NCBI GenBank assembly: GCA_964035545.1
Contig: OZ037767.1
Span: forward strand, 19,732,628-19,796,627
Direction: 5' to 3'
DNA length: 64,000 nucleotides
Source of the DNA: Bugula neritina
Taxonomy: Eukaryota > Animalia > Bryozoa
In this document: positions 1 to 64,000 of the stretch, piece by piece
How the letters are laid out: the number at the start of each line of letters is the position of its first letter
Numbering within the stretch: the stretch's first letter is position 1
The notes under the pieces: model-generated
Database searches by the model: none
Told to the model about the DNA's origin: nothing
What the model saw: only the letters and a program-made list of their open reading frames with translations
Position numbers and translations under genes: made by a program

Positions 1-1460
1 GACATATCACTGATTTTTGTACGATTGACTGTGCACCCACTGTCAAGTAACAGAACCTCATCTCGGGCCCCAATCTTGACTGGAACATAATATGCGGTTC
101 TTTGATTGGTTAAACTGACATGTGTTTGACCCATAGGATTTGATTCGGTAGTGACTGGGTTATTCAATGTCAAACTAGTTCGTTTCCCTGTCTAGATTGA
201 GCACATCGCAGCGTAGCAGGTAACTGGCATTGCCGCTGTTCTAGTGTCGGCTTTGTACCGAAACAGTTGACAAGGTCAGTTTCTCCAGCATGGCCCTTTA
301 GTTTCCATTAATTTATGCATCATCATATTTTCCTGTGTCATGTATTGGTCCAGTCAGGCTTCTAACTCAGCCATGCTGTCATTCCTCACTTGGCGCACCC
401 TGGGTGTGTTTGACTGTACTTAGGAAAATTTGGTTGATGATGCCAATGGTGGCTTCCACAGTCCCCAGTGTACGATTATTTAGTTCCCAGCCTAATATTT
501 GATACTCATGAGGTAATGCACTTATCAGCTCTTTAATAGTAGGCTTCTCCCTACCATCACCTCCTAGTTTCGGGATGGCCATCTGGATTAGTCTTTTTAG
601 ATAGCTTGCAAATTCATGTATGTTTTCTTTTAAGTTCTAGCTGACTTGCTGCAGTAGCTGACTGGCTCCTGGCTCTGTGAGTTGATACTTTGTTTAAAGT
701 TCACAAGCACGATGAGTGTAAGTACCCTCTAGCAATCCTTGCTTTGCTGCACTAGTCACAGCCATATCAACTGTAGCTTGGTTTCTGCATCTTCCCAGCC
801 ATTAACAACTCGGACCTGTTCGAACCTATATAAGAACTCATCCACATTAGTAGTGCCATCAAATGACGGGGGTGGTAGGCCAATCTGTTGGTAAAGTACA
901 GCAGCAGCCTCCTGTGCCATGTCTCGAATTCTTGCAGCGGCCTCACGAAGAGCTTCCTCTGCCATCTTTAAAGTAGGTTATCTAGTATTGCTCTAGAAAG
1001 ATCCCACTGTTGCCACCAGTAAAGTAAATTTGTATTTGACACCAGGTGTCACTATTGACGGTAAGCAATGTCACTTTAAAAATTGGTTAAAATTATGGTG
1101 TGCAGAAACCTAATTGAACTATCTAATACTGATTGTTTTCAACTATTAGTGTGCTTTTTTTAATTAATTTAGTGACTAGAATTGATTTCTGGTGTTCGGT
1201 AACAGTGCTCGATTGTGACAGTGACACCACTATGGCTCACCAATTTATATCACAGAAACTGTAGTCAGAGACAGTGACAGAAATCAGGTTCCTGGTATTT
1301 CGATCACAAATATTCAACTAGAATTGCAGCGCAAACAATCACCACTGACATTTTATAGGAACTAACTACCACTATAGTAATAGCAATAGTAACCTAATCA
1401 AGAGCTAAGTATTTCACAAATAATAAAGCTTATTGTAAGTCGATTATAAACATTACAACA
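1..1460 (-). mobile_element. Degenerate Gypsy LTR retrotransposon 5' part (LTR, PBS, gag fragments, protease), continuing off the left edge
   Basis: ORF 756-965 (PPSFDGTTNVDEFLYRFEQV..NGW) resembles the gag at 37722 (APTFTGSEDVEQFIQEF..AQW); minus strand of about 1-100 reads AYYVPVKIGARDEVLLLDSGCTVN (aspartic protease DSG motif); Leu-type PBS at 1001-1018; many stops and frameshifts. LTR outer boundary uncertain (about 1460 or 1550). Confidence 0.8.
1001..1018 (-). promoter_or_regulatory. Primer-binding site (tRNA-Leu type) of the degenerate Gypsy
   Basis: Minus strand TGGTGGCAACAGTGGGAT, 2 mismatches to the PBS at 37690-37707. Confidence 0.8.
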
Positions 1461-3111
1461 GGCACGAACAATTCATAAATTTTGAATTTGAAAATTGAAA
1501 ATTTGAATTTAACATAAAATTATTATGGAGACTTGCATCAACCAATCACAATATATCAAAACTAGTTGGCCTAGTTTTATTTCAGTTTATTGTATTGTCA
1601 AATTAATTTAACTTGCTAGTAACGATCAATATTTCCTTGACCTAGTCTCTATCTTCACAGCAGTCTTTTTCGCAACGTGTACTGCTCGATAGCTGTAATA
1701 CTATTTTTACTACATTGTATAAGTATGCTAGCGTGATGCTATTACGAAAAGTATAACTTGGAATTTTTGGATATAACTGCAGTGTAAAACTGGATAAGTT
1801 ATAGATCGCATTGAAGTGTAAAATACATTTTCATTGACATTGAATACTTTTTGTGATGCTTTTGTATCTTTATAAAATTTAATTTTGTTAATTCTTACTG
1901 GTGTTTTGGTAGTCTACACATAATATATAAGCAGCAGCTGCTTATAGTAGGCTGGAAATATACATTTTATTATTTAATATTATGAAGCTATTATTTCAGA
2001 ATAAAAGTGGGAAGAACTGCTATAAACTGAGTATTCTGAAGTAGGCACATTGTTTGAGAACTATTTCGATGGAATGGAAGCAAGGACATCCGAGCTTTTA
2101 GCAGCTCATCCTTCTCTGGGACTTATAAATAAATCTTTAGTAAGTGAAATTTTGGCAATTTTCAAACTTCATATGCTAGCCTTTACAAATTTATATGTTT
2201 ATATACGCAAAGAAAAGCTACCGGTCCCATACGAGCCAACATTAGGTGACAATAAGTTTAAACCTTGAAGTTTAAACGTTGCTACTAGGGTAGTGTATGC
2301 TGTTATAAACTATAGTGTAAAACCTCAGCTTGTTAGAACTACATGATTTAGGTGGTCATAATTTTATTTAAATCACTTTTAGAATCTCACTTTCTTATTT
2401 GATGAAAATATTCAGTGTCATGTCATAGAGCTTAGTGCATATATATTGGTAAAACCCTGTTGTTTGAACTTATACTTGCTTAATAGCAGCTAGAATATTT
2501 ATGCAGGGTCATGTCCTATGATTGGCAAGGGGTTTAACACCTTTGAAGAAACAGTAGCAATACCTGATGATGTACAAATCTGCAACAGACAATTGCAGTT
2601 ATGCGCCACCTCAATGGCGGAAAACTAAAAATTCTCGAAAAGCCCCAAATAGAGGGTGAAAGGGCTAAAAAGGTTTGTATCTAAAACATAAAAGCTGCAT
2701 GCATGTACAAGAAAAGTATGAGATAATGAGTAAAATGTTGATAAATATTGTGAGATTTACATTCCGAAACTAAAATGTGAAAACGTCTTTGCTGTCTTTT
2801 GATGTGAAGCTGCAGTTGAAGGCAATTTTCGTTCAAGATAGGGAACATTTGAAGACATGGTTATAAAATAATGTACAGCAAATCATCTTTGCCACCTCTT
2901 ATTGACTGTTTATGAATGATATGTTTTGAATTAGCAGTATGTTGGTGACCATGGGCCTATGGCAGAAGAAACATTCTTTCAGCTCAATTCCACAAAAAGA
3001 TTAAATGATTTAAACGACAAGGTGATAATCGAAAGGACTCTGCAGCAAAATAAAATAATGAAAACTGGAAGCCAATGCAGAGAATTCTTAATGGCTGCAG
3101 CAAAGCACAAA

Positions 3112-3745
3112 TAGTGGGGGTGCCAACATGCAAAAATGGGCGGGTGGAGCACATCAATACTAACCTTTGTTGCTATATATCACTGAAAAGCTAACATTCT
3201 ACTGATCTCAGATCTGCGAGTACCTTTTTTGTATCTGGGGGGGTTCTCTCGTGAGAGGGGTGGATATACAGGGGTTCAGCATTTTTCAAGGGGGGACTAT
3301 GGAACTCTAAATATTTAATTTTTTGAGTAGTTTAGGTTTGAAATTAAAAATATTTTCAAGAAAGGCTGTACACATATGAAACTTTCTCTAACAAAATTTT
3401 TGACCAAAAATAAAAAAGTGGGCGGAGCCTATAATATGACAAACTACTTTTTTGCATATACCTGATATTCTCTAAACTGCTACTTTTCTGTTCTAGCATT
3501 TAGAATGTTGATTTTTGGTATGAAAATACCCTATTGTGTTCTAATAATGTTCTCCAGTTTTCATTACATTCTGAACTATATAACTTCTTTCCCAACCATA
3601 ACAAATAAAAAACATAAAACGGGAGTTATCTCCTCCGTTATAAATTATTGCATTTCTACCCAATAATATTGCTCTTTGTTGATAGAAACAACATCAGCAT
3701 AATAAAAATGTATTCTTAGTGTATTTATATTAGCTTATTAGCTTA
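3112..3745 (+). repeat. Left terminal inverted repeat of Academ element
   Basis: Reverse complement of 9099-9732; about 15 substitutions by eye, first ~70 bp identical. Confidence 0.95.
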
Positions 3746-3914
3746 GTGTATTTATGTTAGCTCATTTTGAATAGAAAATTTGAATAATTCCCCTTTCACC
3801 CAAATTTGAGATTTTTCATCTCTTGAAATTGCCTAATACCCTTGACCTTGACATCATGTAAAGGCAGCATGCTTCAGTATTCTCAGTTCAAGAAAATGTG
3901 AATCATCACATATC

Positions 3915-6900
3915 ATGGTAAGTAAAATCTTATTTTTCTAATATAATAAAACATGTGTTTAAAGATGTCTATTTTATAATCCAACTTTTGATTTAATTTA
4001 GTCTGCTATTGGCTAAAAATACTAATGCTAAAATTCCAAGCATCTAAATTCTAATGCATACTAAAACTTTCTGCTTTGTCTTCTGTTATGCTAGCATGTA
4101 TTTACAATCTATGGTGATGTAATTACAGAATTTTGCCAGTGCCAAAGAATTCCTGTACCATTACAGACCAAGCAAATGTGTTTATTGCTGTCAAGTAACT
4201 GATGAAAAAGTGGTTAAAGCCAAGAATATAAGTACAGTGCAAACAACACTAACTGCAAATGAATTAAGTCAGGTTAGTAGTAAATATCCACCTTTTCATA
4301 TTTGTTTTAGTAAACTGCAGCATAAATATTTATTATATATTTAACTTTATACATCCTTCATATATAAGCCTGTTCATAACCACATTCTAGGTAAAAAAGA
4401 ATGAAGATGAAATTGTATATCACAAATCTTGCTATACACATCGCAGAAGAAAGGTGTCAACTCCCACAGTGTCTACAGAACAAGCAGATTCAGATCACTC
4501 ATTTTCCCCAGTAAAGAAAACACGGAGTCAGCAGTATTTGTCATTTGATAATAAATTATGTGTGTTCTGTCAGTCACAAACTTGGAGAAAAGGCAACCTG
4601 GTGGCTTTCTCAACAGACAAAGCTAATTTTAAAATAGAAGAAACTATTGAACAATGCAGCAATCAAGTAATCCGAGGGAGACTGCTTAACATTGACCTTG
4701 TTGCAGCGGAGGTAAAATATCACAAAAAGTGCTATACTAACTTCATCTATGAAGCAAAATTAAATAAATATTGCCCTTCTACCAGTGGCGGTAAGAAAAG
4801 CTGTGTTCAAGATCCAATTGAAGAAATTTTTGAAGAAATTCGAATTGAGCTAGAACAGGGTAGAGCTTTTAGGGAAGAAGAAATTATCAACAGATATCGT
4901 GTTTTAACAGATGACAATGAAAGAAGGAGCTACAGCATCATGAGATCGTTCAAATCACAATTTAGTGACAGGGTTTCAGTAATTGATCTTGGAAAAAATG
5001 AAAAAATAATTTTGCATAGCAAATTGAAAGTTCATGATATAATCAATTCATCATATTCATCAAAGATTAAACCACCTAAACAGACTACGGAAGCAGATAG
5101 CATAAAAGAAATATCACATATAATTCGCAATGACATAATAAATGCCTGGAAACAAACAGAAACCTTCAACATATGCTTAGAGAGCTTACAGAGTGTGATC
5201 CCAAATAGTCTCAGGTTATTTCTTGATGAACTTGGAACAAAGGAGCCTGGGAAATCAGCTATTGCACATGATATCATTGCATCAGTGACAAACAAAATCA
5301 CCCCTAAGCAAGTTTTATTGGGAACAGCAGTAAGACATTTAACTGGAAGCAAGCAGGTTATTGAGCAACTAAATAAACTAGGCCACAGTTGTTCATACAC
5401 GGAATTGTTGAGATTAGAAACGGCGGCAGCGGTTAATGAAATAAACTCGGCAGTTGATCGTGGAGTTGTGATTCCATCCAATATTCGACCAGCATCACAT
5501 GGCTTTATACAAGCAGCAGCAGACAATGATGATTTTTTGGAAGACACGGTTGACGGAAAGAATACAACACATGGCACCACAATGATTTTGATTCAGGAAG
5601 GTTCTATTGGAGCTGAAATGAAGACAATCATTAGAACTAGAGAAAGATCACTGAGCACTGATTCTTGCAGACAGCTACAGGAAATCAAATTTATTGAACT
5701 TAGAAAACCAAAAATCAATCCCCCAGCTTTTCGAGAATCTAGGGCAATCACAAAACTTAGTCAAGAAACATTGCTGAATATGAAAAAGTCACTTGAGGAT
5801 TCATGTAATCTAAACACAGCATGGCTATTGGCAAGACTTGCCCCAATCAAACTATTTCAATTGGATATAAATCCTTCTACACATAACTGCCCCAGCTGGA
5901 GTAGCTTTAATGTAAGAAATTTGGTTGCCACAGAAGATAATAAAAGATCAGTCATTGGGTATTGCCCAATGATTAATGCACCATCAACAGATCCATCAAC
6001 AATTTATACAATTCTTCTGCAGCTAAAGAAAACTATGGAAGTTTTAAAGCAGAAACATTCAGTAATTACATTTGACCAAGCTATCTACAAGATTGCCAAA
6101 GAGATTCAATGGAACAAACCAACTGAATTTTCAAACACAATAATTCGAATGGGCGGTTTTCATATCTTGATGAATTACATCGCAGCACTTGGCACAATGG
6201 TAAAATCAAGCGGCCTCGCCCAAGTTCTTGTGCACAGTGATATATATTCTGAAGTTACAGTAAAACAGGTGCTATGTGGTAAGCATTATAACAGAGGTGT
6301 ACGGGCACACAAGATTTTGTATGAGGCAATATCAAGGCAGAAACTAAAATCTCTTTCGGAATGGCTTCAAGAAAATGATCAGTTTGACCCATTAGATTCT
6401 CATAATGTTTCCACTGATGATGACTTACGTGAATGGACCACTGTTGCAGATAAAGTTGCTACTGCTATAAAAAAGTTTGATTCTGATACTAAATTAAAAT
6501 CTAACCTTTCAATGTTCTGGAATTCCTACCTTCATGCAGTAGAAGCCATGTTGGGATTTATTCGAGCTGAGCGTTGTGGTAACTGGCAATTATATTTGGA
6601 CAGCATGCAGGCAATGCTACCAGTATTTTTTGCGTATGATCGTACAAACTACTCAAGGTGGCTGCCTATATACCTTATTGATATGCTAAATTTGCCTGAA
6701 TCTGCTCCAGAAGTTTATGGAATGTTTGCAAAGGGTTCATTCACCGTAAACAGGACAGGAAAAAAATTTGCAGGTATGGCTCCAGATCAGGTCTTGGAGC
6801 AAACTTTGAACCGAGACAGTAAAACATCTGGAGGTATTATTGGCATCAGCAACCACGAAGAAGCTCGGACAAAATGGTTCTTAACTAGTCATATCAGAGC

Positions 6901-8779
6901 CCAACTGCTTTCTTTGCAAAAGGATTTTTGCCAAATAGCCTCACAGCCATCAACACTACACAAGGAAGACACAATCATTACAACTATGAAGGATGAGATT
7001 GATATACAAGCAATTCTTTTTACATTACAGCAGTTTGATGTTAAGTTGTTTAGCAATAATTCAACTGAACTTATCAATATTGCTACTGGAGTAAGTCCCG
7101 ATGCGGAGACCTCCTTGTCAATAGTGACTGCTATGGCTCAGGGAGCAGAAACAGCTCAAAAGTTTATTCAAGATAGACTTGTGAATGCAATAAAACCATT
7201 TTACACTGCTATTCACCGGCTTAAAATCCCTTCCTTTGACTTTGTGGCTAAATCACTTCAACCGGCCATTAAACCAAAAGTTCCTAAAATATCATTTGCT
7301 AAACTTCTCATATGTGCCAAAAGCCGAGAAGTAGATTTGCATACAGTTCTAGAGAAAGAAATTGGTCCCATTCCTCTTGCTCTCTTTACTGAAAACGGAC
7401 AGATGAGAAAAACATGCAAATCGCAACTAATGCATGTTTTGGAACAGAAATATCTTGGAAACAGGGTCTCCAATGATGATAGTCAACTGTCCACCAACAA
7501 ATCGATCATTATTGATGGTATGTGCATACTTCACTCGACAAAAACATCAGGCACTTTTTATAACTACGCTCTGAAGATGTTGGAAATATTTCTTGAATGT
7601 GGCAAAGGATATACAAGGGTTGATGTAGTGTTTGACGTGTATTCTGAAACATCAATTAAAGCACAAGAGCGTATTAGACGGGGTGCCCAACAGATGTGCT
7701 CTATTTCCATTATTCATGACAACGTGCCTGTTCCTAAAAACTGGAGTGCTTTTCTGAGCAATATTCACAACAAAAATGAGTTGGTAGATTACATAGTGAA
7801 GGTGTGGAGTAGACATATTGAGAAAATTCCAGCTGGTACATTTTTAGTGTGCAGCGCCAAAGAAGTCTGTGTTCTGCAAAACAACTATCGTTACAATTGT
7901 AACAAATTGAAATCCAATCATGATGAAGCAGACACGAGATTAATCCTTCACGCAGCTGATGCACTGAGTGATTACGATTTGGTAGTAATAAGATCAGTAG
8001 ATACCGATGTTGCTATTATTGCGCTTCACCATCTTAGTAATGTTTTAACTGAGCAGGCTAAAAAAGATGTAGTAATTTTTGTTGGAATGGGGAGTCACAG
8101 AAGATATATATCTCTTTCTGAATTGGCCAAAAACATTCCACAAAAAGTTCTCAAGAATCTGTTATCACTCCATGCACTTACAGGTTGTGACTCAGTAAGT
8201 TCTATCTTCCGAATATCTAAAAAGCGTGCTTTGGAGGTACTTGAAAAGGGAAGCTATAATCTGTCTTTAGGTTCTGATGATTGGTCCCCATTATCAGATG
8301 AAACATACTTGGAGTGTGAACGATTTGTCTCCAACCTATACGGTGCCTATGATGATATCACTGAAGCAAGATACAAAATATTGGCTTTAAAAAATGTCTC
8401 CAGTGAAGCACAGCTACCACCTAGCAGGAATTCCCTAAAATATCACGTGAAACGAGCCAACTATCAAGTTACACTTTGGCAGCTTGCTTTAACACCTATT
8501 TTACTTCATCAGCCAGTTTTTGACCATGGTTGGGATACTAACTTGACTCCAATAAAATATGATTTTGAGAGCAATGCAGATGTGATTTTAACAGCATGTA
8601 AATGCAAAAAAGCAGGCTGTAAGAGTAAAGCATGCAAATGCAAGCGCCTGATGATGAAATGCTGTGGTTTATGTGAATGTTTCGATTGCAACAACAAAAG
8701 TGGCCAGTCTTCTTTTTCAAACGAAGAGCCTAATCATGATGATGATGGCAACAAAGACAGTTCTGATGAAGAATTATAA
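3915..8779 (+). CDS. Academ transposase-XPG nuclease-Cys-rich protein, predicted exons 3915-3917, 4129-4272, 4391-8779 (~1511 aa)
   Basis: ATG|GTAAGT donor, TTACAG and TTCTAG acceptors, all phase 0 and in frame with ORF 4454-8779 (whose GTG start is artefactual). Motifs: two CxxC...YHxxCY units; AADNDDF, TFDQ, RMGGFH, DQxLEQ (transposase region); IIDGM, VVFDVY, HDEADTR, SVDTDV, TGCDS (XPG/PIN family); CKCKKAGCKSKACKC..CCGLCECFDCNN. Confidence 0.88.
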
Positions 8780-9098
8780 TACATTTATTTTGGTATATAA
8801 ACGCTAGAGATAACAAAACTTTGTAATAAAGCTTGATCTATTGTAAATTAAAATTTAAATACTATCTTATTTATAAATAAATACAATTAAAAATTTCAAC
8901 CAATATCTGATATAAAAGAGCATAGTAATTGCTTATGATGCTGAAATCATAATATAACTTTTTTATGAACCATATTTTATGTTACTATACTTATGGATAA
9001 AAAATCGAATATTAGTGGTCTGTTAATTATTGCTGACACTTAATTTATACAGTAAATATTGAATATTAATAGTATTGATTGTAAGCAATTATTCAAAA

Positions 9099-9732
9099 TA
9101 AGCCAATAAGCTAATATAAATACACTAAGAATACATTTTTATTATGCTGATGTTGTTTCTATCAACAAAGAGCAAAATTATTGGGTAGAAATGCAATAAT
9201 TTATAACGGAGGAGATAACTCCCGTTTTATGTTTTTTATTTGTTATGGTTGGGAAAGAAGTTATATAGTTCAGAATGTAATGAAAACTGGAGAGCATTAT
9301 CAAAACACAATAGAGTATTTTCATACCAAAAATCAACATTCTAAATGCTAGAACAGAAAAGTAGCAGTTTAGAGAATACCAGGTATATGCAAAAAAGTAG
9401 TTTGTCGTATTATAGGCTCCGCCCACTTTTTTATTTTTGGTCAAAAATTTTGTTAGAGAAAGTTTTATATGTGTGCAGCCTTCCTTGAAAATATTTTTAA
9501 TGTCAAACCTAAACTATTCAGAAAATTAAATATTTAGAGTTCCATAGTCCCCCCTTGAAAAATGCTGAACCCCTGTATATCCACCCCTCTCACGAGAGAA
9601 CCCCCCCAGATACAAAAAAGGTACTCGCAGATCTGAGATCAGTAGAATGTTAGCTTTGCAGTGATATATAGCAACAAAGGTTAGTATTGATGTGCTCCAC
9701 CCGCCCATTTTTGCATGTTGGCACCCCCACTA
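9099..9732 (-). repeat. Right terminal inverted repeat of Academ element
   Basis: Reverse complement of 3112-3745. Confidence 0.95.
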
Positions 9733-11310
9733 AAACTTGAGACAATCACACAAGGGTCAAGGATACACCTTATGCAATATATGAAAAAAAATGATGCAAT
9801 TTGTTTTATATTGTTTATGCAACTTGCAAAGAGGTACAAAACTTGATGTGATTTTTTCTTATTTTAACTATTTCATTATTATAAAATATTCCAATAAAAG
9901 TGAAATGGCAAACAGACAATTGCTATGACTACTGATTTCAGACTTAATGTTTACTGTTTTTAATTAGATGGAAACATTGCCTTATAACTCAATGGTTTTA
10001 AATCAGTCCACTATAACAAAATTCAGTAAATGCATGGCAGCAAAACAATGTTTAATGCTTGCAACAAATCTCCTTAATGTTAGTATATGCAAACCTATAA
10101 ATAAGATCAGCATTGAACATAACATAATTATATGTTCACCATCCAACATATGTAAATATATAAGATCACCATTGAACATAACTACAATAATTGTGAGCAA
10201 TACAAAGGCTCAGCTATAGCTTTGTCCCATCAAAACTAGTGCTTGCTTCACAATACTGTAGATCATCATTGATCTAACATAAGAATAACTGAACATTATC
10301 TGAGACTATTTGCTGTTCACCCTAATGCTATTTAGGCTAGTGAAATGAACAGATTTAGTTGCCGGCTAATTTTCACTGTAACACTAATATTTCTCTCTGT
10401 GTGATCTTTATTTATTCAATATACAAGTAATAAAAAGTACTAGCCTATATATGCAGCCAAGTTATCTTTTTAGCTGAATGGTTTCTACTACTACTCATAA
10501 GAAGGCACAAAATTAAATGCACATCACTTGTTTATACAGTGCCACCATCTTCATTATCTATAAACTGAATGCTTTTTTTTCATTTTTCATCATAAAATCT
10601 ATTTCACGGCAATGCTCTTCAGAAAGCCTTCAGTATAGGGAGCTACAAAAAAGCTGGGTCAACTTTCTCTATAGGCCGCAACTAATATATTATAACTTAT
10701 ATCATATATGTAATCTCCAGCATTCAAACTGGAAGCAGTTATAAGGGCATCATTCAAAAGACAATCTTTGTTTCCATCTTCGATTATGTAGTCATCACTG
10801 TCTAACTCATGTATCTTTTAAAGTGTGGTGCTTTAAAAGATACAAAAACACAAGCCAAGAGTTTTGTGTGAAAAGCAAGAGTTTATTAAAGAATCTCTAG
10901 CTGACATTTCCAGTTGGCTTTAAGCCCTTGGTATCATAAAACTAATATAGGAAAGATTGCTGATTTTCATTGCTTGCTATTCTTAGCTGCCGCAACACAC
11001 AGCCAAATAACTGAGCTGCCAAATAGTCTATAACTATTCGCTTGGCATTATGTAATGTATTATTTTTGTCATGTTTGTTTCTGTGCAGCTGTATTTCGTT
11101 AACTGCTGTATTAGAGATGAGTTAGGAATGCGATTAACTCACTAATGTGATAGTTGGCTGATCTGCTTTGACACAATATTGTACGTATTCATATTTGATC
11201 TCATTGTAGTCAACCGCTGCTTTATATGCTAATTATATGCTGCATAACGTCTTGTGAGTAATCTAGAACCTTCCTTATACCGCCTAAAGTATATTGTGTT
11301 TTGTAATACT

Positions 11311-11840
11311 TTGATATGTATTACCTTGTTATGTAGCACCTTGTTATGTATTACCTTGTAATGTATTACCTTGTTATGTATTACCTTGTTATGTGGTACC
11401 TTGTAATGTATTACCTTGTTATGTATTACCTTGTTATGTATTACCTTGTTATGTATTACCTTGTTATGTAGCACCTTGTTATGTATTACCTTGTTATGTA
11501 TTACCTTGTAATGTATTACCTTGTTATGTATTACCTTGTTATGTGGTACCTTGTAATGTATTACCTTGTTATGTATTACCTTGTTATGTATTACCTTGTA
11601 ATGTATTACCTTGTTATGTATTACCTTGTTATGTATTACCTTGTTATGTATTACCTTGTTATGTATTACCTTGTTATGTAATACCTTGTTATGTATTACC
11701 TTGTTATGTAGTAACTTGTTATGTATTACCTTGTTATGTGGTACCTTGTTATGTATTACCTTGTAATGTAGTACCTTGTTATATAGCACCTTGCAATGTA
11801 GCACCTTGTTATGTAGTACCTTGTTATGTATTACCTTGTT
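11311..11840. repeat. 15-bp minisatellite (TTGTTATGTATTACC)n, about 35 units
   Basis: Direct tandem units with few variants; explains ORFs 11229-11869. Confidence 0.97.
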
Positions 11841-12121
11841 TTGAGATACTTTATCATGTAAGAATGTAACACATCATATATGTTTTGGTCAGCAGCAATT
11901 GCCAATACCATTTGCATTTTAATTTTGAGTTTTTACATACTAAATATATGCTAAGGTAGACCACCACCCAATGATTTCTTCACATATAAATATATATTAG
12001 TTCACAATCTTTTTTACGACATAAAATTGTATAATTAGCTTGATAATCAATTATTCTTTGGTATAATTAGTTGTGGGGGTGGTAATGCCCACACTTCTCA
12101 GTTGAAAGGTTGTGAGCGTTA

Positions 12122-12930
12122 AGCCCTGGCCACACGATCGTGAAAATCACACGAAATCGTCTATTTGACACGAAAAAACATTCGTACGAGAAAATTTGAG
12201 GGAATTCAAACGATATCGTCATCGTTGGGTGTGCACAACGATGACGATGGACGAAAAATCACAATCGACGATAAGTACTATTTGATTGGTCAATAGAATT
12301 TTAGCAACAGTGATTATTTCATTTCTACTAAGTTTCTCTATTTGGCAATGTTCTGCTGCTTGTATCTTGTCCAAGACTCATTCACGGACTAATAAAAATG
12401 ACTTGTTGCCATCAAAGTGGTATATATTAAGAGGGTATATATATATTATGCACGCCAAATAATTACTACAAATTTCAAAAATAACATAAATTAAGTAGTA
12501 TTACTATGCCTATTTGCATCCAATTTACTAGTCTTACATTTATAGCAACTGTAAAGTATTTTGCGTAAAATAGCTATTGCAAGCATTATTCAATTCATAT
12601 TCACATGGTAATCACAGCGAAGCTTAAACTTTATAGCTTTGTATTTACGTGCATGAGTGAGTTTTAATTTTTTTTTAATTTTATTTGCATAAAAAATGTT
12701 TTTAAAAACTTTACCAATAAACAAAACTAAAAAAATTTACACATAAAATACCAAAAAAATAACAAAAATAGCAAAATTTTTCCTTTTTAACTTATATAAA
12801 CTTGCGGTACCAATCTCGGCATAATGACTTTTCGTTTAAACGATCATGTGGCTGGTCAATACGAAAAGATAACTCACGAATAATCGTCACACGAGTTTCG
12901 TGTCATTCTCACGATCGTGTGGCCAGGGCT
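12122..12930. mobile_element. PIF/Harbinger-type MITE
   Basis: TIR AGCCCTGGCCACACGATCGTGA(A/G)AAT..ACACGAAA at both ends; TTA TSD at 12119-12121 and 12931-12933; no coding capacity. Confidence 0.88.
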
Positions 12931-13140
12931 TTATTTCCAGCTGTGCTGTCAAATCTCTGTCAGATCTTTATACCTGCAAGATTACATCGGAGGCATTTCA
13001 TCAGCTCATGTAAAATACCTGCTTCTGCTGTTATGTTGACTACCAATAGGACATGTGTTAGCAGTCATTAATTACGGTGTCTTTTAGGCAACTATCAGAA
13101 TGTCAAACTTCCTTGTTTTAGCAACTTATAGGGCAAAGTG

Positions 13141-13142
<2 letters not shown>

Positions 13143-13226
<84 letters not shown>

Positions 13227-13246
13227 TGTATGTATATATGTATATA
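13143..13246. repeat. (TA)n/(TATG)n microsatellite
   Basis: Direct reading. Confidence 0.97.
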
Positions 13247-13449
13247 AAATGCCTCAAAAACTAAGAATACATAGAAAGAAGCTTGCAGATTAAAAATGAA
13301 GCAATATAAAGCTACTAAAATAAAATAAAATAGTGTGTTACTAATAAAACGTCTTCCAAATCTTTACAGCGTTGCATTTTATTTCTAGTTTTATATCGGG
13401 CTCTTTTATTACATGATAATATTGAGCCCTCTCTGATAGTATACTGTAG

Positions 13450-16332
13450 CTACTTCGAGTACACATGCACACATGACATTGTTGATGTACAACACATATT
13501 GAATTCATTATGTTTGATGCTAGACCTATGTAAAAAGGGTAGCCATCTTTTGGAACTTACCGCTTCCTTATCGATTTCAGCCGTAAGTCGGACATTTAAA
13601 TGCGAACCTCCATCCAATGGAAAAAGGGTGCCTGTGGAAAAACTTGACTCACTGCTAGCTAGAAAGGCTATAGCCTTAGCTACATTCTCTGGCTGCCCTA
13701 CTTTGCGTAGTGGGTACATAGCTGCCATATCTGAGATAAACTAAAAATGCATTTAATATATAGAAGAGCGTGCAAGTGCAAATAATCAGTACTATCCTCT
13801 CACGTCAGTAGATCAATGTCCCCAGCTTTGGCTGTATGAGCCACTTTTATTTGAGAATGTTGGAAAGCTATTAGTAGGGTCCCTACCTTGTCAGCTTTCT
13901 CCTCCGGCATGTTCTTGTAAATCAAATCAGTTACAATGAAGCCTGGGCTTAAATAAACAAAACACAATTACTCAATTGCTCTAATATATTCACATTTAAT
14001 GAGTGATTTGATATTTAGCTAGTTGGCAAAAATGATCTACAATTTTTCAAGCATAGATTTGCTCAATATATTGTGCAAAATGATGAAAGCTTAAATTAAT
14101 ACTTACTTAACACTGTTAACCCTGACCTGCTTAGGAGCAAGATCCAAGGCTAAACTTCTTGTTAACTGGTCTAAGGCTGCTTTTGATAAAGAGTATGACA
14201 AGGCAAATGGACCCTGAAAAACAGTTTTATATTCCAATGTACTCCGCTTATATAACTTCTAAACAGTCATTAGTTAGACATGAACAATCGCATTTTATCT
14301 GAGGGAATAGCTTACGGGAAGAAGGCCCAACATGCTGGACACATTGACAATGGATCCTTTACTCTCAATCAGGTGTGGAACAGCTAGTTTTGTCAGCTGG
14401 AAAACAGCTCTAATGTTAGTAGCCATTATGGAGTCAAATGTCTCCAAAGATTCATCCATAATGCCACCAAAATTCCCAATTCCTGCATTGTTCACCTAAA
14501 CAGGTTTACAGCATAGTATACCTTTAAATAATAATTTCAAGTCAAAATAACACAGAAAATCAACCATAACTAAAATATGAAATAGTGGTGAATGTTTAAC
14601 TAGCTTCCTCCAATGCCTGCACTACTCCTGTTGCTCTCGAACCAACTGTACTAACAACTATATAAGTAAACTTTGTTAAAGCATCTGATAAAATCAAACA
14701 TCTTTTATGCAAGTGTCTACTAGTTTTGCAACTCAATTTTCAAATAAAACTTGAGTTTTTTACAGGTTGTATTTATAAACCGACACATGAGACTTTATGT
14801 GGCCCTATTACAAACATAGTGCATGTTGATTTAGATTAATGGCACTATAACCTTCAAACTATCTGGTAAGGTACATGTAGTATAGAAGTAGATTTCCAAT
14901 GACACTACCTAAAAGCACCTGTAGTTTTAAACTAGATGCCATCAACAAATAATACAGTGTTGCTCTTGATAGCAATTGTTGTTGAAAACATATAGAGCCA
15001 ATCTACTATGGAAACAGAATTTATCACTCACCTATGGTCAGGTGTCTATATAACATAGAGCTACTTTCCCAAATTGCTGCACTATGCTTGCATTCTTTTA
15101 TAATCTTTATTGTTAGTGATGGCCATTACTCACAGATTTTTGAAGCACTAAAGCTAATTGGCTAGGTTTAGTTGATTATTTTAAGAGAATAAAAAATAAT
15201 GCTTTGTGTAGAATTAATAATACTAGGAATTTAGATGAACAATATTTTTAATAATGAACAAAAGGAGGACAAAATAACAAATTGAAACATTAGCATGTAA
15301 AATTTAGAAATTAATTTAAAGAATTATATTAATTACATTAAAAGTTGATGCGTATTTCAATATCTTACCAGCACATCCAGCTGTTTGTAGTGTTCTATTG
15401 TCTTCTCAATAATTCTCACCACATCAGATTCAATAGTAAGATCTCCAACTATAGTGATGACATCACCAGCTCCTTTACACTGACTCACAGTTTCCTAAAC
15501 ATTCAAATTAATGCAAACAGTCAAAAGTTTGACTTCTGTTAAAGTTATATATTATTGTGAAAGCAGCCATTCTAGTAGTCAGAGCAATAGGTTACTGTGA
15601 CTCACATAGGTCAAGTAGAGTTAGATTCTTAAAAAGGTCATTGGTGTTGTCAGGAAAAGTATTGAGCCGTTACTATTCTTGTACAACTTGAAGCCCCCCT
15701 AACCCGTCTGATTAAAACTTGACAACAGCTACACAGCATAGCTACTTATGTTTACACAGAAGCTTACTTGAAGGTTGACTTCATTTCTACCACACAGAGC
15801 CAGTCTAGATCCAAGAGATGCAAAGTGGATGGCAGTACCTCTTCCAATACCAGAACTAGCTCCTAGAAAATTATCAGCAATCATAAATTAACTGCATGTA
15901 TGCTCTATAAGAATGCTGCTGACTATATTTTTAAAATATGCTTATTGTTAACCTGATGAAGTTGTCTTGCTTGGCTGGAACTAGGTTTTTAAGATGCTTT
16001 ATATAATCATTTTTGATTAAATATGTAGCCATTGCATATTTAAACCAATATATGCAATATCAATTAGGTGTAAGGTAAGAAAACTATTAATTTAAAGACA
16101 TTTTGAATACATAAAGCAGTTTCATATATATACTTGAGGACATTATTGACAAAAAGTATAAAGAATGTGTACTGTAAAAACCTTACAATACAAAAAGAAT
16201 TGAATTATTGGATGCAACTACAAATGGTTATAAACATTTAAATAGAAATAATTTAATCAAAAAGGAAAGACATTCTGCGAACTCACCAGTAAGTAAGATT
16301 ACTTTGTCTTTGAAAGATGAAGCTGAAGCCAT
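13450..16332 (-). CDS. Classical SDR (FabG-like) copy A; exons 16332-16287, 15862-15768, 15494-15369, 14495-14316, 14213-14107, 13947-13887, 13740-13450
   Basis: GT-AG introns with consistent phases; TGASSGIG, LALCGRN, VNNAG, NVSS, YSLSK, VRVNSVNPG, TG..F.LDGG. 301 aa if the last exon reads through, but a GCG|GTAAGT donor at 13560 may lead to an additional exon. Confidence 0.92.
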
Positions 16333-17885
16333 ACTGTTGAGTGTTTAGATAACTGACTGAGGACTGCTTGTGTTGACATGCAGATAAGATATGAGACAAG
16401 CTACTGTTTATCTTGTATGATAGCTGTGGTATGGAAGCAACTGCCTGCAAATATTTATAGGTTGGAGAAAGAACTAACCCCAAATTTAAGGAAGAGTGCT
16501 AGACTCTTTGGTCATAAGGCTATGTTGACCTTAAGTGATTTTATGCAGAGATATCATAGAAGAATAATTTGCTATTAGTATGTTTTTAGACTTTGGTAAC
16601 TCTGTATATTCTTTTTTTTTACTACAATTATCATTTTCTCATGAAGTACATCTTTGATTTGCATATATGCTTACATGTATGTGTTCGAGTGTGCATGCAT
16701 TCACATGCACTTACATTATAGTTATAGCAAAATGTGTTGTTTTATATTATAGAAGCCACATGACTTGATTAGCCAGAAAATCTCGAGAAATACTTTTTAA
16801 TGTTGTTATATAAAAGATAACTATAGTTTATAAAAACATATTGAAGAACCTAAGTTATTTTTTTATTTTCTACTCCATAGATGTTTTTCCACATTGGTAT
16901 ACTGCAAACTTTTGTCTTTCTAAAAGAGAAGTGTAATTTCATTCTTTGATAAATTATTTTGTTGATTATTATTTGGAAAGCAATTAGAATTTTATAGTAG
17001 CTGTTCACAAGACAAGTATATACTTATTGTTGAAACAGCTGGGATTTTACATAAAAATTTGTTAAAAGTAGTTTTTTTCAGATTATTTATATCCTAAATA
17101 TTCTAACCAAAGATGTCCATGCAGTAACAAACTTGATACTTAGTACTGAGCTCATTGAATCAAGACACTTGAGAAGAAATAAGTAAATAATAATTATTTG
17201 GTTTAACTAAAACAACCATAACTTAATTAATAAGTAGACTTGATTGTTTCAAGAAATAAGTGTGATGTACTAATGTATCTATTGTAACAGCTTTATAAAA
17301 TCCTGCTTAAAAGTAATGCAATATGGGCACTATAATTGGTTACCAGCTAAAACCTGGTTTCATTCCAATATTTCTATGATTAGCTGCATGTTGCTTGTAC
17401 CTCTGAAAAGAGAAGATACTATAATTGATGTAATCACAACTATTACTTTCAACCTGAACTTAGATGCTTTTACCTTTCATACTTCACTTATAATAAATAA
17501 AACAATAAAGTAAATCTTCACTGAGTATATGTTATAATAGTACCTTGAATTTTATTATAGATTTCATTTTCACATTTTATCCTTACAAACAACTATAAAT
17601 TTTAACAGCTTGTCTGAAAAATAAGTAAAAGTGGAATTGTTTTAGTATATTGCTTCACCCAAGTAATAAAAATAAGTGTTAATTAAACATATATTGCACA
17701 TAGCATTATAACATGTAACATTTCATTGTACCTATACTATACTAAATTATATCCGGTCAAACGAATATTTTGAACACTAGGACAAAACGCAGCTGACATT
17801 AAATTAATTCTACATTTTCAATTAATCTCTAAAGTTTTTTTACAGTTTTCACAACCTTGCAGTCTCGTTTTTTACATCATCAGAA

Positions 17886-19351
17886 TTATTCATAATCGGT
17901 TGCAACAACCCGTGTGTCAAGGTGAACTCCAGCATCTAGTTTAAGAAGTACTCCAGTAGAAAAACTTGACTCGCTACCAGCCAAGAAAGCTATAGCCTTA
18001 GCTACCTCTTCTGGTTGTCCTACCCTACCTAGAGGGTAGCCAGATGCAGTCTTTTTCAGAAACTGAAAAATTGAACAATTGACTCATAATCACTTGAAGT
18101 CATGGATGTTTATGATTCCAGAAACTCAGTTCTAGTAACTTTGGTAAATCTGAATTCTTTTTTTAGCAGCAGCCCATCAAACATATTATAAAACTTATTT
18201 TTCATTTGTCAGTCAGAAAGTTGAATAACCACAATTGTGTGCGTAAGAAAATTTGAAAAGAACATTCCCTCAGACCACCCAAGCTGTTTTTATCCCTACA
18301 ATATATACCATATAATTAAGTTGTGAGTTGAGATTTGTCTTCCCCAAAATGGCGTTGATTTGTTTTATTTTAGTGAATTTGGTGATCAAGCAATGTAACA
18401 GAAATTTCACCTCGTTTAAAATAGTAGGCTACTTTATGTTGTTAGTGTCTGTTCATAGTTTTTAATTTTACTATTTTTAGGTGAACTTAACTTACCTTTT
18501 CAGCCATTTCTTTTGTTTCACTTCTGTAAATTAAGTTTGTAGCAATTATTGCTGGACTAAAATACAAATTATTAAATATAACAAAACTGAATCAACATTT
18601 GAATATTTATTAATAAAAATTATATGATATCAGTGAAGGTTTACAGTTTTAGAAGCACTCAGTAACAAGCAGACGCGCACGCACGCACGCACACACACAC
18701 ATATATTGAACATATAATGTAGATGTAATGTATGTTTATTCTTTTAGATTATTAGAGAAATTCTTACTTGATACTTTCCACCTTCACTTGCAGTGTTATT
18801 GGTATTTATTGGCATTAATTATGAATAGATAGTCAATTATCAACTAAACACTTACTTGACACTGTTAATTCTCACTTGTTTAGGAGCAAGGTGTAAGGCT
18901 AAACTTCTTGTTAACTGATCTAAGGCTGCTTTTGATAGAGAGTACGACAAAGTGACTGGACCCTAGAACACCACACTTTACACATAGAACGCATTTATTA
19001 CCAAAGCCCTAGTATGCTATCGTATATGATTATATAGATCATGGCAATATTGTTATAAAAATATTAGCAAAGCCCAACTAAGTTTCATTACAATAAGCTA
19101 CTATTGCTACTTTAATAGGTACAACACTATTACAAATATATACTACTAAACAGTAACAGGTATATGAGAAATATTTTGTTTTTATCACTTTTCAAACAAA
19201 TTAAATTGATATTTCGGCAGCAATGTATCCATCTTTAGAGTAACAATTCATTATGACTCTGAAGATATATCAGTTTACTTTGTTTAATAAAGTAACAAAA
19301 ACAAAATGTGTCTTGTATACCTATTCATAACATATATATGTGTGTGTGTGC

Positions 19352-19402
<51 letters not shown>

Positions 19403-21742
19403 TGTGTGTGTGTGTGTGTGTGTGTATGCATATATATACACACATATTTTTATATATATACATATATTTATATATATACATATATTTATATATATATACA
19501 TATATTTATATATATATACATATATTTATATATAAACATATAATTATTATTGTGTTAGTTAATAATACAACGCATCATTTGTTTAGACTTTAGACCATGC
19601 TGTAGAAAGTAGCTGCTACACTCATAAACTGCCAGTGGAGGAGAAACTGGGATGTATAGAAGCTTTGAAAATTTTTAGACAAATTGCATGAGTTCATACA
19701 ATGCCATCATCTAATGGTTGGTTTTTAGAAAAACAGCAAATTACCTGTTTTTTTACTACTGGTATATCATCTGTTGCAACACTAACATTAGAGGTGAAGA
19801 TTTATTTTCAGGAAAAGTTGCAAAACTTGATGATGTCGAAGGTGCATCAAAAAATAATTCAAAGGAAATAAAAGGTAAAGGAATCTAACTGAATCAAAGG
19901 AATTGTCTAGCAAGCCTAAGTTATAGTTAAAGCAACGGAGGAATCTGACAACACCTTATTTTTATTACGAGGCACTCTGAGCAAACAAAAAGTCAGTCAC
20001 AGGTCATGGTGACTGCAACTTAATGTGGTCACTAAAGCAAAACAACTTAATGTGATTGAAAGACTAAAATGCCTTAGTGTGTATATTTCCTCCTATAGTT
20101 GCAGCTAGCAAATGTTTTTTTGCATATCTTTTCATTTTTGTAATTGCGTTGAAATACATAGTTGTAATATTGAACGACAATTATCCCTGCTTACATTAAA
20201 ATGAGTAGGTAAAAGCTACACTGGATATGTAATCTTTGCACTGACATAAGCTCCGTTGAAACGCGATAGATTGTTGGTGATCAGGCATAGAAATTGATTT
20301 AGACTTACGGGAACTATCCCAAATATACTGGACACATTGACAATGGATCCTTTAGTCTCAATCAGATGTGGAACAGCCAGCTTTGTCAGATGAAAAACAG
20401 CTCTGATGTTAATAGCCATTGTTGAATGAAACTGCTCCAAAGTTTCATTTAGAATGTCACCAGTACTTCCTATACCAGCATTATTTATCTGAAACAGGAG
20501 TTTGCTTAACACAGCTTTGGCAGTAGAGAAACACAGCTCATGAAATATGTCATATAGTTTGCCATAAGCAGTGTGCCGAATGTACATAATATAAACATTC
20601 GGCATACAAATGCAGCATGCTGCATGCAGCGTGCAGCAACAGCAGCAGTAACAGCAGTAGCAGCAGTAACAGCAGTAGTAGTGGCATAAAGTTAATTTAT
20701 ATTGAAATATCTTACCAACACATCCAGCTGTTTGTAGTGTTCTATTGTCTTATCAATAATTCTCACCACATCAGGTTCAATGGTAAGATCTCCAACTATA
20801 GTAATGACATCACCAGCTCCTTTACATAGACTCACAGTCTCCTACATGACAATTCAAATGCATCTGTTTAGAATAATTATATCTTTTCTTACCATACAGT
20901 TGTTTGGGTCTATAGTTTCTGTATAGTTAGTATTGCTTATAGATTCTATTTTGTTAGCGAGAACTTTCACTTACTTCTAGGTTTGGCTCATCTCTGTCAC
21001 AGAGAGCCAGTCTAGATCCAAAAGTTGCAAAGTGGATAGCAGTGGCTCTTCCAATACCAGAACTGGCTCCTGAAAAAACAAGAAACAATTTATACCCAAT
21101 ACACTGGAGAGCAGTTAAAAGGAGGAGGTATAGGTACAGTTATGGAGAAATTGAGAAAAGCTTATGTTCTAGATTGAAAATGTAGCAACAGAAGTTATGT
21201 TCTCACAAGAATTTTAACCCGCCCTCCAAACCAAAATTTAATAATGAAATTAAAGAACTTAGGTTATCTCAATTTCTCCGCTACTGCTCCTAAGTGAAAA
21301 GAAGCCAGTCGGTGGAGTTCTGGTTAACTGCAGGTGGAATGTGGTGTAGTGACTCCCCTGTATAGCCACATAGTCTAATGATCAGCATGCTAGCTTATGC
21401 AACTTAATGGTCTGAGGTTCCATTCATCATGTGGTGGTTTAATGCAAGTATTTTCAAGTTTCAAATTAACATCTATCTAACAAAGACATTTTTACAGGAG
21501 TCAGAAATGAGTGACCAGTTAGTAACAAATGTCATGTAGAAAACTTGCAGCTTTTGAGATAATTTAAGCTTAAAACATTATAACTGTAAACACCATAACA
21601 ATTGTTTGTTGTGATGGAGAGTCACCTTCATTTGTTAGCATTTGCTATAAGAACAAACTATGCAGCAAAGATACTAACTTATCTGTTTTGTTGCTTTACC
21701 TGTAATGAGGACAACCTTTTCCTGTAAAGCGTGGGCTGCCAT
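17886..21742 (-). CDS. Classical SDR copy B (262 aa); exons 21742-21700, 21069-20975, 20841-20716, 20488-20309, 18962-18856, 18556-18496, 18062-17886
   Basis: Same internal exon sizes as A (95/126/180/107/61); TGASSGIG, LALCDRD, INNAG, YSLSK; open frame throughout. Confidence 0.93.
19331..19535. repeat. Compound microsatellite (TG)n(CGTG)n(TA-rich)n in SDR-B intron 4
   Basis: Direct reading; explains ORFs 19284-19593. Confidence 0.97.
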
Positions 21743-24090
21743 TTCAGTAGTCTATGTAGATGTGATGCTCTTCTACTGCTTTAGCTGTTACCAACCTTTG
21801 GATCTATGCGCTGCTATACCAGGTAAACCTGCCTCTTCCTAACCACTAGCTACAGGTAAATCAAACAACAGGCATATTAATTACGTAGTGGAATTATAGG
21901 TGTGACAATTTTAAGCCATAAACATTGATCATGTGACTATCACTCCTTCAAATCATGAGCAAATTGTACTGGAAACTTGCCAATAGAAAACTAATGTCAG
22001 CAGTGGAAATATGACATTCAACCTTATTTTATATATATAGCAAAAGTGTTTACAATTATACATTAACATATTTGCTTTGACAGCTGATGGCCAAATACTT
22101 TAATGATTTATGTTGTACTTATAGAAGCCAAATAAGTAAATGCACCTGTATGGAAAGGGATAGTATCTGAATGTATATATGTTTTATAGTAGACTACAGG
22201 AGCTACTAGTTTTTTCATGCAATATAATTACATGCTACATGCAAATGTGTAGACATGTGATTTGGAAATGAGATTTTAAGGGGTTGCTTCATCCTGCACA
22301 TATACAGTGTTTTAAAGTATTTACTGTAAATCACTGGAACCAGCTATATTTAGAAAAGGTTGCAACTTTATATCTATTCTAAATTCTATTTTAAATTGCA
22401 CGTGGGTCATGTTAGTTAATTTTGTACACACTCTATATAATATCTTTAGTTATGGGTTATTTTTCACAATTTAGCTGCTAATATAACTTTTTGAAAAGTA
22501 TGATCTGTTGAAGTCACAAATTTGTGCTAGAACTGGTGCATATAAAAAGTAAATTAATATATTGCAAGAATACTACTTTAGATTCTCTAAACAACAAGCT
22601 AGTGGATGTAGCCATTATGATATTGATTGTCGCAGATTACTGTTTGATTAGTTTAGTTAAACACCACTTTGCCAACTAAAAACTGTAACTAATTTAAAGT
22701 TTCTAGACTATAAAGCATTTCGTTACACAGCTGTGTCTTATATTAGCTGGTGTTAATATTCCATTAGTCTGGTCTGCCACAATTAAATGAGAAAATTTAA
22801 ACTTTAGGTACACTTGTACTCTCTATGGAATAATAAATCAGAATTTTATTATTAGATCATTCTGCCAGCATATATATGCATGAATATCTTATAGGTTCCC
22901 ATAAAATACTATTGCAATTATAAATACTTTTGTCAAAATAGTAGCCTATAGGCAGGGAATGAAATTAAAAATGGGTACACATGTCCGAAGGCTTTAAATA
23001 CAATTTCCAAGATATAGTAATAGACAACATGAATAGTGAATACAATACCTGTCAGAACAACTCACCTGCTGATGTCTGACATGGCTGCTATGCTATACAG
23101 CTATACTCTGGTAACTCCAGATTACTTATAATTTTAGTTATAGTGAAGTGGTGTTTAAGTAAATTGCTAGAACAAGACTGCAACAGTCAATAATAAAATG
23201 GCCGCACGTTATTCACAGCTAAAGGATGAAGTAGTTTTTATGGAATGGGTTTTATGTCTCTTATCTCAACAATTTATTAGCCTAAGACTATGAATAGAGT
23301 AGGGAGAGTTTCTATTAGATGTCACCCTACAAACTTGCGCAGCAAGATCCTAAAGCTAAATAAAAATTAACATATTTTTATAAATAAAAAGATAGAAATT
23401 TCTCCCCAAATGGACAGTAATGATTTGTTTACTTTGGCTGCGGTAAAGCTGTTGTATCATAGCATTGTTGCTATACAAACTTTCAGAGAAAAAGCTATGT
23501 TAAATACATAGCCAAAGGAGGGGGGGGGTGAAATAGTTAGTATGAAGCCTTAGAGGTTCTGCAAGTTCGAAGACAGAAGAGAAGACAACTTCACTGCAGC
23601 AAGACTATATAGAGTAGTAAATATGATTAAAGTTGAGATGGCCAAATAGATATGAGCAGGTTTAAATAAAAGATAGCAAATGAAACATCAAACTTATTTA
23701 TTCTATAAATATATGTAGCAAAGTTCGAAGTTCCAATACACTTCAGGGAAAAGGGAATTACTTAAAAATATCGGTTACCTGTGAAAGTACAAACCCATCT
23801 CTAATGGTCAGCAAACAGAAAATAGTTGTATGATAAAATTTTAAAAAGTTATAATTCAAGAAGCTATAGCTAGTGCCAACCAAGGCATCAAAACTGTAAA
23901 CATGATATTTAGGTGCAACAGTTTCAACTTTCAGTTTGATTTCTGCATGTGATTTTTTTAAAGCAAATAAAATGCAATATGACATCAATAAATAAATGGT
24001 ACAAAATTGATTTATTCACCACTACTGGGGCACAACTACATATATGTATACATTGTAAAGTAATATAAATCTTATTGGCTGCTGTATATA

Positions 24091-24205
24091 TTATATTGGA
24101 ACCGTTTTAGTATTCATATTGTTTCCTCCATTTAACGTGAAGACAACTCCAGTACTAAATCGTGACTCCTTAATGACTAGGAATGCTATAACCTTAGCTA
24201 CATCT
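24091..24205 (-). pseudogene. Orphan SDR last-exon remnant
   Basis: Translates DVAKVIAFLVIKESRFSTGVVFTLNGGNNMNTKTVPI*, homologous to SDR exon 7; 5' part of the exon and upstream exons not seen. Confidence 0.8.
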
Positions 24206-24397
24206 AACTATAACAAAACTTTAGTGGCCCAAACACAAATTATTAGTGACCAAATTACTAAGGAGCATTTAATTTGTCACACAATTAGTAATTGCAGGTT
24301 TCATTTCTTCTGCAGTAGTTACAGTATAGCAGGAATCTCAAAATATCACATGAGAGTAAATACCAGCTGCCTTGTGATTTATTGAGTTTAGTAGCTA

Positions 24398-24883
24398 TAG
24401 TATATAGTGTAGTATAGTATAGTGTAGTATAGTATAGTACTAGTGTAGTATAGTATAGTATAGTGTAGTATAGTACTAGTGTAGTATAGTATAGTGTAGT
24501 ATAGTATAGTACTAGTGTAGTATAGTATAGTATAGTGTAGTATAGTACTAGTGTAGTATAGTATAGTGTAGTATAGTATAGTACTAGTGTAGTATAGTAT
24601 AGTATAGTGTAGTATAGTACTAGTGTAGTACTAGTATAGTGTAGTATAGTATAGTATAGTATAGTACTAGTGTAGTATAGTGTAGTATAGTATAGTGTAG
24701 TATAGTATAGTATAGTATAGTATAGTATAGTATAGTATAGTATAGTATAGTATAGTGTAGTACTAGTATAGTGTAGTATAGTATAGTATAGTATAGTATA
24801 GTATAGTACTAGTGTAGTATAGTGTAGTATAGTATAGTACTAGTGTAGTATAGTATAGTGTAGTATAGTATAGTATAGTGTAG
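24398..24883. repeat. Pentanucleotide satellite (TAGTA/TAGTG with interspersed TAGTAC)
   Basis: Direct reading. Confidence 0.97.
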
Positions 24884-25708
24884 CATATCAAATTAATAAT
24901 ACTAATTTAAAAACATTTTAGTTTGTTATTCAATCACAAAGTTTGGTGATAGTTGTTTGTTTAAGTTAGTAAACTCCAAGTATCAAATTACTCCTATTGG
25001 AACCTATGGAATAATGCTGTGTGATTTTTTTTATTTATTTTAATTAGTATCTGTTCCACCAGCCAGAAAGCAAACATATAATCATAAATCATAATATGTA
25101 ATTTAAAATCACGCTTATAAAAAAGTTTTGTATACTATCTACATGCATCTACAATATTCTTCTTGACTAAAAAGCAGTGAATTATCTTGCAACTTTTACT
25201 TTTAAGTTTTAGCTAAATGTTGGACTTCATATCGTATAAATACAAAAGATAAATTCTTTTTTCTGCATTTCAAAACATTTGGTGCTGTATTGCAAAAGCA
25301 TGTTAGAAAAGTTAATTACATAAACTATAAAATATTAATATTAGTTTATTCAAAGTTAACTGCATGTCTAGTCTGGAGGTTAACAAGTGTTATAATATAA
25401 TATTATATAAAAAGACACAAATGTTCATAATTAGAGACCACAATTATTTTGTTGTTTGACTTAATGCATTAATTAGTCATTTTGTTCTTTCACATCAATA
25501 ACTTCTTAAATGCATATATTAGTTTCAGCTATAAGTAAGCTTGGTAAAATTATGAATATAAAAATTTTAAAATGGCAGTTACTTTAAAATTATAAAGATA
25601 GACACTTCAAGTCAATATTGACTAAGGGCTTTTACAATAAAAACTAGCCCAAGACAAATTTTTGCTAGATGTCTCAGACTTCTCTTCTCACTTTCACTTT
25701 TGGCCGCT

Positions 25709-28700
25709 TTATGGAACAACTTTGGTATTGAGTTGTGCTCCTCCATCCAGCTGAAGAATAACTCCTGTGGTGAAACTTGACTCGCTACTAGCCAGAAAGG
25801 CTATAGACTTAGCTACTTCCTCTGGTTGTCCTACTTTACGGAGTGGGTATATAGCAGCAGCACTCTCTAGAAACTAAAAAGTACATAATAGTCAGAAGAT
25901 GTCTAAACAGCATTAGCCTACTTCACTTGCTTAAAGAATCCCTGACACACTTCACTTATGCAGTACTAAAATATTCCTATATATGTTAGTTTTCATTTGC
26001 ATACTGTTTTAAAGTTGGATGCCTACACAATTTTGTTTTATAATGAATTTTGTGCAGGTATGTACTGAAATGATTTGGGATTTCTGATGGCATGGAAATA
26101 AAACTTTCGGTAGGCTTTGACTTTACGCTACTATAGAACTTATACTAATTATATAGCTAACTTTCATTGCATGCTATTGTTAGCTGCTGCACTGCATAGC
26201 ATAATCATTGAGATGGCTTGAAAGTTCGAAGTTTAAACTTTCAAGGCCATTTTAGTGAGAGTAAAGTAAGGTGTGTCAAGGAGTCTTTAAGAGAGCGGTG
26301 TTAACCTATATAGTGGTTAGAGCGCAAGTCTATAATAGTGTGACACAAATCATGATGGATTTCACAAAGTGCGTTTATTTATAATTGATTCTACTTCAGT
26401 AAATGCTCTCAAACCATGTTGCCTGCGTGGTAAGAGTATAAGTACATTATCCTCTGCTTAAAAACTATTTTGGTCATTGGTTTTCATATATGAATGCCGA
26501 GACAGTAGTTAAATGTTAGCCCTTATGGTATCGTGTTTTTATTATTAGTAATTTTCAACGTATGTCTTAGAGGAAGAAAATTGATTTTTATAAATCATTG
26601 GTTCTCATATGAACGGAGGCTGTAAGGGGCTCTCGAATTAGCTACGCGTAGGGGTAACTGTAGGCTTTTTTGTTCACATATTAAGACTTATCTTTCATAA
26701 GCTCTATTAAAACTTTCCTGACTATAAAGCCACTAACTGAAACTAAATATATTTCAAGAATAAAACTTGGAGTTATGTCCAATGTATAATTGAAAAGGTG
26801 TCCACACTATATGCAGGCAGATGATGACTTGCAGAAAAGCAGTATGCAAGACTGTACGCAGAACAATATTATAGGTCAATGCAGTTGTCACTTACAGGAG
26901 TTATGGCCTCTTTGGGCATCACACTGGAAAATACTTCTGTTTCAATGATCCCAAGGCTGAAATAATAATATATTGTAAACCGTTTAAAACTATAATATTT
27001 TACTATTATTGATGGCCTATGTGATAATGTTAAATAATAATGTTATAATGTGAACTATTTGTTACTAAAAAAGAAGTTGCCCTATAGAAAATTTAATGTA
27101 TAATTAAAAAAAACTACAACTTGCAGAGAACATGAATTGAAAAATAAATTTGTACTTCTACATCCCATTGCAAGACAATACTGGTATTAGGTTTTAGTTG
27201 TTAGTTAGAAATATTATTTATTATTACAGTGCCATTTTTTACATGGCATGTATTATTTTGGCATATATGTATGGGAGATAAAGAATATATGTAATATGAA
27301 GATATATTTCAAAATGGTATTACTTACTTTTGTTATTTGGTTTCTTCTTCAACTATATTTTTATTCTGTGTCAAAACAAGCAAAACTTAGCAACAACCAA
27401 CTTTCAAAATATGATAGGTATTCACTGTACGTAAACTAACCTGACACTGTTGACCCTCACTTGTTTAGGAGCAAGATCTAAGGCTAAACTCTTTGTGAAT
27501 AAGTCTAAGGCTGCTTTTGACATTCCATAGGCCATTCCAGCAGACCTCTATAAAGATACCATAAATGTTTAAAGATGAAAATACCAAACTTACAAAATTT
27601 TCTAGTAAAATGGAAACCATTTGGTCAGAAATGTTGGGCATATCTTTCTATCTTTCAAATACCACATTGATTATATAACTTACTGCTATGGCACCCAGTA
27701 TGCTAGACACATTAACAATGGATCCTTTACTCTCAATCAGATGTGGAACAGCCAGTTGTGTCAGTTGATATACAGCTCTGATGTTGGTAGACATTATCAA
27801 GTCAAATTGTTCCAGAGTCTCTTCTAGGAAACTGTCAAATCTAGCAGCAGCAGCATTGTTGACCTTTTCAAAGCATTTAAATGTAGAATATTGAATGACA
27901 AATCAAATAATATTATGTCTCTTCGTTCATTGTGGTGCCGATTATTAACAGCACCATTCATGCATGCAATATAGTCATTCAAATTTTACAGTTTTGTCAT
28001 AACTAGTATACCTATATTAGTAAGTTATGACAGACATGCATATAAATTGTACAGTTATGAAACAAAAAAATAAACATGCAACTAGTCATGATGTTTCCAA
28101 AGTCCTCAATAACTGTCTACGTAACTATAGCGTTTAGTTTTGGCTATTCCACATTTAGATCAGTTTAATACAAACATATAAACATACTTGACCTCTCTGC
28201 ATACAGTAGTTACAATTATCTACTAAAGTTTTCAATTTTGTTGTGAAACAAGTAGAAGACTGAGATTCTTACCAGCACATCCAGCTGTTTGTAGTGTTCT
28301 ATTGTCTTCTCAATAATTCTCACTACATCAGATTCAATGGTAAGATCTCCTACTATAGTGATGATATCACCAGCTCCTTTACACTGACTCACAGTCTCCT
28401 AATAAAGAATTGAAACTGTAAGAATTGAAAATTTATTTGATCATTTTGATAGCAGTTAGGCTATATATAACTTACCTGAAGATTGACTTCATTTCTACCA
28501 CAGAGAGCCAGTCTAGATCCAAGAGATGCAAAGTGGATGGCAGTGGCTCTTCCAATACCAGAACTGGCTCCTGTAAATAAATTAGTTAAGAGTTTAATTT
28601 CAAACATGTAACTTTATATAGTTCAGGACTTCAGGTATGCTTGAATTAGTACCACAACTGTTTAAATTTGCACATTTTTGAAACTACAGAATCTCATATA

Positions 28701-30928
28701 AGTGTAGGGCCACACGACTCGTTATACACAAGCGTGACATGCGAGAAATCCATGCTAGTGACCTGCCACACACAGTGCGTGTGTTGCAAGTGCAAAATTT
28801 TTTTAGCCAATGATGTTAGCGTTAAACTTTACTGCTCGCCTGCAGACGTTTGTTTTTAAATTAAACTATGCCATCGGCAAAGTGATTTGGATATTATAAA
28901 AGAGGAAATGCAAACTATATAACACTGTTTTAATTCAGCTTGCTAGAAGTTAGATCATAAATTAAAATAAAAAATGTGCTTGCTAAATATTACATGGTAA
29001 TAAGCCAATTAGATCAAACTGTGTTGCACGAGTGTGTCACACTTCTCGCTCAGCATGTTAGACGCTTGAAAATCTGCACTCAACGTCCAATTTTTGGGCT
29101 AAATGAGATTTCTCGCATGTCGCGCTCATGTAAAACGCATCGTGTGGCCCTAAACTTACAAAAAAATAAGAGCTGATTATCAAATGCAGTGTTTTGCAGC
29201 CTTGTTCAGTTTCATTTCTTATTTTAAATCAAAGTTCAACTTACTCAACTAAGTATTCTACCATAGGGGTAACTGGGGGTGGGGGGGGAGGGGGCACAAC
29301 GGGCTGTATTTTGAATTTTTTGCTCTCATTCATCTGTTTTTTAATTACTAATTCAATAATCCCTTGTCTAAATGCTACACCTGTTGTCTATTATAGGTAT
29401 CAGTTGGTTGTTTCCATCTCTTGCACAACTTTCAGAATAATGAAATTTTCATGACAAAAAACTGACCTATTGTGTCCCTGTACCGGGGTACAATAGGCCA
29501 CTGGGTGGGACGCAACAAATATATTGAAACTTTGCTGCTTTGGTTGCATCTCATTTTAATTTAATTAATATACACAAACAAATAAAACTACTCTTTCAAA
29601 TCTACAGCAAAATTCATGTTTTAGCTGTACAGTTTGTGCCACCACAAATAACAGGGGAAGGCAAAACCAAACGCACATCACTCATTTCTACGGTGCCATT
29701 ATCATTACTGTTTAGAACTAAAAGATGTTGTTTTCCTATTTTTACTTCACAGGAACTTTTATCAGAAAAACCTTTAGTAACATGTACTTCGAAATTCCGA
29801 GCGGACTTTTTTCTATGAACTCTAGCTAATTGGTGCATGGCTTCAGTCTGTGGCTGGAGTACGGAAGGAAGAGGGGGAGAGGGGGAGAGGAAATGAGCAA
29901 ATTGCAATTTATTTTAGTCAAATACATGTATAGTCCCTCAATGATATAATGTATAATGAATATCATGATTATCCACTAGTAGCAACAGCAGAGTGTTTTG
30001 TATTATGTATAAATTGGCAAAGTTATAACCTCATCAGATGTATATATTAGGGGATTTTCTCCTCGTATTTTGGTATTCTTACCATGATGTCTTTGATATT
30101 CTACTAAAATGTCAAAAATGGCTATATCTATAGATTTTAGTAACATTTAATCTAACTTTTTGGGCAAACAAACTAATAACAATGATCGATCAGGGTGCAA
30201 TGATCAGGTGGCCCATTGTGCCCCGATCAGCGTGGCCCATTGTGCCCCGATCAGCGTGGCCCATTGTGCCCCGTGTGGCCAAGTTGAAAATAAATGTGGC
30301 TCAAGGAAAAATTATTTTAAAGTTTAATATTATACTAGTTTAGCAATGTAGGGACAAGCAATGGCAACAATATCAGTAAAATCTAGGCTTGTTGCCTTTG
30401 AGTTTAAAAAGTTATATAGCTTTAACGACATCTTAAAAAACTTGCAAAAAGTAGGCAAAAACAGTTTTTTACTCGCCTTTTCAACATGTATGCTCCGCAA
30501 GTGTTGAAACTACAATGGCTGAGTAATTGCGTCAATACCTTTTTATCAAAAAAATTCACAACTTTAATTCAATAAGGTCTCTCACAATGGGACTGGCTTT
30601 TTGTACCCCTTTATCCCCATATTGAAATTTTTCTTTTAAATGTAAAATACTGAATTTACTAAAAATTTCCAGAAATTGTTAGGTTTGTTTAAATATTATA
30701 TAAATACTGCAAGTCATATTAGCATAGTGTTATACTTCAAATTATTTAAAATATTAGCTGTATGGTTTGATATAATATCTTAGTTGAGCTTTAATCTGAC
30801 TTGACCTATATAGCCCTAGCATCATTTGACTTGACTAACTTAGCCCTAGTATAGCACTGCTAGTAGCTAGTGTATTGCAGGTAAAACCTACCTGTAATCA
30901 AAACAACTTTAGTTTCAAATGATGCCAT
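25709..30928 (-). CDS. Classical SDR copy C (256 aa); exons 30928-30892, 28570-28476, 28398-28273, 27863-27684, 27547-27441, 26956-26896, 25873-25709
   Basis: Same exon structure, open frame; TGASSGIG, LALCGRN, VNNAA (G to A), YGMSK, VRVNSVSLG (P to L). Confidence 0.9.
28707..29150. mobile_element. MITE, probably Harbinger-type, in SDR-C intron 1
   Basis: ~45-bp imperfect TIR GGGCCACACGA..CGTT.TACA..AGCG.GACATGCGAGAAATC; shares GGCCACACGA with the MITE at 12122; flanks GTA/TAA. Confidence 0.75.
29266..30619 (-). mobile_element. Internally deleted pogo/Tc1-mariner-like element in SDR-C intron 1
   Basis: GGGG..GGGG(C/T)ACAA-type ends flanked by TA; three tandem GTGGCCCATTGTGCCCCG motifs (30208-30273) and an inverted pair of the motif at 29465-29499; short relic frame RVHRKKSARN...DVRLVLPSPVICGGT resembling pogo-like transposase termini. 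Confidence 0.5.
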
Positions 30929-31802
30929 TGTGTGAATCTTCATGAAGTTGTTATAGCTAAAACTTCTTATGTGGCTTCCACTTGTCTAATGAATTACCAA
31001 CTGCTGTAATAGCAATATACGTCTGCTACTGTACCATAAATTTGAAGGTTGAGGCACATGTCACTAATACTTGATAAATGATTTTTTTTCTAAGTAATAA
31101 TAGCAGGTGCGGACTAACTCTATGTGACCCCTAGGTTAGCAAGAATTAGTTTCAAATGTCACTGTAAGACTCTATTAAGTCCCTAAAAGCTGCTAAACTG
31201 TTGATTAGTGTTATAGCCTGATATTTCAACAGTATAAATGCTCCAGTGGTTTCAATCTACTAGTTGTATTAGTGTTTATAACAGGGGAGCTGAAACTAAA
31301 TAGTTTATTCTAGAAATTTATAGAGCTCCTATATTCATTTGCCACAAAACAAAGCTATCTTTAATATGAAATCTGAAAGCTATATCAAATAAAAATTCCT
31401 ATATAGAAATGAAACTGAAATTGTAGGTGAAGGAGTGTCAATATAATGACGAATAGCATTCCAAAGGTTACATTTCAACATCTATAAATAAAATGGCATT
31501 AGAAGATCAGGTTACTACAAGCAAAGACATATAAATCTTCAAACTATTTGTTGAAGCAGATCTAGTTTATAGAAGTTTATATTGCAATACTAGTATAAAA
31601 GTTAAAAAACATATGCATGAAAATCATAATAATATGTGATTATGATTTAAGAGAAAAATAGAAGTAAATCTTCGAAAAATAATTAACGAGGTTTAGTCAA
31701 AACAGGGTACTAAAAATACAATGTAAAATTCTTGCAACATTTATGTTGCCAACAATGAACTGGTTCGATCTTTATCTGTGCATGTGTAGTAGGAAGAAAT
31801 AT

Positions 31803-32307
31803 TGTGATATATTTTGGAGTTATCTTTCTGTTATATATACATATGCATGAATCCTTTTATTTTGCAAGTTATCTTTCTTTTATGCATACTAATTTGAGAG
31901 TTCTCTTTCTTTTTGTCATGTGAATCCAAATTCGGCTGAACTCATACAATTTCGAAGTTCAGGGTATCCAATTCCGGAGACTTTGGCATCCAAACTGAGT
32001 TCCTGTGTCCAATTCTAAAGCAGACGTCTGATCCGGACGATTGCTTGATTGAATCGCTCTGAATTTGGATGGCAAATTTTAAAATTCGAACAGCATCCAA
32101 ATTCTAGAGTATAAAAGGGCGAGCTCGCCAGCACAGATTTAGTCCACTGCTGGAGCTCAGAGGGAACACTACCTACATACAGACTATTATACATTTCTTG
32201 GAAGCTTATCAATAAAGACAACTTGAGTCTGGAATTGCTTTCTCTCTTCTCTCAACAAAGAATTATATTCTCTAGTTGAGTTCTTGCATAACTCACAAAT
32301 TATCACA
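31803..32307 (+). mobile_element. Solo LTR (505 bp)
   Basis: TGTGATA...TATCACA inverted termini, ATAT TSD (31799-31802, 32308-32311), internal TATAAAA (32111) and AATAAA (32211). Confidence 0.85.
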
Positions 32308-32480
32308 ATATCACTATATAGTGGAACTTTATAACAAATGTTAAGAATAACTCTGACAATACACCACTAGATATCACTATATACCACTATAATATACAAC
32401 GCTATATTACTATATCTGTTTACAGACTATTATATACCTCTATATTATATATGACTATGTATGACTTCATACAGCTTTAG

Positions 32481-34088
<1,608 letters not shown>

Positions 34089-34097
34089 CCTATATAA

Positions 34098-35121
34098 GTG
34101 AGGGTGAACAGTGTGAGGTTAGTTTACATGCAGTGGATACTGTGGGTTTATAAGTTCATCACTTGTTTTGCCACAGAATAAAACCATACAGTAAAGGTAT
34201 AGAGACAAGTTACTTCTTATTAAAAGTAACACTCTATAAGGTAATTTCCTTTATAATTATGAATAGTCACAGTTTATATCATATAGTTTTTATGGTTAAA
34301 TGTTGTATCATACTATATTAAGATATGATTTGTGGCTAATTGTAATCAAATTGTGATTATACACATCAACCATTATTATTAAAAAATGTAAATTGAGGCT
34401 TATAACATTTTATATTTCAACCCTGGAATTATTGAAACAAAGTCTTATCTAGTGCAATGCCTAAAGAGGTCATAACTCCTGTAAGTGTCAACTATTGACT
34501 TATAATATTGTTCTTCATATACATATTGTTGTTCAGTGAGTCATCATCTTTTTTTTACATTGTGCTGACAACTCTCGTAATACTCATAGCTTTATAAAAA
34601 AAAATTAGTCTCATTCTCACACTTGACAATACTATAGTCTGAAAAATAAGGTCAAGTTGTCAATGCCAAAGTTAAAGAAATATTGTAGAGTTGAAAAGTT
34701 GTGCTTATTTTGTAAAAACATCCAGTTTAAACACTTGTTAGAAAATTTTATTAATGCTATAAACATATAACGTGTTTGCTGCACCACACCGTTTAGAGGG
34801 AACCATTTGTGCTAACATTTTTAGCTAGCAAAGTCATAAAGTATGCAGTTGTATTTATAAATCAAATATCACATACGCAGCTGGATGTAATAAATATGTG
34901 CATGCAAGTGATTATTTGGTTGCTTAGATATTTGCTGATTATTATGTGTCTTTTAGTTTCTAGAGAGGGCTGCTGCTATATACCCACTCCGTAAAGTGGG
35001 ACAACCAGAGGAAGTAGCTAAGGCTATAGCCTTCCTAGCTAGTAGCGACTCAAGTTTTACCACAGGAGTCATTCTTCAGCTAGATGGAGGAGCTCAACTA
35101 AATACCAAAGTTGTTCTATAA
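34098..35121 (+). pseudogene. 5'-truncated inverted duplicate of SDR-C (end of exon 5, exon 6 at 34421-34480, exon 7 at 34957-35121)
   Basis: Exon 7 near-identical to C (FLE(R/S)AAAIYPLRKVGQPEEVAK..QLDGGAQLNTKVV); intron flanks also match C; exon 6 acceptor CAG changed to CAA and a 1-nt deletion; homology starts at the (TA)n tract. Confidence 0.88.
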
Positions 35122-35472
35122 AACAGCCAAAAGTGAAAGTAATAAATCTGAGACACATTTTCATTTTAATGGCTGAGTTTTATTCTAAATGAGCTCAAAA
35201 AATTTGTAAATTTGTTAAGGTTTTCTGCAACTTAACCATTGACTTTTTATAGCACTAGAAACCTGAAATTTTACAAAGTTTACTTAGCATGAATTTAGTA
35301 TGTGCATAAATTAAAAATACTAAATTTATTGTTGTTGGGAGAAAAATTCACGTATTAATTGTGCAATGTTATCACAAAGTAATGATTCTTCTTTTGAACA
35401 TTTGTGTCTGATTCTATTTATTGACTTCTGTATTAAGCTATACTTGTGCAGTTAAACTAATCCTAATTGATG

Positions 35473-35600
35473 TATATATATATATATATAAATATATATA
35501 AATATATATATATATATATACCTCAATCTGTGGACAGCAGCTGTTTCGGGGTTTGTCCCCTCATCAGCACAGAACAGAGTATACCATGGCCCACACCTTA

Positions 35601-35690
<90 letters not shown>
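35473..35690. repeat. Two (TA)n tracts enclosing an ~80-bp unique insert
   Basis: Direct reading. Confidence 0.95.
35527..35573 (-). ncRNA. Minimal type I hammerhead ribozyme
   Basis: Minus strand TCTGTG CTGATGA GGGG-ACAAA-CCCC GAAA CAG-CTG-CTG TC CACAGA: complete core (CUGAUGA, GAAA, GUC), 6-bp stem I, 4-bp stem II, short stem III. Confidence 0.88.
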
Positions 35691-35693
<3 letters not shown>

Positions 35694-36804
35694 AGCAAAA
35701 CATGCTGCTTATAAACTTACATTAGATACGATACACATTTGTAACTATTGAAATCAGAGAGCAGAGACTATACTAATATTTCCAAGTTATCAGAGAAGGG
35801 CTAAAGGTTTGTCTGCTATTAATTTTCTACCATTTATTTTCTTAATGCTGTAATATCGATACATTTATTCTATATTATATGACACGGTTTATAGTTGACT
35901 TTATTTTCAGCAGATTATTTTGCAGTAATATTTTGTCTACTTTTGTAATAATTCCTATATACGTGAGTTATTTCCTTATAATACATATTTTCTTGCAATG
36001 TACTTTCTTTAGCTTTATATTGTGTGTATTTTTATTTAGATTTCACGATGTAGCTTTGTGAGCAAAAGTGTTAAATGTTTGAATAAAATACTAACAACTA
36101 CAACACTCACAATACATCAGTTGAATTCCTAAACCCATTCTGATAAGCTTGCGGTTGCTATAGCAGACCAAACAATACTGCTACAAATTATACATCATGT
36201 TTTTTATCAAACTATCCATATAAGGTACAAGGTAAATAAAATAATTGAAAGCATTACTTAAATCAGACTGAATGATTATTGCTAAAATTTAAATACAATA
36301 TAAAATACACGGTACCATAAGTATAGAGCTATCATCAACTAAATGGAACCCTGCATTAGTATTGACAACTAGACAAGGCAAGTCATTTCTTTAGTGAGCC
36401 CCAGATAATGCATACAGCAGGCTTCAGTTCAAGATAGAATATCATTTACCACATGATTGCATGCCTGTCTGATGACAGTTACATCTCAGTGCAGAAGTAC
36501 CCAGTCAGTTTACTAGATTAGTTACTGACTAGTACTGTAGTCTCACAATCACTCAAATTGATTCTTTGGTAATCATGGCATCACTTAGAGGAAAGGTTAC
36601 TATAATAACAGGTATGACTATTTAGTTCTATCATCAACACTTTACAGTTTCACAACTCTGAAAGAAGTAATTTCCAGTTGATTATGTATTACTTTTGTGA
36701 GTACAATTATTATAGGTTAATCTCAATTATATAATTTGCAAAATAATGAGGGTATCAAGCCAAAAGTTTGTAAAGGGTGGATGTAGTGTTGAAATTACCA
36801 AGTA

Positions 36805-36965
36805 GCTCCTGTGGTGCAACGGTTAGCGGGCCAGCTCGCAAGCCAAAGGTCTTGGGGCCGAATCCCAATGGAGCAAAAGTTTTACCTTCTGGTGTAAAGA
36901 TTAGCGAGCCTGCTTGCAGCCTGGCGATAAAAGTTTTATAGGGAAGGAATAAAAAAGGCAAGAAT
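36805..36965 (+). mobile_element. tRNA-derived SINE in SDR-D intron 1
   Basis: GCTCCTG TGGTGCAACGG (A box) ... GAATCCC (B box) ... GGAGCA head with broken stems, A-rich tail; paralogous copy at 51525. Confidence 0.6.
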
Positions 36966-37383
36966 TTTGAGATTTACTCATAACAACATGGCATACCTGT
37001 TATTAATGAAAAGTGACTGTTAAAACTGTGTTCTACAAAATATAGAGGATTCAATATAGAGCTTTGTTAAGAGAATAAATTTAGTAAAACTGCAGCAGAT
37101 AGTGGATGTCGAATGAGTTAGTGTAGCCGTCCATCTATCTGTATGTAAAAGTATAAAATAATAGCTAAAGTTGGGCATGATACATGTAATAACTGCAACA
37201 CATATTTCCCTCAGTAATTGAATGACTGCATTATGGTAATTTTTCCAGGTATGTAAATTCATCTCATTCAAATCATTGTGATCCAATGCGTTTCAGTCAA
37301 ACACTCAATTTTGCCACTCGTCAACTTTATGCTGCCATATGTTATTCTAAAACATCATGTGAGCTGCTTGTATGACTGAATAT

Positions 37384-37688
37384 TGTGGTGGCTCGTGGAG
37401 CTACCAGCAACACAATACGCAAGGTTGCGTATTGACCCGGAACAATGTATTAGCCAATTAGCTAGGCTGTTTTATAAGTAATAGTAGCCGCTTCGCGCTA
37501 CTAGTTCAGTTGAGGATAGTGCTGTAAACTAAATAGACGTGTGTATCATTACTGTTGTACCTTGGATTTTTATTATGTATTCTTGTATTAAATATAACGA
37601 TATCTACTCGACTTAACTGGTGAAGTTTCTCTAGTGTTAAATAGACTCTCTTGGTGGCACATCAACCCTAAATCTGAAAACTATAACA
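37384..37688 (+). repeat. 5' LTR
   Basis: TGTGGTGG...CTATAACA, direct repeat of 44526-44830. Confidence 0.98.
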
Positions 37689-37689
37689 G

Positions 37690-37707
37690 TGGTGGCAGCG
37701 GTGGGAT
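37690..37707 (+). promoter_or_regulatory. Primer-binding site complementary to tRNA-Leu 3' end
   Basis: TGGTGGCAGCGGTGGGAT is the reverse complement of ATCCCACCGCTGCCACCA, the 3' end of metazoan tRNA-Leu(AAG/TAG type). Confidence 0.9.
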
Positions 37708-37721
37708 AGTGTATATCAAAG

Positions 37722-38588
37722 ATGGAGACTGAGAACGCTAGAATGCAACCACCCCCAATAGAAGGTGAGCGTAGAAATGCTGTTAATCCTGTGAATCATG
37801 AAGGAGAACAAGCTTATAGACATTGCTTGAAAGCTCCCACCTTTACTGGGTCGGAAGATGTCGAACAATTTATACAAGAATTTAGAGAGGTAATGGAAGT
37901 TGCTCAATGGCCGCATAGAGTGGCCCTCATTCAATTGCGGAGAGCGGTGACGGAGCAAGCCAAGCCGTACGGAGTGGGAACGGACGTAGACGGCATACTG
38001 GCTGCGCTGCGGGCCCGTTTTGGCACCTCCGTCATAGACGCTAGGACCAAGCTGGAGAGATTGTGCCGCACCCCGCGGACCTCGCTGCAAGAACATGCCG
38101 CGACGGTGAAGAAGCTGGCGCAGATTGCATATAGCGATCTGCCAGCACAACACCAAGAGCGTTACACTTATGACGCCTTTGTCCAGTCCCTAAACGACCT
38201 GGGCCTAGACCATCACCTACGAGCTAAAGGGATAACCAGAATAGAGGATGCCCTGAAGGCTGGAGAAGCTTACCTGTTGGCTACCCAAATGCATCGAGCA
38301 CAACGGAACCCACCAGTAGTTGGAGTCAGCGCTGCTCGGGCTACGACAGGCTCCGAAGCCCTCCCGCTGGAAGCCGAAGTGGACCGTATGGTAGAGATGC
38401 TGGGACAATTGGTGACCATTCTGGCCGGTGCTGGCCCCGGTCAGGCCTTGCGGATACCCCCAACACCTGTGGGGCAAGGCTGGAGTAGCGCTGATCAGGA
38501 CCAGGGACAGAAAGGACGACCCCAATACCAGGGGGCGTTAAACTGTCACGGCCCGCGGACACTCTCCCTCCCCGCGGGCCGCAACTAA
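37722..38588 (+). CDS. gag: Gag (288 aa)
   Basis: First ORF after PBS; LKAPTFTGSEDVEQFI..W..L..RFG capsid-like pattern; no canonical CCHC knuckle visible. Confidence 0.9.
   Translation: METENARMQPPPIEGERRNAVNPVNHEGEQAYRHCLKAPTFTGSEDVEQFIQEFREVMEVAQWPHRVALIQLRRAVTEQAKPYGVGTDVDGILAALRARFGTSVIDARTKLERLCRTPRTSLQEHAATVKKLAQIAYSDLPAQHQERYTYDAFVQSLNDLGLDHHLRAKGITRIEDALKAGEAYLLATQMHRAQRNPPVVGVSAARATTGSEALPLEAEVDRMVEMLGQLVTILAGAGPGQALRIPPTPVGQGWSSADQDQGQKGRPQYQGALNCHGPRTLSLPAGRN
38537..38581 (+). promoter_or_regulatory. Putative -1 ribosomal frameshift signal (G_TTA_AAC plus 10-bp GC stem-loop)
   Basis: Heptamer 38537-38543 is in gag phase; 5-nt spacer; stem 38549-38558/38572-38581; pol frame is -1 and open from 38495. 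Confidence 0.8.
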
Positions 38589-41500
38589 AGGAGTATGGTG
38601 GAACACGCCGTCGTCTGTCCGTACGGACACGGCGGAACATTCTACCCGAGTGGCAGGTACCACGCAGGACTAGTAGGCCCGCACAACGGCCCAGTACCTT
38701 TTCCCTGCCACTCGCTAACCGGTTTCACCGGTTACCTCGGGAGGAGGAGCCCGCCACTGAAATGGAGCCAGAAGGCCCAGTGGAGAGGCCCAAACCCCGC
38801 CGGCACCAACCTCGCCGCCGGAAGCCCCGTAAACCACGGGTGAAACCCCCGCCGTCCTGTCAAACCAGGACAGCACATGCGGGGGGGGTGAAAGTACAAC
38901 CACATGGAGAGAGCTATTTCCTACCCGGAAAGGTGGCCGGCAACGCCGTCACTTTCCTGCTCGACTCCGGTTGTACTACCAACCTTCTCAGCCGTAGAGT
39001 CTTTGAGGCACTGCCCCGCCGGGACAGGGATAGAGTACGACCGTATACTGGAGAACATGGCACCCTGGCAGACGGGTCATGTATCCCCTTTTATGGTATT
39101 ATCGAGCTCCCTGGGCGTGTCAGAGATCAGGCTGTACAGGAGACCTTTATCATAGGTCAACTGGAGGAAGATGCTATCCTCGGCATGCCCTTCTTGAAGC
39201 AACACCAGTGCCGAATAGATTTTAGTAAGTCGGTGGTGCTGATGGGCGGGCGAGAACTCGCCTGTGTGGATAAGTTTGGGCGTCCTCTGGTGGGCGGTGT
39301 TCAGGTAATTCGGAACTGCACCGTACCCGGACGCTCCAGAGCTACTATCCACTGCCGAGTGAACAGCAACCGGATAGCCAGGCTCGGGGTCGTTGAAAGC
39401 GCGCACGAAAAGATCCAACTCGCCAGTAGTTTAAACCGACTAACTGAGCGAGGGGAGGTCTTAGTGCAGTGCGTCAACCCCTTTACCGAGCCCATTGAGC
39501 TCCCAGCTGGGTCAATGCTGGGCCGGTTCCATTCCGTCCAGGAAGAGGACGTGGGCCCGTCGCTGGGTGACGCGACGGAGGCACCCCCTCGACACCCTAT
39601 TCAGGGACGAGGGGCAGTCCCGACACATCTCCGGGAGTTATACGAAACAGCCAGTGGCGGCTGCGCGAGTAACAGAGAACGCCAAGCTATGGCCAAGTTA
39701 CTACGCGACTACGGTGATGTGTTCAGCAGCGGGGAGAATGACGTGGGACTGACTGGAATTGTCAGACACGAAATACCGCTGACTGCAGGGACAGTCCCTG
39801 TCCGGCAGCCCACGCGCAGGCTGGGGCCGGAGAAAGAGAAGGAGGTTAGCCGACAAGTACGGGATCTTCTGGACCGGGGACTGATAGAGCCCGCCCATAG
39901 CGCGTGGAGCTCGCCGGTCGTACTGGTCCGGAAGAAAGACGGCAGTTGGCGGTTCTGTGTGGACTACCGCAAACTCAATAGCGTAACCATACAGGACGCC
40001 TACCCTCTACCTCGTATTGACGAGTCATTGGACGCCCTAGCCGGCAGCAAGTACTTCAGTACGTTAGACTTGCTAAGCGGCTATTGGCAGGTTCCTCTGA
40101 GTCCCGACGCCCAAGAGAAAGCGGCGTTTATTACACGGGACGGTTTGTGGAAGTGGAAGGTGCTGCCCTTCGGGTTAACCTCCGCCCCAGCCACCTTCCA
40201 GAGGCTGATGGAACAAGTCCTTAGCGGACTCCATTGGAAGACACTGCTGGTCTACCTCGATGATGTCATCGTAATCTCCCCAGACTTCGAGACACATGTC
40301 AGTCGTCTGCAGGAGGTTTTCGAGAGACTCCGAGGTGCCGGTCTTAAGCTCAAACCTTCCAAGTGCGCTCTGTTGCAGCCGGAGGTCAAGTACCTGGGGC
40401 ACGTTGTCGGTCGAAACGGCGTGGCAACGGATCCCGAAAAGGTACGGGCAGTAGAAGACTGGGTCACCCCTCAAGACTTGACCGGACTCCGGGCTTTCTT
40501 GGGGCTGGTAGGGTATTACAGGCAATACATACCAGACTTTGCGGGCATAGCCCAGCCGTTAAACCGGCTTACCGCAAAGGGAGTGACGTGGCAGTGGACT
40601 CCAGTCGAACAAGAAGCGTTCGACCGCCTCAAGGGCTGCCTCCTAACGGCGCCCGTCTTGGCCTACCCAGACCCCACTCTGGAGTACATCCTAGACACAG
40701 ACGCCAGTGACCAGAATGTTGGCGCTGTGCTGTCTCAAGTGCAGGAAGGCCGAGAAGTAGTAGTAGCCTACTACAGCAAGTCTCTCTCTCCCGCTGAACG
40801 AAATTACTGCACTACCCGCAAGGAGCTGCTGGCAGTAATCAAGTCAGTGAAGCACTTCAGACCATACCTATATGGCAGGAAGTTCCGGCTGCGTACGGAT
40901 CATGCCTCGCTGATCTGGTTGTGCAGGAGAGCAGAGCCCTCCAGTCAGGTCGCCCGGTGGCTCGAAATCCTAGCTGAATTCTCGTACCGGATCGAACACC
41001 GACCGGGCAAGAGACACAGCAATGCGGATGGGTTGAGTCGCCGACCTGACGGAGGTTGCAAACAGTGTCTCAACATCGAGAGGAGGGATGGAGGTCCCCC
41101 ACGATGCGAGTTGGAGACGCTGGCTCATCACGGAGCACCGTTTGACTGGGATCAAGGTCAACTCAGGCAAAGAGTTGATGAGTCCCCGGAGGATGTACAA
41201 AACCTCCGCGCCAACCCTGTACTGGCCGGTAATGTTCGAGAGCTGAAGAAGCTCCAAGAAGAGCTGCCGGGAGTCGTGGCAGACATCTACTGGGCCAAAA
41301 GGGAAGGGCGACGACCCAGCGAGGAACGCATACGACAGGGATGCGCCGAGTTCCGGCTATACTGTCAGCGTTGGGACTCGCTGCGGATCGGGCAGGATGG
41401 GTTGCTAACCATCTCTCTAGCTGCCAGCGGCAGACACCCGGAAAGGAAGAGGGTAGTCTGCCCCACAGCCATCCGCCGTGAGTTGATTTGGGATACTCAC

Positions 41501-43162
41501 AAGCAGGCCCACGCAGGGGTCAAGCGAGTGATATCCAAATTACGACTCCGGTGGTATTGGCCGCAGATGGAGCGTGACGTCCGACTCAGAGTCAAACGGT
41601 GTGAGATCTGCCAGGCCAGTAAGCATAGCCGCCCCCCTGGTGAAGCAGGACGGCGGAGGCTATATGCTGGTAGGCCCTGGCAAGTAGTCGCTGTAGACCT
41701 GGTCGGACCCATGCCCCTGACCCCCAGAGGCAATAATTGGATCCTAGTACTAACCGACCACTTTACTAGGTGGGCGGATGCTCTGGCTATCCCAGATGCA
41801 TCAGCCCCAACAGTGGCCAGGGCACTAGACCAACATGTATTCTGTTATTTTGGGCTTCCCGAACAGATACACTCTGATCAAGGCGCTCAATTCCAGTCTC
41901 AACTGATGAGCGACCTTTGCCACCTCTGGGGAGTAAATCAGAGCAGGACCACCCCCTACCACCCTCAAGGTAACGGGGTGGTGGAGCGCAACAACCGGAT
42001 GCTAGGTGATGCGCTCCGGAGTCTCCTCCTTGGACGAGGTCAAGAGGAATGGGATACGGTGTTGCCGCAAGTCATGCGTGCATACCGTAGCACCCCACAC
42101 ACCAGTACTGGTGAGACCCCAAACCTCTTGATGCTCGGGAGAGAGACTCGTGTCCCTGACCATCTCACCTATCACGTTCCGGAGCAGGATAACTCAGTCC
42201 ACGAGTATGCCAGTGAACTAGTGGAACGGATGAAGGCCGCACACGAGATACTGCGTCAACAGCAGTGGAAGGTGCGGCATGAAGATTCCGATGAACCACC
42301 CCTCTATCAAAGAGGAGATAAGGTGTGGATGGTCAATTACCGTAGGCGCCGCGGACAGGCTGATAAGCTGAAGCCTAAGTTCGTAGGCCCCTACGTGGTC
42401 GTCGAGGCTATGCCCAATCATACGTACAAGATTGAGCGCTCAGGACAGGTGTCTATCCAGAATGAGTCTCGCTTGAAACCGTATTGGGCTAGCCCTGACG
42501 GAGTGGGAGAAGCCCCCCCGTTGTTAGAGCCCAGGAGGCAGACAACGACGCGCGGGCAACGGCGGCATGGACCTGAATACGAAGTGGTCATACCGCGGGA
42601 GGAAAACTTGGTGAGAGAGGAGCGGCAGCTTTTGTCAACAGAAGCGTGTCCGCCACCGCCAAGTCTAATTCCATCACTTCCAGAAACCGAGCCGGTTCCG
42701 GAAGTGCAAACCCCCACGGAGGGAGGGGCTCCATCCGGAGAACAAGAAGAGGTGACCACTAACGGTGAAGTAGAGACGCCATTAGAAGCCCCTACTAACG
42801 AACCGGCAAGCGTGTCACCCCCCCTAGAAAGGGGACAGCGTACGAGGAAGCCCCCACCGTATTTGAAAGACTTCATATGTGACTGCATTAGAAGCGGCGC
42901 ACATGAAAGTCTAGGGGAAAACCGTACGATAAAATGTTGGAGTTGTGAACCCCACGCAAATATCAACTTTTGCGAGGGCGGAATAGTGGGAGGAATTAAT
43001 GCGCGTAAAGCAAATAGTTCCGACCTCGTGCCTCAGAAACGATGCTCAGCCTTTTCTTATGCTGACATCGCCAAAGGCAGACGTATCTCACAACCAGCTC
43101 CAACCTTACCAAGAACGTTGAGTATGGACATTAATACCGAGTTCCCAGGTAAGCCAGTATAA
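38537..43162 (+). CDS. pol: Pol polyprotein (protease, RT, RNase H, integrase), -1 frame relative to gag; first ATG at 38762
   Basis: LLDSGC; WSSPVVLV, FCVDYRKLN, LPFGL, YLDD; LDTDAS, KELLAV, RTDH, NADGLSR; H..H..CEIC, VDLVGP, HSDQG, VERNNR, PKFVGPY; no stops. Confidence 0.97.
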   Translation, partial: VKLSRPADTLPPRGPQLKEYGGTRRRLSVRTRRNILPEWQVPRRTSRPAQRPSTFSLPLANRFHRLPREEEPATEMEPEGPVERPKPRRHQPRRRKPRKPRVKPPPSCQTRTAHAGGVKVQPHGESYFLPGKVAGNAVTFLLDSGCTTNLLSRRVFEALPRRDRDRVRPYTGEHGTLADGSCIPFYGIIELPGRVRDQAVQETFIIGQLEEDAILGMPFLKQHQCRIDFSKSVVLMGGRELACVDKFGRPLVGGVQVIRNCTVPGRSRATIHCRVNSNRIARLGVVESAHEKIQLASSLNRLTERGEVLVQCVNPFTEPIELPAGSMLGRFHSVQEEDVGPSLGDATEAPPRHPIQGRGAVPTHLRELYETASGGCASNRERQAMAKLLRDYGDVFSSGENDVGLTGIVRHEIPLTAGTVPVRQPTRRLGPEKEKEVSRQVRDLLDRGLIEPAHSAWSSPVVLVRKKDGSWRFCVDYRKLNSVTIQDAYPLPRIDESLDALAGSKYFSTLDLLSGYWQVPLSPDAQEKAAFITRDGLWKWKVLPFGLTSAPATFQRLMEQVLSGLHWKTLLVYLDDVIVISPDFETHVSRLQEVFERLRGAGLKLKPSKCALLQPEVKYLGHVVGRNGVATDPEKVRAVEDWVTPQDLTGLRAFLGLVGYYRQYIPDFAGIAQPLNRLTAKGVTWQWTPVEQEAFDRLKGCLLTAPVLAYPDPTLEYILDTDASDQNVGAVLSQVQEGREVVVAYYSKSLSPAERNYCTTRKELLAVIKSVKHFRPYLYGRKFRLRTDHASLIWLCRRAEPSSQVARWLEILAEFSYRIEHRPGKRHSNADGLSRRPDGGCKQCLNIERRDGGPPRCELETLAHHGAPFDWDQGQLRQRVDESPEDVQNLRANPVLAGNVRELKKLQEELPGVVADIYWAKREGRRPSEERIRQGCAEFRLYCQRWDSLRIGQDGLLTISLAASGRHPERKRVVCPTAIRRELIWDTHKQAHAGVKRVISKLRLRWYWPQMERDVRLRVKRCEICQASKHSRPPGEAGRRRLYAGRPWQVVAVDLVGPMPLTPRGNNWILVLTDHFTRWADALAIPDASAPTVARALDQHVFCYFGLPEQIHSDQGAQFQSQLMSDLCHLWGVNQSRTTPYHPQGNGVVERNNRMLGDALRSLLLGRGQEEWDTVLPQVMRAYRSTPHTSTGETPNLLMLGRETRVPDHLTYHVPEQDNSVHEYASELVERMKAAHEILRQQQWKVRHEDSDEPPLYQRGDKVWMVNYRRRRGQADKLKPKFVGPYVVVEAMPNHTYKIERSGQVSIQNESRLKPYWASPDGVGEAPPLLEPRRQTTTRGQRRHGPEYEVVIPREENLVREERQLLSTEACPPPPSLIPSLPETEPVPEVQTPTEGGAPSGEQEEVTTNGEVETPLEAPTNEPASVSPPLERGQRTRKPPPYLKDFICDCIRSGAHESLGENRTIKCWSCEPHANINFCEGGIVGGINARKANSSDLVPQKRCSAFSYADIAKGRRISQPAPTLPRTLSMDINTEFPGKPV

Positions 43163-44253
43163 GTCTTGTATTCCTATTCATGGAAACGGGCTCGATGCCA
43201 GTAGATTCTGAACTAATTCAGCAGATTGAATCAGAATTACTGGGAACCACGTTTCATGTGAATGACGATGAAGACACTGTAATGGCCGATGGTCTGTTAG
43301 ACCTGGAGCTAGACACTGTTCTTGGTCAGTCCACACATGATTCATCAGTTCCTCGAGTGCATTCCAAAAGCTGTGACTCTCAGGCTAGCAACGGTCGACA
43401 GTCACTAGAATTAGGTTGTAAAGATCCACCGCGATCTAACACTAATTCTACTTTTGTAGACACACTCGCGCCCGTCTCTCCGGGCATGCCTTCTCTAGAG
43501 ATGGCGTGGGACTCAGAGCCGGCCCCAACAACTTCTACCACCAGGCAACTGCCACCCCAGTTGGAAGCAACCTCCAACTGGATTACCCCTGCCACAGAGA
43601 GAGAGATCAGGACCCATCAAGGAGGTGAGAGTAATCGTGAATGCAACCTCTGCCAACAGCGATTCACGACCCACCGCAGACTAAAAGTACACTTGCCGCA
43701 ACACTACATCACCACTTTCTGCCCTTGCGGAGAATATAGCTACAATCGTGATTACCTGTTGCGGCACCAACGTACTATGCAGTGTTATCAAGGGCATGTC
43801 TATGAAGTCGACGAATCATCCTATCCTGCCTTTCTCAACGCCATCAAACCACTCATCACTGACTCAGCTCGGCTATCTCGCCTGGAGCAAGGCTTCCCTT
43901 CCCCGCGGCCCATCATCTCTGGAGCCGCAGATAAACCTACCCAGTCTACTAACTCTCCACCCCACAGCCCTCTACGCACGCCGCATACCTTTCCTCGTGT
44001 CGTACTACAGAGGGTAGACACAAATGCATATACACTCCCTCCTCCCCTTCCATCCTCGGAGCGGAAAAGACACAGACAGCCGACTTCCTCTCGCTCGTCC
44101 CCCTGGGCCCGCAACCTACGTGAAGTAGAAGCTAGGGCGCACGACTTGGAGCAAGAAGTGTACAGGCTGGCCCCACGAGTACAGGCTGCATCCAGTGAAC
44201 TCAAATACTTACAGGAGTCTATTAAACGCATGAAGCGTGCGGCCCGCAGTTAA
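43124..44253 (+). CDS. ORF3: C2H2/C2HC zinc-finger plus coiled-coil accessory protein; predicted exons 43124-43148 and 43460-44253 (272 aa); unspliced alternative 43180-44253 (357 aa)
   Basis: CNLC..F..HRRLKVHLPQH and CPC..H..C fingers, RKRHR basic patch, heptad C-terminus; CCAG|GTAAGC donor and ACTAAT..TTTTGTAG|A acceptor, both phase 1; homologue in element 2. Confidence 0.8.
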
Positions 44254-44514
44254 CTCGAGTCTACCTACAACTCCATACTACTCATTCCCCTACCTCTCTG
44301 TGGCATTCCCTACCGTAATGGTGGCACGTACTCTACATGTAGATAGGACCTTCCCTTGCTTATTACTTAGTGTGCACGTTATATATACCTGTATATTTTT
44401 TATCAGTTGTTGTTTTTTTGTATATACTTTTATACTGTTCTCTTACCCCCCCCCACAACGAAGTATACGTTTTTTTATGTGAGTTTTATTTTATCAGAAA
44501 GTGGGCTTTCTGCT

Positions 44515-44525
44515 GGAGGGGGCAG
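44515..44525 (+). promoter_or_regulatory. Polypurine tract
   Basis: GGAGGGGGCAG immediately before the 3' LTR. Confidence 0.8.
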
Positions 44526-44830
44526 TGTGGTGGCTCGTGGAGCTACCAGCAACACAATACGCAAGGTTGCGTATTGACCCGGAACAATGTATTAGCCAAT
44601 TAGCTAGGCTGTTTTATAAGTAATAGTAGCCGCTTCGCGCTACTAGTTCAGTTGAGGATAGTGCTGTAAACTAAATAGACGTGTGTATCATTACTGTTGT
44701 ACCTTGGATTTTTATTATGTATTCTTGTATTAAATATAACGATATCTACTCGACTTAACTGGTGAAGTTTCTCTAGTGTTAAATAGACTCTCTTGGTGGC
44801 AAATCAACCCTAAATCTGAAAACTATAACA
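44526..44830 (+). repeat. 3' LTR
   Basis: Direct repeat of 37384-37688 with one mismatch (GGCAC/GGCAA). Confidence 0.98.
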
Positions 44831-45064
44831 ATATAGCCTAATATGATGATTGTGTTATATACAGGAGCCAGTTCTGGTATTGGAAGAGCCACTGCTATCC
44901 ACTTTGCATCTTTTGGATCTAGACTGGCTCTCTGTGACAGAGATGAACCAAACCTTCAGGTTGGCTATACTTTAATAAACTATGTTGTAACATAATATGT
45001 TTATTACTATAATAAGCTTATTAGGTATGTTATATAACCTGTTTATAGGAGACTGTGAGTCATT

Positions 45065-45840
45065 CACCGGCTTTCCATGTACCGATCTCAGATCGATCTC
45101 GGCGAGATCGATCCATGGAAAGACGCCAAAGATCGATCTCAGTCGTTCTGAGCTGGTCGGTCTGTAGAGCTCGAACTCAGATCGATCTCATGTCAATAAG
45201 ACCATGGAAAGACGCCAGATCGATCTGAGAAGTAGAAAAAGACTGCGCGCTACAATGTTGTCTGCTAATAAAAATGATAACTTAGTGATAATGACTAAGC
45301 AAAGTATTAAATAATTATGATAGCCACCTTTTCAGATGCCAAAACTTTGACTTTCAGTACAATGATTAAGAAAACTCAATTATATGCAGTAGAAGGTAAA
45401 AAAATGGGAGAATTTAAATTGAATTTAAGTGACTATTAAAACTTAGTTTCATTAGCTATTTTCTTTGTAATTTTAAGCCCAACAGTCCTGTAAGTTTATT
45501 AATAATCTGCAAGACAGCCATTAATTTTATATAAGCTGTCTAGCTAAAAAATTAAAATTGATTATTTTAAATTGGCCAAATTACCATACACTGAAAGCTT
45601 TGCTGCGTATAGTTTATAGCTGGGATTAAATTTTAGACTATGACCATCTTGTTTTCAACAGTAGTAGCTTTAATCACTCAAATAGGTGAACAAATTATAC
45701 TTTTAAAGTATCCTTCACTTAGGAGGAGGCAACTTCGCGAGATCGATCTGCCACTCTCATGGAAAAACGATCGATCTAAGCACATTTCTCAGATCGATCT
45801 CGCTGAGATCGATCTGAGATCGGTACATGGAAAGCCCGTG
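45065..45840. mobile_element. MITE inserted in SDR-D exon 3
   Basis: ~50-bp TIR CAC(C/G)GGCTTTCCATGTACCGATCTCAGATCGATCTC(G/A)GCGAGATCGATC with repeated AGATCGATCT palindromes; exon resumes at 45841; TSD not clean (ATT/TAT), superfamily unresolved. Confidence 0.88.
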
Positions 45841-48184
45841 TATGTAAAGGAGCTGGTGATGTCATCACTATAGTTGGAGATCTTACTATTGAATCTGATG
45901 TGGTGAGAATTATTGAGAAGACAATAGAACACTACAAACAGCTGGATGTGTTGGTAAGAACTAGCGTTACTTGTTGAAAATGTTTCTGTGATCTGAGAGC
46001 ATATAGTATAGGATGTTTGTTTCGTTTATTACAAGTATGTGTTAAGAATATCAATTTAACAAAATTGTTATATTTCTATTTAATTCTATAGTCTACAATA
46101 CTATATCTGAGTCTTACATTACATTCACTTACTACAACCTGCAGCTCATGCTAAACCAAACACATTAATCTACACTAGCCTCTAAAGTCTAAACAATACT
46201 TTCATACATACAATATGTTGAATATAAAAACTCACACATGTTTATAGTCATCATCACTGTGGGAAATCTCTGATAGAAAGGTTTTTTTAAATCAGGCTAA
46301 GGACTTATTCATATCTATGTGATTGAATGCTCTTCCTCACATTACCCATGACTGTGTTTAACAGCACCATCGATGAGACTTATCAGGGTGGGTTCGAACC
46401 CATGACTGTGTTTGCTAAGCACATTATATTAATTAAGTATATTTGCACCTAATTTTCAGCTAGAATTTCTACTTAATGGTTTTAGATATATAATGATGTA
46501 AAAAGTAGTTGAACAGTGATAGAGTCTATGACATTACTAAATAAGAAACTATAATATATTCATGTATTTATATTATTTATAAAGGTTAATAACGCAGGAA
46601 TTGGAAGATTCAATAGCATTACAAATGGGATATTAGAACAATTTGACTTGATAATGGCTACCAACGTCAGAACTGTGTACCATCTGACAAAACTGGCTGT
46701 TCCACATCTGATTGAGAGTAAAGGATTCATTGTCATCACATCTAGTGTGGCATCAAAAATGTCGGTAGGTGAAACTTTATTTCATTGATTGTAACTTTGA
46801 AAAACAACCACAATTGGTTTTATAGAACAACTGCTGCAGGAAACTATAATATGACATAGCCTATTGCTGGATAATTTTAGTTTCATTTAGTATGTAATTA
46901 GCTATTTAAAGTAAATCTAAGAAGCAATATTTAAAAATAATACTCAACAGTTTTTATGTTCTTTTTTAAAAAAATATATGTTTGTAATCCTATTTTGTTG
47001 CCATGATATAAAGTTATACACATGGCAGCAAAAACTGAATAAACTCTCAATTCTGTTTCACTGAATTACATAAATACCTTACTACTATTTAATATTTATA
47101 CTTTTTATATTACTTACCCTTCTTCAACATAATTCACAATTACTCAATATCACTCACTATCATAGTCACTATCACTCAATATAGCTCACTCTCACTCACA
47201 ATGACTCATCATAATTTAATAACACTTCCCATCACTATCACCTTTCCCTCATCACTAACAATAAGCATTTTATTAATCTACCAAACTATTGTTTTAGTGC
47301 CCCACAGTTGTGGCATACAGCATGTCAAAAGCTGCTATAGATCACTTTGCAAGGAGTATAGCCTTAGATCTTGCTCCTAAACAAGTGAGGGTCAACACTG
47401 TCAAGTATGTATTCAGTTCAAACTTTTTTGTATGAAAATATGAAAATAGACTTTTTGTTCACGTTTTCAATATGTATATCGTTTATGTTACACATCATAT
47501 TATGCTGTTATCTTAGGGTTACATATTTATAATGTTGTTGCTGTTCAATTGACTTACAGTTTGAAGGGAAATCATAATGGCTTCCTGTTTGAAAACTTCT
47601 AATTTAACTATCTTTTAGATAAAAAAACAAATAAAGTTTTATTATTCACCAAACAAGCATTCTCTCACGCCTATACACATTAATAACTCTCATGACTTTG
47701 TTATTAGCTCTCCTAACCATATTCTGATGTCACAGTATGACAGCAAATTATAGACCTATGAGAGCTTTTTGTAGCATATATAAGGAATAATAACAGTTAG
47801 ATACATTATTGTGAGCTTAACTATCAGAATAAATATTGAGTGGGTTTTTGACTACTTGGTGGTCCATATAAACCAAAAAACATTTTATATTTTAATCAAA
47901 CTATTCAGAAAAAGGATAATTAGATGAAACATATCATATATATGTACTTGTAAATTTTGTTGATATAAAATTTAAAAACAAAAGTCCTAAGCTGGTGTAA
48001 AATAATGTTGTGGAATTATTTTAGCCCAGGTATTATTGCAACAAAAATCTATGAAGGAGCAATGCCAAAAGATGATGTACCAGCGGTAAGTAAAGCAACA
48101 ATTTCCTGTAGCATTCACTCTTTTGTAATGTGTTCACTAACATGGCAAGTCTATCATAACTTATAAATATATATACCTTGATAC

Positions 48185-48595
48185 CAGGGTTGGGGTAATT
48201 TTAGTTTGTAATTGTAATTGGTTGTAATTAATTACATTTTTTCAAGCAATTCAATGTAATTTGTAATTATAATTGTAATTTGTAATGGTAACTAGTTACG
48301 TATCTAATGTAATTGGTTTTTACAATAACTTTATAGTTACATGTCAATTACTTCAAATTTTTAAATCTTAAAAAATTCATACTTTTCCTACAATGCTTAC
48401 TGTTGATAAAAAGCTCCGATTAGGTCAATGTATTATAGTATCACTGTAGAGAACAAAGGAGGTTCACCTCTGTCAAAATTTCCTGGGTAGTTGAACCTAA
48501 AAAGTAAGATTTTATGACTTCTATTTATCCCTTGTCAGAACAGAAGTGATTGCAATTGTAATTAATTATATTCATATGTAATTGACCCAACTCTG
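48185..48595. mobile_element. hAT-type MITE in SDR-D intron 6
   Basis: TIR CAG(G/A)GTTGGG, 8-bp TSD CTTGATAC/CTTGATAT, subterminal TGTAAT repeats; absent from the paralogous intron of SDR-E. Confidence 0.85.
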
Positions 48596-48996
48596 CTTGA
48601 TATTGCTTTTAGTTTTTTGACAACTTTGCCACTATCTACCCGACTGGAAGAATTGAGCAACCAGAAGAGGTAGCCAAGTCTATAGCTTTTCTGGCTAGTA
48701 GTGAGTCAAGTTTTACCACTGGAGTCCAACTTGTGTTAGATGGAGGGTTTCATCTGACTACAGCTGATCTCCCTTCACAATAAAGTCACAAAAACTCGCT
48801 ATTTTCTGTTTTCTTCGTTTTACACCAACAGATGAATTACATTCTTACAGGTTGCATGTTTACTTTCTACATCTTAGGAAATTTTCTTGTAAGGAATTTT
48901 GTTACATACATTTCCTGTTTCTGGTTTGACTTGCACAAAACAAGATTCTTTCAATACAAACACTAACTATATACCAACAGCTTCTATGGGTCCCTT

Positions 48997-49215
48997 TTGT
49001 ATTGTAATGTATTGCATTGTAATGCATTGACTGTATTTTTTGTATTGTATTGCATTGTATTGTGCTGCATTGCATGACATTGTACTGTATTGTAGTGTAT
49101 AGCAATGTTTTTAATTTCATTCTAATGCATTGTATTAAATCGTATTGTATTACATTGCATTGCATTGCATGAAGTTGCATTGATTTGAATTGTATTATAT
49201 TGCATTGTATTGTAT
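48997..49215. repeat. Degenerate pentanucleotide repeat (CATTG/TATTG)n
   Basis: Direct reading; paralogue at 55010-55118. Confidence 0.9.
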
Positions 49216-49697
49216 AATACTATACCAATTGTATCTTGAAGCGTTTTATGTTGTAGTGTAATAAATTGTATAGACTAACATCAAACGGACCATGCATCAG
49301 GTATTCCTTAAATTAATGTTGCAGAGAAGCAAATAGTTCTATGAACCTCTCAAAATAGGAGTTCATTTGCCTCCATATTATACTAAAAATTAGATGTTTG
49401 GAAAATTAATTGTTTTATTGTTTTCATAAGGAGGTAAAATAGTTCAATGATTTAAAAGAGGTTTCTATTTATTAGTTCAACTGTTATACATTATATAAAG
49501 CAATAATTAGCATTTAGCAAGCTCTGAGATCCTTAATAATTATAGCTTTAAAAGTATAATATCATCCTATGAGTTATGTGAAAGGCAAAATATGCGTAGA
49601 AACTATTAGGTTATTTGCAAGACATTGTAATTCCGACAAACAACAATATTGTATAAAAAAATATACAATAACTTCAAGAAAACCTCCATGAAAATAC

Positions 49698-50152
49698 TGT
49701 AGTGGCTGTGGGAAGTATACCCACCAGTACCCCCAGCTTAAGTACTTGTATTATGTTATGAGACAGATAAGTTCTAAGGGACTACAACTCCATATATAGC
49801 AATGCCACAGTTCCGTGCGGCACCGCATCACTCCGTTCGGCAGTACTGCCGGAACCCTATACTAACAAACCAGGACCAACCCCTTGGATATAAGTAGCGC
49901 CTTCCGGCGCCCAGCCTCAGTTTGAGGATAGTTGTCGACTAACTAAGTTCCCCGGCCATGTGATTATTCCTAAGTTGTACCCTTTTTGCTATGTTCTATA
50001 TAACTCCGTTTGTATATAATTAGAATCTCAACACAACCATTTCTCTGAAACATCAACTATTTCGGTTCTCCCCATAACCTTATAGTGAACATATGCAGTA
50101 AATATTGGTGCATAAAATACCAGCCCACCTAGTAGTGCATAAAACTACAACA
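49698..50152 (+). mobile_element. Solo LTR (455 bp), related to the Gypsy LTRs in this window
   Basis: TGT...ACA ends, ATAC TSD (49694-49697, 50153-50156), empty site GAAAATACATAGAAC in the paralogous segment at ~57471; shares TATAAGTA and TTGAGGATAGT motifs with the 37384 LTR. Confidence 0.88.
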
Positions 50153-50243
50153 ATACACAGAACTATTATATGTTATGGCAAGTTTCTATGAATTTGCAAA
50201 TGATTTTGACATGCATGGTTACTCAATTGTCTAAAGCAACAAT

Positions 50244-50622
50244 CTAATAGCACTTAGAGTTGTTCAACCATCTAATGTGAAGACAACTCAGTAGTACAGT
50301 TGAAGGTCAGCTGGATTTGTCTGAACATTGAACTTGTCTGCGAAGCATACGCCTCGCTCTTTAGCTCCTTAGATATACCAACATCATCATCAGAGTAAGC
50401 CAACAAGATGTAAGACCAACCTTGCTTTATGGTTGCTTCTACTATGAGGGCCATGCATACACATTACATAAAAAGCATAGCAGCAATGTGTTATATTCTT
50501 TTGCACTTTCTCTACTTTCTACCTGTTGTAAATAATATCATGAAACAGCTTCAGTATTCATATGGTGTCCTCCATCTAATGTAAAGACAACTTCAGTGGT
50601 AAGACTTGACTCACTACTATAG
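50244..50622 (-). pseudogene. Antisense remnant: SDR exon-7 fragments flanking a receptor-like fragment (more decayed copy)
   Basis: Paralogous to 57560-57930; IKQGWSYILLAYSDDDVG and SSESSLTTEVVFTLDGGHHMNTE recognisable. Confidence 0.65.
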
Positions 50623-51287
50623 CTATAAATAAGTTGAAAAAGTGGTAGGGAACACATTGCTACATGAAAGTTTTACTTGTTTTTTTTTTCAAGTTTAAAC
50701 ATTCTCTAGTTAATTTAACTTTGTCAATAACTTATAAAATTGTTGATCTTTCAATTTTTCAGTGGCTGAACAATCCACTGCAAAATATTTGCAATCGTTA
50801 CAATATGTGCATAAAACAGGAACCATTATGTTATTTCAATAGTTATTAAACCAAATTTAAGTTTTTAATGTTTTACCATTCAAAAATATGCAAATTTAGA
50901 ATAAAACATGCCATTAATATAGCATATTGTCAAACTACAAAATGCATAAAAAATAATTGAAAGCATTACTTTGGTTAGATGATATTGTTATTGCTAAAAT
51001 ATGACAATATAACATGGCAGTATACTATAAATATGGAGTTGTCAGCAACTGAATAGATGGTTGCATTATTATTGGCAATTTGACAAGGCCAGTCATTTAT
51101 TTAGTGAGCCCCAGATAATGCGTGTAACAGGCTTCCATTCAAAGTAGAATACCATTTATTTGATGTTTGCATGCCTGCGCGATAACAATAATATCCTAGT
51201 GTAGAAGTACCCAGTCAGCTCACTAGATTAGTTACTGTGTGTTAGTACTGTAGTCTCACAATCACTCAAATTGATTCTTTAGTAATC

Positions 51288-54200
51288 ATGGCATCTCTTA
51301 AAGGAAAAGTTGCTATAATAACAGGTATGACTATTTAATTTTAATATCAATACTTTACAGTTTCACAACTCTGAAAGAAGTAGTTTCTAGTTAATTATGT
51401 ATACTGCTTTTGCGAGTAGAATCATCATAATGAGTTAATCTTTATTATCTAACTTGCAAAATAATGAGGGTATCAAACCAAAAGTTTGTAAATGGTGGAT
51501 ATGTAGTGTTGAGCTTACCCAGTAGCTTCTGTGGTGCAACGGCTAGCGGGCCAACTTGCAAGCCAAAGGTCTCTGGTTTGAATCCCAGTGGAGCAGAAGT
51601 TTCATAGAGGAGAAAAGAAAAAAAGGCCAGAGCGTTGAGATTTGCTCATAACAACATGGCATACCTGATATTGATAAGTAGTAACTGGTAAGACTGTGTT
51701 CTAGACAGTAGATAGGATTGACTAGAGCTTTGTTATACAGGTATAGGTTTAGTAAAGCTGCAGCAAGCACAGTAGATTCTTGATGATAAAATGTAGCCAT
51801 TCATCTACTTGTTTATACTTTATAAGGGTGTAAAATAGTAGCTAAAGTTGGGCATGATTCATTGAATAAGTGGCAATACTTAATGCGCCTCAGTAATTGA
51901 ATGACTGAATTATGATGGTTACCCCCAACTCAATTAACTAGTCACTGTCTCCTGTGTCCCAGTCAAACTCTCACTTTTATTAATTTCTGTGTCAATAAAT
52001 TAAGTATGTTTAGTAACTGCGACCTATAGATGATGCCTTTTTGCTGAATCTTTAAGAAATTACAAACTCCATTCAATTATGCTTTATGGTAGAACATATA
52101 ATGTGAGCTGTTTGTATGCTATATAAGATAGAACATTATGTGGTGGTTGTGTTGTGTGTAGGAGCCAGTTCTGGTATTGGAAGAACCACTGCCATCCACT
52201 TTGCATCTCTTGGATCTAGACTGGCTCTCTGTGACAGAGATGAACCAAACCTGCAGGTAGGTTATACTCTATTAAACTAAATGTATATTAACTAACATTA
52301 TCTACACTGTGTTTAAACTTGGGCTTTTTATGTTCATTATAAAGCCTCAATTTACAGGAGACGGTGAGTCAGTGTAAAGGAGCTGGTGATATTATCACTA
52401 TAGTTGGAGATCTTACTATTGAATCTGATGTGGTGAGAATTATTGAGAAGACAATAGAACACTACAGACAGCTAGATGTGCTGGTAAGAACTAGCGTTAC
52501 TTATTAAAAGTATTTCTGTGGTTTGAGAGCATAATATAGGATGTTTGTTTTGTTTATTATAAGTAGGTGTTAGGAGTATGAATGTAACAACTTTGTTACA
52601 TGTCTGTATAATTCTAGTTTACACTAATTAATATATAATCTGAGGCTTACACCACACTCACCTAGCTACTGCAATCTGTAGTTCCATTAGTTTACACTAG
52701 CTGAACTAAAAACTACTTTTATTCATACAATATGTTCATGATGTTTGCTCAAATTTTCATCAAGTTCTAGAATTTGATGTTTTTACAAATTTAACAATAT
52801 AGAGACTATAATATTATAGTTAAACAGAGTTTATGTGAAACTGCTAATTAAGAACATATAGTCTATTTATGTATTTATATTCTTTGTAAAGGTTAATAAC
52901 GCAGGAATTGCAAGATTCAACAGCATCATGGATGAGACTCTGGAACAATTTGACTTAATAATGGCTACCAATGTCAGAGCTGTGTACCATCTGACACAAC
53001 TAGCTGTTCCACATCTGATTGAGAGTAAAGGATCCATTGTCATCACATCTAGTGTGGCATCAAAAGTATCGGTAAGTTAAACTATATTTCATTGATTGTA
53101 ACTTTAAAAAACAATCACAATTCAGTTTATAGAACAACTGCTGATGCAAACTATATGGCATAGCCTATTGCTGAATAATTTTAGTTTCATTTAGTACGTA
53201 ATTAGCTATTTAAAATAAATCTAAGAAGCAGTATTTAAAAGTAATAATTAAAAAATTATTTTTGTACACAAGTCTAATGATTATTCTATTTGGTTGCCAC
53301 AATGTAAAGTTGTATCTTCACTTAGCAGCCAAAAAAGGAAAACGATTAATTTTGTTTCACCGAATCTCATAAATATTTTACTATTACTCATTATTACTCT
53401 ATTATACTTGACCTTCCTTAATATCACTCACTATCACTCAATATCACTCACTGTCACTCACTATATCACTCACTATCACTCACAATTACTCATCATAAGT
53501 GAATAACACTTCCCATCACTATCACTTTTCCCAATTACTAACAATTTATGGATGTTTTATTAATCTACCAAACTGCATACTGTTTTAGTGCCCCACAGCT
53601 GTAGCATACAGCATGTCAAAAGCAGCCTTAGACCAGTTAACAAGGAGTTTAGCCTTAGATCTTGCTCCTAAACAAGTCAGGGTCAACACTGTCAAGTATG
53701 TATGTATTGATAGTTTCAGCTTTTTTTGTATAAAATATGAAAATATACTTTGAGTTCCTGCTTTCAATATGTAAATCGTTTATGTTGCACATCATGTTAT
53801 GCTGTTATCTTGGCGTTACACATTTATAATCTTGTTGCCGTTCAATTGACTTACAGTTTGGAGGGAAATCATACTTGCTTCCTGTTTGAAAAATTCTAAT
53901 TTAATTAAATTTTGAATAAAAAACAAATTATATTTTAGCCTTCACCAATTAGACATGCTCCCACACCCAGATTATTAACTCTCATGTCTGTATTATTAAC
54001 TCTCCCACCTGTATTCCGTTGCTACAGTATGAGCTAGAGCAAATTATATATAGACATATGAGAGCGTTTTGTAAGCATATAAGGAATAACAACAGTTATA
54101 GATACATTATTGTGAGCGTATCAGACAAAATATTGAGTGGTTTTTTGACTACTTGCCAGTCCATATGAATCAAAGCATTATATTTTTAATCTAACTATAT

Positions 54201-54804
54201 CCTGTAAAAGGATAATTGAAAAAACATAACTCATATTTTATATGTAAATTTTGTTGATATATAAAATTTAAAAACAAAAGTCCTAAGTAACATATACTTT
54301 GTTGCTTTATTGTAGGACCAGGTTTTTTAAAGTTATATTGTAAATAAAGTGAAAACATTATTTATCGATCTTCAATGGCATTTTAAAAATATAATTGATA
54401 CTTTATATTTGGTGTAAAATAATGTTGTGGAATTATTTTAGCCCAGGTATTATTGCAACAAAACTCTATGAAGGGGCAATGCCAAAAGATAATATACCAG
54501 AAGTAAGTAAAGCAACTATTTCCTGCACTATTTACTTGACAAATTGACTTTTGTAACATGTTCACTAATAATAAGTCTATAAATTAAAAATAAATACCTT
54601 GATAGTTGATATTGCTTTTAGTTTCTTGAAAATTTTGCCACTATCTACCCGACTAGAAGAATCGGACAACCAGAAGAGGTAGCTAAGGCTATAGCTTTTC
54701 TGGCTAGTAGTGAGTCAAGTTTTACCACAGGAGTCCAACTTCTGTTAGATGGAGGGTTTCACCTGACTAGAGCTGATCTTCCTTCACAACAAAATCACAA
54801 CTAG
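51288..54804 (+). CDS. Classical SDR copy E (262 aa); exons 51288-51324, 52162-52256, 52358-52483, 52892-53071, 53589-53695, 54442-54502, 54622-54804
   Basis: GT-AG introns, open frame; TGASSGIG, LALCDRD, VNNAG, ITSS, YSMSK, VRVNTVNPG, TG..L.LDGG; closest to D including introns. Confidence 0.93.
51525..51630 (+). mobile_element. tRNA-derived SINE in SDR-E intron 1
   Basis: A box TGGTGCAACGG, B box GGTTTGAATCCC; same position as the copy in SDR-D. Confidence 0.6.
54598..54612. other. Probable hAT excision footprint
   Basis: CTTGATAG-TTGATAT at the site where SDR-D has CTTGATAC[MITE]CTTGATAT. Confidence 0.7.
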
Positions 54805-55009
54805 CATTTTCTGTTTGCTTTGTTTTACACCAACAGATGGACTATATTCTCATAGGATGTTAATTTTCTACATTTTAGGAAACTTTCTTGTAAGGGATTT
54901 TGTTATATGCATTTCCTGTTCCTGGTTTGACTTGCATAAAACAAGATTTGTTTAATACAAACACTAACTCTACCAGAACAGCATCTGCTATCTTGTTTGT
55001 GTTGTGATT

Positions 55010-55118
55010 TTATTGCATTGCATTGTATTGCATTGCATTGCATTGTATTGCATTGCATTGTATTGTATTGCATTGTATTGTATTGTATTGCATTGCATTG
55101 CATTGCATTGCATTGCAT
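55010..55118. repeat. Pentanucleotide microsatellite (CATTG/TATTG)n
   Basis: Direct reading. Confidence 0.95.
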
Positions 55119-56299
55119 TTCATAATATACCAATTGTATCTCTTCAATAGATGTTGTAGAGAAACAAACAACTCCATGAACTTTTCAAATTATAGGAGTT
55201 CATTTGCCTTCATGTTATACAAAAGATTTAAATATTTTGAAAACAGATTGTTTTATTGTTTCCATAAGATTTATAGACCTTATTGCGAAGATAGGCATAT
55301 TTTTATTGTCATTATATACACTAACTAGTGCCAATTGCTCAAATAAATGCTTGTTTTCAGTTTCATGGAATAGAAAAGTGAAAACCACAAATATTTCTAA
55401 AGTTTATCTCTTTCAATATACAGACAATTTCAAATAAATTAGTCCTTCAAATTGCTTGCAAATGTCTATCACATCTGCTTTCACCTTCTAAATATATACA
55501 AAATGGCAACACTTGTACATTTTCAGTTATTACTCAGCCTTCATTTTCACTCCACAAGCTCTGCATTGATTGGTGTTAAATTCAATTCGTTATACAAAAA
55601 TCAAGAGTTGCATATTTTTGTCCTTTTAAGAAATAACTATACTAAGCCTACACACCTCGTGAACAACTATAAAATGTAGTAGAATAGTTGTGCAGTGGCC
55701 GACTTAACAAAACTAAGAAGAAATTTCCCAGTCGGAAGCCAAATAGATAACACTGAAGGAGATGTTGATTGATAAACAATGTCTAACCTGTCCTAATCAA
55801 TCTAATTGAGGTCTATGACCTGTATAATAACATCTCATTACACTTGTTATTTGACTCCATATGATTAAAATGGTTGATTATTTCAATGATATTCACCATT
55901 GCTGCTTTATAAACATGTAAAATAAATCAACTGATGTCACTTTGTCATATTATGCTGTAGAGACTCAGTCATCATGATAAACAACTCAATTTGATATTTG
56001 ACTAAAATATAGAGGCTCATTTTCATGTAGAAGTACAATGTCTAAATTTTTGAGCAGAAGCTCTGAAGATCTTTTTTGTCAATCCAAAGACTAACACCAT
56101 GAAAGTCAGTCAAGTGTTGCAGCCTTTGCTCGTTAAAACTAAATGCGTAAACATTTTGCTCACTAAAATAGAGCTAAAATTTTATCTGTAAGTTTTTTGG
56201 CATAAGTTAAACTGCCCGTGTGAATGTTGAACCATGCTGTGCCATTGTTTTTGTAATATAAATTGCTTTATCTATTTTGCAAATTGAAATAATATTTAT

Positions 56300-57100
56300 T
56301 ATAGTTAAGATTGACAATAAAAACCCTTAACAAAATTAGAATAAATTGGCATAAACAAAGAACAGGAACTGTTTAGGATCTCAAAAATAGGTGATGCAGC
56401 AGCAAACTGGTAGGAAAAATGTCAAAAGTTTCTTTATTTTATAATTCATCCTTAAACATGGTATAACAAATATTAAATGGGTTTTCTCATATGGAATTAG
56501 ACAATACATGCACAGTATCATGGTTGAGCATAACCAACTTTTTTTGAGGGCTGATTGAGAGCTCTCAATAATGGCAGATGATTTACACCGCTGCCTTGCT
56601 TTACCATATATATTCATTACTTTAGGTCAAGTTTCATTATCCGTTTGTTTTCATATATAATTTTGCACCATTCTGAAAAAAAACATTGCAGAATAGTTGT
56701 ATTATATTGTTGAACTGCATTTCTATTTGTTCTAAGACTTTATCTTTGTTTGGATTTATATATTTAGTGCAGAAAAAAATTAATTGAGAAAAATATAAAC
56801 TTATAAATTCAAAAATTAGTGTGCCCAATTATAGTGAACGTAGGGAAAATAATTAGTAAGGTTAGTTGTATCTAGTTCAACTAGCCCCACTTCCTATGTG
56901 GTTCAACTTATAGCCCCACACGGTCAGCTATCAATTTATTCTCGATATCTGCTGTGAATGAGATATCTCTGCTACCTTATGCACGTTATTTCCCAGCTTT
57001 GAGATCATGTTGACAATAGATGCCATTAGAACTTGAGAAGCTATGCATTTTTTATGAGAGATACATTTTTAGTTTGCTCATTTTGTTTGCAAAAAATTTG
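56300..57100. mobile_element. Degenerate DNA transposon fragment, same family as 32481-33965
   Basis: Colinear similarity (e.g. AATTTTGCACCATTCTGAAAAA, GTTCAACTAGCCCCAC, ATATCTGCTGT.AATGAGATA); boundaries approximate. Confidence 0.5.
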
Positions 57101-57559
57101 AAAATTTCTCACTCATCTGAAAAATTCTGCCTTGATTCCGTATATTTCCATATATGTAGTAGTTCCCCTAAATCACTCTTAAGTAAAGGAGATATAAGAT
57201 GCTCTTGATAAGTAAAGAAGGTAAAATAGTGCTATGATTTAAAGGAAATTCCTATTCATTAGTTTAACTGTTATGCATACAAAACAATAATTAGCATTTA
57301 GCTAGCTCTGACATCAGTAACAATAGTTTTGAAAGTAGAAAAACATCTTATGAGTTATATGAAAGCTAAAATATGCATAGACACTATTAGGTTATTGCTT
57401 AAGACATTGTAATTCCTACAAACAGCAAAATTGTATAAAAAAAATACAATAACACTAAGAAAACTTCTATGAAAATACATAGAACTTATATTTTTTGGCG
57501 AGTTTATATGAATTTGAAAATAATTTTGACATGGTTACTTAATTGTCTAAAGCAACGAT

Positions 57560-57930
57560 CTATAAATTAGCATTTAGAGTTGCTCCACCATCTAATGTGA
57601 AGACAACTCCATAGTACAACTGAAGATCAGCTGGATCTTTCTGAACTTTGAACTTGTATATGAAGCATATGCCTTGCTTCTTTTCCGTATTCTTTAGGTC
57701 CTTGGATATACCAACATTGTCATCAGAGTAAACCAACAAGATGTAAGACCAACCTTGCTTTATGGCTGCATTTGCTAGAGCCATGCTGTAAATTATATAA
57801 AAAACATAGCAGCAAAGTATGTGTTATATTCTTTTGCACCTTCTCTTCTTTCTAGCTTCAGTATTCAAATGGTGTCCTCCATTTAATGTGAAGACAACTT
57901 TAGTGGTAAAACTTGACTCACTACTAGCTA
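57560..57930 (-). pseudogene. Antisense remnant: SDR exon-7 fragment (57855-57930) plus chimeric exon (57785-57560) joining a class C GPCR/ANF-receptor-like fragment to an SDR C-terminus
   Basis: [24 protein letters not shown]; then after TTTACAG: MALANAAIKQGWSYILLVYSDDNVG..KQGICF..GVVFTLDGGATLNANL*. Confidence 0.65.
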
Positions 57931-58290
57931 CAAATAAGTTGAAAAAGTGGTCTAGGGAACACATTGCTACATGCCAAGTTTAACTTTTGTTTTCAAGTTT
58001 GAATTTTCTCTAGTTTTAACTTGTTTAATAACTTGTAAAATTGTTGATTTATCAATTTTTCAGTAGCTGAACAATTTACTGCAAAATATTGGCAATCGAT
58101 ACAGTACATGCATAAAGCATAAACCATTATGCTATTTCAATAATTATTAAAAAAAATTTAAGTTTTTAATGCTTTGAAATTCAAATATATGCAAATTCAA
58201 AATAAAACATGTCATTAATATGGCATTTATCAAACTACAAGATGCATAAAAACAATTGAAAACATTACTTTGATCAGACTGAATGGTTAT

Positions 58291-58597
58291 TGTTAAGATT
58301 TTCAGATTTAGGGTTGATGTGCTATCCAGAGAGTCTATTTATCTACTATAGAACTGCACCAGGATAAGTCGAGTGAACGAGTATATTTTATACACAACTA
58401 TACATTATAAAAACACGATACATTATTTCCAAACGAGTTACACATCTAATCTATTTCACACTCTAGCTTCGACTGAGTTAGCAGCGGGAAACTACAATTG
58501 CTGCTAACTATCAACTACGCTAATTGGCTATCCATTGTTCCGGGTCAATTACGCGACCCTACATGTTGTGCTGCTGGTAGTTCCACGAACCACCACA
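58291..58597 (-). repeat. 3' LTR of second Gypsy (307 bp)
   Basis: Minus strand TGTGGTGGTTCGTGG...CATCAACCCTAAATCTGAAAATCTTAACA; alignable to but clearly diverged from the 37384 LTR. Confidence 0.93.
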
Positions 58598-58885
58598 CCG
58601 CCCCCACCAGCAGAAAGCCATCTTTCTGATATATATATAAAAAAAACATTCAATAGTAATTGCATACATCAGTGGATAAAATAATACATAATATACAGGA
58701 AGAGACATAATAATAGACAGAGTCATTATAACGATCCGTTGCATACAATTGGCCAGCTGTAGATAGACGAGGAATACTAGCTAGCTGTGGTGTTAGACAG
58801 GGGATAACCTGTTAAGCAGTCAAACATTTACATGACATCTGGGCTTCTCCCAAGAGGCGGAGTTGGAGTACTCCGGGTAGTCTAA

Positions 58886-59963
58886 CTAGAGTCCTTGTTG
58901 GGCACGCCGGTGCTTGGCTTGGCATGTACGCAGTTTCCGTTTCATACGGCATACGGATCCCTTTAGCTGGAAGAGTCCTGTGGTAGTGTTAAGTAGATCT
59001 GGTGCCAGCTGGGTGAACTCTTCTTGTAATCGTAGGAGGCGTTCTTCTACCGTAGCCAGGCGTACTGGGTCTGGGGACGGTGTCCGTCTGCGGCGCAAGG
59101 GTGGACTGGGGGACCTGGTTCGTCTCTTCGCCGGTGTAGGGGAGATCTCTCCTTCTTCTGGATATGTAATTTCCTCGGGGGTGTATGTAATTTGAGGACG
59201 GTCAGACACCAACGGGGATTGTTGGCGGGCGTTGTCTAACACACGTTGGAACCCCGAGGACAGAACGGCTAATAGCATGGCCTTCTTCACCAGAGGTCGT
59301 ATAAGTGTGAGGAACTCCGGGTACAGCTTAGCGTCGACCACATAGTTTTCTCCAGGGAAACAGCCCGCCGCTCGGTGTCTGGTGACGGGGTAGGGATACA
59401 CATCATGGTACCCGCAGGGGCAGAATGTTAGTAGGAGATGAGCATTGACGTGTAGTTTAAGGGAGCGGTGAGAGGCGCAATCTTCACCACAGATCTGGCA
59501 TCTCGTCCGTCCTCTGGACCCCCAGGCTGTTTCTATTTCTTCTTCTGTTTGTGGAGACACCCACCGCCAACGGCGGCGTAGTGGCTCAGGCCGGTCACCA
59601 CTAGCATACTCCTCTGGATACGGAGCGGGAAGTGTTCTATCCCGTACCCTGGTTGTAGCGGGTCGAGTGTAATCTGAAAAAGTTTCAACAGTGTTAATAC
59701 AGTACACTGCTGTGTTGTCAGCTTGAACAGCTTGGCAACTCCTAATTCAGTTACCTCGTAGAGATTTATGGTAGTGAATAGTCAGATAGAACACGTATTG
59801 CAATGAGATTATAAAAATCTCTAAGTCAAACTGAGTTCTTACTACGGTATTTCACTAACCTATCTCCAGCTCGATTGACTCAGTGAGTCAGAGCTGAGCG
59901 ATGCAATCTAGTTTCGTATTAAGATATAGTTAACTCACCCCACGATCTGTTGTCGTAAGACAT
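58886..59963 (-). CDS. ORF3 homologue: zinc-finger plus coiled-coil protein; predicted exons 59963-59939 and 59673-58886 (270 aa)
   Basis: CQIC..HRSLKLHVNAH, TFCPCG..H..C, basic patches, coiled-coil end; no in-frame ATG upstream of the fingers without splicing; TGGG|GTGAGT donor and TTTTTCAG|A acceptor, both phase 1. Confidence 0.78.
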
Positions 59964-59987
59964 ACTGAATGTGTGAAATGGTTTGAA

Positions 59988-62900
59988 CTACTGCTTAGAA
60001 ACACGTCTACTCCTGACTGCATCAGCGTATGAAAAGATCGAGCAACGTGGTTGGGGTGCGTGATTAAGACTTTGCGCACCCGGCGGATGAATTTTATTTC
60101 TATTTCCGCCGATGCAAAAGTTGATATTTCCGTGGTGTTGACAACTCCCACATTTGCTCGATTCTTTTCTCGTACGGTTTTCCCCTAGACTTCCATGCGT
60201 GCCGCTTTTAACGCAGTCACATACGAAGTCCTTCAAGTATGCGGGGGGTTGCCTCGTACGCTGTCCCCTTTCTAGGGGGGGGTGACACGCTTGCCGGTTC
60301 GTTAGTAGGGGCCTCTAATGGCGTCTCTACTTCACCGTCAGCAGTCACCTCTTCTTGTTCTCCGGATGGAGCCCCTCCCTCCGTGGGGGTTTGCACTTCC
60401 GGAACCGGCTCGGTTTCTGGAAGTGATGGAATTAGACTTGGCGGTGGCGGGCACGCTTCTGTTGACAAAAGCTGCCGCTCCTCTCTCACCAAGTTTTCCT
60501 CCCGCGGTATGACCACTTCGTATTCAGGTCCATGCCGCCGTCGCCCGCGCGTTGTTGTCTGCCTCCTGGGCTCTAACAACGGGGGGGGGCTTCTCCCACT
60601 CCGCCGGGGCTAGCCCAATACGGTTTCAAGCGAGACTCATTCTGGATAGACACCTGTCCTGAGCGCTCAATCTTGTACGTATGATTGGGCATAGCCTCGA
60701 CAACCACGTAGGGGCCTACGAACTTAGGCTTCAGCTTATCAGCCTGTCCGCGGCGCCTACGGTAATTGACCATCCACACCTTATCTCCCCTCTGATAGAG
60801 GGGTGGTTCATCGGAATCTTCGTGCCGCACCTTCCACTGCTGTTGGCGCAGTATCTCGTGTGCGGCCTTCATCCGTTCCACTAGTTCACTGGCATACTCG
60901 TGGACTGAGTTATCTTGCTCTGGAACGTGATAGGTGAGATGGTCGGGGACACGAGTCTCTCTCCCGAGCATCAAGAGGTTTGGGGTCTCACCAGTACTGG
61001 TGTGTGGGGTGCTACGGTATGCACGCATGACTTGCGGCAACACCGTATCCCATTCCTCTTGACCTCGTCCAAGGAGGAGACTCCGGAGTGCATCACCTAG
61101 CATCCGGTTGTTGCGCTCCACCACCCCGTTACCTTGAGGGTGGTAGGGGGTGGTCCTGCTCTGATTTACTCCCCAGAGGCGGCAAAGGTCGCTCATCAGT
61201 TGAGACTGGAATTGAGCGCCTTGATCAGAGTGTATCTGTTCGGGGAGCCCAAAATAACAGAATACGTGTTGGTCTAGTGCCCTGGCCACTGTTGGGGCTG
61301 ATGCGTCTGGGATAGCCAGAGCATCCGCCCACCTAGTAAAGTGGTCGGTTAGTACTAGGATCCAATTATTGCCTCTGGGGGTCAGGGGCATGGGTCCGAC
61401 CAGGTCTACAGCGACTACTTGCCAGGGCCTACCAGCGTATAGCCTCCGCCGTCCTGCTTCACCAGGGTGGCGGCTATGCTTACTGGCCTGGCAGATCTCA
61501 CACCGTTTGACTCTGAGCCGGACATCACGCTCCATTTGTGGCCAATACCACCGAAGTCGTAATTTGGACATCACTCGCTTGACCCCTGCGTGGGCCTGCT
61601 TGTGAGTATCCCAAATCAACTCACGGCGGATGGCTGTGGGGCAGACTACCCTCTTCCTTTCCGGGTGTCTGCTGCTGGCAGCTAGAGAGATGGTTAGCAA
61701 CCCATCCTGCCCGATCCGCAGCGAGTCCCAACGCTGACAGTATAGCCGGAACTCGGCGCATCCCTGTCGTATGCGTTCCTCGCTGGGTCGTCGCCCATCC
61801 CTTTTGGCCCGGTATATGTCTGCCACGACTCCAGGCAGCTCTTCTTGGAGCTTCTTCAGCTCTCGAACATTACCGGCCAGTACAGGGTTGGCGCGGAGGT
61901 TTTGTACATCCTCCGGGGACTCATCAACTCTTTGCCTGAGTTGACCTTGATCCCAATCAAACGGTGCTCCGTGATGAGCCAGCGTCTCCAACTCGCATCG
62001 TGGGGGACCTCCATCCCTCCTCTCGATGTTGAGACACTGTTTGCAACCTCCGTCAGGTCGGCGACTCAACCCATCCGCATTGCTGTGTCTCTTGCCCGGT
62101 CGGTGTTCGATCCGGTACGAGAATTCAGCTAGGATTTCGAGCCACCGAGCGACCTGACTAGAGGGCTCTGCTCTCCTGCACAACCAGATCAGCGAGGCAT
62201 GATCCGTACGCAGCCGGAACTTCCTGCTATATAGGTATGGTCTGAAGTGCTTCACTGACTTGATTACTGCCAGCAGCTCCTTGCGGGTAGTGCAGTAATT
62301 TCGTTCAGCGGGTGAGAGAGACTTGCTGTAATAGGCTACTACTACCTCTCGGCCTTCCTGCACTTGTGACAGCACAGCGCCAACATTCTGGTCACTGGCG
62401 TCCGTGTCAAGGATGTACTCCAGAGTTGGGTCTGGGTAGGCCAAGATGGGCGCCGTTAGTAGGCAGCCCTTGAGGCGGTCGAACGCTTCTTGTTCGACTG
62501 GAGTCTACTGCCACGTCACTCCCTTTGCGGTGAGCCGGTTTAACGGCTGGGCTATGCCCGCAAAGTCTGGTATGTATTGCCTGTAATACCCTACCAGCCC
62601 CAAGAAAGCCCGGAGTCCGGTCAAGTCTTGGGGGGTGACCCAGTCTTCTACCGCCCGTACCTTTTCGGGATCCGTTGCCACGCCGTTTCGACCGACAACG
62701 TGCCCCAGGTACTTGACCTCCGGCTGCAATAGAGCGCACTTGGAAGGTTTGAGCTTAAGACCGGCACCTCGGAGTCTCTCGAAAACCTCCTGCAGACGAC
62801 TGACATGTGTCTCGAAGTCTGGAGAGATTACGATGACATCATCGAGGTAGACCAGCAGTGTCTTCCAATGGAGTCCGCTAAGGACTTGTTCCATCAGCCT

Positions 62901-64000
62901 CTGGAAGGTGGCTGGGGCGGAGGTTAACCCGAAGGGCAGCACCTTCCACTTCCACAAACCGTCCCGTGTGATAAACGCCGCTTTCTCTTGGGCGTCGGGA
63001 CTCAGAGGAACTTGCCAATAGCCGCTTAGCAAGTCTAACGTACTGAAGTACTTGCTGCCGGCTAGGGCGTCCAATGACTCGTCAATACGAGGTAGAGGGT
63101 AGGCGTCCTGTATGGTTACGCTATTGAGTTTGCGGTAGTCCACACAGAACCGCCAACTGCCGTCTTTCTTCCGGACCAGTACGACTGGCGAGCTCCACGC
63201 ACTATGGGCGGGCTCTATCAGTCCCCGGTCCAGAAGATCCCGTACTTGTCGGCTAACCTCCTTCTCTTTCTCCGGCCCCAACCTGCGGGTGGGCTGCCGG
63301 ACAGGGACTGTCCCTGCAGTCAGCGGTATTTCGTGTCTGACAATTCCAGTCAGTCCCACGTCATGCTCCCCGCTGCTGAACACATCACCGTAGTCGCGTA
63401 GTAACTTAGCCATAGCTTGGCGTTCCCGGTTACTCGCGCAGCCGCCACTGGCTGTTTCATATAACTCCCGGAGATGTGTTGGGACTGCCCCTCGTCCCTG
63501 AATAGGGTGTCGAGGGAGTGCCTCTGTCGCATCACCCAGCGACGGGCCTACGTCTCCCTCCTGAACAGAGTGAAAACGGCCCAGCATCGACCCAGCCGGG
63601 AGCTTGATAGGCTCGGTAAAGGGGTTGACGCACTGCACTAAGATCTCCCCTTGCTCAGTCAGCTGATTCAGACTGCTGGCAAGTTGGATCTTTTCGTGCG
63701 CGCCTTCAACCACCCCGAGTCCAGAGATCCGGCTACTATTCACCCTGCAGTGAATGGTAGCCCGGGAGCGGCCTGGTATGGTACGGTTGCGTACCACTTG
63801 CACACCTCCCACTAAAGGGCGGCCGAACTTGTCGACGCAGGCGAGTTCTCGCCCGGACATCATCATTGCAGATCTGCTAAAATCTATGTGACATCCGTGC
63901 CGTTTAAGGAACGGCATCCCGAGGATAGCATCCTCCTTGAGCTGACTGACGATGAACGTCTCTTGGATCGTTTGATCGCGGACTCGTCCCGTCAGCTCAA
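59988..64000 (-). pseudogene. pol: Disrupted pol of second Gypsy
   Basis: TGG changed to TAG at 62505-62507; C-run 9 vs 7 at 60581-60589 and 8 vs 7 at 60275-60282 relative to element 1 (the homopolymer indels could be sequencing error). Confidence 0.9.

Follow-up and report, generated by a model that had tools for sequence, protein, structure and literature searches.

A zinc-finger accessory gene with a predicted intron, lying past integrase in Ty3/Gypsy retrotransposons of the bryozoan Bugula neritina

Introduction

Complex retroviruses are characterized by regulators of their own; to our knowledge, such proteins are barely known from env-less LTR retrotransposons. A close described counterpart is CERV of Cer1, a Ty3/Gypsy element of C. 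elegans. CERV is a nuclear accessory protein made from a spliced mRNA, described as a 517-aa product of five exons, with exons shared with gag, H, M and G-protein-like domains and a C4 loop, and reportedly without a homologue outside nematodes (PMC10309623). Introns in accessory genes of LTR elements are thus already known. In the foamy-virus Tas/Bet unit, a DNA-binding activator comes from the unspliced transcript and a dampening product from its spliced counterpart (PMC13220597), the third ORFs of bdelloid LTR retrotransposons encode GDSL esterases, DEDDy exonucleases, or coiled-coil or transmembrane proteins (PMC5408684), and sORF1 of Drosophila MDG1/412 is an unspliced frame of about 110 aa with a helix-turn-helix, upstream of gag (PMC11952523).

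Here we analyze two Gypsy elements in a window of 64,000 nucleotides, the whole stretch of Bugula neritina DNA under study. A preliminary description of this window had proposed that both carry, in place of env, a conserved and probably nuclear accessory gene (ORF3) of no described family. ORF3 indeed has no Pfam model, and no description of the family was found in the openly available literature, although one may exist in Repbase, Dfam or GyDB or in papers behind a subscription. The words 'zinc' and 'finger' are absent from the accessible text of the bdelloid ORF3 paper (PMC5408684), and 'ORF' and 'zinc' gave no match in the accessible main text of mollusc and annelid surveys.

Results

Element 1 shows the protease, RT, RNase H and integrase order, two LTRs, a primer-binding site and a target duplication, as in Ty3/Gypsy elements (Table 1). 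Its LTRs, 305 nt each, differ by 1 base and are bordered by an ATAT target duplication; it is a complete, young copy. The primer-binding site is presumably tRNA-Leu-like. The gag-position ORF has neither a CCHC knuckle nor a Pfam match, and pol has no chromodomain. Element 2 is a damaged copy, with a pol frame broken by one stop and two frame breaks. The two pol genes share 95% nucleotide identity, yet blastn between the elements found no match over the ORF3 region.

Table 1. Features of the two elements in window coordinates
Feature	Position	Strand	Remarks
Element 1 5' LTR	37384..37688	+	305 nt, TG..CA; target duplication ATAT just ahead
Element 1 primer-binding site	37690..37707	+	
Element 1 gag-position ORF	37722..38588	+	288 aa
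Element 1 pol frame	38495..43162	+	protease, RT, RNase H, integrase, Gypsy order
Element 1 ORF3 exon 1, predicted	43124..43148	+	25 nt, phase 1, pol frame
Element 1 intron, predicted	43149..43459	+	311 nt; CTAAC/ACTAAT branch-like motifs at 43436-43446
Open frame in element 1 intron	43180..43459	+	93 aa, runs into exon 2
Element 1 ORF3 exon 2	43460..44253	+	
Folded core	43549..43929	+	127 aa, predicted model pLDDT 94
C-terminal long helix, heptad pattern (predicted coiled coil)	44101..44247	+	basic NLS-like patch ahead
Element 1 3' LTR	44526..44830	+	ATAT directly after
Element 2 pol	59964..64000	-	5' part beyond window edge
Element 2 ORF3 exon 1, predicted	59939..59963	-	25 nt
Element 2 intron, predicted	59674..59938	-	265 nt; all three frames stopped
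Element 2 ORF3 exon 2	58886..59673	-	
Element 2 3' LTR	58291..58597	-	about 75% identical to element 1 3' LTR

At the protein level the two ORF3 products remain related, with the same residue at 81 of 241 aligned positions (34%) and a local alignment score of 273 against 38.6 ± 6.5 (maximum 67) in 300 shuffles. Identity at the three codon positions is 0.47, 0.57 and 0.28 over 101 core codons, third positions being saturated, while the eight zinc-ligand columns are retained in 68-78 of 78 rows; the view that the proteins are very diverged but keep their metal ligands is thereby borne out. These patterns mark ORF3 as a genuine, selected gene.

The predicted model of the core contains an N-terminal W-helix, a C2H2 finger, a C-x-C..H..C finger, a VD strand and helices, and Arg-rich basic patches occur in the ORF3 proteins of both elements. 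An env identity was rejected, in line with the preliminary description, as no transmembrane segment was found in either ORF3 (top 19-residue hydropathy 0.45 and 1.5) and the predicted model consists of a zinc-finger core and a single helix. Finger 1 has canonical C2H2 ligand spacing; matches to PF00096 reached 16.7-19.1 bits, under the Pfam gathering cut-off of 25.2. In fold searches, Foldseek gave nothing at E <= 0.001, the core had no structural counterpart at Z >= 5 (in itself no proof of a novel fold), a VIA search with the whole model gave coiled coils only, and the ESM Atlas offered unnamed clusters and generic C2H2 families as leads. Over 50-57 residues, the pair of fingers can be superposed on tandem C2H2 fingers in complex with DNA (Z only 3.0-3.5; rmsd 2.4-2.9 Å for most top rows). 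Among these are Kaiso, ZBTB and CTCF, with about 50 residues superposed, from which ORF3 differs in its C-x-C..H..C second finger and in having the fingers embedded in a 120-residue domain. This likeness is weak, and C2H2 fingers can also bind RNA and protein.

Every number of the exon-intron structure previously proposed ahead of both frames was reproduced. AGT-ATG lies at 43124 (+) in element 1 and at 59963 (-) in element 2, exon 1 has exactly 25 coding nucleotides in each, the donors are CAG/GTAAGC at 43148 and GGG/GTGAGT at 59939, and the acceptors are ...CTTTTGTAG/A at 43460 and ...CTTTTTCAG/A at 59673, so that splicing in silico gives frames of 272 aa (element 1) and 270 aa (element 2) with a single stop each. 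The introns are of unequal length modulo 3, and each of them, behind a 25-nt exon, brings the reading back into frame. In either element exon 1 shares the frame of pol. The pol of element 1 stays open through it to a stop at 43162, its final 13 codons starting with exon 1, and the pol frame of element 2 has a TAG nine codons before the exon 1 ATG. Among sites of element 1, the donor ranks 1 of 427 GT and the acceptor 2 of 571 AG; the element 2 acceptor ranks 1 of 443. Under the host matrix of the window, which comprises 24 donors only, all from one gene family, the element 2 donor reaches a score of 0.4 (rank 65 of 346), and stronger donors nearby come without an in-frame ATG.

Homologues point to the same acceptor. 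In 37 of 38 family-A (element 1) proteins, V/L/S/I followed by D/E/A is read over the acceptor, the combination that a phase-1 YAG would encode, which occurs in 2 of 316 column pairs; in family B, 7 of 8 aligned rows are compatible with the acceptor, and L/V/I and S alternate at its position in both families. This evidence is inferred from proteins rather than DNA, and the rows are mutually related. For the donor, P0082 begins with V-S exactly 265 nt ahead of the acceptor, P0143 begins with an exon-1-like peptide, and one run lists no variants at the donor. Splice-site conservation, previously proposed as a check, thus holds for the acceptor (37/38 and 7/8 rows) and more weakly for the donor (P0082 and P0143). 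From sequence, the predicted acceptor and the element 1 donor are well supported, and the element 2 donor less so. Among the joints listed for the contigs of one run, none falls at the intron, which counts neither for nor against splicing. Another in-frame acceptor lies at 43235, though translations of the homologues give it no support. An env-like splice through a phase-1 gag donor at 37764 is also in frame, with that donor ranking 63 of 427.

The element 1 intron can itself be read as protein. It contains three in-frame ATGs, the first of which (43180) opens an unspliced ORF of 357 aa, and the segment it encodes is acidic, with 14 D/E and 0 K/R among its first 55 residues. Of 58 homologues, 20 have the intron frame open from their first Met onward, against 25 that extend to the coiled coil, counts that are biased by the gene-calling procedure. 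Pairwise identity is 0.74 in the intron-encoded segment versus 0.70 in the core. Among 17 variants that other copies show in the intron frame, 11 are at third positions and 10 are synonymous (p 0.008 and 0.017); they come from a single run, possibly the window's own sample, and three fall in one codon. Taken together, these patterns indicate that the family-A intron frame is under coding selection. By contrast, element 2 has, as previously noted, no in-frame ATG before the fingers; from stop to stop, the frame has Met at 157 and 268 and nowhere else. Its close relatives P0059, P0060 and P0099 likewise lack that Met, and 23 of 28 element-2-type homologues have a Met a little before the core.

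A profile search gave 290 matches to the ORF3 family, and the core was also found in annotated bryozoan genes. It lies 600-900 nt past integrase in 7 of 19 related loci; 10 of the 19 extend 1 kb or more beyond integrase, and the 7 are among these, in support of the association with Gypsy pol. The core of relatives is either fused to Pol or a separate ORF. In L002, L010, L012 and P0273, representing three lineages, it is joined in frame to the integrase tail and forms the end of Pol, with a Met still preceding the acidic stretch; in one family (4 loci), a stop and an AT-rich spacer are followed by ORF3 with its own ATG. In one family with a separate ORF, a TATA-like box lies 78-81 nt ahead of the ATG in 4 of 4 loci, and no TATA-like or CCAAT box was found in the 300 nt before exon 1 of either element. 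The majority of distant relatives also bear an acidic segment ahead of the fingers: among distant members, a 40-aa window with net charge <= -7 precedes the core in 22 of 27 and follows it in 1 of 17. Heptad z is at least 2 in 8 of 19 distant members, and 3.5 and 4.0 in the two elements here. No evident intron pair was found after integrase in related elements bearing the domain. Scans of viral and metagenome contigs with the ORF3 alignment, and of viral and prokaryote collections with pol or integrase, gave no locus. A search for longer fused forms scored none, and was a weak one, since P0273 is such a form. The integrase tree, built without L017, L018 and L019 (short matches) and without element 2, has an unresolved base and favors neither fused nor free forms as the earlier state.

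ORF3 had been described as splicing-dependent, which is not supported in that form: element 1 family members can be read unspliced from the intron ATG, most element-2-type homologues have a Met of their own, and relatives show no evident intron pair. With the intron frame open and selected, splicing would be a lineage-specific option and not a family-wide requirement.

Discussion

With its predicted coiled coil, NLS-like patch, fingers and intron, ORF3 resembles CERV, which has a leucine zipper, an NLS and a cysteine finger and whose unspliced RNA retains the splice sites (PMC10309623), but it differs in its predicted size of 270-357 aa, its C2H2 and C-x-C..H..C fingers, an exon 1 in the pol frame and its occasional fusion to Pol. 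Membership of the CERV family was rejected on the pol-frame exon 1, the rank (63 of 427) of the one gag donor in phase and the lack of a G-protein-like domain in the model, CERV being compared through its published description only. Since LTR elements package unspliced RNA and also make spliced accessory mRNAs, as in the case of CERV, intron retention poses no special paradox, although the preliminary description had seen one (PMC10309623). Bdelloid elements share a captured non-env third ORF past pol (PMC5408684), and sORF1 is a small nuclear element-encoded accessory protein with a predicted DNA-binding motif (PMC11952523).

ORF3 is a selected gene past integrase whose product lines up an acidic segment, two fingers and a long helix. 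This architecture favors a transcription regulator, and the coiled coil predicts dimerization. Our best explanation, held tentatively and somewhat short of probable, is a nuclear, DNA-binding, dimeric regulator whose acidic N-terminus is toggled by the element 1 intron. A subgenomic RNA would begin within or upstream of the pol tail. With the intron kept, the ATG at 43124 would open an upstream frame of just 13 codons, and the 357-aa form with the acidic segment, an activator, would start from the ATG at 43180. With the intron removed, the 25-nt exon would provide the start of the 272-aa form without that segment, a weak activator or dominant-negative partner. In the element 2 lineage, with its intron frame closed, the short form alone would be made. 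The intron may persist because unspliced genomic RNA is packaged. Such long acidic and short isoforms would work in a Tas/Bet-like manner, as a 3' accessory unit with the activator unspliced and the dampener spliced; ORF3 has candidate DNA-binding fingers, at their weak Z, and an acidic region that may serve activation. However, foamy viruses are retroviruses with env, homology was neither found nor expected, and Bet is largely another protein, whereas the candidate DNA-binding core and the coiled coil would be common to the two ORF3 forms.

An unlikely alternative takes ORF3 for a factor of the Rev/CERV type: translated from spliced RNA, it would bind the intron-containing RNA of the element with its fingers, oligomerize and promote the nuclear export of that RNA. 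Strong splice sites would oblige the element to export unspliced RNA, Cer1 CERV with its leucine zipper, NLS and cysteine finger does so (PMC10309623), both ORF3 proteins have Arg-rich patches, and element 2 is able to make the spliced short form only. However, the domain also occurs in elements without an evident intron pair after integrase, the recurrent acidic N-terminus is left unexplained, the H, M and G domains of CERV, as described, are unlike the ORF3 layout, and a conserved export signal did not emerge. Chromoviruses carry chromodomains at the integrase tail, the place that fused ORF3 domains hold in L002, L010, L012 and P0273. ORF3 might accordingly be an integrase-attached targeting or tethering module, with the intron joining Pol to exon 2 on full-length RNA and so remaking the relatives' fusion, and the pol-frame exon 1 of both elements, open to pol in element 1, agrees with this. 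We consider it quite unlikely, given the family with a stop, spacer and own ATG, the pol stop before exon 1 in element 2, the Met retained ahead of the acidic stretch in fused forms, and the proneness of spliced full-length RNA to intron loss.

The same putative nuclear DNA-binding layout would suit an anti-silencing role, in which ORF3 would bind DNA of the element and attract or inhibit chromatin enzymes, its acidic segment being an interaction surface and not an activation domain. That ORF3 and LTR have diverged fast, with pol still 95% identical, fits an arms race, but a swap of the whole 3' module explains it equally and no silencing-related domain was found; we regard this reading as improbable. 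Least probable by our estimate is a real gene that is never spliced, its splice-like motifs by-products of coding and the element 2 ORF3 start lost. The coding family-A intron, the damaged state of element 2 and its weak donor under the host matrix agree with it. By contrast, the top-ranked donor and acceptors, the alternation of L/V/I with S that the two families show at the acceptor, the restoration of frame by introns unequal modulo 3, and the missing Met in P0059, P0060 and P0099 argue against it.

Extending the switchable-regulator reading, a widespread, unnamed and env-less invertebrate Gypsy group may carry its own transcription factor at the Pol end or free, with the coding intron of one lineage yielding an activator and a dominant-negative repressor in a Tas/Bet-like circuit, and with bryozoan host genes bearing the domain; as a whole we regard this picture as possible, though rather doubtful. 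The domain family is apparently undescribed, comes in three architectures (Pol-fused, free ORF and intron-split) and is represented by a young intact copy. Exact predictions follow, namely two junctions, two isoforms and an activation segment within the intron, whereby the control of a retrotransposon over its own transcription becomes testable, and the family illustrates a route by which a domain may move among Pol, free gene and host genes.

The ORF3 gene of two Gypsy elements

Element 1, an insertion within the first intron of a short-chain dehydrogenase gene, carries two 305-nt LTRs that differ by one base, is flanked by an ATAT target duplication and has pol domains in the order PR-RT-RNase H-IN (Pfam). 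Element 2, encoded on the minus strand, extends beyond the window edge; its pol, damaged by one stop and two frame breaks, is 95% identical to that of element 1 as far as about 42983, from where blastn finds no match between the two until the LTR, itself about 75% identical.

Features of the window and gene models related to ORF3
Feature	Position or accession	Strand	Basis
Element 1, complete Gypsy retrotransposon	37384-44830	+	LTRs, target duplication, pol order
Predicted ORF3 donor and acceptor, element 1	43148, 43460	+	
Predicted ORF3 donor and acceptor, element 2	59939, 59673	-	
Possible MITE	45061-45844		inverted arms
Intact 1462-codon ORF	4391-8779	+	
Short-period tandem repeats	11229-11873, 24285-24839, 49034-49230, 54982-55153		
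Watersipora subatra gene models with ORF3 core	XP_067940963/4, XP_067944745		
Bugula neritina gene models with ORF3 core	KAF6040922, KAF6040923		

Between pol and the 3' LTR both elements carry ORF3, predicted to consist of a 25-nt exon 1, an intron and a finger-encoding exon 2, whose coordinates and lengths in the preliminary description were all correct on recomputation. The two ORF3 proteins are 34% identical, well over the shuffled-sequence level, and identity across 101 codons of the core (the finger domain) is 0.47, 0.57 and 0.28 at the three codon positions. Searches returned 58 homologues of the element 1 type (family A) and 65 of the element 2 type (family B), and a profile search gave 290 clusters at 50% identity, of which the best 150 were viewed. 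In an alignment of 78 rows, the eight predicted zinc-ligand columns are each conserved in between 68 and all 78 of the rows; C2H2 models gave weak scores in only a few of 78 members, and all Pfam families fell below cut-off for ORF3 of both elements. In the predicted structure of the 127-residue core (pLDDT 94), some 50 residues of the two fingers can be superposed on tandem C2H2 pairs in complex with DNA, at only Z 3.0-3.5, the best matches of the core all being below Z 5. Beyond the core, the C-terminus of the protein is predicted to be a long helix with a heptad pattern. Because hydropathy revealed no hydrophobic segment in either product, the earlier claim that ORF3 is not env holds. ORF3 is almost certainly a real gene.

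Elsewhere in the window, at least five short-chain dehydrogenase paralogues cluster on both strands at about 14000-54500, and one dehydrogenase gene contains 53-nt inverted arms, 94% complementary and 678 nt apart. The tandem repeats generate long spurious ORFs. The 1462-codon ORF has no Pfam match at E <= 0.01; with its EADT..DTD motif and cysteine-rich tail it resembles a transposon-like type of ORF that is widespread among marine invertebrates.

Predicted splice sites

Splice sites were scored with matrices built on the window's host dehydrogenase genes (24 donors, 17 acceptors). In element 1 the donor ranked first among 427 GT sites and the acceptor second among 571 AG sites; the element 2 acceptor ranked first among 443 and its donor 65th among 346, the latter owing to a small host donor set without G at +3. 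Acceptor conservation was judged from genomic translations of homologues crossing the site, that is, in protein rather than DNA. Family A shows V/L/S/I followed by D/E/A in 37 of 38 rows (the remaining row is deleted there), the pattern that a phase-1 TAG/CAG forces, and alternation of L/V with S is seen in 2 of 316 family-A column pairs. Seven of the eight aligned family-B rows are compatible with a phase-1 acceptor, and eight further rows start there with F-S-D or L-L-D. One homologue (P0082) starts V-S exactly 88 codons (265 nt) ahead of the acceptor, resembling the element 2 intron start, and another (P0143) starts with an exon-1-like peptide. One public run lists zero variants over 43113-43177 and 43415-43479. 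Judged from these comparisons, the predicted acceptor is well supported and very probably used, and the predicted donor is moderately supported, with the 25-nt exon probably used.

A contig from one public sequencing run (X1) agrees with the window as far as the donor, to around 43154, and continues with 230 differing bases; it may represent a further subfamily that shares exon 1 but has an intron of its own.

An open frame in the predicted intron of element 1

The element 1 intron contains an open frame, absent from the preliminary description, that runs from ATG 43180 into exon 2 to give 357 aa, and the intron-encoded peptide is acidic. In family A this frame is open from the first Met in 20 of 58 proteins and the coiled coil is reached in 25 of 58, counts that carry gene-calling bias, while pairwise identity is higher in the intron frame (0.74) than in the core (0.70). 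Of 20 variant rows, the 17 lying in the intron frame were scored, two others preceding the ATG and one falling in exon 2; of the 17, 11 are third-position (p 0.008), 10 synonymous (p 0.017) and none a stop, in data from one run that is possibly the window's own sample. Among distant members, 22 of 27 have an acidic stretch ahead of the core, as against 1 of 17 with one behind it.

By contrast, the element 2 intron is closed in all frames. A Met occurs shortly ahead of the core in 23 of 28 family-B proteins, and a comparable donor-acceptor pair is not evident in the related metagenome loci L002, L006, L008, L009 and L010 with matrices that are this host's. The claim that ORF3 depends on splicing is not supported as stated, element 1 being readable unspliced. 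Given the open intron frame, the family-B Mets and the lack of an evident pair in related loci, splicing appears to be an option of this lineage, obligatory in element 2's subfamily only. In both elements exon 1 reads in the frame of pol, so that in element 1 the ORF3 splice, made on full-length RNA, would join Pol to the fingers.

Association with integrase and bryozoan gene models

A metagenome scan with Gypsy integrase yielded 19 loci. The core profile matches seven, each 600-900 nt 3' of the integrase on the same strand; ten loci extend 1 kb or more past integrase, and all seven are among them. The seven represent three families, and independent cases are fewer. The core is the in-frame Pol end in L002, L010, L012 and protein P0273, and forms a separate ORF, starting from an ATG of its own, in one family (L006, L007, L009 and L015); the integrase tree leaves the order of these states unsettled. 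Of the three remaining loci among these ten, two (L016 and L017) carry more distantly related integrases, and in L008 Pol ends with a divergent Cys/His stretch to which the profile assigns no score. The L008 pol (1125-7631) has a long tail ending in this finger and an acidic region, and its insert between RNase H and integrase is presumably dUTPase-like, from its motif.

Thirty homologous proteins were looked up, and the organism-named ones were bryozoan gene models only. An extra N-terminal region common to two of these, across Watersipora and Bugula, suggests that they may be host genes. Two core copies occur in P0134/P0267, P0174 and P0220/P0274, bryozoan gene models among them.

Proposed function

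An acidic segment, tandem fingers, a basic patch and a terminal coiled coil together make up an arrangement seen in dimeric transcription activators. That ORF3 is a transcription regulator has an even or slightly better chance. The fuller scheme, to which we give somewhat less than an even chance, is that the product would regulate transcription of its own element, with an acidic form made when the intron is retained and one lacking the acidic segment when it is spliced out. ORF3 and the LTR appear to have been exchanged together on near-identical pol between elements 1 and 2, a pattern consistent with a regulator that is matched to its target and also with simple linkage. A TATA-like or CCAAT box was sought in the 300 nt ahead of exon 1 in both elements and neither was found; in the separate-ORF family a single TATA-like box lies 78-81 nt ahead of the ATG, within an AT-rich spacer.

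Among other readings, promotion of RNA export by ORF3, drawn by analogy with CERV, is unlikely, and tethering of integrase by the ORF3 domain, which forms the Pol end in some loci, is slightly less likely still. An anti-silencing role seems improbable, and it is very improbable that ORF3, with its acceptor pattern in both families, is never spliced. For regulation of transcription, our working analogy is Tas/Bet (PMC13220597).

CERV is the product of a spliced, non-env accessory gene (PMC10309623), rotifer ORF3s are non-env accessory genes (PMC5408684) and sORF1 is a nuclear accessory product (PMC11952523), all of LTR elements. Since spliced non-env accessory genes are thus known, the ORF3 intron poses no paradox, and the intron-loss paradox raised earlier is not upheld (PMC10309623). 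The word 'zinc' is absent from the available text of the eLife errantivirus survey (PMC13524379), and a search of the published literature, with transposon databases outside it, found no account of the ORF3 family, in agreement with the earlier failure to recognise a described one. Set against that literature, ORF3 represents a genuine accessory family that seems not to have been described before; spliced or non-env accessory genes in LTR elements were already known, and what appears to be new is the ORF3 family itself.
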